Translations under genes and position numbers: made by a program | Assembly: GCA_023898465.1 (NCBI GenBank) | Contig: CP060223.1 | Location: forward strand, 640,001 to 704,000 | DNA: 64,000 nucleotides | Direction: 5' to 3' | Source: Candidatus Nomurabacteria bacterium | Lineage (GTDB): Bacteria; Patescibacteriota; Patescibacteriia; HK-STAS-PATE-3 | Shown: one piece after another, positions 1 through 64,000 of the stretch | Position numbering within the stretch: the stretch's first letter is position 1 | Layout: each line of letters begins with the position of its first letter | Notes under the pieces: model-generated | The model's database searches: none | What the model was told of the DNA's origin: nothing | What the model saw: the letters and a program-made list of their open reading frames with translations, nothing else

Positions 1-606
1 CGGATAGGCATTGGTGGTATTAAGGAAGTTGTTTTTGAAATGAACGGTACGAATGTATATCGCGACATGAAATATGAGGCTGGAGTACATCGAGTGCAGC
101 GTGTACCAGAAACGGAAAAGAGTGGAAGAGTGCATACCTCGACGATCACAGTAGCTGTCATGCCAGAAGCGGAGGAAAAAGATTTTGAAATTAAACCAGA
201 GGAAGTCCGTATTGAAGCAACTACAGCGGGCGGTCATGGCGGACAAAGCGTGAATACCACCTATTCAGCTATTCGATTGCATCATATCCCAACTGGATTA
301 ATAGTCGTTTGCCAAGACGAACGCTCACAAAAGCAGAATAAGGAAAAAGCCTTCCGCGTCTTGCGAGCACGCCTCTTTGCACTTGAGCAAGAACGCCGAC
401 AAAAAGAAGCTTCTGAGACTCGAAAAAGCCAGGTCGGCTCGGGTGATCGTTCAGAAAAAATTCGTACCTATAACTTCCCGCAAGATCGGGTGACTGACCA
501 TCGCATCAATCAAAACTTTTCCAACTTGAAAGTAATCATGGACGGTGGCTTTGACCCAATTATCCAAGCGATCCAAGCAAAAGCCCAGCAAGCAAACAAT
601 AGCTAA
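1..606 (+). CDS. prfA: Peptide chain release factor 1, C-terminal part; the 5' end lies outside the window. The frame is open back to nt 1.
   Basis: Translation shows the GGQ motif (AGGHGGQSVN), the RF1-type HRVQRVP segment and QDERSQ. Confidence 0.9.
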   Translation, partial: RIGIGGIKEVVFEMNGTNVYRDMKYEAGVHRVQRVPETEKSGRVHTSTITVAVMPEAEEKDFEIKPEEVRIEATTAGGHGGQSVNTTYSAIRLHHIPTGLIVVCQDERSQKQNKEKAFRVLRARLFALEQERRQKEASETRKSQVGSGDRSEKIRTYNFPQDRVTDHRINQNFSNLKVIMDGGFDPIIQAIQAKAQQANNS

Positions 607-1429
607 GCTACTAGTCCTGGGTGAGCAAAAATTATACAAAGTAGCCAAGCAGCATGCCAGACAAGATGCTGAAGCACTTTTACGCATAGTGCTGAAAAAA
701 GATGTGGCTTGGCTTTTTGTGCATAGTGAAAAAACACTGACCCAGAGACAATATCTAGCCTATCAACAAATCCTCAAGCGCCGGGCAAAAAACACCCCAC
801 TCGCCTATCTGCGTGGCTGGCAAGACTTTTACGGACGCAGATTTCATGTTGGTCCAGGCGTGCTGATTCCACGTCCAGAAACTGAAGCACTTATTGACTT
901 AGCGCTGCAGTATTTCCCAGCCGCGAAAAAACTGCAGGTGGCCGACCTAGGCAGCGGCTCCGGCTGTATAGCCCTTAGCTTAGCCTGCGAGCGACCAAGG
1001 TGGCAGATCTATGCAACCGAACTATCCTCATCAGCAATCCACTATGCCCGTAAGAATGCCAAGCATTGGCAGCATAAAAATCTCCACATCATGCAAGGAA
1101 ATATGCTTCAACCATTACGCACAACAGCGCTCGACCTTATCGTGGCAAATCTCCCCTACCTTAAACCAGGAGAGGCAAAAGACGACAGCGTGGCGAAAGA
1201 GCCGAGGAAAGCTCTCGTAGCAGGTCAGGATGGCCTAAACGCTTTTCGTGTGTTATTCCAGCAAGTACAAAAACGTCCTGATACACCTACACTGCTTTTG
1301 GAAATCGATCCGCGGCGTAAGAAGGATTTACAAAAACTCCATCGTCAACTCCTGCCACAGTATCGGGCCAAATGGAAAAAAGACCTCAGCGGCCATTGGC
1401 GAGTCCTGGTCCTCGAATCGAAAATTTAA
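545..1429 (+). CDS. prmC: Release-factor glutamine N5-methyltransferase (HemK/PrmC). The start is uncertain because the ORF overlaps the prfA 3' end.
   Basis: SAM-binding motif DLGSGSGCIAL and a substrate motif IVANLPY (NPPY variant). The position directly after prfA is conserved synteny. Confidence 0.75.
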   Translation: MALTQLSKRSKQKPSKQTIAKLLVLGEQKLYKVAKQHARQDAEALLRIVLKKDVAWLFVHSEKTLTQRQYLAYQQILKRRAKNTPLAYLRGWQDFYGRRFHVGPGVLIPRPETEALIDLALQYFPAAKKLQVADLGSGSGCIALSLACERPRWQIYATELSSSAIHYARKNAKHWQHKNLHIMQGNMLQPLRTTALDLIVANLPYLKPGEAKDDSVAKEPRKALVAGQDGLNAFRVLFQQVQKRPDTPTLLLEIDPRRKKDLQKLHRQLLPQYRAKWKKDLSGHWRVLVLESKI

Positions 1430-2571
1430 TGGTACGGGAAACCTCGTCCGTCAGGAATCACTTCAACCCAGCTTTGTCCTCGATTGAACTTCATTTCTGT
1501 CCCGTCATCAGCGTAAAAAACCGTGCGGTCAGTTCGGGTTGGTTTTTCCCAATGTCCTTCTATCACTAAACCGTCCCGGAAAAGCACGGCTTTACCCTGA
1601 CCGGTCACATTTAGGGTGAGACGTCCTTTTTCACCAATAGCAACGATTTCTGGAATCACTTGTACGACAACATTCTTTGGAGCTATTTGCACATTTTGTG
1701 CACGATCCATGTGGGGATCATTCGCATTGAAACGCAGGTACACATTACGTTCGCGATCATATTCATAGTGCGGATTATAGGTACCGCTGGAATATTGTAA
1801 GCTCAGTTCAGTAAAATTCCCTCGTGCCTCTATAGCATCCTCATCTTTAAAACGCCAGGAACGAAAATCAGGCTGCACATCTTCATATTGTAGGTCGCGC
1901 ATTGCAAAAGTGAGCTTTTCAGTATTTGTATAAAGATTATGCGGAGCATAGCCAGCGCCGCGATAACAGTATCGGGCAGCGTTTGTTAAACAATTCAAAT
2001 CACGCAAGCTAAACCCGGATAACTCTTGCAGAGCCTCGGGACTCCCTCCCGCGTGCATATACGCAGCATTATACTCTGACAACCACTCAATATAGACAGG
2101 ACGAGCACTACGTACCGGACCCAACTCTCCACTCACATTATCAGGACTAAAGACCGCCATGATACGAGTCGCTCCTCCTTCTACCAAAGTATTGTAAGCA
2201 ACTGAGGCTTTACTTAAGTTTGCATGAGGGCGGGCATCCGGATGATTATCAAACATGATGATCCACGGCAGTAGATTTGCCTTCTCTTTTGCTACCAAGA
2301 CTCCATCAAGCTGACGTGGCAATTCAGTCGCTTCAGTCTCCGGTAAATGATTTGCATCTTCGTTTGTGAAAGCAGCATTTACTGTAACAGCGTTTTCAAT
2401 TCCAATACCATTGTTAGCATCACTATTGCCAGTAAAGGCAACCGCAGCCCATAACAGGGATCCACTCAAGACCACTAAAACAGCTAAGCTAATACCAATC
2501 ACCCTGGGATTATTCCAGGGGTGGTTTTTTGGCTTAGCGTGATGTTCCTTTGTGTGTGCTTTCTCTTTCAC
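1426..2571 (-). CDS. DUF3048 (YerB-like) secreted or membrane-anchored protein, paralog 1.
   Basis: N-terminal TM anchor. Central block LVEGGATRIMAVFS...VRSARPVYIEW is paralogous to the next gene. Confidence 0.55.
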   Translation of the reverse strand: MKEKAHTKEHHAKPKNHPWNNPRVIGISLAVLVVLSGSLLWAAVAFTGNSDANNGIGIENAVTVNAAFTNEDANHLPETEATELPRQLDGVLVAKEKANLLPWIIMFDNHPDARPHANLSKASVAYNTLVEGGATRIMAVFSPDNVSGELGPVRSARPVYIEWLSEYNAAYMHAGGSPEALQELSGFSLRDLNCLTNAARYCYRGAGYAPHNLYTNTEKLTFAMRDLQYEDVQPDFRSWRFKDEDAIEARGNFTELSLQYSSGTYNPHYEYDRERNVYLRFNANDPHMDRAQNVQIAPKNVVVQVIPEIVAIGEKGRLTLNVTGQGKAVLFRDGLVIEGHWEKPTRTDRTVFYADDGTEMKFNRGQSWVEVIPDGRGFPYH

Positions 2572-2580
2572 TCAAATCCC

Positions 2581-3705
2581 CTAATAGGTGACCTGTCGAT
2601 CATCTGGAAAAACCTGTACCCAGGTTTGCCCGGCGTTAAAAATGAGTTGTTGGCCTTCTAAATCGGTAAAAATTGTGCGGGCGCTGGTGGAAGATTTTGA
2701 CCAGCGTGCCGGAATCGCCTCACCGTCGCGGAAAAGAATAGCATCACCGGATCCAACAACATCCATGCTTAAGCGGGTCGCATCAGCTAAACGTGTACCA
2801 ACATATTGCACCAGCACATTCTTTGGGCTAATTTGCTCACCAGTATTCTGATCCGTATGCGCCTCATCGCCCTGGAATCGCAGATAAGTATTTTCTTCAC
2901 GATTATAGGTGTACTTTACCTCATAACTCTTGCTCGAGTAATCAAGCACAATCGGATTTACTTCAAGTGGCCTATCTGCTAAAGCAGCTTCCTCTTTAAA
3001 CTTCCAACCTGTGTAATCCCCTGTCATTGTTGCCTCTTTATCCCGCAAAGCAAATTGCAGGAGCTCAGTGGAAGTGAAAAGTGTATGTTCGGTCGCTCGT
3101 GGAAGATTTTTTCTCCAGTAATACTGGGAGTTATAGAATTGATCAAGGTCAAACACATCTTTGGAGCGAATATCTGCCAAAGCGGTAGGACTACCACCAG
3201 CGTGAGCATATATCGCGCCTAGCTCGTTTGCCCAATCAACATAATATGGTCGAGCACTGCGTACTGGTCCTAACTCAGGAATATCATCGGTTAAGAGGTA
3301 GACTGCTAGGAATCGTGTAATGCCGCCTTCAACTAAGGCCTCGTATACCACATTTGCTTGGCCAAGACCGCTTTGGGGGCGGACAATTGAAAGATTCTCT
3401 ATCATCACGCCAACTGGTCGTGGATTTTTATTCGCAGCAACATCAAGCACGCCATCAAGCACTCGTCGAACTTTTTGCTCGCTAGGCTGATTTGTATTAG
3501 TGACAATTACTTGCCCGTCATCGCTATCATCCGTTCGAGTAAGCAAAAAACCTGCTAATGCAACGACCGCAAGCACGACAACAACAAGAGTGATCTGGAC
3601 CGGCCTTTTCTTTAACCAAAGCGTCATTTTACCCTGCGGTTTGGCTGGTACTGCTACCTGCTCTACCCCCTCTTTCATCTCTCCTTTGGTATCCCCCTTA
3701 GGCAT
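2581..3705 (-). CDS. DUF3048 (YerB-like) protein, paralog 2, arranged in tandem with paralog 1.
   Basis: TM anchor plus LVEGGITRFLAVY...VRSARPYYVDW, matching the same motifs as paralog 1. Confidence 0.55.
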   Translation of the reverse strand: MPKGDTKGEMKEGVEQVAVPAKPQGKMTLWLKKRPVQITLVVVVLAVVALAGFLLTRTDDSDDGQVIVTNTNQPSEQKVRRVLDGVLDVAANKNPRPVGVMIENLSIVRPQSGLGQANVVYEALVEGGITRFLAVYLLTDDIPELGPVRSARPYYVDWANELGAIYAHAGGSPTALADIRSKDVFDLDQFYNSQYYWRKNLPRATEHTLFTSTELLQFALRDKEATMTGDYTGWKFKEEAALADRPLEVNPIVLDYSSKSYEVKYTYNREENTYLRFQGDEAHTDQNTGEQISPKNVLVQYVGTRLADATRLSMDVVGSGDAILFRDGEAIPARWSKSSTSARTIFTDLEGQQLIFNAGQTWVQVFPDDRQVTY

Positions 3706-3726
3706 AGGTCCCCCTAGATAATTGTA

Positions 3727-4431
3727 TTATTCCTTAGCTTCTTTGGCGCCGGCATCAGGCTTGGCATCACCAGATGCTTCTTCGCCTTCTTCTTCAGCTT
3801 TCTTTGGCTTGGTAGATTCAACGCCACTCACATCTTCAACCACTTCGCTATCAAGTGCTTTCAATTCTTCTTCTGAACGTGGAGGTGTGACCACAGCGAC
3901 TACCGCGTCAGCCTTGTCGAGAATAGTAATGCCTTGCGGCGCTGGAATATCGCTAATATGAATCTGATCTTCAAAGGTCTTTAAGCTGCTCAAATCAACC
4001 TCGATTTCGTGTACCAAATCACCAGGCAAACAAGAAACTTCTACGCTCTCGATGCTGGTCACCAAAGTACCGCTCAATTCAGCCACCGCAGGAGCAGCGC
4101 CAACAAATTTGAGGTTAATCTCAGTTTCAATCTTCTGAGTCATATCAACCTGCAGCAAATCAGCGTGCAAGATACGATCAGTAACTGGATGATGCTGCAC
4201 ATCATGAATAAGCACCTTGACTGGCGCCTCATTCTCGACTGCTAAATCAATCAGCGTGGATTCTCCAGCCTCAATGAATACTTTAGTAAATTCGCGTGCA
4301 TTTAAACTTAGGGATTCTGTTTCACGCTTATTCCCATAAATAACTGCTGGAACAATATCGCTTTGTCGCAGCTTCTTTACTTGTTTACCGAGCGACGAAC
4401 GCCGCTGAGCTTGTAATACGTACGTTTTCAT
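3727..4431 (-). CDS. rplY: Ribosomal protein L25 / general stress protein Ctc, long form.
   Basis: N-terminus MKTYVLQAQRR...VPAVIYG matches the L25 family. It has an acidic or Lys-rich C-terminal tail. Confidence 0.8.
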   Translation of the reverse strand: MKTYVLQAQRRSSLGKQVKKLRQSDIVPAVIYGNKRETESLSLNAREFTKVFIEAGESTLIDLAVENEAPVKVLIHDVQHHPVTDRILHADLLQVDMTQKIETEINLKFVGAAPAVAELSGTLVTSIESVEVSCLPGDLVHEIEVDLSSLKTFEDQIHISDIPAPQGITILDKADAVVAVVTPPRSEEELKALDSEVVEDVSGVESTKPKKAEEEGEEASGDAKPDAGAKEAKE

Positions 4432-4444
4432 GAATTTCGAGAAA

Positions 4445-4798
4445 TTAACTGATCAATTCGCCTGATGCATCTTGAACCCATTCATGCACATCGAGGACAT
4501 CGTTCGCATCGATTTCCTTGCCTAGGCGGAATTTCATCACATCTTCAGCAGTTAAATCGGTTAATAGGCCGACTGAACTTACTCCCACCATACTTGCCAC
4601 AATAATGGCGAGTACTGAGGATCCACACCGAGTACATTCGAGGTGGATAAGATGCGCATCCTCACTTGTTACGAGAATTCGCGAGGTGCTTGGCTGATAA
4701 AAAGCCTGGCAAAGCGGACAATGCGAAAGAGCATGAGTGGTCCCCCTGAAACGACCGCCCGAAGCATTATTGAAAAATGACGGGGTTGCGTAGGCCAT
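4445..4798 (-). CDS. Small protein with two CxxC pairs, putative zinc-ribbon, function unknown.
   Basis: CPLC...CTRC spacing. A promoter-like TTGACC-16-TATACT element lies upstream on the minus strand (4853-4880). Confidence 0.4.
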   Translation of the reverse strand: MAYATPSFFNNASGGRFRGTTHALSHCPLCQAFYQPSTSRILVTSEDAHLIHLECTRCGSSVLAIIVASMVGVSSVGLLTDLTAEDVMKFRLGKEIDANDVLDVHEWVQDASGELIS

Positions 4799-4852
4799 AC
4801 CGACACTACGATATTAATTTTTGTCCGTCAAGTACTTGCATCTGACCGGTAT

Positions 4853-4880
4853 AGTATAGCATATTTTTGGCCTGGGTCAA
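4853..4880 (-). promoter_or_regulatory. Sigma70-like promoter (TTGACC, 16-nt spacer, TATACT) for the 4445-4798 gene.
   Basis: Read directly on the minus strand, immediately upstream of the ORF. Confidence 0.4.
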
Positions 4881-4883
4881 GTT

Positions 4884-5999
4884 TTAACTGTTCGCATTTG
4901 CCGGTTGGCGCATGCTAATACTCTGCAAAATACCCAGGATAAAGAAATTGGCGAGTAAAGCACTCCCACCTGAGCTTACAAAAGGTAAGGGAATACCAGT
5001 AACCGGTAGTAAGCCAAGATTCATGCCAATATTAATAAAGGTTTGCAGGAAAAGAAGGAGTAAGAGCCCGGTCAACAAATAGGTCGTATACATATCCCGC
5101 GAACGACGAATAATAGCCAAAATTCGGAAAAAGAGTATAGAGAAGGCGCCAATAACCAGCATTGCACCCACAAAACCAAGTTCCTCGGCAATTGCCGCGA
5201 AAATAAAGTCGGTAGCTTGTTCAGGCAAGAAGTTTAACTGACTCTGCGGTCCTAAGCCCAAACCGCGACCAAATAACTGGCCTGAACCTACTGCTACTAT
5301 CGATTGCGTCACATTATACCCATCCCCTAATTGATCCTGCTCAGGACTGAGGAAAGTAAGCACGCGAGCTTTTTGATAATCCTCCAAAACAAAAAACCAG
5401 CTAAATACCATTGCTGCCATAAAACCCAGGATCACTAGGGCGAATTGCCAACGAGGTATACGCTGGAAAAAAAGTAACACCAACCAAGCTCCCATCAGTA
5501 CGGCGGAATATCCAAATTCAGGTTCTAATGCCAACAAGCCCACATATAAGGCAACCATAAGTCCTGACCAGATGATCGTCTTCATTGTCCCCTGCCCTAT
5601 ATCTCGACTGGCAAAAAAGCGAGCCATAGCAAGGACAAGGAAGATACGCACAAACTCCACCGGCTGGAAGGTGCGACCAAAAATAACAAACCACCCGCGA
5701 GTCCCACGAATTGTTTCACCGAAGAAGAGTACCGCAAGCAAAAGGAGTATGCCAAGGATGTAAAGAGGCCAAGCGCTGTTCCACCATACTCGATAATCAA
5801 GAATCGCAATTGCTAACATGATGGCAATGCCTACAATAGCAAAAGTTGCCTGACTCAAAAATTGATCGTAGCTGGGATTCTCAACATTAATGGTCACACT
5901 ATAAAGCGCCGCCAAGCCAAAGGCGGTTAAAAGAATGGTTACCGCAAATAAAGACCAATCGAGGCGCCGGAGCGCCCCAAATCTACTCAATAAAGACAT
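4884..5999 (-). CDS. SEDS-family peptidoglycan glycosyltransferase (FtsW/RodA).
   Basis: About 10 TM helices with the typical SEDS loop motifs (RGTRGW..., GLGxG, PxxxTDFIF). Confidence 0.85.
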   Translation of the reverse strand: MSLLSRFGALRRLDWSLFAVTILLTAFGLAALYSVTINVENPSYDQFLSQATFAIVGIAIMLAIAILDYRVWWNSAWPLYILGILLLLAVLFFGETIRGTRGWFVIFGRTFQPVEFVRIFLVLAMARFFASRDIGQGTMKTIIWSGLMVALYVGLLALEPEFGYSAVLMGAWLVLLFFQRIPRWQFALVILGFMAAMVFSWFFVLEDYQKARVLTFLSPEQDQLGDGYNVTQSIVAVGSGQLFGRGLGLGPQSQLNFLPEQATDFIFAAIAEELGFVGAMLVIGAFSILFFRILAIIRRSRDMYTTYLLTGLLLLLFLQTFINIGMNLGLLPVTGIPLPFVSSGGSALLANFFILGILQSISMRQPANANS

Positions 6000-6011
6000 A
6001 CGTGCGCATCA

Positions 6012-6878
6012 TTACAGGTTCATATAATTCTGCTGGTCAAATATGTCAACCTCTGGCAACACCTCGACCGTCACGCTACTAGGCAGGGAGCGAAACCACT
6101 GCGCGTCAATCGACTTTGTTGTACCCGCCTCAAAAGACCGTAAAAGTACTGTGGTAAGCGCAATGGGGGTACTATTTTGCAATAGCACGACGGGAACCCG
6201 CACCGACCAGAATCCGTAGAGTGAATCGTTTTGAATATTTGCTGTGACTCGCGCAAAGGTCTGACCGGAATTTGGCACTGTCACAGTAGCAGTGTAACTC
6301 ACATCACTCACGGTAAAGCCAATATTCTCAAGGAGTTGAATATCACTTAGACGCTGCCACGTTAAGGAGATAACCTGAAACTGCACTTTTTTACTATCAC
6401 GACTGCCTTGCCAATCTTCTGCCAAGCGGTACACATAGCTTGACTGTCCTGGCGCCAAACGAGTGGTCTGAGTCGCAGTGCTAGAAACTCCATCGCTAAA
6501 AGTACTTGTAATACTGGCTACCCAGGTCGTGTTTGGATTCTCTATTTTGGTAACAAGGTCAACTCCGTCATTCGCGGCTGATAAGAGTGTGACATCATCA
6601 ATAACGAGAGTCTCTGGTGCCACATCACTCAAGGCGCTGGGAGCAGTTAAGGCTTGTGCGCGTTCCACAAAACCACGCTCTATCCCCCGCCCCTGTACCA
6701 AGTAGAGAAAAACTGAAGTAATGACAAAGGCAAAGAGTAAGGTGTCAGCCACAAGAATAGCTAAAACCCACCATTTACGAAGCTGAAAACGGTGGACCAA
6801 AAACCACTCGCGTAAACGCAAAGGCAAATCATTGAAACGAAAGCCGCTGCTTGGATAGTCTGATTGCTCGGAATCCAT
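6012..6878 (-). CDS. Membrane-anchored hypothetical protein, located directly downstream of the SEDS gene.
   Basis: One N-terminal TM helix and an extracytoplasmic Ser/Thr-rich domain. No motif recognised. Confidence 0.45.
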   Translation of the reverse strand: MDSEQSDYPSSGFRFNDLPLRLREWFLVHRFQLRKWWVLAILVADTLLFAFVITSVFLYLVQGRGIERGFVERAQALTAPSALSDVAPETLVIDDVTLLSAANDGVDLVTKIENPNTTWVASITSTFSDGVSSTATQTTRLAPGQSSYVYRLAEDWQGSRDSKKVQFQVISLTWQRLSDIQLLENIGFTVSDVSYTATVTVPNSGQTFARVTANIQNDSLYGFWSVRVPVVLLQNSTPIALTTVLLRSFEAGTTKSIDAQWFRSLPSSVTVEVLPEVDIFDQQNYMNL

Positions 6879-6919
6879 GCGTATATTGTAGCAGAGCCTG
6901 CCCAGACATGATAGCCGCT

Positions 6920-6947
6920 TTGCGATGAGACGCCTCTATGGTATAGT
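6920..6947 (+). promoter_or_regulatory. Promoter with an extended -10 (TTGCGA, 16-nt spacer, TGG-TATAGT) ahead of 7002..7331 and dnaE.
   Basis: Direct hexamer match. The same TGG-extended -10 architecture recurs at 49049-49076. Confidence 0.45.
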
Positions 6948-7001
6948 AAGCCTGTTTGAACGTCACTTTTTGAGGCTTACCCGCACTTCGGGCCACCTCA
7001 T

Positions 7002-7331
7002 TTGGAGAAAAGCGGTATGTACTTCTCAACCAGTCAAGATCTCTTCTTCTTTGTGCTCGCAGTTGCGATTGCGATTTTGACGGCCTTCATGGTATGGGCC
7101 TTGTTTTACATTATCATGATTCTCCGCAAGGGCTATAACGCGGTCAATGAAATTGAAGAAAAGCTTGCCTCACTTGATGCGCTCTTCACCACAGTGAAAG
7201 AACATCTCATACACTCTAGCTCTTCTCTGAAGGTGCTAGTAGGAGTGGTGACCAAGTTGATTGAGGTCATCCAAAAACGCAAACAGAAAAAAACTACTAA
7301 GGGGGACAAAAAATCCACTGACAGCGCTTGA
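7002..7331 (+). CDS. Small membrane protein, function unknown.
   Basis: One TM helix and a coiled-coil tail. GGAG lies 9 nt upstream. Confidence 0.4.
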   Translation: MEKSGMYFSTSQDLFFFVLAVAIAILTAFMVWALFYIIMILRKGYNAVNEIEEKLASLDALFTTVKEHLIHSSSSLKVLVGVVTKLIEVIQKRKQKKTTKGDKKSTDSA

Positions 7332-7337
7332 TAACAC

Positions 7338-10300
7338 ATGCGCTTCGCCCACCTTCACGTCCATAGTCACTATAGTCTGCTTGACGGTCTACCAAAAATA
7401 GACGAGCTTGTTGCACGTGCAGTCGAATTGGATATGCCAGCAGTCGCCCTCACCGATCACGGCGTCTTATATGGAGCGGTAGAGTTTTATCAAAAAGCCA
7501 CTGCCGCTGGAATCAAACCCATCATAGGTATTGAGGCCTATTTAGCACGCAACAGTCGTCACTCAAAACAAGCAAAGGTTGATGAGCGCCCTTACCACCT
7601 CATCCTCCTAGCTGAGAATAATACGGGATATAAAAACCTAATTGCCCTAACTACCCGAGCGCATCTGGAAGGTTACTATTATCGCCCGCGCATAGACTGG
7701 GAGTTGCTTGAGCAGTACTCAGAAGGGCTTATTGCTATGACCGCCTGCATTGGCGGACATATCCCCTCCCTTATCCTAAGTGGTGAAGAAGAGGAACTGA
7801 AGCGAACTATTGAGCGATATAAAAAAGTATTTGGCCCTGATCACTTTTACTTTGAATTACAAAGCAATCCTAGTCTACCGCAGCAACAAACTGTGAATAC
7901 TCGACTGATTGAGTTGAGTCGGGAATATGACGTGCCATTGGTAGTCACAAATGACTGTCACTATCTAAGCACCGAGGATGCAGACGCACAGGATATCCTG
8001 CTCTGCCTCCAAACCAAATCAAAGAAGAATGATAAGGATCGCATGAGCTACCTGGGGGAAAATTTTGCCCTGCGTTCTACCGAAGAAATGGCCTCCCTCT
8101 TCCCTGACCTTCCCGAAGCGATTGCCAATACTGCCGCAATTGCTGAACGCTGTAATGTCACTCTCGAGCTCGGCAAAATTCACTTGCCGCACTACGAGGT
8201 ACCACAGGGAAAAACTGCGAACGCCTACCTGCGGGAACTCTGCATGCGCGGACTGCGCGACCGTTACGATACCAAGCCTGATAAAGAAGTCCTAGATCGA
8301 CTCGACTACGAGCTTTCGGTTATTGAAAAAACTGGTTTTGCAACTTACCTGCTCATCGTGCAAGACTTCATTACCTGGGCAAAGGAAAATCGTATCGTTG
8401 TCGGACCTGGTCGTGGATCAGCTGCTTCCAGTCTTGTTTGCTATCTACTCAACATCACTGACATCGACCCCTTACGCTACGATCTCCTGTTTGAGCGTTT
8501 CTTGAATCCGGAGCGTATCTCCATGCCTGATATTGATACCGACTTTTCTGACGTCCGGCGTGATGAGGTGATCCGCTATGTGGAATCAAAATACGGTAAA
8601 GATCATGTGGCGCAGATTATTACCTTTGGAACAATGGCTGCACGAGCTGCTATTCGCGATGTTGGCCGGGTGCTCGATCTGCCCTATATGTATTGCGATC
8701 GAGTAGCTAAACTCATTCCTATGGGCATGACCATTGATGAAGCGGTCAGCTCGGTTCCGGAATTGCGCGAGATTAATGATAACGATCCACAAGCAAAAGA
8801 GTTGCTCGACAATGCTCGGAAGCTTGAAGGTGTTGCGCGTCATGCTTCTACGCACGCCTGTGGTGTGGTGATTACCAAAGAGCCGCTGGAAGAGTATGTG
8901 CCAGTGCAGTTTGCTTCAGCCAGCGACCAAACTGTTATCACACAATACTCACTCCATCCGATCGAGGACCTCGGTCTCTTGAAAATGGACTTCCTTGGTT
9001 TGTCCAACCTCACCATTATTGAAACGACTTTAAAGATTGTTGAAAAGACTCGAGGCGAACATATCGTACTGCAGGATTTACCGCTCGATGATAAAAAAGC
9101 CTATTCCCTACTCCAGCGCGGTAACACCATTGGCGTGTTCCAACTTGAATCTTCGGGCATGCGACGTTATCTCATCAGCTTGAAGCCGAACGAATTAGAA
9201 GACCTCATCGCTATGGTGGCACTCTATCGTCCTGGTCCAATGGAACTTATCCCGGAATTCATTGACGGCAAACATGGACGTCGTCAGGCGCAATATCTCC
9301 ATCCGAAACTGAAGCCTATCCTCGACAAAACATATGGCGTAGCAGTCTACCAAGAACAGGTGCTGCAAATGGCTCGCGACCTGGCCGGCTTTAGCATGGG
9401 TGAAGCAGATGTGCTGCGTAAAGCTGTAGGTAAAAAAATTGGGAAGTTGCTGCAAGAGCAAAAAGAAAAGTTTGTCGAGGGATGTGTGAAAAACGATATT
9501 AAAGAAGCCACGGCTAAGAAGATTTTTGATTTCATCGAGCCTTTTGCCCGCTATGGTTTTAACCGTGCACACGCGGCCTGCTATGGCCTGATCGCCTACC
9601 AAACCGCCTTCCTGAAAGCAAACTATACTGCTGAATTCATGGCTGCATTAATGACTTCGGATCATGGCTCAACTGATCGCATTGCTTTAGAGATTGAAGA
9701 ATGCCGGCACCTTGGTATAGAGGTATTACCGCCTGACATTAATGAAAGTTTTGCCACCTTTACTGTGGTTACTCAGAAAGATCAAGATGCTGAGCCAAAT
9801 CGCATTCGCTTTGGACTTAATGCTATCAAGAATGTTGGTGAAGGTGTCGTCGAGGCAATAATTGCTGAGCGTAAACAAAACGGTTCCTTTGCGAATCTCG
9901 AGGATTTCCTAGAACGAGTACAAAGCAAAGACGTGAACAAAAAATCTCTGGAGGCCCTTATCAAGGCGGGAGCTTTAGACTGCGTTGGTGGGCGAAGCGC
10001 GCTGCTCCATAACTTGGAAACGATCCTCTCCTTTGCCAAGCAAGTGGGGCAAGAAAAAGATCAGCGACAAACCAACCTTTTTGGCATGCTTCCAAATACA
10101 CACGCACGTAAATTAACATTGATGGAGGCTGAACCTCTAGATAAAATGCAGCGACTCTCCTGGGAACGAGAATTGCTAGGGCTCTACTTATCCGATCATC
10201 CGCTTTCTCAATATCGTGAGGCTCTGGCAAAAATTTCCACACCTATCCTCGGCTTGGATCAAGCACCTCGCAGTCGCATGATCAGCATCGCAGGGATAGT

Positions 10301-10784
10301 CACCCAAGTGCAAAGGATCACCACGCGTAAAGGCGATGCAATGCTCTTTGTGCGGATAGAAGACATGTCAGGTTCTGTTGAAGTGCTGGTTTTTCCGAAG
10401 CTCTACCTCGACACCTCTCATGAATGGATTGAGGAATCACTTGTCCTGGTAAAAGGAAAGGTCAGCGACAAGGACGGCATACCAAAAATTCTAGCTGACT
10501 CGGTCAAAGCGCTTGACCCGAATAAGCTGCAAGCAGCGTCCCCTGCTCTTCCGAGAAACACTGACTCACCAATGCAGGAATACGTGATTCGCTTACCAAA
10601 GAACATTAGTCCTGCTACACTTGATGCATTGAAACAAGTACTGCAAGCGCATGAGGGTGACGCTCGAGTCCGTCTCACTATGGAGGGAACGAACGGTCAG
10701 AGTAAAGAGACAAATTACTACGTGCGTGACTCAGAAGCCTTACGTAATGAGGTAGCAGCAACCTTGGCCAGTCTACAAGACTAA
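7338..10784 (+). CDS. dnaE: DNA polymerase III alpha subunit.
   Basis: PHP domain HLHVHSHYSLLDG, polymerase core motifs and an OB-fold C-terminus. At 1148 aa there is no intein-sized insertion. Confidence 0.95.
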   Translation: MRFAHLHVHSHYSLLDGLPKIDELVARAVELDMPAVALTDHGVLYGAVEFYQKATAAGIKPIIGIEAYLARNSRHSKQAKVDERPYHLILLAENNTGYKNLIALTTRAHLEGYYYRPRIDWELLEQYSEGLIAMTACIGGHIPSLILSGEEEELKRTIERYKKVFGPDHFYFELQSNPSLPQQQTVNTRLIELSREYDVPLVVTNDCHYLSTEDADAQDILLCLQTKSKKNDKDRMSYLGENFALRSTEEMASLFPDLPEAIANTAAIAERCNVTLELGKIHLPHYEVPQGKTANAYLRELCMRGLRDRYDTKPDKEVLDRLDYELSVIEKTGFATYLLIVQDFITWAKENRIVVGPGRGSAASSLVCYLLNITDIDPLRYDLLFERFLNPERISMPDIDTDFSDVRRDEVIRYVESKYGKDHVAQIITFGTMAARAAIRDVGRVLDLPYMYCDRVAKLIPMGMTIDEAVSSVPELREINDNDPQAKELLDNARKLEGVARHASTHACGVVITKEPLEEYVPVQFASASDQTVITQYSLHPIEDLGLLKMDFLGLSNLTIIETTLKIVEKTRGEHIVLQDLPLDDKKAYSLLQRGNTIGVFQLESSGMRRYLISLKPNELEDLIAMVALYRPGPMELIPEFIDGKHGRRQAQYLHPKLKPILDKTYGVAVYQEQVLQMARDLAGFSMGEADVLRKAVGKKIGKLLQEQKEKFVEGCVKNDIKEATAKKIFDFIEPFARYGFNRAHAACYGLIAYQTAFLKANYTAEFMAALMTSDHGSTDRIALEIEECRHLGIEVLPPDINESFATFTVVTQKDQDAEPNRIRFGLNAIKNVGEGVVEAIIAERKQNGSFANLEDFLERVQSKDVNKKSLEALIKAGALDCVGGRSALLHNLETILSFAKQVGQEKDQRQTNLFGMLPNTHARKLTLMEAEPLDKMQRLSWERELLGLYLSDHPLSQYREALAKISTPILGLDQAPRSRMISIAGIVTQVQRITTRKGDAMLFVRIEDMSGSVEVLVFPKLYLDTSHEWIEESLVLVKGKVSDKDGIPKILADSVKALDPNKLQAASPALPRNTDSPMQEYVIRLPKNISPATLDALKQVLQAHEGDARVRLTMEGTNGQSKETNYYVRDSEALRNEVAATLASLQD

Positions 10785-10786
10785 GT

Positions 10787-11968
10787 ATGGAAAAACGTCA
10801 TTCAACTCAAGGTCAGCTTCCAAAGTCTTATGCTCGAGCAGCAATCATTTTTATTTTTATTGTACTCATCGCTGGCGGCGGCGTACTTTATCTCTCCTTA
10901 TCGCGTACGATTGTCACAATCACCCCTCGCCAACAAGAATACTCAGTAACTGTGCCCGTGGCAGTGAGGGAAGATGAAATCGCAGAAGGTGGCGAACGAA
11001 GCGACAACTCAACTATCCAAGGCATGATCCTCACAGCTACTCGCACTCGACAAGGCACCTTCACGAGTTTAGGTGAAGGAAGCAGCGTGGCTGATACCGC
11101 CACCGGTCGAGTAACTATTTATAATAACTGGAACCAAACGCAGCCCTTGGCAGCTACCACTCGCTTCTTAACTGAAGATGGCGTGCTTTTTAGACTCAAA
11201 GAACGAGTTGATGTACCGGCTGCTTCATCGATTGAGGCGGAGGTATACGCTGATGAAAAAGGAGCCATCGGAAACATTGGACCAAGTCGCTTCACGCTGC
11301 CTGGTCTCTGGCCCGGCCTGCAGGAAAAAATCTATGCGGAGAGCACTACAGCAATGACAGGAGGATTAAAAGAAGTGAAGAGCGTCTCAGCAGAAGATTT
11401 ACGACAAGCTGAAAACACCCTACGATCGCAAATCGTTGAAGATGTACGCAGCTTTTTTCAAGACAGCTTAGCTGGTGAAGAAACCAAGTGGCAACTTCTC
11501 GATGACGCGCTTATCGGAACTATTACGGAAAAGGATTTCAGCGCCGAGGTTGGCGACCAAGTAGAAGACTTCACGGGCAGTCTCACGCTTAAGGTGGACG
11601 GCGTTGCTATACTTCCTAGCGATATCGCTGCCCTGGCTGCCACGCGACTCACTGAAGAAATTCCAGACAACACCATTCCCCTCTCCTCTGATGCCGAGGA
11701 AATTGAAACCACGGTTACAAAAATTAACACTGATACACAAACGGCTGAGTTAAGCATCACCGGAACTATCGACGCGAGCACGACCCTTGCGAATCCAATT
11801 TTTTCACGAAGCAATCTGGTCAGCCGTAGCCGACAAGAGATTCTCGAATACTTCTCTTCCTTCCCAGAGGTTGCTGCTGTCTCTATTCGCTTCTCCCCCT
11901 TTTGGGCCACTCAGGCTGCATCGCTTGAGGATCATATTGAAATTCGTTTTAATCAGCCTGAGCAATAA
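10787..11968 (+). CDS. Membrane-anchored hypothetical protein.
   Basis: N-terminal TM helix. Coding potential is continuous with and co-directional to dnaE. Confidence 0.5.
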   Translation: MEKRHSTQGQLPKSYARAAIIFIFIVLIAGGGVLYLSLSRTIVTITPRQQEYSVTVPVAVREDEIAEGGERSDNSTIQGMILTATRTRQGTFTSLGEGSSVADTATGRVTIYNNWNQTQPLAATTRFLTEDGVLFRLKERVDVPAASSIEAEVYADEKGAIGNIGPSRFTLPGLWPGLQEKIYAESTTAMTGGLKEVKSVSAEDLRQAENTLRSQIVEDVRSFFQDSLAGEETKWQLLDDALIGTITEKDFSAEVGDQVEDFTGSLTLKVDGVAILPSDIAALAATRLTEEIPDNTIPLSSDAEEIETTVTKINTDTQTAELSITGTIDASTTLANPIFSRSNLVSRSRQEILEYFSSFPEVAAVSIRFSPFWATQAASLEDHIEIRFNQPEQ

Positions 11969-12188
11969 TTTATTGACAAGAAGGCTGGTCCAGATATAGG
12001 ATGAGAGTGTTGTGATTGGCTGAGCTACCAACTCAGCGCTCCCTCGGGAGTCCAATAAGCTAAGCAACAAGACAATATATAGAGTGTTCTCCCTAGCCTT
12101 GGCGAAGGAGGAAATCTGGGTGGAACCGTCCTAAACCCTGTCGAAGGACCCCAACGTTCATAACGATGGGATTAATTTATTTACACCT
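11969..12188 (+). promoter_or_regulatory. Candidate T-box leader (tRNA-sensing riboswitch) for thrS.
   Basis: AAATCTGGGTGGAACCGTCC at 12112-12131 matches the T-box consensus AAUUAGGGUGGNACCGCG. An upstream hairpin (GCTGAG-ctaccaa-CTCAGC) carries a Thr ACC codon. TTGACA at 11973 is promoter-like. The whole region is a 220-nt non-coding leader. Confidence 0.4.
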
Positions 12189-13940
12189 ATGAAAGAACAA
12201 GCAGAAAAACTCCAACATATTCGTCACTCCTTTGCTCACCTACTCGCAGCTGCCGTACTACGTTTATGGCCTGATACAAAGCCTACTATTGGACCAGCCA
12301 TCGAAAACGGCTTCTATTATGATTTCGAATTTAAGTCACCAATCTCTGATAAGGATTTGCCAAAAATAGAAAAAATGATGCGCAAAACTTTGCAGGATTG
12401 GAAAGGCTTCGAGCGTTTTGAAGTATCTGCCAATGAAGCAAAGAAAGAATTTAAAACAAACGACTTTAAGCTCGAGTTGATTAAGGATCTGGAAAAAGAA
12501 AAACAAGCCATAACCATTTATCAATCTGGACACTTCAGAGATCTCTGCCGTGGTGGCCATGTTGAAGATATGAAAGAAATGAATCCTGAAGCATTTGGCT
12601 TGGCAAAGACCGCTGGAGCTTATTGGCGTGGCGATGAAAAGAAGCCAATGCTGACCCGCATTTACGGCTATGCCTTTGCTACAAAAGATGAGCTGGAAGC
12701 ATACAAAAAAATGCTTGAAGAAGCTGAGAAACGTGATCACCGTAAACTGGGTCAAGAGCTCGATCTCTTCACCTTCTCGGAATACGTTGGTGCGGGACTC
12801 CCCCTCTACACTCCCCGAGGTACTGTGCTCATCCGTGAAATTAGCGCGTACTTAAATGAACTAAAAGCCTCCAAGGGTTATGACTTCGTTGATATTCCTC
12901 ATATTGCGAAATCTGAACTCTATAAGACCTCCGGGCACTGGGACAAATTCAAGGATGGCATTTTTAAAGTGCAGGGACAGTCTGAGGAATTTGTGCTGAA
13001 GCCAATGAACTGCCCACACCATACGCAGATCTATGCCTCGCAGTTACGCAGCTACCGCGACCTGCCACTCCGCTATGCTGAGATTACCAAGCAATATCGC
13101 GATGAACAAAGCGGTGAGCTGCATGGATTATCCCGAGTGCGTTCAATTACTATCGACGATACGCATATCTTCTGCCGGCAGGATCAAATGCTGGAGGAAG
13201 CAAAAAACGCCTTTGCCATTATTGCTGAATTTAGTAAAACCCTAGGTTTACATTATCGAGTTACCCTGTCCGTTCGCGATCCGAAGCGCAAAAAAGATTA
13301 TCTCGGCAGCGACGAGGTATGGGAAAAAGCTGAGCAGGCCCTCGCACAGGTACTGAAAGATGAAGGTCAGGAATTTACCGTTGAGGAAGGTGAGGCAGCC
13401 TTCTATGGCCCAAAGATTGACTTCCATCAACTGGACGCTATTGGTCGTACTTGGCAGCTCTCCACTATTCAACTTGATTTTAACCAACCTGAACGCTTCA
13501 AGCTTGAATACACTGATACAAAAGGAGAGAAGGTGCGTCCGGTCATGCTTCATATTGCGGTCGCTGGATCACTGGAACGCTTCCTTTCAATTGCGATTGA
13601 ACACTTTGCCGGCGCCTTCCCGCTCTGGCTCTCACCAAGTCAGGTGCAGTTAATTCCAGTTACCAGTAAGCATGAAGAGTTTGTGCTTCAAATGGCGGAT
13701 GAATTTCGTACGCAAGGCATCCGCGTCGATGTGGACCTGATGAACGAAACCGTAGGGAATAAAATTCGCAAAGCAATTAAACGCAAAGTCCCCTACCTGC
13801 TTGTCATCGGTGATAAAGAACTTGCTTCGCCAAAACTGCATGTACGGAAACGCGGCAGTGAAGAGGTGCATGAATATACCAAGAAGAAATTCTTTGAAGA
13901 TATTCAAGAAAAGATCGCCCAACGCTCGCTCGAGCTGTAA
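12189..13940 (+). CDS. thrS: Threonyl-tRNA synthetase, short form lacking the N-terminal TGS/N1 domain.
   Basis: Class II motifs and an anticodon-binding domain. HSFAHLLAAAV marks the editing (SAD) domain. An in-frame stop at 12132-12134 rules out a longer N-terminus. Confidence 0.95.
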   Translation: MKEQAEKLQHIRHSFAHLLAAAVLRLWPDTKPTIGPAIENGFYYDFEFKSPISDKDLPKIEKMMRKTLQDWKGFERFEVSANEAKKEFKTNDFKLELIKDLEKEKQAITIYQSGHFRDLCRGGHVEDMKEMNPEAFGLAKTAGAYWRGDEKKPMLTRIYGYAFATKDELEAYKKMLEEAEKRDHRKLGQELDLFTFSEYVGAGLPLYTPRGTVLIREISAYLNELKASKGYDFVDIPHIAKSELYKTSGHWDKFKDGIFKVQGQSEEFVLKPMNCPHHTQIYASQLRSYRDLPLRYAEITKQYRDEQSGELHGLSRVRSITIDDTHIFCRQDQMLEEAKNAFAIIAEFSKTLGLHYRVTLSVRDPKRKKDYLGSDEVWEKAEQALAQVLKDEGQEFTVEEGEAAFYGPKIDFHQLDAIGRTWQLSTIQLDFNQPERFKLEYTDTKGEKVRPVMLHIAVAGSLERFLSIAIEHFAGAFPLWLSPSQVQLIPVTSKHEEFVLQMADEFRTQGIRVDVDLMNETVGNKIRKAIKRKVPYLLVIGDKELASPKLHVRKRGSEEVHEYTKKKFFEDIQEKIAQRSLEL

Positions 13941-14091
13941 AAATTGCTGCAGGTAACGCAGGTAATTAAATGTTTACTCGTCTGCGTCTACTCAATCCAT
14001 CTTGACAGAAAGTGGGACTGCTCGTATCTTCACCTTATCCGACCTCGGTTGGATATTGCACATCATAATACACCCACTGCCCGGGAGGTCA

Positions 14092-14501
14092 GTATGTCCC
14101 CGCAGAACGATCGAACAACTGGAGTGCCCCATCCGGCGTTTTGGTATCGACAAACCCTCATGGCGCGTCTCGCCTGCTTTGGTGTAACGCCTGATCGTTT
14201 GGCTCAGCTACGCACGCTCATCTCGCCGGATGACGAAATCACTCTCTACGGACTGATGAATAGCAAGCTCTTTGCTCTGCCGAGCACCTTGTATGATGGG
14301 GGCTTCCCTGCCGACAAGGTAGCACAGGCAACCCAAAGCGCTGAGGAAGAGCTTCGTCACGTCACTGATTGGATTGTCACGCTGCATCGGCAACATGCCG
14401 TACCATTGACCATCGTGCCGGCAACGGACACGAGCACCGAGCACACTGATACAGGACAAGGGGTTGGAGATGGCGGTAACGACGTGGACCTGGCGGTGTA
14501 A
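14092..14501 (+). CDS. Hypothetical 136-aa protein.
   Basis: ATG is preceded by GGGAGG at 5 nt. TTGACA lies upstream at 13994. The intrinsic terminator at 14507-14547 follows. The longer ORF-track start at 13944 has no RBS. Confidence 0.3.
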
Positions 14502-14506
14502 CTCTC

Positions 14507-14547
14507 AAAAACCCTTCGGCGTTGCATAAACAAAGAAGGGTTTTTCC
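14507..14547 (+). terminator. Rho-independent terminator (AAAAACCCTTC, loop, GAAGGGTTTTT).
   Basis: 11-bp stem with flanking A and T tracts, read directly from the sequence. Confidence 0.5.
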
Positions 14548-14594
14548 ATTGACGCAAAATACTTTTTTCCCTAGACTCACTTTGGAGGTGAGTC

Positions 14595-14765
14595 ATGCCC
14601 TTTTCGAAAGACGACATTGCCCATATCCTTCGTGGCATCTGCTTTTCCCTTGGTCACCGAGGCTCTGTAGCAGAGGATCTCATGATGCTTCGTGATGACC
14701 GTAGGAGGACGAAGGAGAAGATGCGGAACAAGGCAGCAACCGCACCTGAATCAAGGGAAAAATAA
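14595..14765 (+). CDS. Possible 56-codon small ORF, speculative.
   Basis: GGAGGTG lies 5 nt before the ATG. A 9-bp perfect hairpin at 14777-14801 sits between it and miaA. It is too short for the ORF track. Confidence 0.2.
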   Translation: MPFSKDDIAHILRGICFSLGHRGSVAEDLMMLRDDRRRTKEKMRNKAATAPESREK

Positions 14766-14811
14766 TCTACACCTACAAGCTTCTGGCTCGCTCAGAAGCT
14801 TCTTCCTAGCT

Positions 14812-15717
14812 ATGTCCCTCACACAAGTTATAATCATCCTGGGCCCCACCGCCTCTGGTAAATCATCTCTGGCTATTGCTCTGGCTAAGCGCTTCAAAGG
14901 GGAAATTATTTCCGCTGACTCTCGCCAGGTCTATCGTGGTCTTGATATTGGGACAGGCAAAGTGACAAAGAGAGAGATGCAAAGTATCCCCCATTATCTC
15001 TTGGATATTGCTAGTCCAACACGACAATACACTGTAGCGCAATTTCAAAAAGAGACTCAAAAGACTATTCGCAAGATTACTCGAAATAATAATTTGCCTA
15101 TCATCTGCGGTGGCACTGGTTTTTATATTGATGCAGTTGTTTCTGGTACAACACTTCCAGAGGTAAGGCCGAATAAAAAACTGCGAAAGCAACTGGTCAA
15201 AAAAACACCTGCGCAACTATTTCATATGCTGCAAAAGCTTGATCCTATTCGAGCGAAAAGTATTGACCCTCAAAATCCCGTGCGTCTGATTCGAGCAATT
15301 GAAATTGCCCAAAGCCTTGGCCGCGTACCTCAACTTCACGTAAAATCTCAATACGACGCATTGAAAATTGGTATCACTCTATCAAAAGAAAAACTGCACG
15401 ATAACATCCATCGTCGTTTACACGCTCGGATGCGGCAAGGCATGCTGGCCGAAGCAAAACGTTTGCATCGTCAGGGTCTAAGCTATCGTCGCATGGAAGC
15501 ACTTGGTTTGGAGTATCGCTATCTTGCCTATCACCTGCAGGGTAAATTAACAAAAAGTGAGATGCTGCAGCAGCTGGAGAAAGCTATCCAGCACTATGCC
15601 AAACGACAGATGACCTGGTTCAAGCGGGATAAAAATATACATTGGGTGAAAAGCGCCAAAGAGGCACAGGTGCTTACCAGGCAGTTTCTCAAAAAAGAAA
15701 ACTCTCCCCAGTCCTAG
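14812..15717 (+). CDS. miaA: tRNA dimethylallyltransferase.
   Basis: P-loop GPTASGKS, DSRQVYRGLDIGTGK and LIRAIE motifs. The start is taken at MSLTQV (14812); the ORF-track start at 14692 has no support. Confidence 0.9.
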   Translation: MSLTQVIIILGPTASGKSSLAIALAKRFKGEIISADSRQVYRGLDIGTGKVTKREMQSIPHYLLDIASPTRQYTVAQFQKETQKTIRKITRNNNLPIICGGTGFYIDAVVSGTTLPEVRPNKKLRKQLVKKTPAQLFHMLQKLDPIRAKSIDPQNPVRLIRAIEIAQSLGRVPQLHVKSQYDALKIGITLSKEKLHDNIHRRLHARMRQGMLAEAKRLHRQGLSYRRMEALGLEYRYLAYHLQGKLTKSEMLQQLEKAIQHYAKRQMTWFKRDKNIHWVKSAKEAQVLTRQFLKKENSPQS

Positions 15718-15735
15718 ACCAGGGAGAGCACATGT

Positions 15736-17205
15736 TCAGTCAACCAGCACTTCCCTCCTATCAAAGTGCTGTTCGCAGTAGTGGCAGGCCAGGACTTCCC
15801 GCCCTTCTCCGTTCACATGAAAGTGAGGATAGAGCGCTGCCTCCGCATCACACCTGGTCACGCAAGCCGGGTTGGGACAAGATCCGATACCGGTGATCTC
15901 ACGCACGGTCGCCACCCGCCGCTTCGTTAGCACACCATCACGAATTTCGTTGATGGTCACTTGAGGCACCAAGATGCCGATGGCAGAGAGCTCCCTTGCA
16001 TTCAAGAAAACATCTTCCAGCCGGAGCGTATCCTTCTTGCCGCCCTGACCATTAGACCGCAGTCCCTGATCAAGTCCCACGTAGTGCGCATTTGGATCCA
16101 GACCGAGCACCGACTGAATCCTCCTGCCAAAACCTACAGGCAAATGATCAAGTACCGTCCCGTTACTGATGGGCAAGAAGCGCTGCTGCGCCAACTGCTT
16201 GCGAGCAATCGCTTCATCAGCCGACCCACTTCGCACATCCTCGATCTCCGGCCCAATCACCTCAAGAGGTGTCTCCGCACAGCGACTATGGAGCGCCTCA
16301 TTCAAAAGGGCCATCCTGATCGGCACGCCGTTCGCTGCCTGAGCGTCGATGATGACTCGTGGGTCACCGAGGACAGAAGGATGAATCTCATTGTCACCGA
16401 TCGGCAGGGGGTGCATCACCAAGACCTTAGACCCAAGCATGTCTAGGGCCGCCTGGTCAATCGTGAAACGACCGGCAACCCTGTGGTATTCGTACTCGCT
16501 CGGGAAACGCTCTCGTTGCACCCGAGTCGCATAGACCAAGTGGCACCCTGCCAGCGTCTCCAAATCACTCGCCACGGTGACATTGTACATGCCTCTCGTA
16601 TACCACCACTGCAACTGTGCTTCCGGTGCTGAGACTAGTACAATCTCCACACCCTCTAGCAGGCGCAGTGCGCGAATCAAGGAATGCACCGTGCGAGAAT
16701 ACTTGAAATCACCCACGAAACCAATCTTGAAACCATTCAGTCGACCCAAATGGCGCCGAATGGTGTAGAGATCAAGAAGGGTCTGGCTGGGATGCTCATT
16801 CGCACCGTCGCCAGCATTGAGTACGCAGAGTTGCATACCTCGCCGTGCAGCCATCTCAGCCACCCAACGAGGAGCACCCTCCACTTTTGTCCGCATCACC
16901 AGGGCTGACCCATTGTAGCCGCAGAACATTCGTGCGGTTGCCCCGAGTGTCTCCCCCTTTACCAAGGAAGTTCCCTCGGCCCCTGAGGTCAGCACATGCG
17001 GCAGACCCAGCAGACGCGCTGCCTCCTCGAATGATCCGGCGGTCCTAGTGCTCGGCTCTCCAAAGAGAAGCCGCACAACACCTTGATCGCTAACACTCGG
17101 CAAAGGCTCGCCCTTCTCCCAAGTCATTCGATAGGACTCAGCACTTGCCAAAACCCCATCGATGAAAGGAAGATCGAAATCACCAACCGAGATCACATGC
17201 TTCAC
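15736..17205 (-). CDS. pyrB: Aspartate carbamoyltransferase with the catalytic (PyrB) and regulatory (PyrI, Zn-binding Cx4C...Cx2C) chains fused in one polypeptide.
   Basis: STRT and HPSQ carbamoyltransferase motifs in the N-terminal part, and a C-terminal PyrI zinc domain (CPNPAC...CHYCE). The GTG start at 17205 is preceded by AAGGAGG; the ORF-track start at 17262 lacks an RBS. Confidence 0.8.
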   Translation of the reverse strand: MKHVISVGDFDLPFIDGVLASAESYRMTWEKGEPLPSVSDQGVVRLLFGEPSTRTAGSFEEAARLLGLPHVLTSGAEGTSLVKGETLGATARMFCGYNGSALVMRTKVEGAPRWVAEMAARRGMQLCVLNAGDGANEHPSQTLLDLYTIRRHLGRLNGFKIGFVGDFKYSRTVHSLIRALRLLEGVEIVLVSAPEAQLQWWYTRGMYNVTVASDLETLAGCHLVYATRVQRERFPSEYEYHRVAGRFTIDQAALDMLGSKVLVMHPLPIGDNEIHPSVLGDPRVIIDAQAANGVPIRMALLNEALHSRCAETPLEVIGPEIEDVRSGSADEAIARKQLAQQRFLPISNGTVLDHLPVGFGRRIQSVLGLDPNAHYVGLDQGLRSNGQGGKKDTLRLEDVFLNARELSAIGILVPQVTINEIRDGVLTKRRVATVREITGIGSCPNPACVTRCDAEAALYPHFHVNGEGREVLACHYCEQHFDRREVLVD

Positions 17206-17391
17206 TGCTTGCCTCCTTGTCAACCCAAGCAACAACTTCGATGTTAAACACAGAAGGTTCACTCCTGTGCCCTCTAGAAGAACTGAGTCCCGCGTACCGA
17301 AGCATCAAGAATGCTCCCGGGTACGAAATCTATTTAACCCACATGAACCCATATGCGACTCACTGGGTTATGCGGAGGTATGTCAACGAGC

Positions 17392-17416
17392 ACAAAAAAT
17401 CCGCCACTGGGCGGAT
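17392..17416 (-). terminator. Intrinsic terminator inside the pyrBI 5' leader, a candidate attenuator.
   Basis: ATCCGCC-actg-GGCGGAT followed by U6 on the minus strand, 187 nt upstream of the pyrBI start and about 50 nt downstream of the minus-strand promoter TTGACG-17-TACACT (17473-17501). Confidence 0.45.
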
Positions 17417-17472
17417 CAAATCAGCCTTATTGCCTCCGAAATATCTGGTACAGAGTATTTCATTCCTACGAG

Positions 17473-17501
17473 AGTGTAAACCGGACAACCTACAGCGTCA
17501 A
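17473..17501 (-). promoter_or_regulatory. Sigma70-like promoter for the pyrBI leader (TTGACG, 17-nt spacer, TACACT).
   Basis: Hexamers read on the minus strand. It sits back-to-back with the nhaA promoter. Confidence 0.4.
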
Positions 17502-17518
17502 GTGGAAAAAGTAAATGA

Positions 17519-17547
17519 TTGACATTTCCGCAAAAATGCCCTAAAAT
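17519..17547 (+). promoter_or_regulatory. Near-consensus sigma70 promoter (TTGACA, 17-nt spacer, TAAAAT) for nhaA.
   Basis: Direct match. GGGAGGG RBS lies 6 nt before the nhaA ATG. Confidence 0.55.
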
Positions 17548-17598
17548 GCGCCCGAACTTGAGCTATACGAGGCTCCGCAACACCGAGGGAGGGTTTGT

Positions 17599-18738
17599 AT
17601 GCGGCAACTCAGCCGTGGTATTGATTTCTTGTTCGAGAACTCGATCTTTCTCATTCTATCGGCCGTGATTGCCCTAATCTGGGCCAATCACGACTACGAG
17701 GCCTACGAGAACTTTGTCTACCCGGTGCACTTCTGGATCAACGACGTCGCCATGTGCTTCTTCTTTGGCATGGCGGCCAAGGAAATCTGGGAGTCTTTTC
17801 TCCCGGGAGGCGCGCTGTCATCACCCAAACAAGCATCCCTTCCGATTATCGCCACACTCGGCGGTATGACTGGACCTGCAGTGCTCTACCTCATCTCCTG
17901 CAGTCTCTTCAAGTTGGAAGTGCTGCAGGTTGGGTGGGCAATTCCTTGCGCCACCGACATCGCCTTCTCCTACCTCTTCGCACGGATGATCTTTGGCAAA
18001 GGACATCCGGCAATCCCCTTCCTGCTCCTCCTCGCTATCGCCGACGACGCGCTCGGACTCATTGTCTTGGCAGTCTTTTACCCCAACGGCGATGTCTCTC
18101 TGCTGCACTTCCTCGGCTGGGTAGCTCCTGCCATGGGAATCGCCTATGTCATGCGTCGCAAGCGCGTGCTCAGCTTCTGGCCCTATCTACTGATCCCGGG
18201 AGTCATGAGCTGGTACGGCTTCTTCCGCGGCGGCATCCATCCGGCTCTGGCCCTAGTGGTCATCGTCCCGCTGATGCCAAGCGCCAAAGCTGACCTGGGA
18301 CTCTTTGCGGAGAACGAGGAAAATCGCCAAGACACCCTGGACCGCTTCGAGCACTGGTGGAAGAAACCTGTCGAGCTGATTCTTGGTCTCTTCGGTCTCG
18401 TGAATGCTGGAGTACTCTTTGGCAACGCTGGCATCGCTACTGGCATCGTGATGGTCTCATTGCTGCTGGGCAAACCACTGGGCATTACCATCTTTACGCT
18501 GATCGGCATGGGCTTCGGCCTGAGTCTACCGCGCAGGATGTCGATGCGAGACGTCATCGTCCTTGGCTCTGTTGCTGGCGTAGGATTCACCGTTGCGCTC
18601 TTTGTAGCCACGGTGGCTCTGCCAGCCGGACCTCTGCTCGATGCGGCCAAGCTGGGAGCCCTTGCCTCCATGCTAGCCGCTGTACTTTCTCTCATCTTGG
18701 CAAAAATGCTGGGCGTCCGGCGTATCAGCCAAGCCTAA
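17599..18738 (+). CDS. nhaA: Na+/H+ antiporter NhaA.
   Basis: About 12 TM helices and the NhaA-family blocks (FFFGMAAKEIW, the ATDIAFS discontinuous-helix motif). Confidence 0.85.
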   Translation: MRQLSRGIDFLFENSIFLILSAVIALIWANHDYEAYENFVYPVHFWINDVAMCFFFGMAAKEIWESFLPGGALSSPKQASLPIIATLGGMTGPAVLYLISCSLFKLEVLQVGWAIPCATDIAFSYLFARMIFGKGHPAIPFLLLLAIADDALGLIVLAVFYPNGDVSLLHFLGWVAPAMGIAYVMRRKRVLSFWPYLLIPGVMSWYGFFRGGIHPALALVVIVPLMPSAKADLGLFAENEENRQDTLDRFEHWWKKPVELILGLFGLVNAGVLFGNAGIATGIVMVSLLLGKPLGITIFTLIGMGFGLSLPRRMSMRDVIVLGSVAGVGFTVALFVATVALPAGPLLDAAKLGALASMLAAVLSLILAKMLGVRRISQA

Positions 18739-18748
18739 ATCTCAACCC

Positions 18749-18780
18749 GAAGCCACGGACACTCGTTCGTGGCTTCTTTC
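18749..18780. terminator. Bidirectional intrinsic terminator between the convergent nhaA and M23 peptidase genes.
   Basis: GAAGCCACGGA-cactcg-TTCGTGGCTTC followed by TTTC. Confidence 0.5.
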
Positions 18781-18782
18781 TA

Positions 18783-19958
18783 CTACAATGCTAAGGGATT
18801 AACCCAAGGAGTGAGAGCGGCCTCACTCTGTACATAGCCAGCAATATCAGTCACAGACCCTAGGTGAATACCAAAGTGCAAATGCTTTCGCTCACCATCA
18901 GTTTCGCTTGTTCCACCTTTCCCTAAATATCCGAGCTCTTGTCCAGCCAGCACCTGCGCACCAAGCCTTGGTAAACTGTCTGGCGCAATATGTCCATAGA
19001 CTGCGGTGTAGGTCTCGCTCTGCCATTGAAAGCGTAAAACAAAAACACCGCCGTATCCTGAGGCAGTGCGTGAGAGGATGATTTCCCCGGGCCCAATTGC
19101 CCGCACTGGTATAGGAATATCATCGGTGTCACCAAACTCAACATCAACAGCAGTATGAAAACCACTGAATCGTTCGGGTTGAACTGGAGAGTTTTGCGCA
19201 GTGATGTACTGACCAAAATGTTTCAAGGTTATACGATCACGAAACTGCTCAATTGGTTCAAGGAGATGCGCAGTCGGAAGTGCTGCAGTGTCAACGACAA
19301 GTGACTCTAAAAAACGATCATACACGGACTGATCTAAATCTGGGTGTTTGGCAATGACATAAAAAACCGAGGGGCTATCATCACTCACTCGCACATCAGT
19401 TACCATATGTCGTTGATTACGCCAAGCTGGTTGGGCAGGAAAATTTCCCACCCCGGCCTTTTTCTCAATGTCATAGCGCACTGCTGGACGCCCAACAACC
19501 GTTAATTCTTCACGTGAGTGAATAGTCACTGTGGAAAGCGTAAGAAAATCGTTGGCAGTGAAGCTGCGTAAAAAGATTTGTGATTGCGCCAACGTGTTCT
19601 CACCCGCTGCGGCTGGGTCGTAAATATTGAGTGCGGCAATTTCCTTGACGGCCTCAGCTTGCCAAGTTGGAGGAATCTCTGCGCTAAACTGAAAATCAGC
19701 GCTGCTATCACTTAGCTCCTGGGCAAGTAAGACTTTAGTGCTTGGTCGGGTTGTAGGATCAGTGATCTCAGTATTTATATCAGCCACATCCTCATCCACA
19801 TTCACTGACTCTTCAGCATTTGGTAAACCAGTTAACCCTACCACTACAACGATAACTGCAACTATAGCAACAACGGTCCAGATGGTAGAAAACCCTCTAG
19901 GCGATTCGGCTCTATGCTGCGTAAATAACCAAAATCGACGTAGCATTGACTTTAGCAT
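18783..19958 (-). CDS. M23-family metallopeptidase, membrane-anchored.
   Basis: N-terminal TM helix. The C-terminus carries HTAVD and HLHFGIH (HxH) motifs of the LytM/M23 domain. Confidence 0.7.
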   Translation of the reverse strand: MLKSMLRRFWLFTQHRAESPRGFSTIWTVVAIVAVIVVVVGLTGLPNAEESVNVDEDVADINTEITDPTTRPSTKVLLAQELSDSSADFQFSAEIPPTWQAEAVKEIAALNIYDPAAAGENTLAQSQIFLRSFTANDFLTLSTVTIHSREELTVVGRPAVRYDIEKKAGVGNFPAQPAWRNQRHMVTDVRVSDDSPSVFYVIAKHPDLDQSVYDRFLESLVVDTAALPTAHLLEPIEQFRDRITLKHFGQYITAQNSPVQPERFSGFHTAVDVEFGDTDDIPIPVRAIGPGEIILSRTASGYGGVFVLRFQWQSETYTAVYGHIAPDSLPRLGAQVLAGQELGYLGKGGTSETDGERKHLHFGIHLGSVTDIAGYVQSEAALTPWVNPLAL

Positions 19959-19978
19959 AGCATAGGAATGAAGAAACT

Positions 19979-21469
19979 CTAAGCGCTTGTCAAGCGTTCT
20001 TCAAGAAGCTTTTCTAAGACTTTAGGGTCAGCTCTCCCCTGTGTCTCTCGCATAGCCTGGCCCAGGAAGAACTTGAGTAAAGCGATTTTACCTTTGCGAT
20101 ACTCTTCAGCTTTCTCTGGATGCGCATCGAGCACTTTTTGCACCACGTCTCGTAAAGCACCCTCATCGCTCACCTGCCCTAAACCTTTCTGCGCGACAAT
20201 ATCAGAAGGATCGCCACCAATTTTTACCATTTCCTCGAGAAGTTGTTGAGCAGCCGGCGCATTGACCGCACCTGATTGCACAATCTTCACATACTCAGCG
20301 AAATTCTCTGGTGTGATATCTTTAGCATTCGACACTTCATTGCGAAGTTTTTCATAGCGATGCACAAGCAGATTGGCAACTTGCTTGGCATACTTTCCTT
20401 TTTCCTGCTCCCAAACCAGCCCCGGCTCGTTCTCTGCTTCCATCCAAGCGCGCAGCTCTGAAACAACCTCTTCAGCAAATTTCCCTAAATGCTGGTCAGT
20501 CACTAAACGCTCTATCACTTCGACCGGGAAGCCTAATTCTGACTGATAACGCTGACGACGTGCAGCCGGAAGCTCGGGCATAGCAGCAGCAATTTTTTCG
20601 AGATACTCAGCGCTAAAATGTAGAGGTGGAATATCCGGCTCAGGGAAATAGCGGTAGTCGGCTGCTTCTTCTTTCGTACGCTGCTCGACTGTTTCATTCT
20701 TTGTCTCTTCCCAACCGCGAGTGGCTAACTGCATCGGCGGCATGCCTGCCTCCCATAATTTTGTCTGACGCTCGACTTCAAAAGTTAACGCGCGCTCGAC
20801 TGAACGGAAGGAATTCAGGTTTTTAATCTCGGTTTTGGGATAGAGCTCAGTATCACCCTCTGGACGCAATGAAATGTTTGCATCAACACGCAGTTGACCT
20901 TTTTCCATATCAGCATTCGATACGCCAAGGTAACGCATGAGTAAGCGTAATTCAGTTAAGAAGATGCGCGCTTGAGCTGGGGTCTGAATATCCGGCTTGG
21001 TGACAATCTCAGCTAAGGGGGTGCCTGCTCTATTAAAATCGATTTGCGTCATCTCCTGACCCGGTTCGTGTAAAAGCTTGGCTGAATCCTCTTCTAAATG
21101 CAGACGCTCAATCCGCACCCGATGCGCTTGCTCGCCCTCAACCACATCCAGGTAACCATTCTCCCCAATCGGCTGATCCAACTGAGAGATTTGATAACCT
21201 TTCGAGAGATCGGGGTAAAAATAGTGTTTACGGTCAAACTTTGACTCAGTGTTTATTTTGCAGTTGAGGCCGAGGGCAGCCAAAACTGACCAGTCAATCG
21301 CTTGCTGATTAGGCACAGGGAGAGTACCTGGCTGCGCAGTACAAATCTCACAGATAGTAGTGTTGGGGGCTTGTCCTTCACCGGTATTATCACAAGCGCA
21401 AAAGAGTTTGCTCTTCGTTTTTAGCTGTACGTGAATTTCTAATCCAATAATTGTTTCGTAGGTAGCCAT
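19979..21469 (-). CDS. gatB: Asp/Glu-tRNA(Asn/Gln) amidotransferase subunit B.
   Basis: MATYETIIGLEIHVQL N-terminus and GatB/YqeY C-terminus. Confidence 0.9.
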   Translation of the reverse strand: MATYETIIGLEIHVQLKTKSKLFCACDNTGEGQAPNTTICEICTAQPGTLPVPNQQAIDWSVLAALGLNCKINTESKFDRKHYFYPDLSKGYQISQLDQPIGENGYLDVVEGEQAHRVRIERLHLEEDSAKLLHEPGQEMTQIDFNRAGTPLAEIVTKPDIQTPAQARIFLTELRLLMRYLGVSNADMEKGQLRVDANISLRPEGDTELYPKTEIKNLNSFRSVERALTFEVERQTKLWEAGMPPMQLATRGWEETKNETVEQRTKEEAADYRYFPEPDIPPLHFSAEYLEKIAAAMPELPAARRQRYQSELGFPVEVIERLVTDQHLGKFAEEVVSELRAWMEAENEPGLVWEQEKGKYAKQVANLLVHRYEKLRNEVSNAKDITPENFAEYVKIVQSGAVNAPAAQQLLEEMVKIGGDPSDIVAQKGLGQVSDEGALRDVVQKVLDAHPEKAEEYRKGKIALLKFFLGQAMRETQGRADPKVLEKLLEERLTSA

Positions 21470-21473
21470 GAGA

Positions 21474-22163
21474 TTATTTTAGCACTTCTTGTACAGTCTT
21501 CCAGACTTGCTCAGCAATATGTTCGCGATCCTGCATCACGCCATTTTTGGTACACGTTATCACCTTCCAGGAAAAACGTGCTGATAAGCGATGCGCCATT
21601 TCCCAACTCGTCTGCTGATGACGTTTATTCTTTTCCAGACTATCGACAGCCTTTCCGCCCAGGTAATTACGATGACCTTTTGCTCGTACGAGCTTACGTC
21701 CTATGGTATGCGGCACGGAGAGAAAAACAGTCAGATCAGGCTTGAGCACTCCAAGTATGTGATACTCCATTTCTTCTAACCAATGGAGATACTCCTTCTG
21801 CTCCAAAGCTGTTTGAAACTTGGCCGCCTGATGCATCATGCTTGAGGAAGTATAGCGATTACAGACAACTACTTTCCCTTGCGCTAACCATTTATTCAAC
21901 TGATCCTTTGCCTGCCAACGATCAAGTGCATACAAGAGTGAGGCAAGATAAGGATTCACTTTTAGTGTCGGTCCAAATTTGCCCTGAATGAATTGACCGA
22001 CCATGGCCCCAAAGAAACTTTCATCATAACGAGGAAAATCAGCTAAGGCAGTCTGATACCCCTGCTTTTTTAGACGCTGAATAAGGAGACCAGCTTGCGT
22101 TGCCTTGCCAGATCCATCCACCCCGTCGAGTACGATCAGTTTTCCGCTTTGCTTCTTTTTCAC
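21474..22163 (-). CDS. tmk: Thymidylate kinase.
   Basis: GKLIVLDGVDGSGKATQ P-loop and DRY motif. Confidence 0.85.
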   Translation of the reverse strand: MKKKQSGKLIVLDGVDGSGKATQAGLLIQRLKKQGYQTALADFPRYDESFFGAMVGQFIQGKFGPTLKVNPYLASLLYALDRWQAKDQLNKWLAQGKVVVCNRYTSSSMMHQAAKFQTALEQKEYLHWLEEMEYHILGVLKPDLTVFLSVPHTIGRKLVRAKGHRNYLGGKAVDSLEKNKRHQQTSWEMAHRLSARFSWKVITCTKNGVMQDREHIAEQVWKTVQEVLK

Positions 22164-22223
22164 AGGCCAAGTTTAGCATACGCAAGAGCCAAATTCCAAG
22201 TTTTTTATCCAATGATGCATCAC

Positions 22224-22252
22224 TTGAAAAAAGCTGTAAAAACACCTACAAT
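22224..22252 (+). promoter_or_regulatory. Sigma70-like promoter (TTGAAA, 17-nt spacer, TACAAT) in the divergent tmk/thyX intergenic region.
   Basis: Direct hexamer match. The ATG at 22271 follows about 12 nt after the predicted start site. Confidence 0.45.
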
Positions 22253-22270
22253 CCCCATGCTTTTCCGCTA

Positions 22271-23974
22271 ATGATTCCACCCATGCCTACATTCACACCC
22301 GAAGAAATCGAAGTGCTCAAAAAGTATATCACCGACCCCACGGGTGATGTTTTTTGTATTAAAAACATGCCTGGTCTGGTTGGAGCAGCCTATGCCCGCT
22401 ACAGCCGTGCCCGTGGCGGATTTCGAGAAGTACTACTCAAAGAATTTATTAGCGAAGGGGTGGTAGACGCCGAGCATGCGGAAGATCTTATCGAGCGTGT
22501 CTTAATTGCCTATGGCGATGATTCAGTTGGCGAATTAGAAGGCGCTCACATCTCTTTTGAAAATATCTCCATACTTGCCACGAAAGAAATTGAAGAATGT
22601 CGCATTGGTGGCTCCCCCATCGAGCAATCCACTCGTTATGTTTTCTACGACCAAAAAGATGCGCAGGGAAAATATAAATACATTGTCCCGCCTGAACTAG
22701 AAGGAAGCGATTTAGCAAATGAATATACCGAGGCCATGGACTTCCTCTTTGACACCTACTGCCGCCTCATCGAACCCATGAAGGAATTTTATAAGAAGCG
22801 ATTGCCCCTGAAGCAAGCTGAATATGATGTGCTAGGAAATGGCAATAAGCAGCACTATGAAGAGCTGGAAAATGAAAAAGACCAAAAAGCCTTTAAGACA
22901 ACTTATAACATGGATATTCGCACAAAGGCCTGCGACACTTTGCGCTATATCCTCCCACTAGCAACGACCACCAACGTCGGTATTTTTGGCAATGGCCGAT
23001 TCCATCAAAGCATGATCTCTGCTCTACTCTCCAGTCATTTTCGAGAAACCCAAAGGCTGGGCGATGCGGCTTTGCGAGAGCTGAGTAAAATAATTCCGGT
23101 CTATGTGCGGCGCGCCAAGCGAGATGAATATCGCACCACGATTGAACATGACATGGAACGCTTAGTAAGCGACTTACTCGCCAATGTGGAGGCAGAAACC
23201 CCGACTGAAGAAATACACCTTATGGACGAAGGCGAGGCGTATATTGCGAAACATTTGAACGGCCAAAGCGACCCTGCGGCGCTTCGTCAAGCTATAGCCC
23301 GATATCGTGATACTTCCCTCCTGGCCCACATCCTCTATGCCTACGCCCAGCATCCTTTGTCACAGCTAATGGATTTTGTTGAGCAACTTTCAGAAGAAAA
23401 ACGTAAAGAGATTATTGATACCTACATTGGTCAGCGCCGCACCCGTCGTGACCGCCCTTATCGTGCTTTTGAAAGCGGCTACCCCTACACCTTTGACCTG
23501 GTTACCGACTTTGGCAGCTACAAAGATCTCATGCGCCATCGCATGACCACGCAGCTACGTCAGCGCTTCTCGCCTGAGCTGGGCTTTGCCATGCCGCAAG
23601 ATATTATTGAGGCAGGCTTCAGCGAAGAGATTCAGGCTTGTCATGAGCGCTCACAAGAACTTTATCGCAAGCTAGCCAAGCAACTTCCTCAGATTGCTCA
23701 ATATGCTGCCCTGCACGGCTCTAAAGTGCGCTGGGTGATTGGGATGAACGAACGAGAGGCCTATCACCTACTTGAACTCCGCACCACTCCACAGGGCCAT
23801 CCTGCCTATCGTAAAGTCGGCCAGGAGATGCACAAACGTATTCAGGAGCGTTCAGCTTGGCGCGCCGCCCGTATGAGCTTTGTTGACCACAACAGCTACA
23901 CCTCTGCTCGCGGCGACTCAGAGGCAAAGCAGCGAGTCAAAGAACGCAAATACGAAGAAACGCACGGCGCCTAA
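22271..23974 (+). CDS. thyX: ThyX-like flavin-dependent thymidylate synthase, unusually long (about 567 aa, possibly a duplicated domain).
   Basis: RHR...S-type motif (MRHRMTTQLRQRFS) in the C-terminal half and a ThyX-like N-terminal half. The ORF-track start at 22100 would overlap the tmk start, so the in-frame ATG at 22271 is taken instead. Confidence 0.5.
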   Translation: MIPPMPTFTPEEIEVLKKYITDPTGDVFCIKNMPGLVGAAYARYSRARGGFREVLLKEFISEGVVDAEHAEDLIERVLIAYGDDSVGELEGAHISFENISILATKEIEECRIGGSPIEQSTRYVFYDQKDAQGKYKYIVPPELEGSDLANEYTEAMDFLFDTYCRLIEPMKEFYKKRLPLKQAEYDVLGNGNKQHYEELENEKDQKAFKTTYNMDIRTKACDTLRYILPLATTTNVGIFGNGRFHQSMISALLSSHFRETQRLGDAALRELSKIIPVYVRRAKRDEYRTTIEHDMERLVSDLLANVEAETPTEEIHLMDEGEAYIAKHLNGQSDPAALRQAIARYRDTSLLAHILYAYAQHPLSQLMDFVEQLSEEKRKEIIDTYIGQRRTRRDRPYRAFESGYPYTFDLVTDFGSYKDLMRHRMTTQLRQRFSPELGFAMPQDIIEAGFSEEIQACHERSQELYRKLAKQLPQIAQYAALHGSKVRWVIGMNEREAYHLLELRTTPQGHPAYRKVGQEMHKRIQERSAWRAARMSFVDHNSYTSARGDSEAKQRVKERKYEETHGA

Positions 23975-24075
23975 CTAAAAGCGCTGAACCGAGCAAAGGC
24001 TTGCCCTTCAAGAAAAGAACTGCTAGGGTGGTTTTGTTCTTTCCGGTGTTGTGGATGAAGTCTGGCGAAGTCTTA

Positions 24076-24110
24076 GGACTCGCTGGATATACGTAGAGTC
24101 CCTTTTTCCC
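24076..24110 (+). terminator. Candidate thyX terminator.
   Basis: GGACTC-14 nt-GAGTCC followed by CTTTTTCC. Confidence 0.35.
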
Positions 24111-24302
24111 TCTCATTCGGGGTATCTCGTATCCGAGCTTAGGATCTGTCCGATGGACTAGGGAAATACCCTCCTTACGCGGGACAGCGCGGTTTCCTGA
24201 TGTGAGCCCATTGTCTGATTGTCTCCCCCACTCTCACAAGGTCGGAGAGGAGCGATCACGCAAGTAACTCACAAGATCGGCACACCAGGCCCTCGGCATT
24301 CA

Positions 24303-24338
24303 CAACAAACCACCCCTTGCTCTGTCCAAGCAGGGGGT
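24303..24338. terminator. Bidirectional terminator hairpin at the 3' end of the kinase gene and of the 370-bp non-coding gap.
   Basis: CACCCCTTGCT-ctgtcca-AGCAGGGGGTG (one G.U pair), followed by TTTTC on the plus strand and U-rich sequence on the minus strand. Confidence 0.45.
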
Positions 24339-24343
24339 GTTTT

Positions 24344-24943
24344 CTATCCTTCGAGCTTCTTCAACACTGTATCAACTTTTTGATAAAGCTCATCCTGCCC
24401 TCCATTATTCTCAATCCGATAATCTGCCATTGCAACACAGCGATGAATGTTCTGTTTATGCGGATCATCGCTTCGCATCTCCCGCTCCTCCTCAGCTACA
24501 AACTCCGCAAAGGTGACGTTATCGGTATCAGTTAATCCCCGCTTATACAAGCGCTCATAACGCAGCTTTTGATCAGCATCTAAAGCAATAACCACGCCGC
24601 CCATTTTTTGCACTGCCTCCACTTCAGCTGGCACGCGGATGCTCTCCACAATCACCCGGTCAGATTCAGCTAAACCCCTTCGGGCCATAGTGGCGATAAC
24701 ATAGTCAGGACCAAACTGCCGCCGCAAATCATTTCCTACCTGCACCAACATATCACGGTTTTCTGCTAAGCCGCGCTTTTGAATTTCGGCGCGAATAAAT
24801 TCACGTGCTGAGTAATGTTGATACCCTTTTTGAATGAGATACTCCGAAACAGCACCTTTACCAGCTGCCAGCGTGCCGGTCAAACCAATGAGTTTTGGAG
24901 CCGGTTTAGGGATTTCTGCCGGACGAGTTGAGATGCATACCAT
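24344..24943 (-). CDS. P-loop (deoxy)nucleoside monophosphate kinase, dNMP-kinase-like or adenylate-kinase superfamily.
   Basis: GLTGTLAAGKG P-loop and a small size of about 200 aa. It sits between thyX and dut, inside the dTTP-pathway cluster. Confidence 0.45.
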   Translation of the reverse strand: MVCISTRPAEIPKPAPKLIGLTGTLAAGKGAVSEYLIQKGYQHYSAREFIRAEIQKRGLAENRDMLVQVGNDLRRQFGPDYVIATMARRGLAESDRVIVESIRVPAEVEAVQKMGGVVIALDADQKLRYERLYKRGLTDTDNVTFAEFVAEEEREMRSDDPHKQNIHRCVAMADYRIENNGGQDELYQKVDTVLKKLEG

Positions 24944-24945
24944 AC

Positions 24946-25554
24946 TTAATCGGTATTATGGTCAACCAGGCAGAATGGGGGGTTGCCTCCACTTCGCTCA
25001 AAATAGAGTGGCGCAGTACCGCTATCCCCTTCGGCATACTCTAAGCTCTTTTCAATACGACAGTGCATTAAATATGACTGCACGTTATTCACATCTCGCT
25101 CAGATTGCTGCACCACATAGCGGCAATTATATGGCGTGTCTTGTACCTCTTGGCCAAGCGGATCAAAAAAGCCCGTGATGTTGATGTAGTCTGGATAGAG
25201 AATATCGAGGAAACCGTCTGAGGCAGAATTCTCAAACTTCAGGTTTGGATAATTGCCAGTGCAACTGCCATCCAGCTGTGTGTAACCATAGTGGAAGTGA
25301 AAATAGTTGTTCCCGGCTGGAAAGGTATAGGTTGCACCGCCCACTCCGAGTCTTTGACCCGGATAACGCTGATTGTCGTCATAGTACAAAACTAAAGCAT
25401 CAGCAAAATCATTGAGCCAAGATACCCGCTCAGTATCCCTGGTCTTGGCCCGAACCGTTTCGTAATTAAGTGCAATGACAATACTCGAGAGGATGCCAAT
25501 AATAGCGATAACAATGAGGAGCTCAATTAAGGTAAATCCAGAAGTGTTTTTCAT
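24946..25554 (-). CDS. Type IV pilin or pseudopilin.
   Basis: Class III signal MKNTSGFTLIELLIVIAIIGIL (prepilin cleavage/methylation motif) followed by a beta-rich globular domain. Confidence 0.7.
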   Translation of the reverse strand: MKNTSGFTLIELLIVIAIIGILSSIVIALNYETVRAKTRDTERVSWLNDFADALVLYYDDNQRYPGQRLGVGGATYTFPAGNNYFHFHYGYTQLDGSCTGNYPNLKFENSASDGFLDILYPDYINITGFFDPLGQEVQDTPYNCRYVVQQSERDVNNVQSYLMHCRIEKSLEYAEGDSGTAPLYFERSGGNPPFCLVDHNTD

Positions 25555-25609
25555 ACGCTAAAGTACACTCAGTATATCATGAGTTACTCTACTTGTAAGA
25601 AAGGCCAGG

Positions 25610-26038
25610 TTAACTACGACCAGTGCTTCCGAAACCACCCTCACCACGGGCGGTAGCTGAGAGCTCGGCTGCTTCCTCAATTTCTACATGACCGGACTGG
25701 AATATGAGGAACTGCGCGATACGCTCACCCTTTTCTACAGTGTAATCCTCACCACTAGTATTCAGCAGCATCACTTTAATTTCACCGCGATAGCCAGGAT
25801 CAATCATGCCGCCAAGGATGGTAATGCCGTGCTTGAATGCCAATCCAGAACGATCCCAGACAAGACCGACATGACCTAAGGGAATTTCAAAAGCCAGCCC
25901 GGTGCCAAAACCGCGCGCTTGTCCAGCAGGAATCACACCTGCCTCGGTTGTGCAGAGATCAATCGCCGCATCTTCTTCACCATGTGCATACTCTGGTAAC
26001 TTCGCATCCTCGTGCAGTTTCTGAACTCGTACTTTCAT
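25610..26038 (-). CDS. dut: dUTP diphosphatase.
   Basis: GLVWDRSGLA...GGMIDPGYRGEI dUTPase motifs. Confidence 0.9.
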   Translation of the reverse strand: MKVRVQKLHEDAKLPEYAHGEEDAAIDLCTTEAGVIPAGQARGFGTGLAFEIPLGHVGLVWDRSGLAFKHGITILGGMIDPGYRGEIKVMLLNTSGEDYTVEKGERIAQFLIFQSGHVEIEEAAELSATARGEGGFGSTGRS

Positions 26039-26039
26039 A

Positions 26040-26516
26040 TTATTTTTCCTCTTTAGCTAATTGACTACGATACTGTCTATATTTCACTCCAGCAGCATCA
26101 AGTATGCGGCGAGAAGCAACCCAAACCGGCCGGTCGTGATTGCGATCGCTCTCAAATACCACTTCCTTAATTCCTGTTTGCACTATTGTTTTAGCGCATT
26201 CATTGCATGGGAAAAGTAAGCAGTAGAGAATTCCACCCTTGGTGCTCTGATTTGCGTTGTAGATAGCGTTCTCCTCAGCGTGGACCACATAGGTATTTTT
26301 CACGTTGAGAAAATCACCTTCGCTATCCCAAGGGAAATCGTGCTCAGTCCCCCGCGGCCAGCCATTATAGCCCATACCGACGATGACGTTGTCTTGATTT
26401 ACAATCACCGCTCCGGTCTGGGTAGACGGATCCTTGGAGCGCTGGCTAATCACATGCGCCATCTGCATCAGGCATTCGTCCCAGGAAAGATAGTTTTCTC
26501 GTGGAGGACGCGCCAT
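26040..26516 (-). CDS. dCMP deaminase (ComEB-type).
   Basis: HAEENAI and PCNECAK zinc-binding motifs. Confidence 0.8.
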   Translation of the reverse strand: MARPPRENYLSWDECLMQMAHVISQRSKDPSTQTGAVIVNQDNVIVGMGYNGWPRGTEHDFPWDSEGDFLNVKNTYVVHAEENAIYNANQSTKGGILYCLLFPCNECAKTIVQTGIKEVVFESDRNHDRPVWVASRRILDAAGVKYRQYRSQLAKEEK

Positions 26517-26521
26517 CGGGT

Positions 26522-27208
26522 TTAATCCAGGCTTACTTTGATGCCCGGCCCCATTGAGGAGCTCAGGGTCACTGACTTCATGAATGTGCCCTTAGCCTCG
26601 CTTGGCTTTGCTCGACGTACTGCGTCAACAAAAGCGTCAATATTCTCGCGCAGTTGTGCGTCAGCGAAAGAAACGCGACCAACTAGTTGATGCACATTCC
26701 CAGTGGTGTCAGAGCGGAAAGTAGCTTTACCTTTTTTCAAGGCCTTCACTGCTTCAGCAGGGTTTGCAGTAACTGTTTCGTTGCGTGGGTTTGGCATGAG
26801 ACCTTTTTGTCCAAGCGTCTTCGCAATTGGACCAAGTGCTTTCATTAAGGTTGGATGCGCAACTGCGACATCAAAGTTTGTCTTATTGGTGGTCTTAATT
26901 TCCTTTACCAGCTCTTCACCGCCAACCACATCCGCACCAGCTGCTTTTACCTCTTCTACCATATTCGCAGGCACAAAGGCGGCCACTTTTAAGGTCTTGC
27001 CAGTGCCGTGGGGCAACTGCACTGTACCACGGACAATTTGATCGGCCTTTTTAGCATCAATGCCGAGACGGAAATGCAGCTCAACACCTTCATCAAATTT
27101 TGTAGATGCTTGGCTTTTAATAAGTTGCAGCGCCTCATCAATAGTGTAAAGCTTGGCTGCTTCAATTTTTTCATTATTAGCGTTATAGCGCTTTGATCGA
27201 CTGCTCAT
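26522..27208 (-). CDS. rplA: Ribosomal protein L1.
   Basis: L1 family blocks. It is adjacent to rplK. Confidence 0.9.
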   Translation of the reverse strand: MSSRSKRYNANNEKIEAAKLYTIDEALQLIKSQASTKFDEGVELHFRLGIDAKKADQIVRGTVQLPHGTGKTLKVAAFVPANMVEEVKAAGADVVGGEELVKEIKTTNKTNFDVAVAHPTLMKALGPIAKTLGQKGLMPNPRNETVTANPAEAVKALKKGKATFRSDTTGNVHQLVGRVSFADAQLRENIDAFVDAVRRAKPSEAKGTFMKSVTLSSSMGPGIKVSLD

Positions 27209-27231
27209 ACAATACTTTCAGGATTCAAGAA

Positions 27232-28200
27232 TTAAGAAGTAACTGACGGGTTCGATGCGTCTGGACTTAGGTCATCCTCATCTTTGCGCACCCGCATCCA
27301 ATGATAGAGGAAGAGTGGCAAACCAACTAAAAGGAATGGAATGCTCACGGAAAGCTCGTTCTGTATCCGGCTCGGTCGAGCGTTTTCTTCAACCTGAGCA
27401 TAAGCGGCATCGTAATCAAGCAACCACTGCTTAGCTAGCTGCACATCAGCTTCGCTAAACTCACAAGCCTCAGCACAATCAATCACTGACTGTACGCCCT
27501 GCGACTCGAGAGAGTCTGGCCGCGCAACAACTGCCACTGATTGATTCTCATAGCTTTCTGGATAGATCCAGGCCCGTAAAGCGGTATTAATGAGGAATCC
27601 GCTTGAAATCACGATTGCCAAGAGTCCAACGAGAGAGAAAGACCAGTAATAAATCGCTCGGGTGACATGCGGCGAATCAGTCTGCTTTTGCTCATTCTTC
27701 CGCACCATGCGCCAGTGCAAGAAGTAGGTTATTCCGGCAACGATCAAGAGAGAAATTGCCGTAACCAATGCCATTGGATTCTGAGTCGTGGAATTATCCT
27801 GAGACTCTTGCCATTGCACGTAGCTTGATTTCCATTCGGTAAATGCGGTTGCATTATCGCCTTCAAAAGCGCAATTCTCACTGCAGTCCAAAGTAGCACT
27901 ACCAAGCTTTGTTTCAGGCAAATACATGCCAGGAGGAACATTCGCACCGTACTCTACGCCGTCGGCCTCAGGCAAAAAAGTTGCCTTGGCACCAAGATTG
28001 AGCAGCGTAGCTACCGAGAAGGTAATAATCAACAAAGTGACAAAAGATACCAAATACAGGTAGATGTGCTTCACAATTGAAGCCTTTTTGCCACTGCTTT
28101 TTGTGTCTTGTCCAGCGCCAATGAAAAAAGCAATCGCCGTTATGGCCGTGAGAGCTCCACCAATTGGAATGAGCATAATGAGGATCGCTTCGCTTGGCAT
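27232..28200 (-). CDS. Polytopic membrane protein of unknown function.
   Basis: Several TM helices plus a Cys-containing extracytoplasmic segment. No family recognised. Confidence 0.45.
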   Translation of the reverse strand: MPSEAILIMLIPIGGALTAITAIAFFIGAGQDTKSSGKKASIVKHIYLYLVSFVTLLIITFSVATLLNLGAKATFLPEADGVEYGANVPPGMYLPETKLGSATLDCSENCAFEGDNATAFTEWKSSYVQWQESQDNSTTQNPMALVTAISLLIVAGITYFLHWRMVRKNEQKQTDSPHVTRAIYYWSFSLVGLLAIVISSGFLINTALRAWIYPESYENQSVAVVARPDSLESQGVQSVIDCAEACEFSEADVQLAKQWLLDYDAAYAQVEENARPSRIQNELSVSIPFLLVGLPLFLYHWMRVRKDEDDLSPDASNPSVTS

Positions 28201-28204
28201 ATGG

Positions 28205-28630
28205 TTATCCTTCTATGGTAATACCCATGTTACGGGCAGTACCCTCAATGATTTTCATAGCTGCTTCGATATCGCGGGCATTCAGGTCAGGCATTTTCTT
28301 TTCGGCGATTTCTCGCACCTGTGCTTTGGTAATTTTGCCCACTTTATTTTTTAACTGATCACCGGAACCTTTTGGCACGCCAGCTGCTTTGATAATTAAG
28401 ACAGAGGCCGGTGGAGTCTTTAATACAAAGTCAAAGGTGCGGTCTTCGTAGATGGAAATGACTACCGGGGTAGTCTCCCCCATCCGATCGCGAGTCGCAT
28501 CATTGAATTGCTTCACAAAGTCGCCAATGTTGACGCCATGTGGTCCGAGCGCGGTACCGACTGGTGGCGCTGGTGTAGCTTGTCCCCCAGGGATCTGTAC
28601 CTTTACTTGTGTCTTCAGTTTCTTTGCCAT
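28205..28630 (-). CDS. rplK: Ribosomal protein L11.
   Basis: [29 protein letters not shown]. Confidence 0.9.
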
Positions 28631-28632
28631 AG

Positions 28633-29178
28633 TTATAATTTCTTAATCTGGAGAAAGTCGAGTTCAACGGGAGTTTCACGGCCGAACATTGAGACGAGGA
28701 CCTTTACCTTACCTCGTGCTTCATCGACCTCAGAAACTTTACCTTCAAATTCCTTAAACGGACCATCAACGATCCGGACCGGACTACCCACACCCACGTC
28801 AATCTTATACTTCGGTTCTTCAACACCCATACGGCGTTGCAATTCCTTCACTTCATTTTCAGAAATTGGGGTCGGGGTCGTACCAGTACCTACGAATCCA
28901 GTTACATTCGGTGTGTTACGCACCACGTACCAGGAATCGTCAGTCACAATCATCTCCACCAAGACATATCCTGGGAAGATTTTTTCTGTCACTACTTTAC
29001 GTTTACCGTTTTTAATACGGATTTTGTTCTCGGTCGGAATCAAGACGCTAAAAATCTTGTCTTCCATATCCATGGATTCGATACGTTGTCGCAGGTTGCG
29101 AGCTACGTTTTCTTCGTATCCGGAGTAAGTGTGGAGCACATACCAACGGCGCCCCATTTGCAGTGTCTGCTTTGGCAT
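28633..29178 (-). CDS. nusG: Transcription antiterminator NusG.
   Basis: [14 protein letters not shown] domain and a KOW C-terminus. Order is secE-nusG-rplK-rplA. Confidence 0.9.
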
Positions 29179-29182
29179 ATCC

Positions 29183-29368
29183 TTATGTTAGGAAAGTTTC
29201 CAATAGAAAGTTTAAAGTATAGTCGACAATCCCTAAAAATGCAGCCACGCCTAGACTGACAGCAATAACCATCAGGGTATGGCGGGTAGTTTCACCGCGA
29301 GTCGGCCAGACGACCTTTTTTAGCTCGTCACGCGATTCACGGATGTAATTTACTAGGTGAAATGCCAC
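29183..29368 (-). CDS. secE: Preprotein translocase SecE (GTG start).
   Basis: 61-aa single-TM protein directly upstream of nusG, with the KVVWPTR motif. Confidence 0.7.
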   Translation of the reverse strand: MAFHLVNYIRESRDELKKVVWPTRGETTRHTLMVIAVSLGVAAFLGIVDYTLNFLLETFLT

Positions 29369-29391
29369 TATTGAAGCTCTTAAAAACCGCC

Positions 29392-29413
29392 CAATCCGGG
29401 CAGATGTCCACAG
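29392..29413 (-). terminator. Intrinsic terminator between the lipid-synthesis fusion gene and secE.
   Basis: CTGCCC-ggatt-GGGCGG followed by UUUUU on the minus strand, 24 nt before the secE GTG. Confidence 0.4.
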
Positions 29414-29545
29414 GATACGATATTTTTACCAAGTCGTCAAGTAGTCTCGGTAAACCATAGTAAAAAGAAAATCTGGATATATACACCTTCCCGTTTCACT
29501 GAGTCCCTGCCCGCCAAAGTCCAGCAAAACCGGACGAGGGCGTGG

Positions 29546-30538
29546 TCAAGTAGCCCTCTCTCGTATGCCAGTCCCTTCCCCTATCCATGTCACGAGCAGG
29601 TGTAAGGCAAAACCTAAGGCCAGCATAGTAAACATGTGCGAGAGTGAAGGAAGATACACAAAAGCGCCAAAGGCTATGCCTCCCACGATGTAATCAATCT
29701 GATCAAAGGGAAACCAGGACTGACCTGGGGCAATGTTCACTCGACGCTTAAAAAAGCTCTTAAGCAGATCGCCAGCTAGAGCCCCGAAGCCGAGTAAAGC
29801 TCCAAAGGAGAGACTCTGCGAGGTATAAGAAAAAAGGCTAATATCCTGCACCCAAGTATACTTGAGGTAAAGAAAGCGCTGCAGCCAAAATGTCAGCACA
29901 GCTCCAAGCACGCCGGCCAATATCCCTCGGTAGGTTTTATGGCTGCCGAACAAAGGCTGGCCATGAAAGTAGGCGCCAAAATCAACTGGCCAATTAGAAC
30001 GTGGGAAAAGCTTGACCGCAAAGATGGGAAACATATTTGCCACACCCATGGGTAAAAGCAACCAAAAACTGCTGAGTATGAGCGTGAGTGGATTTGCCTC
30101 AACATGCAGGAGTAGGGCGAGTAAAAAGATGAACCTGCCAGGCAAGGCAATGCTTTTGTGAAAGAAAATACCTACCAAAGAAAGAAGGGTGTTCACACAC
30201 CAGAGTGCAGCCCAAAATACGCCGAGTGGTAAGAAGATAACTGCCTCGGAAAAACGATCAAGGCCAATATCCACCAGCCAGCCATGTTGACTCCCCCGTT
30301 GATACTGTCGAGCCACAGCTCCGTCCAGCCAATCGAGAAAGAGGATAAAGATGAGCAGAGCGATAGTCCAAGCTCGACTGATGCTAAAGACTGGTATAAC
30401 AAACAAGCTTAAGCAGAAACCTACTAAGCTGATAGCATCGGGCGAAACATTTGGTAAGCGAAAAATCCAGAGCCGGCGAATCCAGGCACGGTATGTCTGC
30501 ACCCAAGTAAATCGCTGTGGGGCAGTCTGACTCTCCAT
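29546..30538 (-). CDS. Fusion protein with an N-terminal CDP-alcohol phosphatidyltransferase and a C-terminal CarS-like (DUF46) CTP-dependent cytidylyltransferase.
   Basis: N-terminal half has the exact D-G-x2-A-R-x8-G-x3-D-x3-D motif (DGAVARQYQRGSQHGWLVDIGLD). C-terminal half has GSHKTYRG and DLLKSFFKRRVNI...FDQID, which match CDP-archaeol synthase family motifs. Confidence 0.65.
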   Translation of the reverse strand: MESQTAPQRFTWVQTYRAWIRRLWIFRLPNVSPDAISLVGFCLSLFVIPVFSISRAWTIALLIFILFLDWLDGAVARQYQRGSQHGWLVDIGLDRFSEAVIFLPLGVFWAALWCVNTLLSLVGIFFHKSIALPGRFIFLLALLLHVEANPLTLILSSFWLLLPMGVANMFPIFAVKLFPRSNWPVDFGAYFHGQPLFGSHKTYRGILAGVLGAVLTFWLQRFLYLKYTWVQDISLFSYTSQSLSFGALLGFGALAGDLLKSFFKRRVNIAPGQSWFPFDQIDYIVGGIAFGAFVYLPSLSHMFTMLALGFALHLLVTWIGEGTGIRERAT

Positions 30539-30547
30539 CGACCTCGC

Positions 30548-34893
<4,346 letters not shown>

Positions 34894-34894
34894 A

Positions 34895-35887
34895 TTAGAA
34901 TTGCGACAAGAAACGAAGATCGCCCTGATATGACATACGCACATCAGGCACTTGATAGTAATACATCATGAGGCGATCAATCCCCATGCCAAAAGCAAAG
35001 CCAGAGTACTCCCGAGGATCAACGCGCATATTCCGCAGCACCTCTGGATGAATCATGCCGCAGCCCAGCATCTCCATCCAACCTTTGCCGCCGTTCATCA
35101 GGATTTCCGCGCCTGGCTCCACAAATGGGAAAAAGCTTGGCTGCGCTCGGATTTCTACGTGTTCGCCAAAAAGTGTTTTGAAAAAAGTTTCCAAAGTACC
35201 GAGAAGGTCGCCAAAGGTCAGCCCTTTGGCAATCGCCATACCTTCGCAGTAATGATAGTTCGCCTCATGCGACGCATCAGTTGCCTCGTGACGGAACACA
35301 CGCCCAGGTGAAATGAAACGGATCGGCGGCTGGCGCTCCTCCATCACCCGCACCTGCATCGGAGAAATGTGCGTGCGCAGTAAAGGCTGGTTGGGTCCGC
35401 TCTTCAGCGCACCGTCAATGTAAAAAGTATCCCACTCATCCCGGGCTGGATGATCCTCAGGGATGCGGAGGAAGTCGAAGTTGTACTTGGCCAGCTCAAT
35501 CTCCGGGCCATGCAGCACCTCATAACCCATGCCCATGAAGACCTCCTGAATCCGCCGCTGCATATGACGGAGAGGATGAATTGAACCAAGAGGCAGTTCC
35601 GGCCCCATTAGGGTGAGATCAGCTGCTGCTTTCACGTTCCCCTGCTGCAAAAGCTGCTGCTGTTTCTGCAGCGCTTGTTCCAGCTCTTGCTTCACGCTAT
35701 TCCAAAGTTTGCCCAGCTGCGCGCGGTCGCTCTGCGGCTGGCTGGCAATCGCGGTTGATGCCTGAGCTAAAGCGCCTTTGCGGCCAAGCCAGGTATTGCG
35801 CCACTGCTCCAGTGACTTCGCATCACTCACCTGCTGCAGAGCAGCCATGGCATCACTACGTAGCTTATTGAGTTCGGATTCCATCAT
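34895..35887 (-). CDS. pheS: Phenylalanyl-tRNA synthetase alpha subunit. The start is uncertain (35923 in the ORF track, more probably 35887 or 35884).
   Basis: Class II motifs (FRHEATDASH, GMGIDRL). Confidence 0.9.
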   Translation of the reverse strand: MMESELNKLRSDAMAALQQVSDAKSLEQWRNTWLGRKGALAQASTAIASQPQSDRAQLGKLWNSVKQELEQALQKQQQLLQQGNVKAAADLTLMGPELPLGSIHPLRHMQRRIQEVFMGMGYEVLHGPEIELAKYNFDFLRIPEDHPARDEWDTFYIDGALKSGPNQPLLRTHISPMQVRVMEERQPPIRFISPGRVFRHEATDASHEANYHYCEGMAIAKGLTFGDLLGTLETFFKTLFGEHVEIRAQPSFFPFVEPGAEILMNGGKGWMEMLGCGMIHPEVLRNMRVDPREYSGFAFGMGIDRLMMYYYQVPDVRMSYQGDLRFLSQF

Positions 35888-36266
35888 GCGGCTTTTGTTC
35901 ACGGGCCAGAGCAAAGAATTCAATCAAAGAAAGGAGGATGAGATAGGCAGCCAGGTTCCACCAACGCAGGAATTCAGACACCTGCATAATGAGCGCGCCG
36001 CTCACCAGGAGACTGAAGAGCGTGCCCTGGCGAAAAGAAATCGCCACCTGCCGGTAGGCCACTGGTTCGCGCACAAAGCGCATCCGCAGACCAAAACCCA
36101 GCAAGGAGAAGCTGCCAATCAAGGCAAAAAACAAGGTTAAAAAAAACGCGGCATGCCCGATGAAGCCCGACACCTCCGGATCAATCGAGAAAAGGACCAG
36201 CGCCCAGAGCGCCCAACTCAGCACCGTGGCCACAGTCATAAGGAGCAGGTAACGTCGAATGCTCAC
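35865..36266 (-). CDS. Small four-TM membrane protein of unknown function (GTG start, no SD).
   Basis: Hydrophobic profile only. It overlaps the pheS 5' end by about 20 nt. Confidence 0.35.
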   Translation of the reverse strand: MSIRRYLLLMTVATVLSWALWALVLFSIDPEVSGFIGHAAFFLTLFFALIGSFSLLGFGLRMRFVREPVAYRQVAISFRQGTLFSLLVSGALIMQVSEFLRWWNLAAYLILLSLIEFFALAREQKPHDGIRTQ

Positions 36267-36491
36267 AAGGCAAAAATTCGGGAGTAATTAGCTAAAACAG
36301 CAGCCTGATTGTACCAGAAATCAGGTGCTGGGGCAAGATAGGATATTTAATTACTTTTTGTTTGGATAACGGGAAAAAAGGAAAATGAATGAATGTTCGT
36401 CGATCAAAATATCTTAGCACTCTTTCTTCAATCCATTCATTTATACCTAATATTTATTTTAGACACATATTATTGACCATACTTAACTCTT

Positions 36492-38819
36492 TCAGTCTTT
36501 CGTCGCATCATTGATAATTTGATAGTGATTTGGTGCGATTTTTTCCATCATCTCAAATAATTCATTCACAATCTTTTTTGTCTCTGGGACGAGCGCTGGA
36601 TTAAAACCGGATCCAGTAATATGTGATTGATCATTTGTAAATTTGTATATGGCGTCTAACTTTTGTTCATCATACCCATTTTGTTTTAACTCCTCTATCT
36701 TTTTATATGATTTTTTTCCATTTGGAACACTGAACATTAAAAACGTATCCCAAACCTTCCTTGCTATATTAGGAATAGGATATGCCTTGGCGATAGAATC
36801 ATCTTGTTCATCGCGAAGATATTTAAGTAATTTAAAGAGATAGTGGTATTCACTTTCATATTCACAAAGCTCTTTATCCATTCTATCAATGTAGGCACAA
36901 CGAATGTTCGAGGGAAAATAATTTTTTATCATAAAGTACCCGGTATTATCTCTCCCGGCACCCCTCCGCCAATTGATCAAAAGTTTCAAGAAATCAAAAC
37001 TATGAGTAAAAATAAACACTTGCCCGCCGTCTTTTACTGCACCCTTCAAAAAACTAAAGGCTTGATAAAGAGAATTTGAATCGAGGCTAGATACAGGATC
37101 GTCAATGAGGATGATTCCATTTTGAAGATCAAAACTCTGATCTTCAAGATGCACCACAAAATATATAAAGGCAATAGCGGTCTTTTCACCTTCGCTTAAA
37201 TATTTTGCAGCAGAGTCATCGCGCATGATATTGTACCCCGAAACAACCTCTTTTTCATCACCATTCTCGCTAATAACCGTTTCGATGCGCGGAACAAATT
37301 TTAGCTCTCTGTGCCCCAAATAAGTTGCTATTTTTTCATTGATGACTTCACAGGCCTTATGTTTCGATGAGATTTTCGCTGTATTTTCTTCAATTCTTTT
37401 ATTTATCTCCTCAATTTCTTTTGTTAATGTGTCTATGTTTTTTGTTAGATTAGAAATATCTGATTCTATTTTTTTTATATCGTCAAAAATTGTACTCAGA
37501 TAGTGGAATTTTATTTTTTCCGCAGCCCTCTGTTTAACGGTATCAAAATCCGCAGTTCGTTTTTTGTGTTCATCAATAATGGCATTTACGCTATCAACAA
37601 CTTTATATAGACCGATACTGCTCAATTTTTTATCATGCTCTACCCTTTCGGTCGTCTTACTTTTCTTACTTTTAATTTTATCCGCAAGATTTGTAATATC
37701 GTTGACAAATTGTTGTTTAGCTAGTTCAAAATTAACTTTTTCTGTCTCTAGGTTTGTTTGTAGGTCTTTATAGAATCTCGTTTTCTCGGGAATTGTTATA
37801 TTTTGAATAACGGAGTAAAGCTTCCTTAATTTTTCAACAAGACTATCCAGGTCTTCTTTTAATTTTTTGTCTGCATTATTAAAATAAAGTGCCAATTGCT
37901 CTACTCTATCATTTGGAATATTTTGTAAACAGTATTCGCAAACATCTGAAGAATGTCTTTTGTGTAATTTTACCCCCTCTTCTACCCATTCTGAAATATC
38001 ATTATTTTCTGCAAGTCGATTAATAATCTCGGACTCAACTTTTTTGTTTAATACGTTTTCTGCCTCGGTATTAATGGAATTTACAATTTCAGAAATTTCG
38101 TAATTGTTTTGATCTATTTCGACTTTCGGAATAAATATTCTATCCAAAAATGGTAGAGATTCCTGCTTTAAAGAGATTAATATATTATTGAGCTCTACTT
38201 CTTCTAGCTCCACCTTCCTATTAATTTTAGAAAAATCACTTTCTGCCTGCGGCCTACGATAATCTCTTAATGCATTTCCTCCGATCGCAGCTCCTATGGT
38301 TTTTGCAATTTCGGTGAATTGACCATCGCGACTTGCTTTAAGCCGCTTATGGTCTTTTTTATAATCTGCCAATCTTGCAATTTTTCCTCTTTGCTTCGGA
38401 TCAGATGAATCGCCGTTGAGTAAAGTTCTATCTTTTTTAATTTGAACAGCGAGATCTTTATTTTCTTCACCGAGTAAAATTGAAATTGAATTTGCACGGC
38501 CTTCTATAAGCTCAATATTTCTTTCTATATAGTCTCTGTTGAAAACTCTGACTTTTGGAGGGAATGTGTCGTTTTGATCGTACCTATTTCCATTCTCGTC
38601 TTCAATTTCATACTCCAGATTTTCAATACTCACCCCGCTTAAAGCATCAAATAAACGGGAGAGTGTTGTTTTGCCGCTTCCATTCCAACCATACACTAAA
38701 TTAAGTTGCTTGAAATTTGGCAAGGTTGATCTAGATCGTATTCCTGAACCCCAGACATAATTAGAAAAAACAAGTCCGAGATTTTTTATTTTATTGATTC
38801 TTTGGATAGCATTACCCAT
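36492..38819 (-). CDS. PrrC/RloC-like (AAA_13) Rad50-type ATPase with a coiled-coil CxxC zinc hook; candidate anticodon nuclease or abortive-infection defence protein.
   Basis: N-terminus NLGLVFSNYVWGS...LNLVYGWNGSGKTTLSRLF (Walker A). A 500-aa coiled-coil insert carries CEYC. The C-terminal head has the signature LSEGEK, Walker B IILIDDP, D-loop SSLD, H-loop FTHS and a roughly 150-aa C-terminal domain. The gene sits in a 25-30% GC island. Confidence 0.65.
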   Translation of the reverse strand: MGNAIQRINKIKNLGLVFSNYVWGSGIRSRSTLPNFKQLNLVYGWNGSGKTTLSRLFDALSGVSIENLEYEIEDENGNRYDQNDTFPPKVRVFNRDYIERNIELIEGRANSISILLGEENKDLAVQIKKDRTLLNGDSSDPKQRGKIARLADYKKDHKRLKASRDGQFTEIAKTIGAAIGGNALRDYRRPQAESDFSKINRKVELEEVELNNILISLKQESLPFLDRIFIPKVEIDQNNYEISEIVNSINTEAENVLNKKVESEIINRLAENNDISEWVEEGVKLHKRHSSDVCEYCLQNIPNDRVEQLALYFNNADKKLKEDLDSLVEKLRKLYSVIQNITIPEKTRFYKDLQTNLETEKVNFELAKQQFVNDITNLADKIKSKKSKTTERVEHDKKLSSIGLYKVVDSVNAIIDEHKKRTADFDTVKQRAAEKIKFHYLSTIFDDIKKIESDISNLTKNIDTLTKEIEEINKRIEENTAKISSKHKACEVINEKIATYLGHRELKFVPRIETVISENGDEKEVVSGYNIMRDDSAAKYLSEGEKTAIAFIYFVVHLEDQSFDLQNGIILIDDPVSSLDSNSLYQAFSFLKGAVKDGGQVFIFTHSFDFLKLLINWRRGAGRDNTGYFMIKNYFPSNIRCAYIDRMDKELCEYESEYHYLFKLLKYLRDEQDDSIAKAYPIPNIARKVWDTFLMFSVPNGKKSYKKIEELKQNGYDEQKLDAIYKFTNDQSHITGSGFNPALVPETKKIVNELFEMMEKIAPNHYQIINDATKD

Positions 38820-38919
38820 GACGGTAAAAAATTATATTATTGGCAAGTTCACCCCCACCATAAATCACATAGTAACCGATTACACCTTACACCCCTCCTT
38901 AACCTCTTACACCATTCAT

Positions 38920-38937
38920 CTCAAGAAAATATTAAGA
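38920..38937 (+). repeat. Copy 1 of the 18-bp tandem half-site motif (cTCAAGA-AAAT-ATTAAGA).
   Basis: Located 101-118 nt upstream of the RloC-like start. Confidence 0.6.
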
Positions 38938-39021
38938 CCACCCTCCCCTGCCAATAGCAAAAGCGGGTAGCCAACGGCACCCGCTCATTACTCCCTCCAT
39001 AGGGTATTTCACCAGAAACAG

Positions 39022-39039
39022 ATTAAGAAAATATTAAGA
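39022..39039 (+). repeat. Copy 2 of the motif (ATTAAGA-AAAT-ATTAAGA, perfect tandem half-sites).
   Basis: Located 3 nt beyond the stop of the 39042-39590 gene and 102 bp from copy 1. Confidence 0.6.
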
Positions 39040-39041
39040 GG

Positions 39042-39590
39042 CTAAATTGCCTGATAGGTATTTACAATCTGAGTTGCCTCTTGAAGCATATTATCAGCTC
39101 CCTGGCTCCTCGCCGGGATCGTCCATAGCAACATAGCATCACCACTTACCATGTAGTAATGATCAAAACCACCGTCAAAGCTATAATACGCAGTGCTTCC
39201 GTTTGAGAGTGTTATCGCCTGCCAAGTATCCGCTATTTCAGTGTTCGAGCTGATAGTCAGAGATAGTGCTGGCACTTCGCTTGCCTGCTCTGTAGATGTA
39301 GGGGTCGGTACGTTCTTTTCAGTATTCACTGACCAACCCTGAGGGTAACGCACTGAGAAATGATACTCGGGATTTTCTACTACCTTCCAAGCAGAAATAT
39401 CTACATTGCCTGACGACGGTGGTAATACTGACTGAGTGAAATTTTGTTGCACCGCCATGGATGACTCTAGTTCGTTAACCTGAGCACTTAACTCTTGCGC
39501 ATCATTTCGAGCAAGGCTATACATCCACGCTAAACTCACCGTGATAACAACAAGGACAATAAAGGCTATATTCTGGAATTTCTTGGACAT
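39042..39590 (-). CDS. Membrane-anchored secreted protein of unknown function.
   Basis: N-terminal TM anchor and an extracytoplasmic domain. The gene is flanked by inverted copies of the 18-bp motif. Confidence 0.5.
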   Translation of the reverse strand: MSKKFQNIAFIVLVVITVSLAWMYSLARNDAQELSAQVNELESSMAVQQNFTQSVLPPSSGNVDISAWKVVENPEYHFSVRYPQGWSVNTEKNVPTPTSTEQASEVPALSLTISSNTEIADTWQAITLSNGSTAYYSFDGGFDHYYMVSGDAMLLWTIPARSQGADNMLQEATQIVNTYQAI

Positions 39591-39656
39591 AGTTGTCTCC
39601 TGCTAATTAATAACAGGGCTATCTTAGCCCAGTAATATCTAATAAGCAAGTCCTAT

Positions 39657-39674
39657 TCTTAATATTTTCTTTAA
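39657..39674 (-). repeat. Copy 3 of the motif in inverted orientation (TTAAAGA-AAAT-ATTAAGA on the minus strand).
   Basis: Lies in the divergent intergenic region between 39590 (-) and 39755 (+). Confidence 0.6.
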
Positions 39675-39754
39675 CTACCATATGTAAATTGTCCCTGGGT
39701 GATAACCAGCCTGATTATCACATCTGTGAAGTTCTTTGAAGAAAAGGAAGCAAA

Positions 39755-40108
39755 ATGAGGTATCTTCTCTTCCTGATTGTCGCACTGGTGGCGCTTTCAG
39801 TTGCTAGCCCCGGAGTGAGCCTTGCGACGGACACAACGGTGGAGTACTCCTTCTACGGTCCGTCCGGAGACTACAAGATCGAACTCTTCGAGGTGGGGGC
39901 ACCCTATCCATCTCGACAAGACTACGTCTACGGCTATAGTGGCACTTTCACGTATCGCCGTACTTGGTCATCGATCGTCGCCTACCGATCCTACTTCATC
40001 CGCATCACTGACCTTAACTCGGGAGTCGCAAAGCAGACTGGATCCGTCTACGTTACCTACAATGGTGGGTACTATGCGTGGTCGACCTGCTACTGGAGCT
40101 CAATGTAA
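39755..40108 (+). CDS. Small secreted Tyr/Ser/Thr-rich protein with a signal peptide (117 aa).
   Basis: Sec signal peptide MRYLLFLIVALVALSVASPGVSLA. A strong terminator follows at 40135-40172. Confidence 0.5.
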   Translation: MRYLLFLIVALVALSVASPGVSLATDTTVEYSFYGPSGDYKIELFEVGAPYPSRQDYVYGYSGTFTYRRTWSSIVAYRSYFIRITDLNSGVAKQTGSVYVTYNGGYYAWSTCYWSSM

Positions 40109-40134
40109 AGACTTCGACTTCCTGAAGGGTTCTC

Positions 40135-40172
40135 AACTGCGTCATTTCCTCTAGGGAATGGCGCAGTTTTTT
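40135..40172 (+). terminator. Rho-independent terminator.
   Basis: AACTGCG...CGCAGTT with a nested CATTTCC/GGGAATG pairing, followed by T6. Confidence 0.55.
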
Positions 40173-40255
40173 ACTAGCAGCTCAAGTAGTGTTTTTTAAA
40201 TAGCAAAGCTAATTATTTCATATTTGCATACCACTGCATTACCCACAAATAAACG

Positions 40256-40284
40256 TTGACAAAAACGCCTCATAGGTTTATATT
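40256..40284 (+). promoter_or_regulatory. Near-consensus promoter (TTGACA, 17-nt spacer, TATATT).
   Basis: Direct match. It drives the 40343 ORF. Confidence 0.5.
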
Positions 40285-40342
40285 GCGGTGTTCTCTAGTG
40301 GCTCTTTTCACACGTGCAAATCAGACAGAGACGGAGGCCTCT

Positions 40343-40618
40343 ATGTTGAGATCAGCTGAGGAAGTCAGCGCCGGAATCCTCGAACGAATACCGGAGTCTG
40401 CTCCGGAACGAGAAATCCTGCGACAACGCTTCGATGAAATCATGCGCGAGATCGGACCCGATCAGAACAGCCTACCCTTCACCTCACCTGAGATGCTGCA
40501 GGGTTACGACGGCTTGAGAATTCAAGGCTTCTGCAACGCTTGCACAGAAACGATCGGCGATCCCAGCGGAAGCGAATGGAAACTCGCGGTAGCAAGCTAC
40601 CTCAGTTCTGGATCCTGA
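40343..40618 (+). CDS. Acidic 92-aa hypothetical protein.
   Basis: ATG with GGAGG at 5 nt. The promoter lies upstream. The TTG start at 40256 given by the ORF track coincides with the -35 element and is rejected. Confidence 0.35.
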   Translation: MLRSAEEVSAGILERIPESAPEREILRQRFDEIMREIGPDQNSLPFTSPEMLQGYDGLRIQGFCNACTETIGDPSGSEWKLAVASYLSSGS

Positions 40619-40645
40619 CCCCCAAACCCTTTCCTCGAGGTCGAC

Positions 40646-40840
40646 ATGACAACAAGGACCAGAGGACGGAGTCAGGTCAAAAGGCTCCTCACCCTCATAC
40701 AAGGTTCCTCATGCAGGGACCTAACCCCAGAAGATGATGGCTTCAATGCCCAAGTCCGGAGCCAGATGATGGAGCTCTGGGCAAAGGACCCCAAGCGTGC
40801 CAGACGACACATCATTCGGAGCAGGCCTGTCCGCTCTTGA
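40646..40840 (+). CDS. Basic 64-aa hypothetical protein, weak call.
   Basis: It follows the acidic ORF in the same transcript, bounded by the terminator at 40854-40890. No SD, and competing overlapping frames exist. Confidence 0.2.
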   Translation: MTTRTRGRSQVKRLLTLIQGSSCRDLTPEDDGFNAQVRSQMMELWAKDPKRARRHIIRSRPVRS

Positions 40841-40853
40841 ACCCATCCCTAAA

Positions 40854-40890
40854 GACTGTTGGATACGCTCCAGCAGTCTTTTTCTTTATT
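40854..40890. terminator. Terminator shared by the small-ORF unit and the convergent mgtE-like gene.
   Basis: GACTGTTGG-atacgct-CCAGCAGTC followed by TTTTTCTTTATT. Confidence 0.45.
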
Positions 40891-40906
40891 CAACTTTCTA
40901 AAAATC

Positions 40907-41461
40907 CTACAAAATAATTAGACTCGCCACTACTCCGTAAATGACCACGCTAAGCATGTCCTGCAACACCGTAGCGATCGGTCCGGTGCTCGCTGCTGGA
41001 TCTCGATGAGCTGATTGGAAGAGGTAGGCAATGATGAGTGCTACTACTGGGGCTGTGGTAATAGCAACACATGAAGCAATCGCCACGCTCAATGACAATT
41101 GCGCATCTCCCAACCAAAACCAAGTGATGAGTCCGGAGATAAGACCAAACACGATGCCAATAATTACACCGAGAGAAAACTCTTTGCGGAGATAAACCTT
41201 GAACTTGGCTTTCCCAGTTTTTAAATCACGGGAATAAATAGCCTCGGTTTGCGTCCCCACTGCATCAGAAATATACACAATGAAGGGCATGAAAAAGGCC
41301 ACCTGCACGCTATGGGCCAGCACTTCTTCAAAACGCGAAGTAACAAAAGAAATACCAATGCCTAACATGAGACCAAAAATAAGAGCTGGGGCTCGCAGGT
41401 TTAATAAAGTACCAATGCTCTCATGACCATCATCTGCGTATCGTATTTTTGGCGTTTGCAT
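40907..41461 (-). CDS. MgtE-family divalent-cation transporter, TM domain only (no N-terminal MgtE_N/CBS domains).
   Basis: FFMPFIVYISDAVGTQTEAIYSRDL and five TM helices typical of the MgtE C-terminal domain, at 184 aa. Confidence 0.65.
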   Translation of the reverse strand: MQTPKIRYADDGHESIGTLLNLRAPALIFGLMLGIGISFVTSRFEEVLAHSVQVAFFMPFIVYISDAVGTQTEAIYSRDLKTGKAKFKVYLRKEFSLGVIIGIVFGLISGLITWFWLGDAQLSLSVAIASCVAITTAPVVALIIAYLFQSAHRDPAASTGPIATVLQDMLSVVIYGVVASLIIL

Positions 41462-41792
41462 ATATTTTTTAAGAAATAGAGGGGGCGCTTTTTTCAGCTA
41501 CGTGAAACATGGAAGTTTACCTGTCAGAATAATACTCCTCTGCCACGCAAAAACAATATTGGACTGATCAAAATAATTGCTTTTCAATCAGGCTTCGACA
41601 AGTATCGAACAGGGTTGAGATGAGGACTTGAGAAGCTGATTGAATGCTATTCAGGTTCTCAACTTCGCCATCTCGACAAAGCCTCGATGACTGCGTTCGA
41701 ACACTGAATCACCTTTCAGTCTTCGAGCAAGGTCGAGAAGCTGATGTTAATTATATAACTCGGTTCCAACTACGCACGAACACTGAATAACG

Positions 41793-44700
41793 TTATACCG
41801 CCTTGAATGGACAAATCTGTTTGAACTCGCAGCCGCCGCACTTGATGGGATTTGGATCAGCCGTGAAGTCTGCTTCCCGGATTTGTCCAATCTGCTCCAG
41901 CACCCATTCACGAGCCGCTTCCAGGTCTTTCTCCTTTGGCACAAATGAGACCTGACTGTTATCGTCAATATACCAGAAGGTTAACTTCCCTACCTTGCGA
42001 TGCAGCAGATCGCTATCCTGCACGGCTAATGCATAGAGGATGAGCTGGTACTTCGCTTCCTTGCTCGGCTTCTCTTTCGCTGTGCCGGTTTTGTAATCAA
42101 TGATTTCCACTTCCTCGCTATCCTCAATCTGATCAATGCGGTCAATCTTACCGGTCAAGCGAAACTCTTCTGAGAGTTGAATAGTGAAAGGCTGCTCGAG
42201 CGCCAAAGGCACAGGCAGGTCGCCGCTATAGGATGCGTAAAAAGCTTTCAGCGACTCCCAGCCTTTTTGCTTACTCTTCTCCATGTCGCGTTCGCCGTCA
42301 TACCATTCACGAATCCAGTTACGCTCGTACAACTCTTTTAACTCAGCCAGAGAAACGCTCTTAGCTCCAGCCTCCAATATCCCCTCATTTACTTTCGGCG
42401 CTTCAGCGAAAAGAGTGACTTGCCGCTTCTTGCTGCGCTCTTGCACGAGGCGGAAGAAATCGTACAAGGTAGCGTGGACAGATTGCCCATAGGAGAAGCG
42501 CTTGTTCCCAGGCTCTGGCACTTCCAAGGCATAGCGGTAGCGGAATTTCCATGGACAGAGATCATAGGTGCTGATGCGGGAATAGTCATAGCGCGTTTCT
42601 TCGGCCACTTTGCGTAAGATGCTCTCCGGCTCTGATTGCACAGCACTTCGCACACGAGCGTTGAGTAAAGTCGACTGCTGTTTTTTCTCCTCCGCTGCCT
42701 GCTCCTTGGTCACCAATCCCATTTCGATTAAGAAAGGAGAAGGACGCTTCACAGTTGCGCCGCCGTAATCCAAGGCACGGGTTAAGGTGAGTGAATCCTT
42801 TGCGCGAGTGAGGGCAACATAGAAGAGGCGGCGCTCTTCTTGAATATGCACATTCCCCTCTGGCAAACGTTCGTGTACCAAACCATCGGGCAAACTAATC
42901 GCATCACCGCGATCAGAGGATGGGAAACGCCGCTCAACCATATTCACGACAAAGACATGACGGAATTCCAAACCCTTGGCCGCGTGCACGGTCATCAGCT
43001 TCACGCTATCTGGACCTTCTTGCGCCACCGCATCCAACTGCCCCTCTTCCCCGGCATCCATGGAGGCCTGCATAAGAAGGAGGAAGTTTTTCACGCTCGG
43101 TTCGGTGTTGCCGCGCTCAAAGTCAGTCACTTCGCGATAGTACTGTGATAAGTAATGGAGCTGCGCTTGCTTGACCGGATCATCATCATCGCTTAAGTAA
43201 CGCAGATAGCCGGAGTCCTCGAGGAAAGCATAGAGCACGCGGCTGACGTTGCGCCGCTCTTGCAGGGCTAGAGCCGTGTGCGACTCAATCAAACCTAGCA
43301 GACGATCAGCTTCTTGATGTGTTTTTTGACTCAGAGTGGAAATGAGTCCGTGCTCTTTCAATGACTGATAGACTGAGCGGCTTTGGCGACGAGCATCTTG
43401 ATTTAGGGTAATGATATCCTGCGTAGAAAAAGAAAAAATCGGCATGGTCAGCACCCGATGCAAGGCAATGTCCTCGTGATAATTATCCAACATGCGCAGA
43501 TAAGCCAGCACGTCGAGTACGACTGCCTGACGATACAGCCCGCGAGCGGCCACATACTGGTATGGGACGCCTGAGCGTTCGGCAGCGTTCAGAAAAGATT
43601 CCAAGTGCGCGTTTGCTCGAGCCAGAATAGCGAAATCGCTCCACTGCAAATCCTTATCCGCATTCTTCTGAGCCAGGATTTGCTCTACTACTTTTTCCGC
43701 CTCGTCATCTTCAGTCGAGGTGACCAGCTCCTGAATTTTTGCCTCACCCTGACGAGCGGCTTGTAAGCGTTTATTTAAACCCTTGCCGTCATCCTGCAAC
43801 TGCACTTCTAAACGGTTTGGGTTATTGAGTTGAATAAAGTTGTAGGCCGTATCCAGGATGCGTTGATACGAGCGATAGTTTTGGGTCAATACCACGCTGG
43901 TGCAGTCTTTGTAATCTTCGCGGAACTGCATAATGTTAGCAACCGACGCACCACGGAATTTATAAATCGATTGGTCGTCATCACCCACCACGGTTAAATT
44001 GTTTTCCGGTGCAGCTAGGAGCTTCACTAATTCATACTGCGCCCAGTTGGTGTCCTGGAATTCATCAACCAGAATCGCTTTGAATTGATTGCGATAACGC
44101 TGCAGCAATGTCGAGCGAGTTTGAAAAAGCTTGAGTGTCTCCACAATCAGATCACCGAAGTCGACAAAGCCGCGCTCGCGTAGTAAACGATTATAAAGAT
44201 GGAAAGATGAAGCAAGCTCTTGTAAGCGTTGCACATCCTCGCCGGCTGCATCCTTATCCTCTTTTTTAGTAAACTCGCTTTGATCCAGATTAAGTCGCTT
44301 CTCCTCGACAAAGGCAAGGTAACGCTCCGGGCTCACCACTTCATCTTTTAATCGCGAGAAGTGTTTGATAAGTGATTGGAGAAACTTGGTCGGGCGACCG
44401 TGCGGACGATAGTAATCTAGAGAAAGTGCGTCCAAGTGCTGACGCAAAAACATCCACTGCTGCCGCTCGGATAACACTTGGAAGTCACCAGGTAAACCAA
44501 CGTCAATCGCATTCTCCCGCAGCACGCGCTCACCAAATCCGTGAAAGGTTGATACCCAAAGGTCGACATAGCCAGTTGGCAAGCGGCGGTCAATGCGATC
44601 AAGCATTTCATTGGCTGCTTTGTCGGTAAAAGTGAGACAAAGCACCTCGTCAGGCCGCAGTCCCTTCTCAGTAATCAACCAGGCCAGTCGCTCAACAATC

Positions 44701-44858
44701 ACTGTGGTCTTACCCGTGCCTGCGCCAGCCACGATAAGGAGTGGTCCCTGAGCATGCTCAACAGCCTGACGCTGCTCAGCGTTCAATTGCACGTCGAAGG
44801 AATTGGACGCGGCCTTGGCCTCCCCTTTTGCTGCTGCTTTCTTCGCGGTCATAGCCAT
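41793..44858 (-). CDS. UvrD/PcrA-type SF1 helicase fused to a C-terminal PD-(D/E)xK nuclease with an Fe-S Cys cluster (AddA/AddB-like or Cas4-like).
   Basis: GAGTGKT Walker A and helicase motifs. The C-terminus has a nuclease domain ending ...CGGCEFKQICPF. The start is taken at MAMTAKK (44858); the upstream extension is Cys-rich and unsupported. Confidence 0.8.
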   Translation of the reverse strand: MAMTAKKAAAKGEAKAASNSFDVQLNAEQRQAVEHAQGPLLIVAGAGTGKTTVIVERLAWLITEKGLRPDEVLCLTFTDKAANEMLDRIDRRLPTGYVDLWVSTFHGFGERVLRENAIDVGLPGDFQVLSERQQWMFLRQHLDALSLDYYRPHGRPTKFLQSLIKHFSRLKDEVVSPERYLAFVEEKRLNLDQSEFTKKEDKDAAGEDVQRLQELASSFHLYNRLLRERGFVDFGDLIVETLKLFQTRSTLLQRYRNQFKAILVDEFQDTNWAQYELVKLLAAPENNLTVVGDDDQSIYKFRGASVANIMQFREDYKDCTSVVLTQNYRSYQRILDTAYNFIQLNNPNRLEVQLQDDGKGLNKRLQAARQGEAKIQELVTSTEDDEAEKVVEQILAQKNADKDLQWSDFAILARANAHLESFLNAAERSGVPYQYVAARGLYRQAVVLDVLAYLRMLDNYHEDIALHRVLTMPIFSFSTQDIITLNQDARRQSRSVYQSLKEHGLISTLSQKTHQEADRLLGLIESHTALALQERRNVSRVLYAFLEDSGYLRYLSDDDDPVKQAQLHYLSQYYREVTDFERGNTEPSVKNFLLLMQASMDAGEEGQLDAVAQEGPDSVKLMTVHAAKGLEFRHVFVVNMVERRFPSSDRGDAISLPDGLVHERLPEGNVHIQEERRLFYVALTRAKDSLTLTRALDYGGATVKRPSPFLIEMGLVTKEQAAEEKKQQSTLLNARVRSAVQSEPESILRKVAEETRYDYSRISTYDLCPWKFRYRYALEVPEPGNKRFSYGQSVHATLYDFFRLVQERSKKRQVTLFAEAPKVNEGILEAGAKSVSLAELKELYERNWIREWYDGERDMEKSKQKGWESLKAFYASYSGDLPVPLALEQPFTIQLSEEFRLTGKIDRIDQIEDSEEVEIIDYKTGTAKEKPSKEAKYQLILYALAVQDSDLLHRKVGKLTFWYIDDNSQVSFVPKEKDLEAAREWVLEQIGQIREADFTADPNPIKCGGCEFKQICPFKAV

Positions 44859-45028
44859 AGGATAGCACAAACAGCATGTCAACACACACTTCCCCCAGCG
44901 TAGGTTTTTAACCTGCGCTGGGAATAAATGCCACACAGCGCAGGCTCTCCTGCCTGCGCTCTTTATAAACCAAAAACCAGCGCGGGTTTGAGAGCCCGCG
45001 CTGGTGTGTTTATCTTATTCCTTTAAGT

Positions 45029-48000
45029 CTAGCGATTCAGCGGCATGCTGAAGCGTCGCTTATCGAACAACACAACGAATCCGCTGATTATAGCCATCAT
45101 GCCGAGGCCAAAGGCCGCCACATCACCCCAACCAGATCCAGTATCAGCCAAGGTTGATGCACCAAGGACCTGACCGCGCTTCACTACCACATTCTGGCTG
45201 GCGCGAACTTCGCCGTAATTATCTGCTACGGCTTTTGCTACGTTGAGGTAATTCCCAGACGCAGCATTATCAGCCACCTTCACCTCATAAGTGATAGTGC
45301 GAGTATCGTCAGTAAACATGCTGCCGAGAGTCCAGACACGTTCGGTCAAACCTGAATCAGCAAAGGTAAAGCCCTCAGGTAAGATATCTGTTACGCGCAC
45401 GTTTAAGGCAATGCCATCACCAGCGTTTGTTACCTTCAAGGTGTAGGTCAGATAATCACCTGGCTTTGCCTCGTTGGTGTTCACGCTCTTAGTAAGGAGT
45501 AAGAGCGGCTCAGTGCTGACACCCAGGACAGACCCAAGGCGTACCTCAACGGTTGCTTCATCAGCCACTGGATCGGTGTTATCTGCATCAGCTGTTGCTA
45601 CGTTGTCGTAGAAACCGGCCGCTTGGCTGGTGCTCACAATGACATCATAGGTGACTGTCATGCTTTCATTCGCTGCGAGATCACCGAGTGGGAAGCTGCG
45701 AACTGACAAGCCAGTGTCTACAAAGATGAAACCAGCTGGCAATTGATCAGTCATGACTACATTCACTGCAGTGGATTGGCCAATGTTCTTCACGACCACG
45801 GTGTAGGTTACTGTTGCACCCGGATTCACAAAGGTGTCGACATTGACCGACTTCACAATGCTCAGCTCAGGACTGAGAAGCTTGTTACCAAAGTTATTCG
45901 CATTGGAGACTAAGCCTGAAGTCATCACAATCGGACCAAGGGTGATAGGGCTGGAAGTCTGCTCCCAACCATCTTGCAATGTTTCGCTTAACCAGTAGGT
46001 ACCAGGACCAAGATCAGTGAAGCTGTAATTACCATCAGCGTCAGTTAAGGTATCAGCAATAATTGCACCCGGCTGACCATCCTCATCTTCCCAAAGGTTA
46101 ATCTGCCAATTGGCTAAGCCGCTTTCATCCTCATCCCAGGTGCCGTTGCCATTCACATCATGCCATTTTGCACCGTTGATTGATCCGAGTTGAAAGTTAC
46201 CAAAGTCATTCCCGGTCAAGGTAGTGTTTTCACCCAGCTCGAGCGGACCAATAACTACTGGCTCAGAAGTTTGCATCCAACCATCCACTAATGCCTCGTT
46301 CACCCAGTAGGTACCTGGCTCAAGATCAGTGAAGGCGTAGCTGCCATCGGCTGCAGTCTGCGTCGTGGCAATGATATTGCCCGGGCCGTCTTCACCATCA
46401 TCCCAGAGATTAATAGTCCAGCCCTGGATGCCTGGCTCGCCAACTTGTCGCACGCCATCGCCGTTCAAGTCATTCCACTTGGTACCGGCAATAGTAAGTG
46501 AGCGGGTGTTGCCAAACTCCACATAGGCTGGTTCGCCTTGCACTACTTCAACTTCTACACTGAGTGGCGTGGTGTTCATCCAAGCATCTGGCAGGACTTC
46601 ATTCACTTCGTAGGTACCAGTTGGCAAATTCGCAAAGGAGAAACTGCCATCGCTGGCACTCACTTTGCTTTGCCCATTGCTTAGCTGGATAGTGACACCT
46701 TCGATGCCTTCATCGCCGTCGTCACGTACACCATTCGCATTGTGGTCATAATATTTTACTCCGGTGATTTCTCCGGTGTTGCGGGTATTCTCGAGCACAC
46801 AAGTACCACCCTGGCGACCGGTGTCTAAAGTGATAACACCATTTGCATAACTACAGATTCCACTCGCGTTAGTTAAGGTGTAGAGGTTATCGTAGCTACC
46901 TGAAGTTTCAGTCACCATGTACTGCGTCATTGTCGGCACTGACACTGGAGCGCTTGCTTCAGTGAAATCACCCAAGCCTTCAACATGGAAGGTCCAATCC
47001 TGATCGGTCGATGGTCCGCCGCCTACGACTACTTTATCAAAGTCGATAGTAGTGAAGTCGCGCGCATTACAGAGCGTGATGGATGTTTCCTGATCTTCAA
47101 ATACTTCTACCGGCACAGGCAGGGTCGTGCCTTGCGGATTTGTACATGAGTAATCGGAGATATTTTTGTCATCATACCAACCAACAAAATGCCACCCAGG
47201 CAATTGCGTTTCAGTGATTTGATGAGGGCCAACACCGGTCTCGTTGGGCGTGCCCATATCTCGCATCTTTGTTTCAGTGATATCACTCCACTGGAAACCA
47301 AGTTCATTTGCTCGGACATTACCGCCCTCAAATATACCATCACCGTTTTCATCGACTTTCTTATTCACCGTCAGATCACCAGTCGGGCAATCAAGCGGAG
47401 CGGTCAATGAAGATGCGAAGAGAATAAAGCTCTCACCATTATCATCTTCTGGTGATTCGATTTGATAAGCAAAGTAGGTCGCGTTGGCTGGAATAGTTAC
47501 CGTGACTGTTGGATGATCCCACTCTGGACCTTCGTGCGAAGTGAGCAAGTTATGCAGCAGCTCTGTTGCGCCAGCTTGATCAACCAGGTTTGTTGGAACT
47601 GCACCAGTGGCACTCTTTACCCAGAGCGCATCACCGCGATTAGGGTTCGTGTGATCGCCGCCGCCCACACTCAAGGTAAGTGTTGCTTGTCGATCATAAT
47701 CTACTGGAGCAAAAGAATAACTGTACACTTCAGTGTCTGGACCTTTGGGGAAGTAGGGTCGATTCCAATATGCGGTATCCACTCCTCCCAACCAAGTCAC
47801 CAGAGAGGCATCAACATCTTCAGATGCATATACCACGTAAAGACTCGCTCCTAACATTGTGTAAGGACTGGAGTTCTCTACTGTATATGAATGCGTGCCG
47901 GTACTCACATAGCTGCTTACATTTGCGACGTACGCTACTGCATCCAGCGCCTCGCGATACTCAGTACCATTCACTGCATGTCCGTTAAACACAAAACTTG

Positions 48001-48736
48001 GATCGCTCTCTTCTTCATAGGCGCCCCAAATAAGATAGGCCGCTGCAATAGTACCTGGTACGTCGAGATTGCTTATCACACCACTTCCGTCATCTTCTAA
48101 TCCAACTCCTGCGCTGGCAACCGCATAGCCGGCAGTTTGACCCTGCGAACAAGCTGTTTGAATCGAGAAAAGGTTTTCTAAACCACCGGTAGTACGCCAG
48201 TTACCAAAATCAATCTCCGTGGTCTGACCCGCCGTAACATGTACGTTTTCTGTCACATTACCGGTTGTCACTTCCCAATCAGGAAGCTGGGTTTCTGTGA
48301 CGGTATAGTCTCCGGCATGCAGGTGAGGTACATAAAAACCGGATTCTCCACTCGTATCACCCTCGGCCACAATCTGGTCCTGCATATCACGCACCACAAA
48401 GTGCCAATCGCTCAGCCATGGGTCAGTGTCATGGGCGGTATTACGGATACCGTTACCATTATCGTCATAAAACTTCCGAATGCGGAGGTTGCCAAAGGTA
48501 AGCGCTGAATCGTCTACATTTGTACCCAGGCTAAGGCTTGTACCGCCCTCCTGAGAGTTATCCACAGCTTGAACTGGCAGCTCAGCTGCTTGGGCAGCCA
48601 GCACCGTTCCTAGGCCGGTAGTCTGGAGCACCAAACTAAAGACTGCCACGACGCTCAATAGATTGAATAAGCGCCGACGGACTCCCTTGCTAAGACCCCC
48701 CTGATATTCCCCCCTGAATAGTGATAACGTAGGCAT
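45029..48736 (-). CDS. Large (1235-aa) cell-surface protein with SdrD-B-like/Cna-B-type repeats and DUF11 repeats, and a C-terminal LAxTG sortase-type anchor.
   Basis: Signal peptide. Repeated DxDxDG calcium-type motifs (DLNGDGVRQVGE..., DVNGNGTWDEDE...). Two DUF11-like repeats. C-terminus LADTG, hydrophobic helix, KRR tail. AGAGGAG RBS. Confidence 0.8.
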   Translation of the reverse strand: MPTLSLFRGEYQGGLSKGVRRRLFNLLSVVAVFSLVLQTTGLGTVLAAQAAELPVQAVDNSQEGGTSLSLGTNVDDSALTFGNLRIRKFYDDNGNGIRNTAHDTDPWLSDWHFVVRDMQDQIVAEGDTSGESGFYVPHLHAGDYTVTETQLPDWEVTTGNVTENVHVTAGQTTEIDFGNWRTTGGLENLFSIQTACSQGQTAGYAVASAGVGLEDDGSGVISNLDVPGTIAAAYLIWGAYEEESDPSFVFNGHAVNGTEYREALDAVAYVANVSSYVSTGTHSYTVENSSPYTMLGASLYVVYASEDVDASLVTWLGGVDTAYWNRPYFPKGPDTEVYSYSFAPVDYDRQATLTLSVGGGDHTNPNRGDALWVKSATGAVPTNLVDQAGATELLHNLLTSHEGPEWDHPTVTVTIPANATYFAYQIESPEDDNGESFILFASSLTAPLDCPTGDLTVNKKVDENGDGIFEGGNVRANELGFQWSDITETKMRDMGTPNETGVGPHQITETQLPGWHFVGWYDDKNISDYSCTNPQGTTLPVPVEVFEDQETSITLCNARDFTTIDFDKVVVGGGPSTDQDWTFHVEGLGDFTEASAPVSVPTMTQYMVTETSGSYDNLYTLTNASGICSYANGVITLDTGRQGGTCVLENTRNTGEITGVKYYDHNANGVRDDGDEGIEGVTIQLSNGQSKVSASDGSFSFANLPTGTYEVNEVLPDAWMNTTPLSVEVEVVQGEPAYVEFGNTRSLTIAGTKWNDLNGDGVRQVGEPGIQGWTINLWDDGEDGPGNIIATTQTAADGSYAFTDLEPGTYWVNEALVDGWMQTSEPVVIGPLELGENTTLTGNDFGNFQLGSINGAKWHDVNGNGTWDEDESGLANWQINLWEDEDGQPGAIIADTLTDADGNYSFTDLGPGTYWLSETLQDGWEQTSSPITLGPIVMTSGLVSNANNFGNKLLSPELSIVKSVNVDTFVNPGATVTYTVVVKNIGQSTAVNVVMTDQLPAGFIFVDTGLSVRSFPLGDLAANESMTVTYDVIVSTSQAAGFYDNVATADADNTDPVADEATVEVRLGSVLGVSTEPLLLLTKSVNTNEAKPGDYLTYTLKVTNAGDGIALNVRVTDILPEGFTFADSGLTERVWTLGSMFTDDTRTITYEVKVADNAASGNYLNVAKAVADNYGEVRASQNVVVKRGQVLGASTLADTGSGWGDVAAFGLGMMAIISGFVVLFDKRRFSMPLNR

Positions 48737-49048
48737 AACTCCTCTGGTTAATGAACTCGTTTATTTGATACAAAAAGCCAACAGCAAGCTATAAAACGAA
48801 AATTCCGCTTTCTAACTTTTTGTTGGCTTTCCTAACTTCCTCCGAAGTTGTAGGGAATGTGCAGTGTTTGAGACGAAAGAACGATACTGAAAGTGTCCGA
48901 CAAGGTGCGATATTTTGGGTTTTTATTTCGGAAAAGATCGATTTTGTCTGTGCTTCACCTTAATGGTTCAGGGCCAATTTGTCAAGCTGAAAAATGTGCC
49001 TCTCCTCAGCGCTTTTTGACCCTATTCCCCACCCAAAGTGGCCAGCTC

Positions 49049-49076
49049 TTCACATTTTTTTCATATATGGTAGTAT
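49049..49076 (+). promoter_or_regulatory. Promoter (TTCACA, 16-nt spacer, TGG-TAGTAT) for the RRM protein gene, with a 95-nt 5' UTR.
   Basis: Direct match. It has the same TGG-extended -10 style as 6920-6947. Confidence 0.4.
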
Positions 49077-49172
49077 GGCCTCGCAAGTCTTTTCGGGATA
49101 TCTCGCCGTAGGGCGTAGAGGTGAAAGGTCTACCGAAACAGATACGCACCTCTTAGTAGTAAGTGGAAGTAA

Positions 49173-49451
49173 ATGGCGAAGAAACTCTACGTCGGAAACC
49201 TTCCGTTCAGCGTCACCGAGGACAGCCTTAAGGAGCATTTCTCCCAGGTTGGACCGGTTGAATCGACTCAGGTCATCCTAGACCGAGCGACCGGACGCTC
49301 ACGCGGATTCGGTTTCGTCGAGATGTCCAACGATGAGGACGCGGCAAAGGCAGTTGAAACCTTCAACGGCCAAGAAATGGAAGGCCGCGCGCTCGTTGTC
49401 AACGAAGCTCGACCAATGACAGATCGTCCAAAGCGAAGCTTTGATAACTAA
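49173..49451 (+). CDS. RRM-type RNA-binding protein (92 aa).
   Basis: RNP2 LYVGNL and RNP1 RGFGFVEM. Confidence 0.85.
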   Translation: MAKKLYVGNLPFSVTEDSLKEHFSQVGPVESTQVILDRATGRSRGFGFVEMSNDEDAAKAVETFNGQEMEGRALVVNEARPMTDRPKRSFDN

Positions 49452-49467
49452 AGCAACGTGATGGAAT

Positions 49468-49501
49468 CAAAAACTCGGCTGCCTAGGCAGACCGAGTTTT
49501 T
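49468..49501. terminator. Bidirectional terminator between the RRM gene and the ATPase D-subunit gene.
   Basis: AAAAACTCGG-CTGCCTAGGCAG-ACCGAGTTTTT palindrome. Confidence 0.6.
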
Positions 49502-49523
49502 GATTATATTCGAATTCGTGCTC

Positions 49524-50138
49524 TTACTGCATCGCTTCCTTTAATCGCATGATGCTGACCAGGGCGCCTCGCTCCTGCTCATCCAATTTGCTGGAAATGT
49601 ATTTCACATTCCGCTCAATCTCGGGAACAAAGACAAACTCAAGTGCATTCACACGACGACGCGTCTTCTCAATCTCAGCTGAGAGTAAACGAGCTGAGTG
49701 CTCGGTCTGAGCTAACTCCACGATCTTTGGCAGCGCATCTGAGAATGTTTTCAGAGAAGTATCAAGTCCAGAGGAAGTAGTTGCCAAAGAGTAGCTCAGG
49801 AAATCACCTGACTCGGCATACTGAAACTGTGGCACCTGCACACTCATGACGTTCTTGGTTGCCACCTGCAATTGAATTTGCTTCGTGGTGACTGCCAGCG
49901 CTTCCTCGGTTACTTCCGGACGCATATCAGCTGAAGCGATAATGAAACTCTGGAACGCTTGACCGAGCTGAGCCTCTACTTCTTGTCGTAAGCTGCGAGT
50001 CTTTTTGATGATACCTAAGAACTCCTGCATCAAGCCTTCGAGTTTTTCCTCGAGTAAAGAATGACCGCGCTTGGCCATCTTGAGCTTACCCTTGAGTCGG
50101 ATAAGCTCCATGCGTGTTGGGTTAATCGTTTGCGCCAT
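49524..50138 (-). CDS. ntpD: A/V-type ATPase subunit D.
   Basis: MAQTINPTRMELIRLKGKL and coiled-coil central stalk. Confidence 0.85.
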   Translation of the reverse strand: MAQTINPTRMELIRLKGKLKMAKRGHSLLEEKLEGLMQEFLGIIKKTRSLRQEVEAQLGQAFQSFIIASADMRPEVTEEALAVTTKQIQLQVATKNVMSVQVPQFQYAESGDFLSYSLATTSSGLDTSLKTFSDALPKIVELAQTEHSARLLSAEIEKTRRRVNALEFVFVPEIERNVKYISSKLDEQERGALVSIMRLKEAMQ

Positions 50139-50221
50139 AGGGTAATGAGTGTTCGAGCGTATCCGCCCAGAGCGGAGAAGTCGAGAACCGAGCTTAGCTT
50201 CTCGACAAGCTCGAAGACTAA

Positions 50222-51628
50222 TTAGGAGTCAGATTTGGGTAAATACTTCTCAATATATTCTTCTTTCACACGCTTCAGTTCAGACTTCGGCAAGATGGAG
50301 AAGAGTTCCCAACCGAGATTCAAGGTCGTGAGAATATCGCGATCCTCATACTCACCTTGGTTGATGTAGCGTGACTCAAACTGCGTGGCAAATTCCACGT
50401 ACTTCTTATCAACGTCGGACAGAGCAGCTTCACCGAGGATAGCGGCTAATTCCTTTGCCTCAGTGCCACGAGCGTAGGCAGCATAGAGCTGGTTAAAGAC
50501 TCCGGAGTGATCCTCACGAGTCTTCTCTTCTCCGATACCCTTCGGCATCAGACGAGAGAGACATGGCAGCACATCAACTGGAGGACGAATACCGCGCTTG
50601 TGCAAGCCGCGGCTTAACATGATTTGTCCTTCGGTAATGTAGCCGGTCAAGTCAGGAATTGGATGTGTCTTATCATCTTCCGGCATGGTAAGAATCGGGA
50701 TCTGGGTAATTGAACCCTTCTTACCCTTGATCATACCAGCGCGCTCGTACAGGGTAGCTAAGTCAGTGTAGAGGTAACCTGGGTAGCCACGGCGACCTGG
50801 GACTTCTTTACGAGCTGCCGCAACTTCACGCAAGGCTTCACAGTAGTTAGTCATGTCGGTCAGGATAACCAAGACGTGCATGTCCTTTTCAAAAGCCAGA
50901 TACTCGGCAGTGGTCAGAGCCAAGCGAGGTAGAGTGATACGTTCAACCACCGGGTCATTTGCCTGGTTCAAGAAGAGTACCGCGCGGCTGATAGCACCGG
51001 TCTTGCGGAATTCATTTACGAAGTATTCTGCTTCTTCAAAGGTGATACCCATAGCGCCAAAGACTACAGCGAATTGGGAATCCTCTGCTTCCACTTTACC
51101 CTGCGGGGAAACGCGAACCACTTTTGCCTGACGAGCGATTTGGGCGGCCATGGCATTGTGTGGCAAACCAGCGCCGGAGAAAATCGGTAGCTTTTGTCCA
51201 CGCACTAAAGTATTCAATCCATCAATCGTGGAAATACCGGTTTGGATAAAGTCATTTGGGAAGTTACGGGAGTATGGGTTAATCGGATTACCGTTCACGT
51301 TCAAACGTGCTTCGGCAATGATTTCGGCTCCACCGTCTTTTGGCTTACCTGAGCCGTCAAAGACGCGACCAAGCATGTCGGTGGAAACTGGCAATTCCAT
51401 AACGCGGCCGAGGAAGCGGGCGGAAGCATCCTGCACGCTAATACCGCGAGTGTCTTCAAACATCTGTACCACTGCCCGATCATTGTCGATTTCGAGCACG
51501 CGGCCGCGGCGAATCTTGCCATCAGGCAATTTCACATCGACCAGCTCTTCGTATTTGACGCCTTCCACTCCCTCAACAATGAGGAGAGGACCAGCGACTT
51601 CACGTAGTGTCTTGTATTCTCGTTCCAT
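50222..51628 (-). CDS. ntpB: A/V-type ATPase subunit B.
   Basis: Non-catalytic nucleotide-binding subunit motifs. Confidence 0.9.
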
Positions 51629-51639
51629 ATGCGTGCTCC

Positions 51640-53385
51640 TTAGTTAGCGGCAGCTACGGCGGACGGAATCTCCGTCACCAGCTGCTCCAGCTCCTTAATC
51701 TTCTCTGTCGGCACTTCTTTCATGCGGCCGATGCGCTCTTTGATTGGCAGGTTGACCATCTGCTTCAAGTTCACTCCCCGCTCCAGCGCCTCTTGGGCGG
51801 CGTGGTGGAAGGCCAGGATACCCTTTAACATGTAGTATTGCTTCTGCAGACTGGTGTAGGTATCAACGTCATCGAAGGCGTTTTGCATCAGGAAGTCTTC
51901 GCGTAATGCTCGAGCGGTTTCTAATACTAATTGCTCCTTAGCCGACAAAGCGTCCTGTCCGACCAAGCGAACGATTTCTTCTAGCTCAGACTCTTGCTGC
52001 AGTAAGCGCATAGCTTCACCGCGCAATTCGCCGAAATCACTGCCGGTTTCTTTGCTGAAGAAGCTTTGTAAATCATCTGAGTAGAGTGAGTAGCTGGTTA
52101 ACCAGTTAATTGATGGGAAGTGACGGCGATAGGCCAGCTTCGCTTCGAGTGACCAGAACACTTTTGTCACACGTAAGGTGTTTTGCGTTACTGGCTCAGA
52201 CAAGTCACCGCCAGGAGGAGAAACAGCTCCTACCACAGTGAGTGAACCTTGGCGACCTTCGCTACCGAGTGTTTCCACGATTCCAGCTCGCTCATAAAAG
52301 GCGGCGGTACGGGAACCAAGATAGGCTGGGTAACCTTCTTCACCTGGCATTTCTTCCAGACGACCAGAAATTTCACGCATAGCCTCGGCCCAGCGGGAAG
52401 TTGAGTCAGCCATCAAGGCAACGCTGTAACCCATGTCACGGAAATATTCCGCAATAGTGATACCGGTATACACCGATGCTTCACGAGCTGCCACCGGCAT
52501 ATTGGAGGTGTTGGCAATCAACACTGTGCGTTCCATCAAAGGCTTACCAGTCTTAGGATCTTTTAACTCAGGGAATTCCAGCAACACGTCAGTCATTTCA
52601 TTGCCGCGCTCACCGCAGCCGATGAAGATAACAATGTCCGCATCAGCCCACTTCGCCAGCTGGTGCTGAATCACGGTCTTACCAGCGCCGAAAGGACCAG
52701 GGATACACGCGGCACCGCCCTTCGCAACTGGGAAGAAGGTATCAATAATGCGCTGTCCGGTAATCAGAGGACGCATTGGAGGTAATTTTTGCTTGACCGG
52801 TCGTGGATCGCGAATTGGCCAGCGCTGCAACATGGTGATTTCTTCTTTATCAACCACTGCTACAACTTCGGTAATGTTGTGTTCACCTGTCGCAATTTTT
52901 TTCACAGTACCTTCTTGAATATGTGGAGGTACGAGAATTTTGTGGGTGATCAGGCTGGTTTCTTGCACCTCACCCAGGACATCACCAGCGTGCACGACAT
53001 CACCCTCTTTTACCTTTGGCTGAAAATCCCACTTCTTTTCTTCATCAAGTGGAGCTACATCCAAACCGCGACCGATGAAAGCGCCTGAGCGCTCTTCCAG
53101 CTTCACGAGCGGTCGCTGAATACCATCATAGAACGAGGTCAGCAAACCCGGACCCAGAGTCACGGCCAGAGGGAGCTCAGTGCGGTACACTGGCTCGCCT
53201 GGTCCTAAACCTCCGGTGTCTTCATACACCTGGATATAGGCTTGATCGCCGTCCAGACGGATGATTTCTCCGACCAATTTCTGTTCGGATACTTTCACCA
53301 CTTCATACATTTTCGCTCCTTGCATGCCTTTCGCAACCACGAGAGGGCCGGAGACTTTGGTGATAATTCCTGTGTGTTCTTTCAT
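51640..53385 (-). CDS. ntpA: A/V-type ATPase catalytic subunit A.
   Basis: P-loop GPFGAGKT. At 581 aa there is no intein. Confidence 0.9.
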
Positions 53386-53450
53386 ATAATTCTCAAGTAT
53401 TCAAGTTGCAAATATCAAGCTACAAATTACTACTTGTCATTTGATACTTG

Positions 53451-53777
53451 CTACTTGTCGTTTTTAAAAAGTATATCGCTACCTACTGCGCGCTCGACAA
53501 TACGACGCAGCTCTCGATCCCCCGCTCCAGTCGAACCAGTTGGCCCAGGGACCACGGTGACTGCTGGCAAAGCTCGAGTACGTAATTCATCTAACTCTGG
53601 ACGCAATTGATCAGCCCAATCCTCGGTGATGAGGAGGATGGCGCATTCTGAAGCAGCGATTTGCTGCAGCACCTCACGACCTTGCTCAGCTGTGGCTACT
53701 GGCCAAGCCCGCACGCCTAGCGCTTTGAAGCCGCCGATGGCATTTGGTGAACCAAGAATAGCGATTGGATGATCCAT
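53451..53777 (-). CDS. A/V-type ATPase subunit F. The start is taken at MDHPIAILG.
   Basis: Subunit F family pattern. The ORF-track start overlaps subunit C. Confidence 0.7.
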   Translation of the reverse strand: MDHPIAILGSPNAIGGFKALGVRAWPVATAEQGREVLQQIAASECAILLITEDWADQLRPELDELRTRALPAVTVVPGPTGSTGAGDRELRRIVERAVGSDILFKNDK

Positions 53778-53778
53778 G

Positions 53779-54774
53779 TTAGTAGAGCTCCCGGATGTAA
53801 GGTTTAATAGCGTCGCCTGGCAAACCATTTAACTTGCCTGACATGATTAAACGCACGTTACGAATAGCATTCTTCTTTGCGTAATAATATGCCAAAGGTA
53901 ATTCAGGACCGTAATCAATGAATTGAGCTTCCCGCACATGTGCCAGCTCAGCATTCTCCAGATCACGCTCTAATGTTTCCAGTGAATCAGTTTCGCGGAA
54001 TCGTTCCAGAGCCGGCTGCAGAGATGAGGGCACCAGCGTGGTTAAGCGCTGCAAGGCTTCTTCATTACTTAAGCCCAAGAGTGACTCGTAGTCATCCAAG
54101 GTGACGTTTCCATTCATTAACACTTCCGCGAGGAGGTAACGATCATCGAGCTGGAAGCGACGTCCTCGAATCCAGGTTTTCAGATTAGCCATGTCAATCT
54201 GTAGCACCACTAAATCCATAATCCACTGACTATCGATTTCCTGGGCGATCTGAACGCGTTCAGCAAAGTATTGTCGATCTAGCCAGCGATCAATATAGGC
54301 TGACTGCACTTCCACTGTAGCGGCTTTTTCCTCAACCAGATCAATCCCCCGCTGGATATAGTCAGGCAATTCATGCTGAGCTTCCTGCATCAGGTTTTCT
54401 TGCAAAGTAGCAAATGGGACGGTACTGAGCGGTGAGGCCCAGGCAGTCGCGTCCTGATGAAAGTACTTCTGCTTCATCAACAACTTCAAGTTGTGATAGT
54501 CATGGCGCATAAAGACAAGCGCCACGAGCTTCTCATCAGGACACATTTCAATAATGCGCTCTTTTGCTTGCAATAAATCTGCTTCGAGTGACTGATTAAA
54601 CTCAGCCGGTGCGATATCGCCTACGTTGTCGAAGTAATCGGTGTCATGAAACACGCGAAAAGCTGACTCCATATCTGGAGCATCAACCATGCGTTCCACA
54701 TCGGTCGGATTCAAAAGATTCGACTCAAGGTGTCGTACAACTCCGGCTGCGTAGAGATAATCGTCTCGGCTCAT
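53779..54774 (-). CDS. A/V-type ATPase subunit C (d).
   Basis: Size and helical repeats of the C/d subunit. Position in the operon. Confidence 0.7.
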   Translation of the reverse strand: MSRDDYLYAAGVVRHLESNLLNPTDVERMVDAPDMESAFRVFHDTDYFDNVGDIAPAEFNQSLEADLLQAKERIIEMCPDEKLVALVFMRHDYHNLKLLMKQKYFHQDATAWASPLSTVPFATLQENLMQEAQHELPDYIQRGIDLVEEKAATVEVQSAYIDRWLDRQYFAERVQIAQEIDSQWIMDLVVLQIDMANLKTWIRGRRFQLDDRYLLAEVLMNGNVTLDDYESLLGLSNEEALQRLTTLVPSSLQPALERFRETDSLETLERDLENAELAHVREAQFIDYGPELPLAYYYAKKNAIRNVRLIMSGKLNGLPGDAIKPYIRELY

Positions 54775-54777
54775 AGT

Positions 54778-55341
54778 TTAGACAAAAAGTTGGGCAGCTA
54801 CCGCCGCTTCAGTTTGCGTGCGGATGTTAGCTAAGAGTGTGGCAAAGCGACAATCGACTTCAATCGCTTCTGAGCGCCAGATAAATCCACCTTCGGCGTC
54901 AACTGACTCTTTGGCTATGGTCCAGTCGCGCTTGAGGCCATGGAGCGCCTTCTTGGTCTGCGCTTCTTTACCCTTGGCTGGGATTATCTCCCCTTTTTCA
55001 TTAGGTAGCTGGGTAAAGAGTTGCTGCAAGAATGCTTCGTAGTCGGCGTCACTTAATTGGCTAAGCTTTTGCAAAGCCTTTTCGTACACCGAAGCTAAAA
55101 CGCGACGCTTCTCAGTTAACACTGATTGACGCAAACGCGATTCAGCGGCGAATCGCTCCATATCACTTTCCTGACGCACAGCCCGATCGGCCTGAGTCAA
55201 CGCTTGGTCACGGGCTTTACTCATACGCCCTTCCCACTCGCTGAGCAGAGCATCGCGCTCTTTGGCATGAGCAGCCTGAATTTGCGCGAGCTCTTTGTCG
55301 GCTTCAGCCTGCACACTCTGGAGAAGTTGATTGAGTGCCAT
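54778..55341 (-). CDS. A/V-type ATPase subunit E (peripheral stalk).
   Basis: Long N-terminal coiled coil plus a globular C-terminus. Position in the operon. Confidence 0.65.
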   Translation of the reverse strand: MALNQLLQSVQAEADKELAQIQAAHAKERDALLSEWEGRMSKARDQALTQADRAVRQESDMERFAAESRLRQSVLTEKRRVLASVYEKALQKLSQLSDADYEAFLQQLFTQLPNEKGEIIPAKGKEAQTKKALHGLKRDWTIAKESVDAEGGFIWRSEAIEVDCRFATLLANIRTQTEAAVAAQLFV

Positions 55342-55347
55342 GGATGC

Positions 55348-55815
55348 TTAGACGGTGATGCCGTTTAAGAGCAAAATGGTAGCGAGCAATCCAAGTACGG
55401 CGTAGGTTTCTACTACCGCAGCGAAGATAATACCCTTACCGGATTCTGACGGTTTCTTTGCCACGATACCGACGCCAGCCGCAGCTACTCGACCCTGGTA
55501 CAAACCAGAGAGTAAGCCGGTGAAGGCAATTGGTAAACAAGCAAAGAAGATTTCCCAACCGGTGTTGACGGAAATCGTTGCTACTTCTCCGCCGAGTAAA
55601 CCGATTTTCTGCAGCGCCATGATAGCACCGAGGAATCCGTAAATACCCTGCGTACCAGGAAGCGCTTGGAGCAAAAGTACGCGTCCAAACTTTTCCGGGT
55701 CAACTGATACGAGGCCAGAGGCAGCTCGACCCACTGTGGCAGTACCGAGAATCGAACCGATTCCGGCGAGGCTGACCGCAGTGATGGCTCCAGCAATTGC
55801 GAATGCGAGTCCCAT
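55348..55815 (-). CDS. A/V-type ATPase proteolipid subunit K (c).
   Basis: Four-TM proteolipid with Gly-rich helices. Confidence 0.8.
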   Translation of the reverse strand: MGLAFAIAGAITAVSLAGIGSILGTATVGRAASGLVSVDPEKFGRVLLLQALPGTQGIYGFLGAIMALQKIGLLGGEVATISVNTGWEIFFACLPIAFTGLLSGLYQGRVAAAGVGIVAKKPSESGKGIIFAAVVETYAVLGLLATILLLNGITV

Positions 55816-55831
55816 ATGGTTCTCCTGTTAA

Positions 55832-57871
55832 TTATGCAGATGTCGACTTTGGACCAGAGGCGTCCTGATCGGCATCCATCTTGTTATGAATAAGATCTGA
55901 CTGAGTTAAGGTGTCCACATCAACGTACTTTGCCTGACGAGCAAAGGACTTAAAGCGACTACCGCCGCCTTCCATAAACTTCGGGAAAAATTCCACGTAT
56001 TGCAAACGGCCTGAGTGGATAAAAGAGCCGAGTGCGTTTATAGCAAGATTGAAAAGGTGTCCCCCAACCAAAATTCCGATAGCTACCACCCATCCGAAAA
56101 TCGGGATCATGTCTTTGAAAAGTAAGGCAACCATATTCACCACTACGGCAATGATGCCAGTGGAGAGTCCAAGTGCGAGCAAGCGAGAATATGACATGAC
56201 ATCAGAAAAATAACCGACAATGTTGTACAGACTGAGGATGCCCATTGGAATCTTCAGGAAAATATTTTTTTGGCGACGGCCCTGCGTCAAAACCAAAGTA
56301 GCAAGACCAGCGTACACCCAATACACACCAATTTGCCCTAAGATATCGCTCTGTATCGCCTGCCCGGCAACCAGCCAGAAAACTACACCGATTAAGAGGA
56401 AGAGCCAAGCGCCAGCATCAAAAGCTGCGTCCCAGGACTTCTGGCGAATTTGGTAATACAAATTAATACTCACACCAACAATTACCTGCACCACGCCAAT
56501 AGCGAGGGAGAAAACGAGTAGAGTGAGTGGATTGCTGACCGGATCGATAATCTTCAGGCTGAGTAAAAAGGATGTGATGGCATTCTTTGGTAGATCTTCC
56601 AAAACTAGTCCAAACCAACCACCAAAAGCTGCACCTACTACAAAGGTGGCAATACCAGCGTAGATAAGGAGTCGATAAAAGCCTTGCTTAGCTCGTGGCA
56701 ACTTAAAAAGTTTAATAGCGAGGAAAGAAAAACCAGCCAAAATAATGCCATAGCCGGCGTCTGACAAACACATGGCAAAATAGAAAATGAAAAACGGTGC
56801 CAGATAAGGTGTCGGGTCTAGTTCATTTGGCTTAGGTGCACCATAAATACTAGTAACTGATTCAAAAGGCTGCACTAAATTAGTATTTGTAAGCAGTACT
56901 GGAGGCTCTTCATCCTCTGCTAAAGCCAGCTCAAGGAGGGTAGCGCTCGTGCTCACCTTATGTAGAGCTTCTTCTAGCTCAACAAAACGAGAAGCTGGAA
57001 TGTATCCGCTCAACGCAAAGGTACGCTCTTGCGAAGCTGCGTTTAAAGAGGCGGCAACTTTATCACGTTGCCAAGTCAGGCCGTCAAAAATAATCTGTAG
57101 GTCGTGTACGTGCTGAGAAAGCTTTGTCGCTTCTGCTTGGGCAGTTTCCAATAAAGCAGCTAAGCGCAACATTTCCTTTTCTCGCTCAGTAATCGCCTCT
57201 TGGACAGTGCCCTGATGCTCAGGCAAGTTTACTTCTTGGAAATGATATTCCGTCAGCGCATTCTGCAACCAAGCCTCAGCTGAACGATGACTGACAATAT
57301 ATACCTTTACCTGCTTATCTGTACCAGGTAAGCGTTGTAGCTCAATTGCTTGATGCTCTTTGGTAATAGCTGCTTCAAGAAGCATGAGCTGCTCTTCAGT
57401 GAAAGTGCCGATGCGTACCTGTGCGCTCTCTAGTTTTTGATCTAAGCGCAGCGATAAATCTGACCAATGAGCGAGTAATAGCTGTTCTGCGCGCATCCGA
57501 TTGATATCAGACTGGTAGCTATTCATATCAGCTTCCAGTTTTTCTACCTGCTGGATGAAAGGCGCCAAATCAAATTCCTGCAATAACTTGGCCACTTCTT
57601 CATGTGAAACCGTAATTCCCTGGCTACCCATCGCAGCCAAACGCTCTCGAAAGCTCTGTTTTTGCTTCGGGGTATAGCGAGCAAGGAAATCCAAAGCAAA
57701 CTTTACACCAGCCAAGCGATACTCAATCTGGGATAATGCTTCATTTTGTTCCTCAGCTCCATCCATATGGATAAGCTGCATTTGGCCAAAATCATAGAGC
57801 AGTTCGAGCATTTTCTGCCGATCTGCCTGGAGACCGAGGACAAGGATTTTCTTTACCGGAGCTACTGCCAT
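55832..57871 (-). CDS. A/V-type ATPase subunit I (a).
   Basis: N-terminal soluble coiled-coil domain and a C-terminal seven-to-eight-TM domain. Confidence 0.85.
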   Translation of the reverse strand: MAVAPVKKILVLGLQADRQKMLELLYDFGQMQLIHMDGAEEQNEALSQIEYRLAGVKFALDFLARYTPKQKQSFRERLAAMGSQGITVSHEEVAKLLQEFDLAPFIQQVEKLEADMNSYQSDINRMRAEQLLLAHWSDLSLRLDQKLESAQVRIGTFTEEQLMLLEAAITKEHQAIELQRLPGTDKQVKVYIVSHRSAEAWLQNALTEYHFQEVNLPEHQGTVQEAITEREKEMLRLAALLETAQAEATKLSQHVHDLQIIFDGLTWQRDKVAASLNAASQERTFALSGYIPASRFVELEEALHKVSTSATLLELALAEDEEPPVLLTNTNLVQPFESVTSIYGAPKPNELDPTPYLAPFFIFYFAMCLSDAGYGIILAGFSFLAIKLFKLPRAKQGFYRLLIYAGIATFVVGAAFGGWFGLVLEDLPKNAITSFLLSLKIIDPVSNPLTLLVFSLAIGVVQVIVGVSINLYYQIRQKSWDAAFDAGAWLFLLIGVVFWLVAGQAIQSDILGQIGVYWVYAGLATLVLTQGRRQKNIFLKIPMGILSLYNIVGYFSDVMSYSRLLALGLSTGIIAVVVNMVALLFKDMIPIFGWVVAIGILVGGHLFNLAINALGSFIHSGRLQYVEFFPKFMEGGGSRFKSFARQAKYVDVDTLTQSDLIHNKMDADQDASGPKSTSA

Positions 57872-58201
57872 TTATGCGTTCTCCGTCCCCTCTTGTAATA
57901 GCTCTTTGATCACTGTATCGGCAGCACTTTCCATGCGCGCACCATCAATAGACTGCAAGGCGGCAATCCGATCAGCATAGGTTTTTTCTAAATCAGCAAT
58001 GACTTTCTTAGTCTCAGCTTGGATTTTGGCCTTTGTTTCCTCTACTTCTGGGGCTATTTCGGCCTGAATCTTACTCAAACGCTCTTCTTGCTGTTGTTGA
58101 ATCTGGCTTAATTCCTGCTGAGCTTTCGATTTTGCCTGGGCAATCTTGCTATCTAGCTCTTCTTCCAGGGCTTTGATCTGTTGAAGTGGATCCTGCGACA
58201 T
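57872..58201 (-). CDS. A/V-type ATPase stator stalk subunit (G/H-like).
   Basis: 109-aa Gln/Glu/Lys-rich coiled coil. It is the first gene of the operon. Confidence 0.6.
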   Translation of the reverse strand: MSQDPLQQIKALEEELDSKIAQAKSKAQQELSQIQQQQEERLSKIQAEIAPEVEETKAKIQAETKKVIADLEKTYADRIAALQSIDGARMESAADTVIKELLQEGTENA

Positions 58202-58502
58202 GGTTTTTTCCTAAATTTCGCCAAAAAATGAAAAAATCTCTATTTGAAACGCGTATAGGATACAGATTTCCTGAAAAACCGTCAACGGTGCCAAAAAAAT
58301 ACCCCTCTTGACTTTTCAACCAATTTCCCCATGCCCTGTAAATTGGAAATTTTACCCATGCTTTGCTCTTGCCGAAATAAAAAATCTGTGGCCCAATGTA
58401 AGAAGAAATACCAAACACTAAACGCTAAATCCTAAATATCCTGTATATTTATATATGTCATTATTTAGTATTTAGCTATTCAAATTTAGAACTTACTTCA
58501 CT

Positions 58503-59501
58503 ATGGAAATCCTTATCCTCGTTATCCTTGGCCTCCTCGTTATTACCGTTATTGCTGGAATTGCCCTTTTTACCCAGAGAATGCGGCAATTTGCCCAACC
58601 AAAAGATGAGCAATCCATGGCCATGCTGCATCAGTCTATCCAGGGCATGCAGAATCGTTTAGATGCACAAATCGGTGAAAGTACTCGGATTATCCAAAAT
58701 GTAACTGAGCGCCTGACACGTTTGGATGAAACAAATAAGCAGGTTATGGGCTTTGCGGACCAGCTCCAGCAACTGCAGGATATCCTAAAAAATCCGAAGC
58801 AACGCGGCGTCCTGGGTGAGTATTACCTCGAAACGGTATTGAAGAATGTGCTGCCACCTTCGGCTTTTAAACTGCAGTATGGATTTAAAAATGGTGAAAT
58901 TGTTGATGCTGCCGTGTTTGTGCAGGACAAAATCATTCCGATTGATGCGAAATTCTCGCTAGAAAATTACAATCGCATCGCGCAAGAGTCTGACCCGAAT
59001 CGAAAAGCTGACTTAGAAAAGCAATTTAAGCAGGATTTGAAGCTACGAATCGATGAAACCTCTAAGTATATTCGACCAAGCGAGAATACAATGGACTTTG
59101 CTTTCATGTTTATTCCGTCTGAGGGCATTTACTATGACTTGTTGGTCAATTCAGTTGGAACAGTAAAAGTATCGGCCCGCGATCTCATTGAATACGCTTT
59201 TAAAGAAAAGCACGTTATCATCGTCTCCCCCACCTCCTTCTTTGCCTACCTACAAACAGTGCTGCAGGGTTTGCGCGCGTTGCAGATTGAGGAATCAGCA
59301 AAAGAGATTCGCAAAAATGTTGAAAAGCTCGGTCGTCATCTCATGAACTACGAGGAATACTTACGAAAACTAGGCGGACATCTCAACACCACAGTGAATG
59401 CGTATAAATCTGCGTATAGCGAATTCCAAAAGGTAGATAAGGATGTCATGAAGATTGCGCCGGAAGTAGAGGCGGAGAAGTTGGAACAGACAGAAGAGTA
59501 A
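58503..59501 (+). CDS. rmuC: DNA recombination protein RmuC.
   Basis: N-terminal TM helix, coiled coil and RmuC domain (FAFMFIPSEGIYYDLL). Confidence 0.8.
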   Translation: MEILILVILGLLVITVIAGIALFTQRMRQFAQPKDEQSMAMLHQSIQGMQNRLDAQIGESTRIIQNVTERLTRLDETNKQVMGFADQLQQLQDILKNPKQRGVLGEYYLETVLKNVLPPSAFKLQYGFKNGEIVDAAVFVQDKIIPIDAKFSLENYNRIAQESDPNRKADLEKQFKQDLKLRIDETSKYIRPSENTMDFAFMFIPSEGIYYDLLVNSVGTVKVSARDLIEYAFKEKHVIIVSPTSFFAYLQTVLQGLRALQIEESAKEIRKNVEKLGRHLMNYEEYLRKLGGHLNTTVNAYKSAYSEFQKVDKDVMKIAPEVEAEKLEQTEE

Positions 59502-59510
59502 AATATACAC

Positions 59511-59560
59511 AAAACCCCCATAGTGCACCTTGGGGGACCTTTGTGTTTGTGTTGTTTTTT
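59511..59560. terminator. Bidirectional terminator after rmuC.
   Basis: CCCCCA-10 nt-TGGGGG followed by a T-rich run. The reverse strand also shows a U tract. Confidence 0.5.
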
Positions 59561-59841
59561 GCGCGCGCTGACTTGTTAACGATCACTCCGGAGTGCGGAG
59601 TCTAACTCATGCAGCATATCGCGGAGACTCGAGAGTACGCCACCAGGATCATGACTTTGGTGCGCCGATTTTGACTGGCGCCGTTTTCCTGGATGAGAAC
59701 CTTCTGCCTCGTGCAATGTAGTGGAATCAGTCGAGAGAGAAATCGGTCGACTTTCCTCCTTTCCTTGCCTTTAAAGAACGAAATGTTCCGACACATGTAT
59801 CGGAACCATCACTAGTATAGCGTATTTTGACCTTCTCGTAA

Positions 59842-59876
59842 AGACAAAATGTATGAACTTGTCATACATTTTGTCT
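59842..59876. repeat. Perfect 15-bp inverted repeat (AGACAAAATGTATGA-acttg-TCATACATTTTGTCT).
   Basis: Located 25 nt downstream of the stop of the 59901-61598 gene. No flanking U tract. Confidence 0.6.
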
Positions 59877-59900
59877 AACTTAAATTATGCTTAAACGCTA

Positions 59901-61598
59901 CTAATGAAGCACGCCGCCCCATTCAACAACAGTAAATCCTTTCCTCTCTGGTGTGCGAATATGATATGACGAAACATTGATAGGCTCGTCTAACTCTTGG
60001 TAATCCATGAGAACACGAATTACCGTGTCGGGCTTCGGGGTAATATCAAGTGGAGCAAGTTGATTCATAACCGGATTACCCATAAAGGTTATAAAATAAT
60101 ACGGTGCAGATTGCATTTTTGGTTCCCAGAATTCTTGAAAATCTGCGGTCTCCTGCGAATTGAGCCCCAGCTTCGCTAGTGTGGTATTGAGAAAATCGTG
60201 CACACGATCCTTCTTAATTACCCAGCCTTGCTTTGGTGTCTCATATATACTTGTGCTACGACCTTCCCAGAACAAATATGGATATTGCTTACCTGATGCC
60301 AGCTCGGTCAAGTCTCCATTGGGCTGAGCAAATACCTTCCAACCATTGCCGTACTCAGGTACTGTCTTACTGAAACCTCCGCTTGGTGCAACCTTAACCT
60401 CTACCTCAGTACTCTGCTCAGGGTAAAGATAAATAACTGGCTTGCCACACTCTGCCAAGGGTTTATACAAATCATTTTGTCCTTTTAAGAGACGGTCAAA
60501 GGGATCCTTATAGAAAATGATCGGGCGCTGGGTAATAAACTCCGCATATGAGGTAACATATGATCCATCGGAATGATACCCTGCATACGTTTCATACAGG
60601 TCTTTCAGCATCTTACTCTCAGAGTCCTTAAAACCGTAAATGATATCACCCTTGCTACTAGTACCAATTTGTTCCAACTCACTCATACTGACATCATCAC
60701 TACTTACCACTTCGGCATAGTTTGTCGCACCGCAGCCTCCGTATCCAACGAAGGTATATTGTTGATAGTTTTTTTTGCCATCCGTCCAAGTTATGCTCGG
60801 CGTATTTTCACTACCAGCAAAATCTACTAAGAGTCGATAGGCACGCACTGTCCCGTCAGCTGCTTTCATATAAAACCCATTTCGTCCGTAAAATTTCAAG
60901 TCATTCGACTCAGCACTTGTATACACCGTGCCATACTTTGGGTCTTGATAAGCTGTTACTAAACCATCTTCAGAGAAAAAAGCATTCACATACGTATCAC
61001 GCTCAAATAGATATCGCGCATTCGCACTGCTAGTGAAAATGCTTGGATAATCAAGTGTCGGAACAATCGTCTCGGAATCTGTGCTGAACTTTGTATCATC
61101 AAGTTGCCAAGTACCATCATCAGAATAAAGCGACAAAAATACCAGCGAGTCATCACTTTGCTGCACAAAGCGAAAATAAAGAGGATAACGATATGGACCC
61201 TCGGGTCGAACAGAAAGGAGAAGCATATGACTTCCGGCATATTTTGTACCCTGCAACGCTGCTGTGCCGGTGTCATAGGACTCTACGTAGTTATTCACGA
61301 GACCTGAAACAAAAACAAGCGGCGTGTCTATCTCTTGCACAGTAGTTGGCACAACGGTTGGAGTATTTACAGGCAATTCATCAACAACCGTTTCATTTGT
61401 ATTACTCACACTCTCATTTACTGCGAGATTCGCATTCTCTAAAGTAGTAAAGTTCGTATTTGCTACAACGTTATTTGTATTGAGATTGGATTCTGGAGCT
61501 TCTTCTTGCGACTGGAAAAGCCAAAAGCCTAAGGCAACCCCAACGCATAAGGCGGCACAACCAATGAGTAGAGTGAGCCACAAACGAGTATTTTGCAT
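59901..61598 (-). CDS. Secreted or membrane-anchored 565-aa protein of unknown function with an Asn-rich linker.
   Basis: N-terminal signal anchor. The globular domain was not recognised. Confidence 0.5.
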   Translation of the reverse strand: MQNTRLWLTLLIGCAALCVGVALGFWLFQSQEEAPESNLNTNNVVANTNFTTLENANLAVNESVSNTNETVVDELPVNTPTVVPTTVQEIDTPLVFVSGLVNNYVESYDTGTAALQGTKYAGSHMLLLSVRPEGPYRYPLYFRFVQQSDDSLVFLSLYSDDGTWQLDDTKFSTDSETIVPTLDYPSIFTSSANARYLFERDTYVNAFFSEDGLVTAYQDPKYGTVYTSAESNDLKFYGRNGFYMKAADGTVRAYRLLVDFAGSENTPSITWTDGKKNYQQYTFVGYGGCGATNYAEVVSSDDVSMSELEQIGTSSKGDIIYGFKDSESKMLKDLYETYAGYHSDGSYVTSYAEFITQRPIIFYKDPFDRLLKGQNDLYKPLAECGKPVIYLYPEQSTEVEVKVAPSGGFSKTVPEYGNGWKVFAQPNGDLTELASGKQYPYLFWEGRSTSIYETPKQGWVIKKDRVHDFLNTTLAKLGLNSQETADFQEFWEPKMQSAPYYFITFMGNPVMNQLAPLDITPKPDTVIRVLMDYQELDEPINVSSYHIRTPERKGFTVVEWGGVLH

Positions 61599-61645
61599 AT
61601 TCGTATAATAAGAAATTAACTATCTAAATAAAGTATATCATTCTC

Positions 61646-62509
61646 TTAACGGGAAAAGAAGCCAACAATATAGCTGGTATTTTCCTCTGCTGCAGCGCTT
61701 GGGAAACGTTGTGCAGAGCTATCACGATCTATCAAATGGAATCTGCCAGCGCCCCTAAGTCGACTTAATTCTAGAAATAATGCAATCCCCGCTTGTGAAT
61801 CAACAGTCACCTCGCTCGCCTTTGTGCTATCCAATGCCTGAAGTACTTTCAAGCTTCTTGCATCCTTTTCCTGCGCTTCTGACTCTGAAATGTAGTGGGA
61901 GAAATCAAAGGAACCAATTACCAAGGTGTTGGGCAGGGTACGACGGTCTATCATTTTTGCCATCTCCCGTGCTACCTCAATTGGCACATTATCTTTCACA
62001 ATAATAGGGATCACTGGAACCCCCGGGTAAGTAGCGGCAATGAAGGGCATGATGTTGTACACCCCGTGTTCGGTATAAAACGGTCCCTCATCATCTGCAA
62101 AATACTGAAGGGTAGCGAGGGCTTGGACATGCACGCTATCGCTTCGGACGGGGCCGAAGCTTGTTTGCCAATTTTTTGATGTAGTTAGGAAGGGTTTGCT
62201 ACCATTTTGAAAATGATTAGGGCTAACGAGAATAATTGCATCAGGCATTTGACTTGATGCTGTTTGGAAAGTTCGGGCAATAAGATCGTCAGCTAAAAGG
62301 TGGTGATTAACTAGGATAGCTTGCACATCTTCGTTCACGACAGGCTGCTTTTTTGCCTTGTCCAACACACCCTCTTCATGCAAGCGCGTAAAAGGAAAGG
62401 CCGACAAACTTTTATGATTTTTCCTCTCTCCTTGAAGGTCGTGGACAATTATTGTTCCAAAAAAACCGACGCAGATACATACGACGGTTAAAACAAGAAG
62501 ACGCTTCAT
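61646..62509 (-). CDS. Memo-like protein (AmmeMemoRadiSam system protein B-like, extradiol-dioxygenase-B fold) with an N-terminal signal anchor.
   Basis: ILVNHH, ILVSPNHF and FDFSHY resemble the His-containing Memo motifs. The match is tentative. Confidence 0.35.
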   Translation of the reverse strand: MKRLLVLTVVCICVGFFGTIIVHDLQGERKNHKSLSAFPFTRLHEEGVLDKAKKQPVVNEDVQAILVNHHLLADDLIARTFQTASSQMPDAIILVSPNHFQNGSKPFLTTSKNWQTSFGPVRSDSVHVQALATLQYFADDEGPFYTEHGVYNIMPFIAATYPGVPVIPIIVKDNVPIEVAREMAKMIDRRTLPNTLVIGSFDFSHYISESEAQEKDARSLKVLQALDSTKASEVTVDSQAGIALFLELSRLRGAGRFHLIDRDSSAQRFPSAAAEENTSYIVGFFSR

Positions 62510-62513
62510 ACGT

Positions 62514-63212
62514 TTAGCATACTGCTGTCGCTTGTTCTTTGTCTAATACCTGCACGTGCACCTCTCCCCCGCAGTGCTCCTGGATAAGTTTCGTGCATTC
62601 ATCTAGCGCTGCTTGTAAACGTGTTGCATCATAACCGCCTAAGGTTTCGATTTCCAAAATCGCGTTACGAGTCGATTCAGTCAGCTTTGTACGATCAGCT
62701 TCCCGCCAATTCCATCGTCGACACAGCACACCCAGCTCGTCTTTATATACCACCTCACCAGGATCAGGCGGCTCGTTTTCTTCACCACCTAAACGAATGA
62801 AAGGCTCATCACCTTTTGCCTGATCTAATACAATAGCACCTTGCACCGCATCTAAATCCTCGCCACCGATTGGCACGACATACTTTAGCGAAATGTAATT
62901 ATAAATATCTACTAGCGCATTAATATGCATGGGCGGCTCGCCTTTTAAGGTGCGGCGAACCAGCGCTTCTACTGAGCAACGATATTTTTGCGGATCAGTG
63001 CCAAAAGTTTTGTACGCCTGCCGCCAGGCCAAAATATGCGGATGTCGTGACGGCGCTTCATAGCTATCGAAGTGTTTTACTAATTCCTGCTGCATCGCAT
63101 CCCAAGGTAGATCAATTTTTTCTTTTGTGTTCTCAATACCCTTTGCCACAATAACGCCGCAACGAAAATCCGGATAGGTATGAAAAATGCTTGGCTGAAT
63201 GTGTAGTGGCAT
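62514..63212 (-). CDS. B3/4-domain protein (tRNA-binding domain of the PheT type).
   Basis: About 230 aa. The PDFRCGVIVAKGI...PIGGEDLD pattern is typical of stand-alone B3_4 proteins. Confidence 0.5.
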   Translation of the reverse strand: MPLHIQPSIFHTYPDFRCGVIVAKGIENTKEKIDLPWDAMQQELVKHFDSYEAPSRHPHILAWRQAYKTFGTDPQKYRCSVEALVRRTLKGEPPMHINALVDIYNYISLKYVVPIGGEDLDAVQGAIVLDQAKGDEPFIRLGGEENEPPDPGEVVYKDELGVLCRRWNWREADRTKLTESTRNAILEIETLGGYDATRLQAALDECTKLIQEHCGGEVHVQVLDKEQATAVC

Positions 63213-63256
63213 AGTGAAACCTTATTGCCGATGCATCTTTGCCTCGGTGAAGTGTG

Positions 63257-64000
63257 TTATTCTTTTATTCCAAAAACTGTGTGCGCGTTTTCCCAGGTTG
63301 CTTCCACTACTTCCTCATAACGTAAACCTTTGAGCTCCGCAATTTTACGGGCAACAAACTCAACGTACAGGGGTTCATTACGCTTCCCGCGATGTGGGAC
63401 CGGGGTGAGATACGGCGCATCAGTCTCAAGCAATATACGATCAAGCGGCACTTCTTTCACCACTTCCAATAATTCTGGTGTGGCATTTTTGAATGTGATG
63501 ACACCGGTAAAGCCCATGTAGGAACCAAAAGCCATGAAGCGCTTTGCCTGCGCTCGATTCCCCATGAAGCAATGAATAAGATGGCGCCCTTGAATGCCTC
63601 GCTCTTCTATCACATCAAGCAACTGATCATACGCATCACGACAATGCATGATAACAGTTTTCTTCGCCTGCTCAGCAATTGCCAGCTGTTGCAAAAAGAC
63701 TTTCTTCTGCTTGATAAAAATTTGCTCTTCCTCCTCCGGTGTTTCTGCCCAAATGCGATACTTATCTAAACCGATTTCACCCACCCCCACAGTATGCTCG
63801 TCCTGGGCCAGTCGCAAATATTCAGCCTCATCTAATTCTTCATCTACCACGTGAATAGGATGCAGACCAACACCTGCGTAGATGTCAGGATATTTGGTAG
63901 CAAAAGCAACAGCCTTCTGACTGGTGTCCAGCTGTGAGCTCGGCATAACCATTTTCATACCTGCCTCGAAACAACGAGCGATCACTGCATCGTGATCCTC
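63257..64000 (-). CDS. TatD-family metal-dependent hydrolase. The 5' end (N-terminus) lies beyond the window.
   Basis: C-terminal TatD motifs (HCRDA, LLETDAPYL). Confidence 0.8.
   Translation of the reverse strand, partial: EDHDAVIARCFEAGMKMVMPSSQLDTSQKAVAFATKYPDIYAGVGLHPIHVVDEELDEAEYLRLAQDEHTVGVGEIGLDKYRIWAETPEEEEQIFIKQKKVFLQQLAIAEQAKKTVIMHCRDAYDQLLDVIEERGIQGRHLIHCFMGNRAQAKRFMAFGSYMGFTGVITFKNATPELLEVVKEVPLDRILLETDAPYLTPVPHRGKRNEPLYVEFVARKIAELKGLRYEEVVEATWENAHTVFGIKE

Follow-up and report, generated by a model that had tools for sequence, protein, structure and literature searches.

A putative ribosome-mediated attenuator in the leader of the fused pyrBI gene of a Candidatus Nomurabacteria bacterium

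In enteric pyrBI attenuation, read-through of a terminator in the leader goes up when UTP is low. Attenuators of the trp/his type likewise place a short leader ORF before a terminator, the outcome being set by the position of the ribosome relative to RNA polymerase. Experiments in E. coli have shown that termination drops from ~ 90% to < 10% when the stop codon is shifted from 28 bp to 5 bp ahead of a terminator, and that a terminator in the first 100 bp is effective unless the ribosome is coupled by pausing (PMC4824070). In the same species the AATTTG start region, with TTT after an A/G at the transcription start, mediates UTP-dependent reiterative transcription (PMC6245113). A further system is the mycobacterial Cys ribulon, in which a leaderless short ORF, translated without a Shine-Dalgarno (SD) sequence, serves as a cis sensor for downstream genes; ribosomes stalled at Cys codons unmask a sequestered ribosome binding site, which amounts to translational control (bioRxiv 10.1101/834739).

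Here we describe the leader of a fused pyrBI gene found in a 64,000-nucleotide stretch of Candidatus Nomurabacteria DNA (contig CP060223.1, positions 640,001 to 704,000), hereafter the window. As in the gamma-proteobacterial pyrBI/pyrL attenuator, the gene pair encodes the catalytic and the regulatory chain of ATCase, the 5' leader contains an intrinsic terminator (here an 8-pair stem with its U-run, 17417-17392, kept in seven relatives) and a short unconserved ORF, whose translation is predicted here, would place the ribosome on the terminator's 5' arm. The Vibrio pyrBI leaders used as positive controls (L020, L080) have their stop codon at the stem base, as in the window, and those of Leclercia (L064) and Serratia (L038) have a UGA in the hairpin loop. 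The proposal of a preliminary description of this DNA, that a ribosome at the leader stop would occlude the terminator, is consistent in its geometry with these Vibrio controls and with the E. coli stop-distance data (PMC4824070).

Nevertheless, the build differs from that of gamma-proteobacterial pyrL, to which the leader shows no sequence similarity; the host belongs to the Patescibacteria, and both chains of the enzyme are fused into one polypeptide. The control ORFs have the arrangement GGAG-N5-10-ATG and 30-44 codons whereas the window's ORF has no SD and 15 codons (14-16 in relatives), and its predicted near-leaderless start, with the ATG 7-11 nt past the -10 hexamer in the group, is unlike the SD-led start of pyrL. 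Pyrimidines make up a fraction of 0.24-0.51 of the ORF here and of 0.54-0.60 in the controls; for the last 30 nt before the hairpin the values are 0.20-0.53 and 0.63-0.67. Furthermore, the longest T-run in these leaders is 1-4 and a pyrL-type pause hairpin with its U-tract is absent, as is the TATAAT-N6-AATTTG start region of the controls. The likeness to enterobacterial pyrBI drawn in the preliminary description stands for the logic but not for membership in that family: an SD-led ORF, a U-rich pause tract and AATTTG are all lacking.

The other systems are more distant. With the mycobacterial polycysteine ORFs the leader would share a short 5'-terminal ORF without SD, the distance of 7-11 nt from -10 to ATG in seven loci predicting a 5' UTR of 0-5 nt, but it has no Cys run or codon bias, its target is an intrinsic terminator and the key ribosome position would be the stop codon. 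Compared with trp/his-type attenuators, no tandem regulatory codons or enriched residue were found among the eight leader peptides and there is no mutually exclusive antiterminator; here the translating ribosome is predicted to prevent termination. The PyrR-dependent pyr attenuators (Bacillus and others; RF00515) also carry a terminator in a pyrimidine-gene leader, but their antiterminator/anti-antiterminator pair is missing here and the PyrR binding loop gave no Rfam match in the window (E ≤ 10) or in seven relatives (E ≤ 1). At these thresholds the Rfam searches returned chance matches only (SNORD57, 16 bits; Termite-leu, 23 bits). A riboswitch was rejected on the same grounds and on the folding of the 45-50 nt leader, which reaches -3 to -10 kcal/mol with a shared structure of at most a 3-4 bp stem.

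Anatomy of the leader and of pyrBI

The features are collected in Table 1. The two promoter hexamers, separated by a 17-nt spacer (17501-17473, minus strand), score 9/12 on the consensus scanner. Judging from the spacing, transcription would start at about 17467-17465, giving a leader mRNA with a predicted 5' UTR of 2-4 nt and no SD. The ATG lies 9 nt past the -10 hexamer (TACACT-ctcgtagga-ATG), and direct reading of the window revealed no SD upstream of it. The same reading of the minus strand confirmed the previously proposed promoter hexamers, the ATG at 17463 and the 15-codon ORF; the earlier term leaderless is better replaced by a predicted 5' UTR of 0-5 nt with no SD, which is not strict leaderlessness. 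The GGAGG(CAA) motif inside the ORF may act as an SD-like pause or anchor, or as half of a small hairpin. An alternative start past this motif was rejected, since only CUG or distant UUG/GUG codons are available and their frame is unconserved.

Table 1. Features of the pyrBI leader and its surroundings in the window
Feature	Position	Strand	Basis
-35 hexamer of the leader promoter, TTGACG	17501-17496	-	direct read and consensus scan
-10 hexamer of the leader promoter, TACACT	17478-17473	-	direct read and consensus scan
Leader ORF: ATG (17463-17461), 14 sense codons (MKYSVPDISEAIRLI), UGA (17418-17416)	17463-17416	-	direct read
GGAGG(CAA) motif within the leader ORF, 14 nt ahead of the stop	17433-17437	-	direct read
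Terminator stem-loop GATCCGCC-cagt-GGCGGATT, 8 pairs	17417-17398	-	scanner and folding
Terminator U-run TTTTTTGT, first T doubling as stem base	17392-17399	-	direct read and scanner
Post-terminator motif (CG)TTGACA, no -10 after it	17381-17386	-	direct read and relatives
Spacer of ~ 155 nt, three predicted hairpins, lineage-specific	17224-17380	-	folding and BLAST
Second TTGACA copy fused to the pyrBI SD (TTGACAAGGAGG)	17212-17223	-	direct read
Fused pyrB-pyrI, 489 aa, GTG start, proposed regulated gene	15736-17205	-	Pfam and homologues
Strong intrinsic terminator at the pyrBI 3' end	15701-15729	-	consensus scan
Divergent promoter-like site for nhaA, TTGACA-17-TAAAAT	17519-17547	+	consensus scan; context only

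The terminator-like site was scored with 8 pairs, 5 of them GC, and a loop of 4. Its 7-bp core (ATCCGCC-cagt-GGCGGAT, 17416-17399) folds at -10.6 kcal/mol, and the 8-pair stem takes its first two pairs from the UGA stop, whose G and A would pair with the first U's, in agreement with the earlier claim that the stop overlaps the start of the hairpin. On the minus strand a T-run (17399-17394) follows and gives way to G-T. The hairpin reported before is present but the six U's assigned to it must be recounted, as one T is shared with the stem and five U's remain past the 7-bp core. Similarly, the pyrBI GTG is placed as stated, with a gap of 188 nt from the end of the U-run instead of 187. The hairpin sequence is single-copy in the window. 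The spacer that separates it from pyrBI (~ 155-190 nt) is absent from all relatives and its BLAST matches are copies from the same species only; its folding is not significant (z-score -1.3) and the consensus scan of the window detected no promoter-like site within it, from the terminator to pyrBI. Given the unique hairpin and the same-species matches of the spacer, a dispersed repeat or mobile element was rejected.

The GTG start of pyrBI at 17205, preceded by the SD AAGGAGG (17218-17212), is backed by ten homologues, all beginning with MKH, and by four Pfam domains (OTCace_N, OTCace, PyrI and PyrI_C). The protein is USN53172.1 of a Candidatus Nomurabacteria MAG, and in the PyrBI alignment STRT, HPxQ and four zinc cysteines are invariant. 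The strong terminator that closes pyrBI indicates that the organism uses hairpin-plus-U terminators, and flanking genes close with canonical intrinsic terminators as well. The promoter-like site of the divergent nhaA gene (17599-18738) stands back to back with the leader promoter.

Conservation among relatives and chance expectation

The comparison set comprises seven relatives with a fused PyrBI from Patescibacteria MAGs and metagenome contigs, whose identity to the window's protein is 66% (L001), 49% (L165), 46% (L005), 47-48% (L168, L169 and L170) and 42% (L171). When genomes and metagenomes were scanned with the PyrBI alignment, generic ATCase motifs saturated the results, which were mostly Bacteroidota and gamma-proteobacteria; L005 was the sole close relative that they supplied and the remainder served as controls.

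The layout of promoter, ATG, short ORF and stop at the terminator is kept in all seven relatives. This is the opposite of the outcome that the preliminary description had named as evidence against attenuation, namely a hairpin and leader ORF not shared by relatives. TTGAC(A/G/T/C) with a 17-nt spacer occupies the equivalent place in six of them (L001, L165, L005, L168, L169 and L170), the promoter assignment being ambiguous in L171. The ATG is found 7-14 nt past the -10 hexamer across the seven (7-11 nt in seven of the eight loci) and opens an ORF of 14-16 codons in the equivalent place. The leader peptides have diverged until they cannot be aligned between groups although this length holds. 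The stems have diverged as well (AUCCGCC, CACCGCC, AUUCCCC, CCCCG, CCCCC, UCCCCG and AAUCCC) with all pairs standard. In 8/8 loci the last base of the stop falls somewhere from 2 nt within the stem to 5 nt ahead of it. At the nucleotide level, GGAGG(CAA) occurs in six of the eight leaders, L001 and L165 lacking it, and the motif GGAGGCAA..GCCUGA is likewise conserved in six. A small AGGC/GCCU stem is predicted from the GGAGG region in L005, L168 and L170. In L168 the stop is a separate in-frame UAG, the conserved CCUGA lying in another frame there. The reading frame is kept in 8/8 leaders despite this shift of the motif.

Downstream, six relatives (L001, L165, L005, L168, L169 and L170) carry a GTTCRTTGACAA-like sequence after the terminator, and in no relative is the conserved post-terminator TTGACA followed by a -10 hexamer. 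The terminator lies ~ 35-85 nt from the pyrBI start in most relatives, and in L001, L005 and L165 the leader stop is 60-72 nt ahead of it with no recognisable second promoter. Most relatives thus leave little room for a second promoter, and pyrBI expression is probably dependent on read-through of the terminator. Beyond the set of seven, the more distant L161 has a similar arrangement with the stop within the hairpin loop. The element is missing from three relatives (L002, L166 and L167), pyrBI is operon-internal in L172, and L173 has the leader hairpin without the ORF.

The stop codon itself is biased. UGA terminates 7/8 leader ORFs, compared with 3/44 long ORFs in the window and 0/14 long ORFs in L005 and L168-L171. 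UGA is read by RF2 only, and so rare a stop probably lengthens the dwell of the ribosome at the foot of the hairpin.

The single motifs are no better than chance: per 20 kb the window scan gave 26 promoter-like sites (22.9 expected) and 21 terminator-like sites (21.0 expected). The significance comes from their combination and from conservation in the relatives. With the ATG fixed, the first in-frame stop would fall at the stem by chance with a probability of 0.03-0.11 per locus, and the product over eight loci, 8e-10, is an upper bound on the significance since the loci are related. Among control ATCase loci the layout was seen in 7/109, five of which are gamma-proteobacterial pyrBI leaders, the known attenuator type.

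Proposed mechanism and alternative explanations

Judging from the leader's sequence and its conservation, the element is on balance probably a transcription attenuator of pyrBI that works by ribosome occlusion. We infer the translation of the leader ORF and the direction of the regulation, and the signal would be the supply of UTP and CTP sensed through polymerase speed. Transcription would start 2-4 nt ahead of the SD-less AUG and yield an RNA carrying the 15-codon ORF, its UGA predicted to overlap the first pairs of the terminator. By default, RNA polymerase would outpace the first ribosome on the ~ 80-nt leader, allowing the hairpin to form and transcription to stop before pyrBI, which is consistent with PMC4824070. 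Were the polymerase slowed, the likely sites being the C-rich 5' arm and the U-run as the first pyrimidine-demanding stretches past a pyrimidine-poor leader, the ribosome would arrive at the UGA in time. With the stop codon in its A site it would cover ~ 10 nt past the codon, hence the whole 5' arm; no hairpin could then form and the polymerase would read through into pyrBI. The rare RF2-only UGA would probably prolong this parking.

Folding of the leaders predicted no stable or conserved competing antiterminator; indeed, folding the leader with the 5' arm only gains at most 3.5 kcal/mol, with no conserved pairing. Direct occlusion is hence the simplest way to defeat the hairpin. On the other two elements of the model the data are as follows. 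When the window was scanned with a promoter-ATG pattern, no long gene proved to have its start codon next to a promoter, so leaderless translation is without independent support in this genome. Moreover, the composition check of the eight loci found no U-rich pause tract in the leaders (U content 10-18% in six of eight, 29% in the window's leader and 36% in L171), so that the leaders lack what serves as UTP sensor in the enteric model and the nature of the signal is a guess.

An alternative that we regard as unlikely is a conditional terminator governed in trans by an RNA-binding protein or small ligand that recognises GGAGGCAA...GCCUGA just ahead of the hairpin, the ORF being untranslated or its translation irrelevant. 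It would account for the preservation of the nucleotides GGAGG(CAA) and (A)AGCCUGA in 6/8 leaders where the peptide is not preserved, and for the small stem predicted in three of them; with no SD and a start site deduced from spacing, the ORF may be untranslated, and the UGA might belong to an RNA motif instead of serving as a stop. However, L001 and L165 keep ATG, ORF, stop and terminator without the motif, and the frame survives in all eight leaders although the motif shifts frame in L168. Furthermore, no Rfam family matches the window or the relatives at the thresholds above, PyrR included, and the 45-nt leader is weakly structured (-3 to -10 kcal/mol).

More doubtful still is a separate small unit, either a micropeptide gene or a ~ 75-nt sRNA, or else a constitutive leaky terminator that damps pyrBI without sensing. 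The leader does have its own promoter and its own terminator, and in other bacteria terminated attenuator RNAs are able to act in trans (PMC6614838). Against this, the peptide is unconserved, making a functional micropeptide unlikely, and most relatives have no recognisable promoter from the terminator to pyrBI, which argues that the unit is not independent of the gene. A passive damper gives no reason for a stop at the stem base or for the UGA bias.

Finally, chance coincidence or coding on the opposite strand (a called 93-aa ORF, 17241-17522, plus strand) is very improbable: lone promoter-like and terminator-like matches are as frequent in shuffled sequence and the 93-aa gene is called in the Logan assembly, but the layout is repeated in seven relatives, against chance, and the 93-aa product, rejected as a real gene, has no homologue outside its own species among 5.8 billion proteins and crosses the 155-nt spacer that the relatives do not have. 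Gene callers thus misannotate the leader by laying a spurious antisense ORF over it.

Returning to occlusion by the ribosome, a more specific and only tentative proposal is that the leader is a minimal 'race' sensor for pyrimidine nucleotides that evolved independently in Patescibacteria. The near-leaderless, pyrimidine-poor ORF would leave the polymerase unhindered until the C-rich 5' arm and the U-run, the first stretches to require CTP and UTP, and a deliberately rare, RF2-only UGA would hold the ribosome at the hairpin foot long enough to cancel termination.

Significance for Patescibacteria

Control by cis-regulatory RNA is hardly described in Patescibacteria (CPR), and in the literature searched no paper joins CPR with leader peptides or attenuators. 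If the element is a conserved attenuator, these reduced organisms would exert active control over a de novo pyrimidine enzyme and not depend on salvage alone, and they would couple translation to transcription. The logic of enteric pyrBI would then have been reached again with a far smaller design, with no SD, 15 codons and no pause tract. Should the race sensor be true, it would imply that ultra-small symbionts functionally couple transcription to translation, initiate on leaderless mRNA and regulate their de novo pyrimidine synthesis. In that case the identity of the stop codon would be a tuning element of the attenuator. The bias towards UGA gives a simple, testable way into the question of how attenuator output may depend on the time that a terminating ribosome dwells at the stop.

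Organisation of the pyrBI leader and its surroundings

Upstream of pyrBI, reading of the minus strand and a consensus scanner, which recovered both the promoter-like and the terminator-like sites, confirm the putative promoter, the ATG, the 15-codon ORF and the overlap of its stop codon with a hairpin that the preliminary description had reported. The hairpin is followed by a U-run as stated there, but not by six U's, one T having been counted twice.

Features of the pyrBI leader and neighbouring genes, with leader peptides and DnaA boxes of relatives
Locus	Feature	Position	Strand	Remark
Window	-35-like hexamer TTGACG	17501-17496	minus	read from sequence; 17-nt spacer to -10
Window	-10-like hexamer TACACT	17478-17473	minus	read from sequence
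Window	leader ATG	17463	minus	nine nt past TACACT
Window	leader ORF, 15 codons	ends TGA 17418-17416	minus	peptide MKYSVPDISEAIRLI
Window	hairpin ATCCGCC-cagt-GGCGGAT	17416-17399	minus	8 pairs if stop-codon G and A pair with first two U's
Window	run TTTTTTGT	after hairpin	minus
Window	AAGGAGG and pyrBI GTG	GTG at 17205	minus	188 nt downstream of U-run
Window	pyrBI	17205-15736	minus	single 489-aa polypeptide; OTCace_N, OTCace, PyrI, PyrI_C
Window	thymidylate kinase	21474-22163	minus	pyrimidine nucleotide gene
Window	ThyX homologue	22100-23974	plus	pyrimidine nucleotide gene
Window	dCMP/cytidine deaminase	26040-26516	minus	pyrimidine nucleotide gene
L001	leader peptide			MPHTRSKTDSGPTAV
L165	leader peptide			MPHTHHRPKLNQHG
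L005	leader peptide			MKRKRNKKMCGGKSLD
L168	leader peptide			MENSNQCKKKEAKKPE
L169	leader peptide			MVTNRKDKSSGGIIKV
L170	leader peptide			MNNHGMKQVNRRAKA
L171	leader peptide			MTFRQGRYFYSKPL
L005	DnaA box	~905-913
L173	DnaA box	~1001-1009
L168, L169, L170	DnaA box	8-12 nt upstream of -35
L171	DnaA box	between promoter-like site and leader ATG

The gene is a fused pyrB-pyrI, since all four ATCase domains sit in one polypeptide (USN53172.1, encoded on a 1.08-Mb contig of a Candidatus Nomurabacteria (Patescibacteria) MAG), and its GTG start is backed by ten homologues, each beginning with MKH. Matches to the fused protein at 37-66% identity are mostly unnamed, one being from Patescibacteria and one from Syntrophomonadaceae. 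Some of the next fused homologues (33-36% identity; proteins P0024, P0025 and P0031) are assigned by name to Woesearchaeota (DPANN archaea), so that ultra-small bacteria and archaea may have the fused form in common.

The upstream neighbour nhaA is divergent and has its own strong promoter-like site, which rules out the leader hairpin as the terminator of a gene upstream. Canonical hairpin-plus-U terminators close both pyrBI and nhaA, so the organism uses such a signal. Genes of pyrimidine nucleotide metabolism lie nearby, among them an unusually long ThyX ORF (624 aa, two Thy1 stretches) whose listed start is maybe too far upstream. Two tandem DUF3048 paralogues, and a single protein in which a CDP-alcohol phosphatidyltransferase domain is joined to a CarS-like (CDP-archaeol synthase) domain, are found at window 1426-3705 (-) and 29546-30538 (-).

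Conservation of the leader in relatives

Taken singly, promoter-like and terminator-like matches occur in the window at the rate of shuffled sequence, and the argument must therefore rest on relatives. A protein search gave a single cluster with 66% identity, plus roughly a dozen fused homologues in the range of 40-50%, around which the DNA was retrieved for comparison; L005, a locus of a Patescibacteria MAG, came from a genome scan. The same arrangement was sought upstream of pyrB, as the preliminary description had proposed, and the four-part layout was found in seven fused-pyrBI loci (L001, L165, L005, L168, L169, L170 and L171). These have a promoter of the form TTGAC(N)-17-TA(NNN)T (ambiguous in L171) and an ATG 7-11 nt past the -10, or 14 nt past it in L171. 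The ORF runs for 14-16 codons, and its stop codon either shares 1-2 nt with the stem of a GC-rich hairpin or precedes that hairpin by no more than 5 nt; 4-8 U's come after the hairpin. Except for the L001/L165 pair, the leader peptides of the window and the seven relatives have no common sequence; the stem sequences diverge as well, and 100% of their pairs are standard. The conserved CCUGA of L168 is out of frame and yet a separate in-frame UAG supplies the stop, which argues that the reading frame is kept and not merely a motif.

With the ATG fixed, the first in-frame stop falls at the stem in only 3-11% of dinucleotide shuffles per locus, and counting only about four independent lineages the chance of this placement is of the order of 1e-4 to 1e-5. 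The same test was run as a control on other ATCase loci from genome and metagenome scans, and the stem-base geometry was observed in 7 of 109, five of them gamma-proteobacterial pyrBI leaders of known attenuator type.

Among further relatives, the element is absent from L002, L166 and L167, a subgroup of their own with a plain 30-55-nt UTR, the pyrBI of L172 is operon-internal, and L173 has a leader hairpin but lacks the ORF. The more distant fused pyrBI of L161 (39% identity; site ~2790-3000) is preceded by TATACT-atgtttgat-ATG, with the ATG 9 nt past TATACT, and by an ORF of 21-24 codons whose UAG falls within the loop of a terminator with 10-14 bp; this predicted leader is a variant of the same idea.

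Short motifs also accompany the leaders. An SD-like GGAGG lies within the leader ORF (window 17433-17437) and at the same place in L005 and L168-L171, 9-21 nt before the stop, where the stretch in many cases reads GGAGGCAA..(A)AGCCUGA. The motif is able to pair into a stem of 3-4 bp and may serve to pause the ribosome or the polymerase, or as a putative binding site. The motif GTTCRTTGACAA is conserved a few nt past the U-run (window 17381-17386; L001, L165, L005, L168, L169 and L170), with no -10 after it. In the window a second copy (17218-17223) stands directly against the pyrBI Shine-Dalgarno, and the two copies are separated by ~155 nt of sequence that is specific to the species, as if inserted into the motif. 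A perfect DnaA-box 9-mer TGTGGATAA (reverse complement TTATCCACA) is found just upstream of the leader promoter in six relatives and is absent there in the window, L001 and L165; DnaA-box matches in the window are as frequent as expected by chance, and one of them, at 48558-48566, is perfect. DnaA or another factor may act on pyrBI in that subclade.

Predicted mode of action and alternatives

The leader stop lies 60-101 nt from the pyrBI start across the seven relatives, and in L001, L005 and L165 this gap is 60-72 nt with no recognisable promoter. Therefore pyrBI is probably transcribed by terminator read-through, which would make the hairpin a control point and not a gene end. In predicted folds the terminator is the dominant leader structure (stem alone -7 to -14 kcal/mol) and no stable or conserved antiterminator appears, pairing of the leader with the 5' arm gaining at most 3.5 kcal/mol.

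Such a hairpin would be defeated most simply by steric means. When a stop codon occupies its A site, a ribosome shields about 10 nt beyond that codon, and at the leader stop it would cover the whole 7-8-nt 5' arm. In E. coli, termination drops from ~90% to <10% once a stop that lay 28 bp before a terminator is brought to 5 bp from it (PMC4824070). Terminators in the first 100 bp of a coding region are efficient there, as ribosomes have not caught up, barring pause-coupling (PMC4824070), and therefore the default of an 80-nt leader should be termination. Read-through would need a slowed polymerase, and this slowing would be pyrimidine-dependent, the C-rich 5' arm and the U-run presumably being the first stretches to demand CTP and UTP. 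The leader ORFs themselves contain few pyrimidines, with fractions of 0.24-0.29 (L005, L168-L170) and 0.44-0.51 (window, L001, L165, L171), and six of the eight leaders have a U content of 10-18%.

The preliminary description had likened the element to the logic of enterobacterial, UTP-sensitive pyrBI attenuation, and the conserved layout and the E. coli data on stop placement support this reading in architecture and logic. We consider it likely that the element is an attenuator of some kind; that a ribosome operates it is the somewhat favoured reading, and pyrimidine NTP supply is a tentative candidate for its signal.

UGA closes seven of the eight leader ORFs (window, 17416-17418, and all seven relatives except L168). 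Among the 44 long ORFs of the window it is the stop of only 3, against 32 with TAA and 9 with TAG, and it ends none of 14 in L005 and L168-L171. The sole release factor gene within the window, at its start (1-606) and followed by prmC, is of RF1 type (signature RVQRVPETE...GGQ, PET motif); RF2 was not found there. A stop that is rare and read by RF2 alone would be expected to hold the terminating ribosome for longer at the foot of the hairpin. UGA also ends the control enteric leaders of L064 (Leclercia) and L038 (Serratia), and as a dwell-time feature its bias is a lead, not a result.

Instead of a ribosome, a factor that binds the conserved GGAGGCAA..GCCUGA segment could possibly control the terminator. 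The segment is present in six of the eight leaders, but L001 and L165 retain ORF and terminator without it, which together with the conserved reading frame weakens this explanation. An independent small gene, an sRNA or a passive damper would leave the stop placement and the UGA bias unexplained. Chance features or antisense coding are contradicted by the comparative data, and the 93-aa ORF antisense to the leader (window 17241-17522, +), called as a gene in a public assembly, has no homologue outside the same species, crosses the species-specific spacer and is very probably spurious.

Comparison with known systems

Control pyrBI leaders of Leclercia, Serratia, Pectobacterium, Erwinia and Vibrio were read. 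The regulated gene, the terminator and the geometry of a ribosome on the 5' arm are common to the element and the gamma-proteobacterial pyrL attenuator. However, the gamma-proteobacterial leaders carry TATAAT-N6-AATTTG, a start region that in E. coli mediates UTP-dependent reiterative transcription (PMC6245113), an SD-led ORF of 30-44 codons and a pyrimidine-rich tract before the hairpin (0.63-0.67, last 30 nt), whereas the window element has neither such a start region nor an SD or pause tract, and its ORF is shorter. In enterics their stop lies within the hairpin loop, in Vibrio at the base of the stem, and they have no sequence similarity to the element. Judged by sequence, it would work like the pyrL attenuator, yet would not be a member of the pyrL family. 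Leaderless short-ORF sensors of mycobacteria likewise have a sensory ORF at the 5' end, but act through Cys-codon stalling and RBS unmasking (10.1101/834739). PyrR-type control (no Rfam match in window or relatives), trp-type control (no regulatory codons, no antiterminator) and a riboswitch (no aptamer in Rfam searches or folding) were rejected.

In a wider control scan, a leader ORF and terminator precede the ATCase gene in 23 of 115 loci, mostly from Vibrio, Photobacterium and Enterobacterales, also from Propionigenium and some Bacteroidota. This suggests that the arrangement recurs in several phyla, which lowers the claim to novelty of principle. At the distant ATCase locus L159 (~2750-3000), a U-rich ORF of 44 codons follows an SD and has its stop within a long hairpin. 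Several lineages seem to control ATCase genes through leader peptides (cf. L161 and L159), and the element described here is a predicted leader-peptide attenuator of a fused pyrBI, minimal, SD-less, of 15 codons and conserved in a clade of Patescibacteria.

Follow-up and report, generated by a model that had tools for sequence, protein, structure and literature searches.

The long thyX gene of a Candidatus Nomurabacteria bacterium (Patescibacteria; contig CP060223.1) probably encodes a functional flavin-dependent thymidylate synthase built of two ThyX domains in tandem, which would have arisen by an ancient internal duplication followed by complementary active-site losses in the two copies. 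The window, i.e. the whole stretch of DNA analysed, is 64,000 nucleotides long. Within it the long-form thyX occupies 22283..23974 on the + strand and encodes 563 aa when started at the ATG used by its homologues and by the NCBI record. The first in-frame ATG, at 22271, gives a 567-aa version (22271-23974, +), from which all residue numbers are counted here. The protein is already deposited as 'FAD-dependent thymidylate synthase [Candidatus Nomurabacteria bacterium]' (NCBI, 563 aa, 100% identical) and is a typical long-form member.

The sequence-only reading that preceded this analysis had described the gene as unusually long. This holds against textbook ThyX but not within its own lineage, where such a length is the norm. 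Homologues of 540-590 aa number 1,676, a single-frame long thyX is present in 468 species-representative genomes, and 480 clusters at 50% identity match the protein at E<=1e-30, most of them 500-600 aa long. Acidimicrobiia, Methylomirabilota and two phages are among the relatives. The long ThyX genuinely belongs to a very large family of double-length flavin-dependent thymidylate synthases and is therefore an ordinary gene for its lineage, with an under-described architecture. The same reading had envisaged that a sequencing frameshift might have joined two genes. On one metagenomic contig (L081) the halves are indeed separate open reading frames, overlapping at TAATG. However, the same length recurs in hundreds to thousands of homologues, so thyX is no frameshift fusion; given the 1,676 homologues, 468 genomes, 480 clusters and the identical NCBI protein, an assembly or frameshift artefact fusing two adjacent thyX genes is practically inconceivable.

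Both halves of the chain are ThyX-like, as had been proposed. The whole protein scores 132.7 bits against Pfam Thy1 (PF02511) over two matched stretches, and each half taken alone exceeds the gathering score of 24.8 bits, the N half (aa 57-277) with 78.6 bits and the C half (aa ~366-526) with 58.4 bits. The concern that only one half might match Thy1 is thus removed. The NCBIfam equivalog model TIGR02170, whose 211 positions correspond to one ThyX domain, gives 44.1 bits against a cut-off of 87.9. Profiles were required to relate the halves: direct BLASTP of half against half, or of either against T. maritima ThyX, returned nothing significant. Using hhalign, the C half aligned to T. maritima ThyX with an E value of 1.6e-7 and the N half aligned to the C half with an E value of 1e-4. 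With the first 120 close homologues the alignments were too shallow (Neff ~2-3); they became informative once 125 diverse sequences were used. The window protein has the ThyX fold. The AF2 model of the whole chain as a monomer has a pLDDT of 91.6 and a pTM of 0.90, the latter indicating that the two halves would be packed in a defined manner. The pLDDT dips at aa 111-130, in agreement with the reported flexibility of the ThyX active-site loop 86-97 (PMC11940539).

The catalytic residues are divided between the N-terminal domain (aa 5-300, 22283..23170, +) and the C-terminal domain (aa 301-567, 23171..23971, +). Conservation was tabulated over 125 long-form members of less than 60% mutual identity. 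The N half carries the active-site loop RIGGSPIEQSTRY (R111-Y123, 22601..22639, +; register from hhalign), equivalent to R80...E86-x-S88-x-R90-Y91 of T. maritima. S85, R111, S120 and R122 are each present in 125/125 members, E118 and Y123 each in 123/125, and R225 in 124/125. The RHR motif and R174 are lost from this half: D, R or W stands at the R78 position, the residue at the H79 position varies, and L or M replaces R174. The C half carries RHRMTTQLRQRFS (23534..23572, +), in which RHR is followed by a loop devoid of the canonical S-x-R-Y. The RHR-type motif assigned to the second half by the earlier reading is thus found there, at aa 422-424, with R422 in 125/125 members, H423 in 121/125 and R424 in 124/125. 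R495 (123/125), R504 (124/125) and H510 (123/125) are also conserved. In this half, R or W stands in place of S88, L or F in place of Y91 and Q in place of R147, and the residue at the R90 position varies. In short notation, the N-half motif reads E-C-R111-x8-S120-T-R122-Y123 and the C-half motif reads R422-H423-R424 then MTTQLRQRF.

Checked half by half, neither domain has the whole canonical RHRx7S motif, which becomes complete when the two are combined. The FAD-binding residues (RHR, N163, R165 and H178 in T. maritima numbering) are all found, near-invariant, in the C half as R422, H423, R424, N493, R495 and H510, and their N-half counterparts are largely lost. The dUMP-binding and catalytic set (E86, S88, R90, Y91, R147, R174) is supplied only by both halves jointly, with E118, S120, R122, Y123 and R225 from the N half and R504 from the C half. 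A set of 149 representatives reaching down to 30% identity shows the early SxRY / late RHR split in nearly all of its full-length members; those that deviate are mostly fragments. The window protein has all the features of this tandem subfamily, namely two Thy1 stretches, a length of ~520-600 aa, S-x-R-Y first and RHR second. Finally, the equivalent of M. tuberculosis S71 is invariant in the N half only (S85), and that of M. tuberculosis R190 is conserved family-wide in the C half only (R495). As these 'third subunit' residues are divided between the halves, the assignment of subunit roles is incomplete.

The gene neighbourhood was compared among 80 related loci. The open reading frames named by the sequence-only reading, tmk(-), thyX(+), P-loop kinase(-), pilin(-), dut(-) and dCMP deaminase(-), were found where it had placed them. 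The tmk gene (21474..22163, -; 229 aa, GTG start) encodes a dTMP kinase (Pfam Thymidylate_kin, 80.6 bits; NCBIfam dTMP kinase models) and adjoins the long thyX in 63 loci. On the other side lies a gene for a small P-loop nucleotide kinase, UPF0200/AdkA-like (24344..24943, -; 199 aa; Pfam AAA_18/AAA_17), which scores 75 bits with NCBIfam PRK08356, under its cut-off, and matches PDB 3lw7 and 3h0k at E~5e-9; it occurs in 28 loci, usually between dcd and dut. It is followed by a type IV pilin-like gene (24946..25554, -; 202 aa; Pfam N_methyl, TIGR02532), which is missing at the equivalent position in the closest relative (L001). The dUTP diphosphatase gene dut (25610..26038, -; 142 aa; NCBIfam NF001862, 136 bits, cut-off 103) is found in 52 loci, and that of dCMP deaminase, dcd (26040..26516, -; 158 aa; Pfam dCMP_cyt_deam_1, 83 bits), in 28. 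The description of the cluster as interrupted only by the pilin gene is accurate as regards the pilin gene but overlooks a non-coding spacer of 370 nt after thyX. Most relatives have thyX and tmk in the same direction, in the order L1-dcd-kinase-dut-thyX-tmk-gatB, and the divergent tmk/thyX arrangement seen in the window is the exception. An anti-phage role of the kinase and the deaminase was considered. Their matches in PADLOC and to the NCBIfam antiphage-deaminase models are at domain level only, far below the NCBIfam cut-off, and this reading was rejected because both genes belong to a conserved housekeeping cluster.

Natural Tmk-ThyX and dUTPase-ThyX fusions also exist. Together with the synteny, they support a role of the long ThyX in dTMP synthesis, as judged from gene order and domain fusion. 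dCMP deaminase and Dut would supply dUMP and Tmk would convert dTMP to dTDP, so that with ThyX these genes would form a conserved dTMP-synthesis cluster.

We propose that one chain came to hold two ThyX domains through an ancient internal duplication, and that each copy then lost a complementary portion of the active site. In the N domain the substrate side would have been retained (S45 of the folate loop, a Ser, with S85, E118-x-S120-T-R122-Y123 and R225), in the C domain the flavin side (R422-H423-R424, N493, R495, H499, R504 and H510). In the ThyX of M. tuberculosis and H. pylori, RHR and R199 are contributed by subunit A and S105, R107 and Y108 by subunit C of the same site (PMC6514825). 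R199 of M. tuberculosis corresponds to R174 of T. maritima, which activates dUMP (PMC8316439). Since RHR/R174 and S-x-R-Y come from different subunits in canonical ThyX, one C domain and one N domain could form a complete composite site. The reciprocal site would lack essential residues. As canonical sites draw the two residue sets from different subunits, we infer a dimer of tandem chains. The resulting pseudo-tetramer of two chains would hold two FAD and two composite catalytic sites instead of four.

The earlier reading had suggested, as one option, a pseudo-dimer in which only one half is catalytic; this would be the RHR-bearing C half, with the N half as a degenerate scaffold. RHR, R504 and H510 are indeed confined to the C half, which also gives the best alignment to T. 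maritima ThyX. However, the C half is devoid of the equivalents of S88, R90 and Y91, whose replacement (S88A, R90A, Y91A) impairs the T. maritima enzyme (PMC8316439) and which are invariant in the N half. Moreover, the two halves are equally conserved (mean pairwise identity 39% for N and 38% for C), and neither holds the full catalytic set. Catalysis by the C half alone is thus improbable, and the residues do not support the claim that only one half is catalytic. We give a similarly low probability to a ThyX-fold enzyme acting on another substrate, e.g. a methylase of UMP or another nucleotide like PolB, instead of a dTMP synthase.

The loops of the 'dead' sites are well conserved (D419 in 125/125 members, Q431 in 113/125, R or W at 430), and a model of simple decay offers no explanation for this. 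With R111 (125/125), such a pattern of their own could point to a pseudo-tetramer in which all four sites are active, the second site type being formed by N-half R111 and C-half D419, Q428, R/W430 and Q431. That second site, however, would be deprived of the equivalents of R78, H79, R174, S88, R90 and Y91 all at once, and no known ThyX functions without these residues (PMC6514825, PMC8316439), which makes four active sites very improbable. Also unlikely is a reading in which tandem chains form an obligate dimer that has only two catalytic sites and whose pseudo-sites (R111 with D419, Q428, R/W430 and Q431), instead of simply decaying, have taken on a new function as a separate ligand site, e.g. 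for NADPH, another reductant or a regulatory nucleotide. Steps that run sequentially in one canonical pocket would then become physically separated. The tandem enzyme with complementary losses is our preferred reading.

As thyX is inverted in the window genome, it would have its own promoter region. The tmk-thyX spacer measures 107 bp to the first ATG (22271) and contains a sigma-70-like match, TTGAAA-17-TACAAT (22224..22252, +), at 10/12 consensus positions, upstream of thyX. The divergent 107-bp region with a clean promoter put forward by the sequence-only reading is thus present as to its length and the match to consensus. However, promoter-like sites in the region are not in excess (7 found against 6.5 expected from shuffles), and L001 and L005, the two closest relatives in which thyX is likewise inverted, do not have such a short spacer, their tmk and thyX lying ~750-850 bp apart. 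The non-coding spacer that separates thyX from the convergent kinase gene (23975..24343) ends with a hairpin and T-run at 24311-24339. It has no match in Rfam, even at E<=1, and a conserved 40-nt block within it recurs in the closest relative only.

ThyX is an antibacterial target. To our knowledge, structural and mechanistic work on ThyX has all been carried out on single-domain homotetramers. The fused two-domain form is what a very large share of environmental bacteria use instead, among them much of the Patescibacteria and the Acidimicrobiia. If the complementary split gives two composite sites per dimer, these bacteria would possess a ThyX that is 'half-of-sites' by nature. This would be a clear-cut example of subfunctionalisation following internal duplication, and would allow single-site mutagenesis in an enzyme that normally has four identical copies of its site. 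For annotation, a search for a single-domain RHRx7S motif or the TIGR02170 cut-off would miss or mis-score genuine long-form enzymes, whose activity is predicted.

Chlamydia trachomatis ThyX (CT632) is, we assume, about 529 aa long, roughly double the usual length, and Chlamydia would presumably likewise use a fused two-domain ThyX. Griffin et al. (J Biol Chem 2005) reportedly characterised this enzyme biochemically, as an active flavin-dependent thymidylate synthase. That it belongs to the same tandem family is a lead and not a result. Chlamydial ThyX sequences were too divergent for early phylogenies and were omitted from them (PMC6171736); the C. trachomatis enzyme has been purified and assayed (PMC3498832). 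Our cluster look-ups found no Chlamydia member among the long-ThyX clusters, the named matches being Daviesbacteria, Woesebacteria and Acidimicrobiia only. In the literature library searched there was no description of a tandem or duplicated ThyX and no size for the chlamydial enzyme, and no tandem ThyX chain was found in the PDB copy searched.

Canonical ThyX/FDTS (T. maritima TM0449, PDB 1O26; M. tuberculosis Rv2754c, PDB 2AF6/3GWC) belongs to the same Pfam family and pathway context as the window protein, and has the same catalytic residues once the window halves are pooled. It is a homotetramer of ~220-250 aa subunits with four identical sites, every subunit bearing RHRx7SxRY, R147, R174 and H178. 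The window ThyX, in contrast, has two fused domains with a complementary subset each and the complete motif in neither, and falls below the TIGR02170 cut-off. PolB (PDB 4P5A), which methylates UMP/dUMP in the biosynthesis of polyoxin, is a secondary-metabolism enzyme with a single domain, whereas the window thyX is found with dut, dcd and tmk, adjoining ribosomal protein genes and gatB. The long-form ThyX of Patescibacteria, Acidimicrobiia, Microthrixaceae and Methylomirabilota has the same length, two Thy1 stretches and the N-half SxRY/C-half RHR split. The window thyX shows no essential difference from these genes, apart from being inverted relative to the usual operon order.

In this window of a Candidatus Nomurabacteria (Patescibacteria/CPR) genome, the open reading frames of the thymidylate-synthesis cluster lie where the sequence-only reading had placed them. 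Profile searches identified their products as a dTMP kinase (tmk, 21474-22163, minus strand), a Thy1 protein of 567 aa (thyX, 22271-23974, plus strand), a small P-loop kinase (24344-24943, minus), a type IV pilin bearing an N-methylation motif (24946-25554, minus), a dUTPase (dut, 25610-26038, minus) and a dCMP deaminase (dcd, 26040-26516, minus). An NCBI "FAD-dependent thymidylate synthase" encoded on a 1.08-Mb contig has the same sequence as the long protein (100% identity). In that record and in homologues, thyX starts at the second ATG (22283; 563 aa); residue numbers here count from 22271. The proposed promoter, TTGAAA-17-TACAAT, is present at 22224-22252 but is a consensus match only; promoter-like sites of this kind in the thyX region showed no excess over shuffled sequence.

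The suggested interpretation was partly borne out: the long chain is an internal duplication and a pseudo-dimer, both halves being ThyX domains. Scored separately against Pfam Thy1 (cut-off 24.8 bits), aa 1-283 reached 78.6 bits and aa 284-567 58.4 bits. Pairwise BLAST of the N half against the C half gave no match, and the duplication is therefore ancient. When profiles of each half were built from 125 diverse long-form members, they aligned with each other over 196 columns (E 1e-4), and the C-half profile aligned over its full length with T. maritima ThyX (probability 93.9%, E 1.6e-7). AlphaFold modelled the whole chain with high confidence (pLDDT 91.6, pTM 0.90), and the order of helices and strands occurs twice along the model. 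The pLDDT is low over aa 81-90 and 111-130, stretches that correspond to loops known to be flexible in T. maritima ThyX (PMC11940539). No double-length ThyX chain was found in the PDB copy searched. Its profile match, fold and residues place the protein in the ThyX family; it falls short on two single-domain criteria, scoring 44 bits against the TIGR02170 cut-off of 87.9 and having RHRx7SxRY complete within neither domain.

An artefactual ORF is ruled out by the 1,676 scored homologues of 540-590 aa, by the single reading frame in all 80 related loci kept and by 480 clusters matching at E<=1e-30 (3,235 at E<=1e-3) when all 1.84 billion cluster representatives were searched. The top 150 cluster matches are mostly of 500-600 aa, with identity down to 30%, and 468 species-representative genomes encode a relative. 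Named members come from many Patescibacteria lineages and also from Acidimicrobiia, Microthrixaceae and Methylomirabilota. Long relatives also occur in two phages: the thymidylate synthase genes of Tunturiibacter phage Tunturi_5 (PP885688.1, 46606-47943) and Microcystis phage Ma-LMM01 (NC_008562.1, 15792-17003) each align over 81% of the long protein. Given so many homologues of the same length across lineages, "unusually long" becomes "the long form": the length itself stands, but it is the norm in Patescibacteria and the other long-form lineages. On metagenomic contig L081 (207-2391) the halves are separate ORFs of 310 and 248 aa overlapping at TAATG, with a repeated ATGAAT at the junction and a DHFR gene downstream; either the split is natural or an 8-nt indel error has produced it.

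Catalytic residues were counted in 125 long-form sequences of <60% mutual identity, with T. maritima ThyX (sequence verified against PDB 1KQ4) as numbering reference, given in brackets. The N half keeps S85 (T55), R111 (R80), S120 (S88) and R122 (R90) in 125/125 sequences, R225 (R147) in 124, and E118 (E86) and Y123 (Y91) in 123. S45, aligned to the folate-loop Ser30, is also kept and is invariant among close homologues. The same half has lost the equivalents of T. maritima R78 (here D/R/W), H79 (variable), R174 (L or M) and H178 (P/D/E). Conversely, the C half keeps R422 (125/125), H423 (121), R424 (124), N493 (117), R495 (123), H499 (100), R504 (R174; 124) and H510 (H178; 123), and has lost the equivalents of T. 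maritima S88 (here R or W), R90 (variable), Y91 (L or F) and R147 (Q). In a set of 149 representatives, with identity down to 30%, nearly all full-length members have SxRY early and RHR late in the chain. The halves are equally conserved, with mean pairwise identities of 39% (N) and 38% (C) and 19 and 17 near-invariant columns, respectively. The earlier proposal that only one half is catalytic does not fit this division, with the SxRY loop in the N half and RHR plus R504 in the C half; judged from these residues, it should be replaced by two probably complementary halves.

In M. tuberculosis and H. pylori ThyX structures, the RHR and R199 (T. maritima R174) of an active site come from subunit A; subunit B contributes S71 and R190, and subunit C contributes S105, R107 and Y108 (T. 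maritima S88, R90 and Y91) (PMC6514825). S88, R90, Y91 and R174 are important in catalysis (PMC8316439). The C-half set of the long protein is the subunit-A set and the N-half set the subunit-C set, so that one C and one N domain could complete a site, whereas the reciprocal site would be without both sets. A ThyX site also draws on a third domain, so two or more tandem chains would have to associate. As the simplest model we infer that two tandem chains form a dimer imitating the ThyX tetramer, and that it has two catalytic sites and binds two FAD. This domain arrangement is provisional, as the subunit-B residues are divided between the halves: the S71 equivalent, S85, lies in the N half and the R190 equivalent, R495, in the C half.

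In 63 of the 80 related loci tmk lies next to long thyX; dut occurs in 52, the kinase gene in 28 and dcd in 28. The genes usually run L1-dcd-kinase-dut-thyX-tmk-gatB on a single strand; the window, its closest relative L001 and one further locus (L005) are the only ones with thyX inverted in place, and in these the kinase gene and dut have also changed places. Natural fusions carry a dTMP kinase (P0140, P0212, P0261, P0162, P0190) or a dUTPase (P0189) at the N terminus of long ThyX, each with two Thy1 stretches. Such fusions, with the gene neighbourhood, support a putative role in dUMP to dTMP synthesis over another ThyX-fold activity, such as that of PolB.

The pilin gene inside the nucleotide cluster is missing at that position in L001, whose place is not shared by another relative: between its deaminase and dUTPase genes, L082 (GCA_001303185.1, 1314-1715) has a small gene of another pilin type (Pfam T4SS_pilin). 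The small kinase is similar to UPF0200/AdkA-like proteins of archaea (PDB 3h0k, 3lw7). It and the dCMP deaminase, whose genes are neighbours in most relatives, match the two parts of models for anti-phage dCTP deaminases (PADLOC dCTPase, NCBIfam NF041025) at the domain level only, their NF041025 scores being far under the cut-off of 400. The 370-nt non-coding spacer that separates thyX from the convergent kinase gene (23975-24343) folds better than shuffles on the plus strand (z -3.0), ends in a strong hairpin and T-run (24311-24339) and matched no Rfam family, even at E<=1. A block of ~40 nt (about 24016-24057, CTGCTAGGGT...TGTTCTTTCC) is conserved between it and the equivalent spacer of L001, but none of the other 79 loci contained it. 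The spacer is possibly a small RNA or else a structured 3′ UTR. Elsewhere, a low-GC island adjoining pheS (36000-40000; 0.37-0.41 against ~0.48 in the rest of the window) encodes an AAA_13 ATPase of 775 aa (36492-38819, minus) and a protein of 182 aa with no Pfam match (39042-39590, minus), and resembles an insertion of defence type gained by horizontal transfer.

The literature searched contained no description of the tandem architecture or complementary split of ThyX, though one may exist; the complementary-halves mechanism is modestly interesting and directly testable. The window gene is an ordinary member of a long-form subfamily already named FAD-dependent thymidylate synthase in databases. 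The biochemically studied ThyX of C. trachomatis has ~529 aa and may be of the long form.

Follow-up and report, generated by a model that had tools for sequence, protein, structure and literature searches.

The locus described here raises the question of whether a single membrane protein of a Candidatus Nomurabacteria bacterium, a tiny-genome member of the CPR, can both make a CDP-activated lipid and pass it on for head-group attachment. The window (the whole 64,000-nucleotide stretch of DNA analysed) carries a 330-aa reading frame on the minus strand (29546..30538), which runs from an ATG at 30538 to 29546 and contains neither internal stops nor frameshifts. Its translation is identical to a protein (P0001) found in an NCBI Candidatus Nomurabacteria MAG (1.08-Mb contig), where it is labelled only 'CDP-archaeol synthase', and also in a separate Logan assembly of SRR12358675. 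A Shine-Dalgarno-like GAGG, read from the sequence (30542..30545, minus strand), lies 3 nt before the ATG. Immediately upstream is gyrB (30548..32584, minus strand, assigned by translation), whose stop codon (30548-30550) is separated from the ATG by 9 nt (5 nt in the orthologous locus L002), and the two genes are likely to be co-transcribed. The genes downstream, also on the minus strand, are secE (29183-29368), nusG (28633-29178) and rplK (28205-28630), which together form a block at 28205..29368. The order gyrB, fusion, secE, nusG, rplK thus bears out the neighbourhood described in an earlier note on this DNA.

The same note had placed a terminator between the fusion gene and secE. A hairpin (CTGCCCGG/TGGGCGG) with a T-run is indeed present at 29403-29387 (minus strand), but it lies downstream of a promoter-like element, TTGACG-17-TATCCT, at 29440-29412 (minus strand). 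This arrangement of the secE upstream region (29387..29440, minus strand) recurs in locus L003, in the same order and with a different sequence (TTGACG ... TATAGT ... GCCCCGGAAACCGCGGGG-TTTT). Since the promoter-like site precedes the hairpin and the order is repeated, the hairpin reads as more likely a leader element of secE-nusG than a terminator of the fusion gene. The spacer between the fusion gene and secE was searched for tRNAs and Rfam families, and none was found.

When 1.84 billion representative proteins were searched exhaustively with HMMER, 1916 relatives emerged, nearly all of them stand-alone CarS-like proteins of ∼183 aa, and only one (P0122, 336 aa) aligned from end to end. A profile search of a 5.8-billion-cluster collection added another, P0268 (337 aa). 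The fusion of a CarS-like protein with a transferase is therefore very rare, with three proteins (P0001, P0122 and P0268) among 5.8 billion clusters. Other CarS-like fusions have PAP2/DUF212 phosphatase domains attached. P0122 and P0268 carry the same two Pfam domains as the window protein, and in both the transferase match ends at profile position ∼101 of 152. They are 55% identical to each other and 34-35% identical to the window protein, and all three retain D69, D72, G73, A76, G86, D90, D94 and R95, along with all of the CarS motifs. The C-terminus of gyrB lies upstream of P0122, and P0268 lies upstream of secE-nusG, the same slot as in the window; NusG is 81% and SecE 66% identical in the comparison of orthologous loci. 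The three proteins are orthologues in related CPR lineages, which have kept the fusion while diverging considerably.

These orthologues also bear on whether the gene could be an artefact of assembly or sequencing, in which a lost stop or a frameshift has joined two adjacent genes. Such an event is easily pictured, as in a metagenome contig (L088) the two genes are separate, with the TGA stop of a 147-aa short transferase overlapping the ATG of the CarS-like gene by 4 nt (ATGA), and a single indel could fuse them. Against it stand the recurrence of the same 330-aa frame in both the NCBI MAG and the Logan assembly, and the two further fused orthologues, which, at the low identities given above, come from other samples and assemblers and occupy the same genomic slot. 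The junction itself (VEAN, residues 147-150; 30089..30100, minus strand) has neither a Met nor a start site for a separate CarS half (...HVEANPLTLILSSFW), so the latter cannot be produced alone. On the orthologue evidence an artefact is rejected; it is so improbable as to be effectively excluded. With an intact reading frame, two Pfam domains and two orthologues from other samples, the earlier proposal of a fusion in one polypeptide holds.

The C-terminal half (residues 150-330; 29549..30091, minus strand) is predicted to be a CarS-like CTP:lipid-phosphate cytidylyltransferase domain. It matches PF01864 with 84.6 bits (gathering cut-off 22) over residues 152-325, covering profile positions 3-170 of 175. 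The strings that had drawn attention to CarS, GSHKTYRG and DLLKSFFKRR...FDQID, are both present. The first occupies residues 198-205, and its HKTYRG portion (residues 200-205; 29924..29941, minus strand) lies in the first cytoplasmic loop; among 90 CarS-like sequences, K201 and G205 are invariant while T202 and R204 are nearly so. The second is part of GDLLKSFFKRR...PFDQID (residues 256-282; 29693..29773, minus strand), which comprises the second cytoplasmic loop and active-site motif (GDLLKSFFKRRVNIAPGQSWFPFDQID) and aligns to a 28-residue segment of Aeropyrum pernix CarS (ApCarS). ApCarS has five TM helices and an active site built by two cytoplasmic loops (review PMC9385802), and the same five helices and two loops are found here. 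The assignment to CarS rather than CdsA is upheld at the family level, because PF01148 (canonical CdsA) reaches 18.3 bits, under its gathering cut-off of 24. It does not extend to the equivalog level: the NCBIfam CDP-archaeol synthase model, NF003114, gives 101.9 bits against a cut-off of 148 (112.8 for P0122 and 94.7 for P0268). As the CarS half misses this cut-off, its lipid may be of either bacterial or archaeal type.

The N-terminal half (residues 1-147; 30098..30538, minus strand) appears to be a short CDP-alcohol phosphotransferase domain. The Pfam comparison suggested in the earlier note thus gives both families above their gathering cut-offs, with PF01066 matching at 33.8 bits (cut-off 22), although over residues 32-122 and profile positions 3-102 of 152 only. 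The transferase signature that the note had recognised is exact: D69xxD72GxxAR77x8G86xxxD90xxxD94, the eight-residue class I CDP-alcohol phosphotransferase signature on TM2-TM3 (residues 69-94), followed by R95 (30254..30334, minus strand, from sequence and alignment). Class I enzymes typically have six TM helices with cytoplasmic termini, whereas here an amphipathic helix (residues 11-23) and five TM helices precede the CarS domain, and the canonical TM6 is missing. Alignment with stand-alone CPR transferases shows that their final helix is missing from the fused domain and that the TM4-TM5 loop is largely absent. The transferase half is thus a truncated, 5-helix form, a point absent from the earlier note. 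The signature is conserved in P0122, while the position of R77 is occupied by Lys in P0268 and by Glu in the unfused L088 homologue, and may be under relaxed constraint; this variation may be a warning that the short domain differs from textbook family behaviour.

The short form also exists as a separate gene. In L040, a Nanoarchaeota MAG, a 148-aa transferase with the hallmarks PLPNxNP and DWLDGxIARKY...GWWxD...DRxSE forms a tight operon with a 195-aa membrane protein and a CarS-like gene, an arrangement repeated in a groundwater contig (L100). The 195-aa TM protein has no match in Pfam or NCBIfam, and neither have the C-terminal 200 residues of another protein, P0266; both may resemble CTP-dependent polyprenol/phytol kinases. 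The L088 transferase is 46-47% identical to the N-terminal halves of P0122 and P0268, and the L088 pair is the unfused form of the fusion's gene pair. The short 5-helix transferase constitutes a separate subfamily. As it occurs unfused in L088 and L040, the 5-helix form was available before fusion, and the overlap of stop and start codons in the pair means that only a small change was needed there. The earlier note had proposed a phylogeny of the CarS-like half. When 84 CarS halves are placed in a neighbour-joining tree, drawn without support values, the CarS-like sequence of L088 shares a clade of seven tips with the three fusions, a weak indication of a single origin of the fusion.

Subfamily models and structural comparison give some guide to the acceptor. 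The four short-type domains all score highest against models of archaetidylinositol-phosphate and phosphatidylinositol-phosphate (PIP) synthases, at 40-64 bits where the cut-offs are 170-180, and their matches to these models end at position ∼115-125. For the fusion, the best subfamilies are NF040950 (52.9 bits, cut-off 180) and NF045883 (42.7 bits, cut-off 170), both below the equivalog level. D94-R95, invariant in the three orthologues, aligns to D93-R94 of the Mycobacterium tuberculosis PgsA1 (MtPgsA1) structure 6H53. In MtPgsA1, R94, directly after the catalytic Asp, is conserved in inositol-phosphate enzymes and critical for activity, and R155 (TM5) and R195 (TM6) bind the phosphate of the acceptor (PMC6506517). 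All five short-type sequences have an Arg, R135, where TM5 begins; it could correspond to R155, with the alignment being reliable only to residue ∼120. With TM6 gone, an equivalent of R195 is absent from the short transferase. On this basis inositol phosphate is our best guess for the acceptor, and a tentative one.

The loss of so much of a transferase invites another explanation, in which only the CarS-like half is catalytic and the N-terminal domain is a degenerate relic, serving as a scaffold, a dimerisation module, or a module for binding and handing off CDP-lipid. TM6 and the greater part of the TM4-TM5 loop, which contribute to the acceptor pocket of solved structures, have been lost, the Pfam and NCBIfam profiles are matched over their first two thirds only, the signature Arg varies (R, K or E) among the five short-type sequences, and the N-terminal half of the window protein is only 28-34% identical to the others. 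Canonical members of the family dimerise via TM3/TM4. Yet the four metal-binding and catalytic Asp residues, both Gly residues and R95 are invariant in three orthologues that are ∼30% identical in this region, and R135 is present in every short-type sequence; conservation of this kind would be unexpected of a relic. The short form is also maintained as a gene of its own, in translational coupling with a CarS-like gene (L088, L040). A non-catalytic N-terminal half is therefore considered rather unlikely, and an active short transferase is preferred.

Whether the two active sites face the same side of the membrane was a point that the earlier note had singled out for topology prediction. An AlphaFold2 (AF2) model built from a 90-sequence alignment (mean pLDDT 85.5, and >95 in the CarS half) has 5+5 TM helices. 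Those of the transferase part span residues 33-53, 55-78, 86-105, 107-126 and 131-146, and those of the CarS part, which follow after a three-residue link, span 150-177, 203-226, 244-266, 278-291 and 299-323. The VEAN junction is a very short external loop that leads from TM5 of the transferase to TM1' of CarS. In the model topology, the signature loop (79-85, TM2-TM3) and the two CarS loops (178-202 and 267-277) are all cytoplasmic. The ratio of K+R between predicted cytoplasmic and predicted external loops is 17:2, 24:3 and 25:0 in the three orthologues, a strong positive-inside signal that points to a 10-TM protein with both N- and C-terminus inside, and one that agrees with the two cytoplasmic active-site loops of ApCarS. 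Model and charge bias together place both active sites on the cytoplasmic side.

This topology also gives the fusion a clear rationale. With five TM helices and an active site formed from cytoplasmic loops, as in ApCarS, the N-terminus of CarS must be outside. A six-helix transferase ends inside, so only a 5-helix form can be placed ahead of CarS without flipping one of the active sites. The 5+5 arrangement illustrates how the fusion of membrane enzymes is constrained by the side that each active site faces.

A wider view comes from the unfused genes. Eighty stand-alone CarS-like loci were surveyed in GTDB species-representative genomes, both of CPR bacteria (Saccharimonadia, Parcubacteria, Kerfeldbacteria, Dojkabacteria and Levyibacteriota) and of DPANN archaea (Woesearchaeota and Nanoarchaeota), and a transferase reading frame was sought within 6 kb. 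A CDP-alcohol phosphotransferase was found in 58 of the 80, and was directly adjacent to the CarS-like gene in 32: upstream on the same strand in 18, downstream on the same strand in 4, and on the opposite strand in 10. It lay further off within the flank in 26 loci, in ∼20 of which only a PHP-family phosphoesterase-like reading frame stood between the two genes, and none was found nearby in the remaining 22. None of the 80 loci carried a fused CarS-transferase. In L004 the stop codon of the transferase overlaps the start of the CarS-like gene, and L007 has an overlapping pair in the reverse gene order. In L005 five genes stand side by side: those for an inositol-1-phosphate synthase, a PIPS-like transferase and a PHP-family protein, followed by a YegS/BmrU-family lipid kinase gene and the CarS-like gene. 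The 64-kb window was found to carry neither an inositol-1-phosphate synthase nor a PHP phosphoesterase nor a lipid kinase. Most of the partner transferases are full-length, 6-TM forms. By NCBIfam comparison one kind (∼205-210 aa) is nearest to PIP/archaetidylinositol-phosphate synthases and a second kind (∼171 aa) to PgsA/ClsA. From this gene association, which is the main evidence, the CarS-like proteins of CPR and DPANN would supply CDP-lipid to a CDP-alcohol phosphotransferase. The earlier reading, that the fusion would make a CDP-lipid and then pass it on, is strongly backed by the same association. The pair or trio of genes looks like a module for the (re)synthesis or salvage of head groups.

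Taken with the domain architecture, these observations suggest that the window protein is probably a bifunctional membrane enzyme of ten TM helices, with both termini inside, that carries out two successive steps of CDP-lipid formation and head-group attachment. In the first step, going by family membership, the C-terminal CarS-like domain would convert CTP and a phosphatidate-type lipid to CDP-lipid and pyrophosphate. As this is a presumed lipid-auxotrophic CPR bacterium, the lipid would most likely be scavenged diacyl phosphatidic acid; this choice of a diacyl phosphatidate is the least secure step of the scheme. In the second, the N-terminal 5-helix domain would move the phosphatidyl group from the CDP-lipid to an alcohol, releasing CMP, and with myo-inositol phosphate as the putative acceptor the product would be phosphatidylinositol phosphate. 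The 5+5 helices would set both active sites on the cytoplasmic face. The fusion itself would be a rare state, derived from a gene pair (or a trio with the PHP-family gene) found widely across CPR bacteria and DPANN archaea. The analysis shows the architecture, the conserved motifs, the folds, the topology signal, the gene association and the orthologues; what we infer is the catalysis by each half, which lipid and which acceptor are used, and any channelling from one site to the other, and we know of no biochemically characterised bacterial CarS-like protein or short-type transferase.

The identity of the lipid is where a further reading departs from this one. The protein might instead belong to archaeal-type or isoprenoid lipid metabolism, either as a CDP-archaeol synthase joined to an archaetidyl-head-group synthase of DPANN origin, or as an activator of, for example, polyprenyl phosphate. 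Its best family matches are archaeal (NF003114, and NF040950 for archaetidylinositol phosphate synthase), the CarS-like proteins of CPR and DPANN are intermixed at 41-52% identity, and short-type transferases occur in Nanoarchaeota (L040). The PAP2/DUF212 domains on other CarS-like fusions fit as well, since the known substrates of PAP2 enzymes include polyprenyl diphosphates in addition to phospholipids. However, every score falls under the equivalog cut-offs, the archaeal ether-lipid genes GGGPS and DGGGPS were not found in the 64-kb window, and the L005 CarS-like gene comes directly after the lipid kinase of the YegS/diacylglycerol-kinase family, which fits the salvage of acyl-glycerolipids. 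Purified AfCarS has a strong preference for DGGGP over PA and does not complement an Escherichia coli cdsA mutant (PMC9385802), so neither kind of substrate can be taken for granted. An isoprenoid role seems distinctly improbable, and an acyl-based lipid is retained in the preferred two-step scheme.

Both domains come from known families and the chemistry is that of the standard CDP-lipid pathway; it is the fusion that is the rare variant. CarS (Aeropyrum pernix, 5GUF, PF01864) is an archaeal, single enzyme with DGGGP as its substrate, whereas the window protein is bacterial, fused and under the equivalog cut-off, and its likely lipid would be acyl-based. PIP and archaetidylinositol-phosphate synthases (M. 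tuberculosis PgsA1, 6H53/6H5A) have six TM helices, in contrast to the five helices and minimal TM4-TM5 loop of the fusion, which has no counterpart of R195 in TM6 and scores far under the PIP/AIP family cut-offs. The closest precedent for activation followed by transfer in a single chain is the IPCT-DIPPS of Archaeoglobus fulgidus (4MND). There, a soluble cytidylyltransferase activates the head group (inositol phosphate to CDP-inositol), while the integral-membrane, CarS-type domain of the fusion should activate the lipid. The cytidylyltransferase domains of the two are unrelated folds. Against the IPCT-DIPPS model, NF041135, the fusion reaches 20.6 bits (cut-off 580), in the transferase part only, and the AF2 model contains no soluble domain. 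Where CdsA (Thermotoga maritima, 4Q2E, PF01148) works with a separate PgsA, PssA or PIPS, the fusion has the steps in one chain and misses the PF01148 cut-off. The unfused operons of CPR and DPANN (CarS-like and transferase genes, with or without PHP) have the same components, but as separate genes. Most of their transferases are full-length 6-TM forms, and in L088 and L040 the transferase next to the CarS-like gene is the short 5-TM one. In the open-access literature searched, neither a CarS-transferase fusion nor the CPR module is described, and CarS in CPR, Patescibacteria, DPANN or Saccharibacteria receives passing mentions at most; CarS is absent from the text of Coleman et al. 2019.

In every domain of life the routes of phospholipid synthesis diverge at CDP-activated lipids, their central branch point, and how the CDP-lipid is handed off within the membrane, from the synthase to the head-group transferase, is poorly understood. 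A compact natural fusion of 330 aa would be a handy system in which to examine this step by structural and kinetic methods. It also serves as a 'Rosetta stone' that connects CDP-lipid-dependent head-group synthesis with the CarS-like (DUF46) proteins of bacteria, and points to a widespread module in CPR and DPANN, made up of CarS-like and transferase genes, which a PHP-family gene, a lipid kinase or an inositol-1-phosphate synthase may accompany. The PHP-family gene of this module is a candidate phosphatidylinositol-phosphate phosphatase, an enzyme that in mycobacteria was called 'yet-unidentified' in the 2019 paper on MtPgsA1 (PMC6506517).

A more speculative view, to which only low credence is given, is that CarS and an obligate short-transferase partner, whether fused or in a complex, make up a minimal machine that channels CDP-lipid from one cytoplasm-facing active site to the other, for head-group exchange on scavenged lipids. 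In such a machine, the first helix of CarS possibly stands in for the missing sixth helix of the transferase. Organisms of the CPR and DPANN are presumed to obtain their lipids from other cells. As lipid auxotrophs equipped with the minimal machine, they would turn diacylglycerol or phosphatidate from a host into CDP-lipid and then into phosphatidylinositol phosphate, and the CarS-like enzymes common to both groups may accept lipids from across the 'lipid divide'.

About 26 of the 80 CarS-like loci surveyed in CPR and DPANN genomes (L008–L087) have a PHP-family gene between the transferase and the CarS-like gene, and these include many from Saccharimonadia and other CPR genomes. The gene, which encodes a CehA/McbA-like metallohydrolase, lies in this operon between the gene for a transferase resembling phosphatidylinositol-phosphate synthase (PIPS) and the CarS-like gene, as at 5348–6004 of the surveyed locus L016 and at 4431–5087 of L005 (GCA_029260965.1). 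Its product is a candidate for the phosphatase that acts on phosphatidylinositol phosphate (or PGP); the corresponding phosphatidylinositol-phosphate phosphatase of mycobacteria was termed ‘yet-unidentified’ in the paper on the M. tuberculosis enzyme MtPgsA1 (PMC6506517). In L005 the gene belongs to a compact cluster (2595–6555) that also carries inositol-1-phosphate synthase, the PIPS-like transferase, a YegS/BmrU-type lipid kinase and the CarS-like gene; together these genes look like a salvage pathway leading from diacylglycerol to phosphatidylinositol.

CarS-like domains also occur in other fusions: with PAP2 in P0176, with DUF212 (divergent PAP2) in P0231 and P0265, and with an unassigned membrane domain of ~200 aa in P0266. 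CarS-like proteins appear to act as a hub that becomes fused to lipid-phosphate enzymes. In two Nanoarchaeota-type contigs, L040 (a MAG) and L100 (from groundwater), the short transferase is separated from the CarS-like gene by a conserved multi-pass membrane ORF of 195–199 aa (L040 4521–5108; L100 366–965) that has no match in Pfam or NCBIfam. The unfused short transferase of contig L088 reads ‘AE’ (GAA) at about 590–600 in place of the signature ‘AR’; either the conserved Arg has genuinely been lost, or this is a one-base error in a contig of 1.1 kb and low coverage.

In the region upstream of secE in the window (29387–29440, minus strand), a GC-rich hairpin with a T-run comes after a promoter-like site, and the same arrangement is found at about 1150–1215 of the orthologous locus L003. 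Rfam gave no match in this region. The two genomes share the order of elements but not the sequence, which points to a leader or an attenuator for the secE-nusG operon.

Elsewhere in the window, aspartate carbamoyltransferase catalytic (OTCace_N, OTCace) and regulatory-chain (PyrI, PyrI_C) domains are joined in one 508-aa PyrB-PyrI ORF (15736–17262, minus strand). An unusually long ThyX ORF (22100–23974, plus strand; listed at 624 aa, and at 563 aa in the gene call for the Logan contig) has two Thy1 (PF02511) stretches, and may be a flavin-dependent thymidylate synthase with an internal duplication. This CPR bacterium also carries a complete A/V-type (archaeal-type) ATPase operon (49524–57871, minus strand; subunits D, B, A, F, C, E, K/c and I).

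Two DUF3048 proteins (381 and 374 aa) are encoded by tandem paralogues (1426–3705, minus strand). The gene for a 775-aa AAA_13 (PF13166) ATPase (36492–38819, minus strand) has pheS on one side and an unassigned 182-aa ORF on the other. The ATPase has a weaker match to AAA_21, described in Pfam as a putative AbiEii toxin (type IV toxin-antitoxin) domain; judged from this match, a defence role is possible. Finally, a predicted surface protein of 1235 aa (45029–48736, minus strand) contains SdrD_B, SpaA, DUF11 and DUF7507 repeats; it could be an adhesin, of relevance to an episymbiotic lifestyle.

Follow-up and report, generated by a model that had tools for sequence, protein, structure and literature searches.

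A horizontally acquired RloC-family gene, probably a stand-alone abortive-infection-type defence enzyme, in a Candidatus Nomurabacteria genome

RloC and PrrC are the described enzymes most similar to the protein encoded at the locus analysed here. Cleavage by RloC of Geobacillus kaustophilus (GkaRloC) excises the wobble nucleotide (Davidov & Kaufmann 2008, Klaiman et al. 2012). Anantharaman et al. (2013) assign the C-terminal domain of RloC to the HEPN superfamily, and its C-proximal motif is Arg-X3-Glu-X36-52-His, often with a Ser before the His (PMC2610378). Essential residues of EcoPrrC include H295, R320, N352 and H356, and the substitutions E324D and R349K each abolish its toxicity in yeast (PMC3025547). 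Phage protection by any RloC in a native host is still no more than an expectation in the RloC literature.

We analysed a window of 64,000 nucleotides from a Candidatus Nomurabacteria genome. It holds a single horizontally acquired RloC-family gene that we consider, with a probability of about 80%, to be a stand-alone abortive-infection-type defence enzyme. Stand-alone anti-phage suicide switches of the RloC type are already known, and we do not describe a new kind of system. As first annotated, one 775-aa gene occupies a low-GC island, with these features:

36362..38960, no strand assigned: low-GC single-gene island of ~2.6 kb, right-hand junction mapped, left-hand edge approximate
36492..38819, minus strand: RloC-family gene, 775 aa, a single intact ORF encoding an ABC/Rad50-like ATPase, a zinc-hook coiled coil and a HEPN nuclease (predicted)
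38926..38954, minus strand: promoter-like site upstream of the RloC-family gene, TTGGCA-17-TATTTT, from a consensus scan only, with a site count not above that in shuffles
36304..36336, minus strand: promoter-like site and hairpin of the resident TM-pheS-pheT operon, TTGCCC-17-TACAAT with TG, from a consensus scan

GC content across 36290-38900 is 34.3%, compared with a mean of 47.9% (sd 3.3%) for 2.6-kb segments, and is the minimum among all 2.6-kb stretches of the window. The initial annotation was thus right to call an AT-rich island, but its figure of 25-30% GC was too low, as 500-bp segments have 31-39%. The flanks have 52-55%. The GC3 of the RloC-family gene is 0.29 versus 0.51-0.64 in pheT, pheS, the TM gene and the UvrD-like gene, so the deviation sits at synonymous sites and not solely in amino-acid composition.

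The neighbours of the gene encode a TM protein, PheS, PheT, a 182-aa membrane-anchored protein, an MgtE-like protein and a UvrD-like protein. Although a scan of genome contigs with the PheS of the window found no close relative, relatives at the pheS locus were recovered through protein homologues and contig look-ups. The RloC-family gene is missing from the UvrD...TM-pheS-pheT locus in three of them, all of which keep the UvrD-like gene. Low GC, low GC3 and absence from the syntenic locus in relatives together support horizontal acquisition of the gene. One relative, L082 (DNA 88% identical, pheS 94% amino acid identity), fixes the right-hand junction, with homology ending at window position 36361; the sequence of the resident operon's promoter-like site is conserved in L082 and marks the conserved side of this junction. 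At the same junction L082 carries a different low-GC cargo, consisting of a 110-aa CxxC...CxxC protein and a 69-aa fragment, with no significant Pfam family for either. This points to a small integration hotspot beside pheST.

We placed the left edge by two features, the terminator-like hairpin that belongs to the 182-aa gene (38986-38961) on one side and the promoter-like site at 38954-38926 on the other; none of the relatives' contigs reaches across it. To map this border we turned to homologues of the 182-aa gene, of which there are only three proteins. Contig L091 is 99.8% identical over 423 bp and then continues, starting inside the 182-aa gene, as unrelated sequence of 60-67% GC; it was taken as a chimeric assembly and set aside. 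A further candidate guide, L092 (35% amino acid identity), is not syntenic. The tandem ATTAAGA motifs first described in the flanks are confirmed as a 15-nt motif, AAGAAAATATTAAGA, with three copies (38923+, 39025+, 39657-) against 0.16 expected. The copy at 38923-38937 is overlapped by the -10 hexamer of the promoter-like site upstream of the RloC-family gene. The window contains no tRNA genes, a search for direct repeats and att-like sites flanking the island was negative, and an Rfam scan of 35800-40300 gave no credible match. A 13-nt inverted pair (36280-36292 and 38983-38995) was rejected as chance, because one arm lies in sequence shared with L082 yet is unconserved there, and the other overlaps the terminator-like stem.

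Profile searches support placing the protein in the RloC family, with matches over nearly its full length. The best full-length match is the PADLOC PDC-S06 model PDLC04894 (E=6e-224, 743.8 bits, residues 5-772 of 775), and 8 of the 9 PDC-S06 models in the PADLOC library also match. Pfam AAA_13, the family suggested by the initial annotation, matches with E=7e-118 (395.7 bits against a cut-off of 36; residues 31-755 on model positions 10-712 of 713). PDC-S06 appears to cover the AAA_13/RloC-like family. The PADLOC PrrC HMM gives a partial match (39 bits, E=1e-10) over residues 495-760, running through the C-terminal domain, which indicates homology and not membership. Among solved structures, searches by sequence and profile found no PrrC/RloC relative, only a Rad50 head (E~1e-4). 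Homologues at 57-62% identity carry the JGI name 'wobble nucleotide-excising tRNase' (the name of COG4694), and one at 47% bears the name 'Translation-disabling ACNase RloC'.

Phyletic spread is patchy, with homologues in Verrucomicrobiota (59% identity), Acidobacteriaceae (55%), Saccharibacteria (51%), Nitrospirota (46%) and many Proteobacteria (25-29%). Close homologues lie in defence and mobile-element contexts. A 73% homologue overlaps the end of an HTH / C5-methylase / HpaII-endonuclease / Vsr operon, another adjoins a HEPN_AbiV gene, another sits amid integrase, resolvase and transposase genes, and another follows an EcoRI-type methylase and GmrSD in a T4SS element. Plasmid records with relatives number 237, including 157 conjugative ones, and prophages carry relatives annotated 'translation-disabling ACNase'. 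Together with the family matches, these contexts support the earlier view that the gene is the best defence candidate in the window. Around the gene itself we found no R-M, hsd, HNH or other partner genes within ±5 kb, in agreement with what had been read from the flanks.

The ATPase motifs quoted by the initial annotation (Walker A, LSEGEK, IILIDDP, SSLD and FTHS) are all present in the translation, and conservation was counted in 116 close and 72 distant homologues:

38664..38690, minus strand: Walker A / P-loop, G44-W-N-G-S-G-K50-T-T52, with G49, K50 and T51 invariant (116/116)
37317..38384, minus strand: helical (coiled-coil) insert, residues 146-501, from AlphaFold secondary structure, splitting the ATPase head
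37929..37940, minus strand: CxxC zinc-hook motif (predicted), C294-E-Y-C297, minus-strand DNA TGC GAA TAC TGT
37182..37199, minus strand: ABC signature, L541-S-E-G-E-K546, read directly, with S542 invariant
37080..37115, minus strand: Walker B and D-loop, I569-ILIDDP-VSSL-D580, with D573, D574 and D580 invariant (116/116)
37002..37004, minus strand: H-loop (switch) histidine H606, in FTHS, invariant (116/116)

The N-terminal motif reads NLGLVFSNYVW...LNLVYGWNGSGKTTLSR and includes Walker A (G44-T52); IILIDDP occupies residues 569-575 and SSLD residues 577-580. In the AlphaFold model of the 775-aa protein (pLDDT 88.5), residues 1-145 and 505-646 form a two-lobed ABC/Rad50-like head, whose top Foldseek hits are the coiled-coil-bearing heads of Rad50, RecN and SMC. 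The insert between the lobes comprises ~355 aa, not the roughly 500 aa first estimated. The CEYC motif lies in a loop between helices 273-289 and 303-312, and both cysteines are invariant (116/116 close, 72/72 distant homologues), so that the zinc hook read from the sequence alone is borne out as a prediction. The RloC architecture proposed by the initial annotation is therefore sustained by the full-length AAA_13 and PDC-S06 matches, the invariant hook and the Rad50/RecN/SMC-like predicted head.

The C-terminal region carries the putative nuclease:

36504..36875, minus strand: all-helical HEPN-fold nuclease domain, residues 649-772, HEPN fold in the predicted model
36747..36761, minus strand: putative catalytic motif part 1, R687-K-V-W-D691, spacing-aligned with EcoPrrC R320...E324 and GkaRloC R692...E696
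36621..36644, minus strand: putative catalytic motif part 2, K726-F-T-N729-D-Q-S732-H733, spacing-aligned with EcoPrrC R349, N352 and H356

The initial annotation saw no R..E..H triad that it could align with confidence in this domain, and suggested that the effector may be divergent or novel; the first statement is wrong, and the second is not supported. R687, D/E691, N729, S732 and H733 form a conserved RloC/PrrC-type motif, the structure prediction proposed for this region returned a HEPN fold, and the only departures, Glu to Asp at 691 and Arg to Lys at 726, are conservative. In R687-x3-D691-x41-S732-H733, the spacing, Arg, Ser and His fit the RloC motif, with Asp versus Glu as the acidic residue, and H659 is by spacing also the counterpart of the essential PrrC residue H295. 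These correspondences to GkaRloC and EcoPrrC were drawn from the spacing of the motifs, from residue numbers in the literature and from the PADLOC PrrC HMM match. A search of 1.84 billion representative proteins found the domain almost exclusively as the C-terminal part of ~730-790-aa proteins with this same architecture. We conclude that the predicted active site is a mild variant (Asp691, Lys726) of the RloC/PrrC type.

This variation gives rise to the main alternative, that the protein is an RloC-like ATPase-HEPN enzyme whose substrate or chemistry is unlike that of GkaRloC, or which has lost catalysis and serves as a sensor or scaffold only. Its basis is that Asp691 and Lys726 of the clade replace the Glu and Arg on which PrrC strictly depends. 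Asp occupies position 691 in 79/116 close homologues (Glu in 37/116) and Lys occupies position 726 in 111/116, whereas distant members mostly have Glu (59/72; Asp in 13/72) and Arg (45/72). Identity to proteobacterial RloC-like proteins is moreover only 25-29%. Because the equivalent exchanges each inactivate EcoPrrC, nuclease activity of the window protein is suggested by conservation but not guaranteed. Conversely, R687, N729 and H733 are invariant, S732 is found in 115/116, and the ATPase motifs, C294/C297, R687, N729 and H733 are all retained in the 72 distant homologues. Asp and Glu interchange even among close relatives (ARKVWDTF, ARKVWETF, ARKVLETF, ARKVLDTF), and Asp and Lys turn up sporadically at these positions in distant clades. 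Free exchange of Asp and Glu at position 691, which stays acidic throughout, favours an equivalent catalytic role under selection, and the predicted model shows a normal HEPN fold. We thus regard an altered or lost nuclease as unlikely. A related idea, to which we give similarly little credence, is that the protein represents a distinct RloC clade (best model PDLC04894) with an active site of Arg-x3-Asp and Lys-x2-Asn-x3-His, which might differ in its RNA target or in its chemistry, since both exchanges kill EcoPrrC.

Two other explanations turn on the ATPase and are far less probable still. One makes the protein the ATPase subunit of a multi-gene defence system (Lamassu LmuB, Septu/retron PtuA, PARIS AriA) whose partner is elsewhere or lost, and would account for weaker PADLOC matches to LmuB (1e-19), AriA (6e-9) and AbiLi and for Foldseek matches to retron-complex chains, the PtuA-containing Ec78 complex and AriA/PARIS heads. 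These PADLOC matches, however, are ~200 orders of magnitude weaker than that to PDC-S06 and cover the ATPase part only, while the protein has an effector domain of its own. No LmuA, PtuB/HNH or AriB-like genes lie within 5 kb, and the neighbourhoods of four close homologues share no common partner, one of the four being operonic with a type II R-M system. The other explanation, a host housekeeping Rad50/SbcC/RecN-like repair ATPase with low GC caused by a Lys/Glu-rich coiled coil, we consider just as improbable. It draws on the top structural matches, on weak NCBIfam matches to an archaeal SMC-related protein and RecF, and on the UvrD/PD-(D/E)XK helicase-nuclease gene 3 kb away. Yet the NCBIfam matches all fall far below curated cut-offs, no Mre11/SbcD gene is nearby, and Rad50 and SbcC have no HEPN nuclease domain. 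The low GC3 and the absence of the gene from relatives that keep the UvrD-like gene also speak against a housekeeping role.

For the preferred reading, a stand-alone abortive-infection-type enzyme, GkaRloC provides the model of action. By this analogy, the protein would dimerize through its ATPase heads, and zinc-hook joints would hold the nuclease silent. The internal switch would be released when the protein binds DNA ends, left by phage-inflicted or damage-related breaks, and hydrolyses ATP. The HEPN domain would then cleave tRNA anticodon loops by metal-independent transesterification, translation would halt and the infection would be aborted. Since no partner gene is needed, the gene can travel alone, and in this Candidatus Nomurabacteria genome it sits just upstream of the TM-pheS-pheT operon as a single-gene cassette equipped with its own promoter-like site.

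The locus therefore offers a cleanly delimited RloC-type cassette, recently inserted into a very small genome (~1.08 Mb contig). On the less probable reading of a distinct PDLC04894-type clade, that clade is common in uncultivated phyla, many Patescibacteria/CPR among them, and would be joined by few other abortive-infection systems at work in episymbiont genomes of ~1 Mb. Asp and Lys are the natural residues in a large RloC clade at the positions where Glu and Arg proved irreplaceable when PrrC was mutagenized, and this variation poses a simple structure-function question for HEPN anticodon nucleases.

Compared with known systems, the protein resembles Rad50, SbcC and RecN in its predicted head fold, antiparallel helical insert and CxxC hook, but differs in its much shorter insert, its lack of an Mre11/SbcD partner, its added HEPN domain and its status as an accessory rather than a core gene. 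The APECO1_4465 and ERFG_01251 groups likewise combine an ABC ATPase with a C-terminal HEPN domain and occur in mobile islands and prophages (Anantharaman et al. 2013); they are described as distinct from the RloC/PrrC HEPN version, whereas the window protein has the RloC-type hook and motifs. PDC-S06, to which the protein corresponds as best full-length HMM match and as a single-gene system, is a bioinformatic PADLOC candidate label without a described mechanism, listed or predicted in the literature with no report of a test.

PrrC shares homologous ABC motifs and a HEPN-type nuclease, and its H295, R320, N352 and H356 correspond to H659, R687, N729 and H733; its N321, E324 and R349 positions are K, D and K in the window protein. 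However, PrrC has ~396 aa without a coiled-coil/zinc-hook insert, compared with 775 aa, a 355-aa insert and a CxxC motif here. PrrC nicks tRNA-Lys without excising the wobble base and is always found inside a type Ic hsd locus that silences it, whereas the window gene has no R-M neighbour.

The closest counterpart is RloC. The window protein differs from it in having Asp for Glu at the triad acid and, by spacing, Lys for Arg at the PrrC-R349-equivalent position, and from GkaRloC in its Patescibacteria/CPR host. As in GkaRloC, a coiled coil with a CxxC hook at its centre interrupts the ABC head, and the predicted C-terminal anticodon-nuclease domain carries Arg-x3-acid-x41-Ser-His. At 775 aa (GkaRloC, 804 aa) it falls inside the RloC range of 658-897 aa (PMC2610378), and its landmarks K50, C294, D573, R687, D691 and H733 are colinear with K44, C291, D572, R692, E696 and H737 of GkaRloC. 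As in RloC, for which R-M linkage is rare, the gene stands alone and spreads by lateral transfer.

We find that the low-GC island carries, on the minus strand, what is very probably a stand-alone defence gene of the RloC family (probability about 0.8). The gene is a single intact open reading frame, and all motifs quoted in the initial annotation were found in its translation. Domain boundaries come from an AlphaFold2 model built with a 116-sequence alignment (mean pLDDT 88.5, pTM 0.69).

36492..38819, minus strand: RloC-like gene, 775 aa (translation of the window)
N-terminus: NLGLVFSNYVW...LNLVYGWNGSGKTTLSR, read in the translation
Residues 294-297: CEYC
Residues 541-546: signature LSEGEK
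Residues 569-575: Walker B, IILIDDP
Residues 577-580: D-loop, SSLD
FTHS, containing H606
Residues 1-145: N-lobe, mixed alpha/beta (model)
Residues 146-501: helical insert (model)
Between helices 273-289 and 303-312: CxxC loop, pLDDT down to 56-70 (model)
Residues 505-646: head C-lobe (model)
Residues 649-772: C-domain, all-helical (model)

Pfam AAA_13 matches the protein end-to-end (E = 7e-118; residues 31-755, model positions 10-712/713), as had been anticipated. The best PADLOC model is PDLC04894, the single-gene candidate system PDC-S06 (E = 6e-224, residues 5-772); matches to LmuB, AriA and PrrC are far weaker. Hundreds of full-length homologues share 43-73% identity. Many carry the JGI name 'wobble nucleotide-excising tRNase', and one from Parcubacteria is named 'Translation-disabling ACNase RloC'. 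The window comes from a Candidatus Nomurabacteria MAG, where NCBI lists the identical protein, on a 1,082,586-bp contig, as 'AAA family ATPase'.

Other identities were weighed against this assignment. PrrC itself is matched by PADLOC at E = 1e-10 over residues 495-760 and was rejected: the protein has an insert, and there is no hsd locus. A housekeeping Rad50 or SbcC was likewise rejected. The top Foldseek matches in the PDB are the heads of Rad50 (7zr1), RecN (4ad8), cohesin, condensin and Smc5/6, and NCBIfam matches to SMC, RecF and ABC models all fall below threshold. Next in the Foldseek ranking come retron-complex chains, the PtuA-containing Ec78 complex and AriA/PARIS. With its own effector and no adjacent partner gene, the protein is nevertheless not an ATPase of Lamassu, Septu or PARIS. 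In the window, the neighbours have no Pfam or PADLOC defence match, except that the syntenic helicase resembles UvrD/GajB in a generic way. No solved structure of a PrrC/RloC relative was detected by sequence or profile search.

Two structural expectations had to be revised. The modelled insert spans about 355 aa, where a coiled coil of roughly 500 aa had been proposed, and the effector, suspected to be divergent or novel, is not novel. Searched alone against 1.84 billion representative proteins, the C-domain matched 668 clusters, almost always at the C-terminus of proteins of ~730-790 aa with the same architecture. The initial annotation could align no R..E..H triad to PrrC with confidence. 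The residues H295, R320, N321, E324, R349, N352 and H356 are essential in PrrC, and all of these except N321 are reported as conserved in RloC (PMC3025547). By spacing they correspond to H659, R687, K688, D691, K726, N729 and H733 of the window protein, so the catalytic motif is present, with Asp at its acidic position.

The two departures from the PrrC/RloC site are conservative: Glu to Asp at 691 and Arg to Lys at 726. They deserve mention, since either E324D or R349K is enough to abolish the toxicity of E. coli PrrC (PMC3025547). Of 116 homologues, 79 have D at position 691 and 37 have E. Residues G49, K50, T51, C294, C297, S542, D573, D574, D580 and H606, together with R687, K688, N729 and H733 of the C-domain, are invariant (S732 in 115/116). 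We separately aligned 72 distant family members from GTDB genomes (25-59% identity). Both hook cysteines, R687, S732 and H733 are universal among them; at 691, 59 carry E and 13 carry D, and at 726, 45 carry R and 22 carry K. This natural interchange of D with E and K with R, amid invariant residues, argues for a functional site in the predicted nuclease. The Asp/Lys clade is often met in CPR and further uncultivated phyla; that it cleaves another target or uses another chemistry is improbable.

The drop in GC content is real and smaller than the 25-30% first described: 500-bp windows across ~36250-38750 range from 0.31 to 0.39, versus 0.50-0.57 immediately to the left. At 34.3% GC, against a mean of 47.9% (sd 3.3%) for 2.6-kb windows, 36290-38900 is the lowest-GC stretch of that size in the window. 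The deviation sits at synonymous sites: GC3 is 0.29 in the RloC-like gene versus 0.51-0.64 in pheT, pheS, the small TM gene and the UvrD-like gene. At 13/14 homologue loci examined the gene also lies below its flanks in GC, by 1-12 points, and the closest homologues have 34-36% GC inside contigs of 38-40%. This comparison is consistent with recent arrival here from a low-GC donor. A TATAAT hexamer lies ~14 nt before the start (ATG at 38819), and 38820-38850 holds no recognisable Shine-Dalgarno; the adjacent 182-aa gene carries AGGAG. These features would fit foreign origin and low expression, or a near-leaderless transcript. Low expression of rloC genes was noted in 2008 (PMC2610378).

Comparison of the pheS locus with that of three relatives showed that the gene is absent there in all of them. 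Relatives with PheS 61-64% identical keep the order UvrD/PD-(D/E)XK helicase ... small TM protein-pheS-pheT-gyrB, lack an AAA_13 gene and have other small genes between helicase and TM gene. The closest relative available, a Logan contig (L082, SRR17818317; PheS 94%, TM protein 96%, DNA 88% identical), aligns only up to 36361, which lies immediately upstream of the TM-pheST operon's promoter-like site. Past the junction, its positions 1-608 hold different cargo, also low in GC (39.5%): the 3' end of one gene and a 110-aa protein containing two CxxC pairs (CxxC...CxxC), which has only a sub-threshold STEEP1/Yippee-like match. The junction is thus a small hotspot whose cargo differs between strains. 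The left border is approximate: we place it near 38960, with the 182-aa gene's terminator-like hairpin on one side and the promoter-like site 38954-38926 on the other. No tRNA gene, direct repeats or recombinase marking the insert were found.

The entire stretch 36267-41790, from the UvrD-like gene to the TM-pheS operon, varies between relatives. It contains an MgtE-TM-domain-only protein (184 aa), ORFans of 91, 117 and 182 aa, and the RloC-like gene; outside the island it has 41-48% GC, also under core genes. The 182-aa protein has just two relatives among 5.8 billion non-redundant proteins searched. A metagenome scaffold (ENA ERZ28655615 scaffold_94739), 99.8% identical to 39325-39747, switches abruptly at 423/424 inside this gene to unrelated sequence of 60-67% GC and is probably a chimeric assembly. 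A 15-nt motif, AAGAAAATATTAAGA, occurs in three exact copies (13-nt core: 3 found versus 0.16 expected):

38923-38937, plus strand: copy between the RloC-like and 182-aa genes
39025-39039, plus strand: copy between the same genes
39657-39671, minus strand: inverted copy upstream of the 182-aa gene

The copies and I1 (43-nt arms, 72% complementary) together bracket the 182-aa gene, and two of the copies share sequence with the -10 hexamer of a promoter-like site. The motif may be an operator/promoter element or the remnant of a small mobile unit.

Elsewhere in the window, GC content dips a second time, less strongly, across 56000-62000 (42-46%):

55832-57871, minus strand: V_ATPase_I-like membrane protein, 679 aa
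58503-59501, plus strand: RmuC-family gene, weak PADLOC 'RTasRmuC' match
59901-61598, minus strand: 565-aa ORF, no Pfam match

Adjoining the UvrD-like gene, at 45029-48736 on the minus strand, is a 1235-aa protein whose repeat domains are of the CLIPPER, SdrD_B and SpaA types. It is large and surface- or adhesin-like, of a kind typical of episymbiotic CPR, and is unrelated to the RloC-like gene finding.

Homologues occur in defence and mobile contexts. The gene of a 73%-identical homologue (contig L086, 1632-7330) has an 8-bp overlap with the end of an operon of HTH-controller, RadC-C5-methylase, HpaII-type endonuclease and Vsr, which is a linkage to type II restriction-modification and very-short-patch repair. 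The linkage reported for rloC in 2008 was to type I and type III loci only (PMC2610378). An AbiV-type HEPN gene follows a 62% homologue; a 61% homologue, inside a T4SS element, is preceded by an EcoRI-type methylase and GmrSD; and a 58% homologue has integrase, resolvase and transposase genes around it. The family is represented in 237 plasmid records (157/237 conjugative) and in a few prophages, there with the annotation 'translation-disabling ACNase'. Enterobacter phage ENT4 (PV844615.1, 1013-3241) has an intact, unannotated RloC-like ORF of 742 aa, whose neighbour on the opposite strand is a large ORF of 679 aa. With a CPFC hook, PNIMRNILEYYF ... FYRYINRGSH, and canonical Arg/Asn/Glu and Arg/Asn/His, it is a phage-borne family member. 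These contexts have no partner gene in common.

The domain architecture, conserved motifs, folds, accessory status and mobile/defence neighbourhoods of the RloC-like gene were computed; the mechanism is modelled on the biochemistry of Geobacillus kaustophilus RloC (GkaRloC). The protein would form a dimer with head-to-tail ATPases, its nuclease kept silent by zinc-hook joints and switched on by DNA ends and ATP hydrolysis. The HEPN domain would then cut tRNAs in the anticodon loop, producing 2',3'-cyclic phosphate ends and removing the wobble nucleotide, and translation shutdown would abort the infection. That the exact tRNA chemistry follows GkaRloC is only somewhat favoured, because of the variant Asp/Lys site in this clade.

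RloC was defined by PrrC-like ABC motifs, a CxxC-bearing coiled-coil/zinc-hook insert, a C-proximal Arg-X3-Glu-X36-52-His with the His often preceded by Ser, and a size of 658-897 aa (PMC2610378). The window protein has every feature tested except the literal Glu, and probably works like RloC. GkaRloC (804 aa) has landmarks C291, R692, E696 and H737 (PMC2610378), and K44 and D572 from the 2012 RloC paper; K44/C291/D572/R692/E696/H737 correspond to K50/C294/D573/R687/D691/H733, and the matching numbering makes the two proteins colinear. This kind of system is already known: homologues are publicly annotated as RloC, and PADLOC already flags the family.
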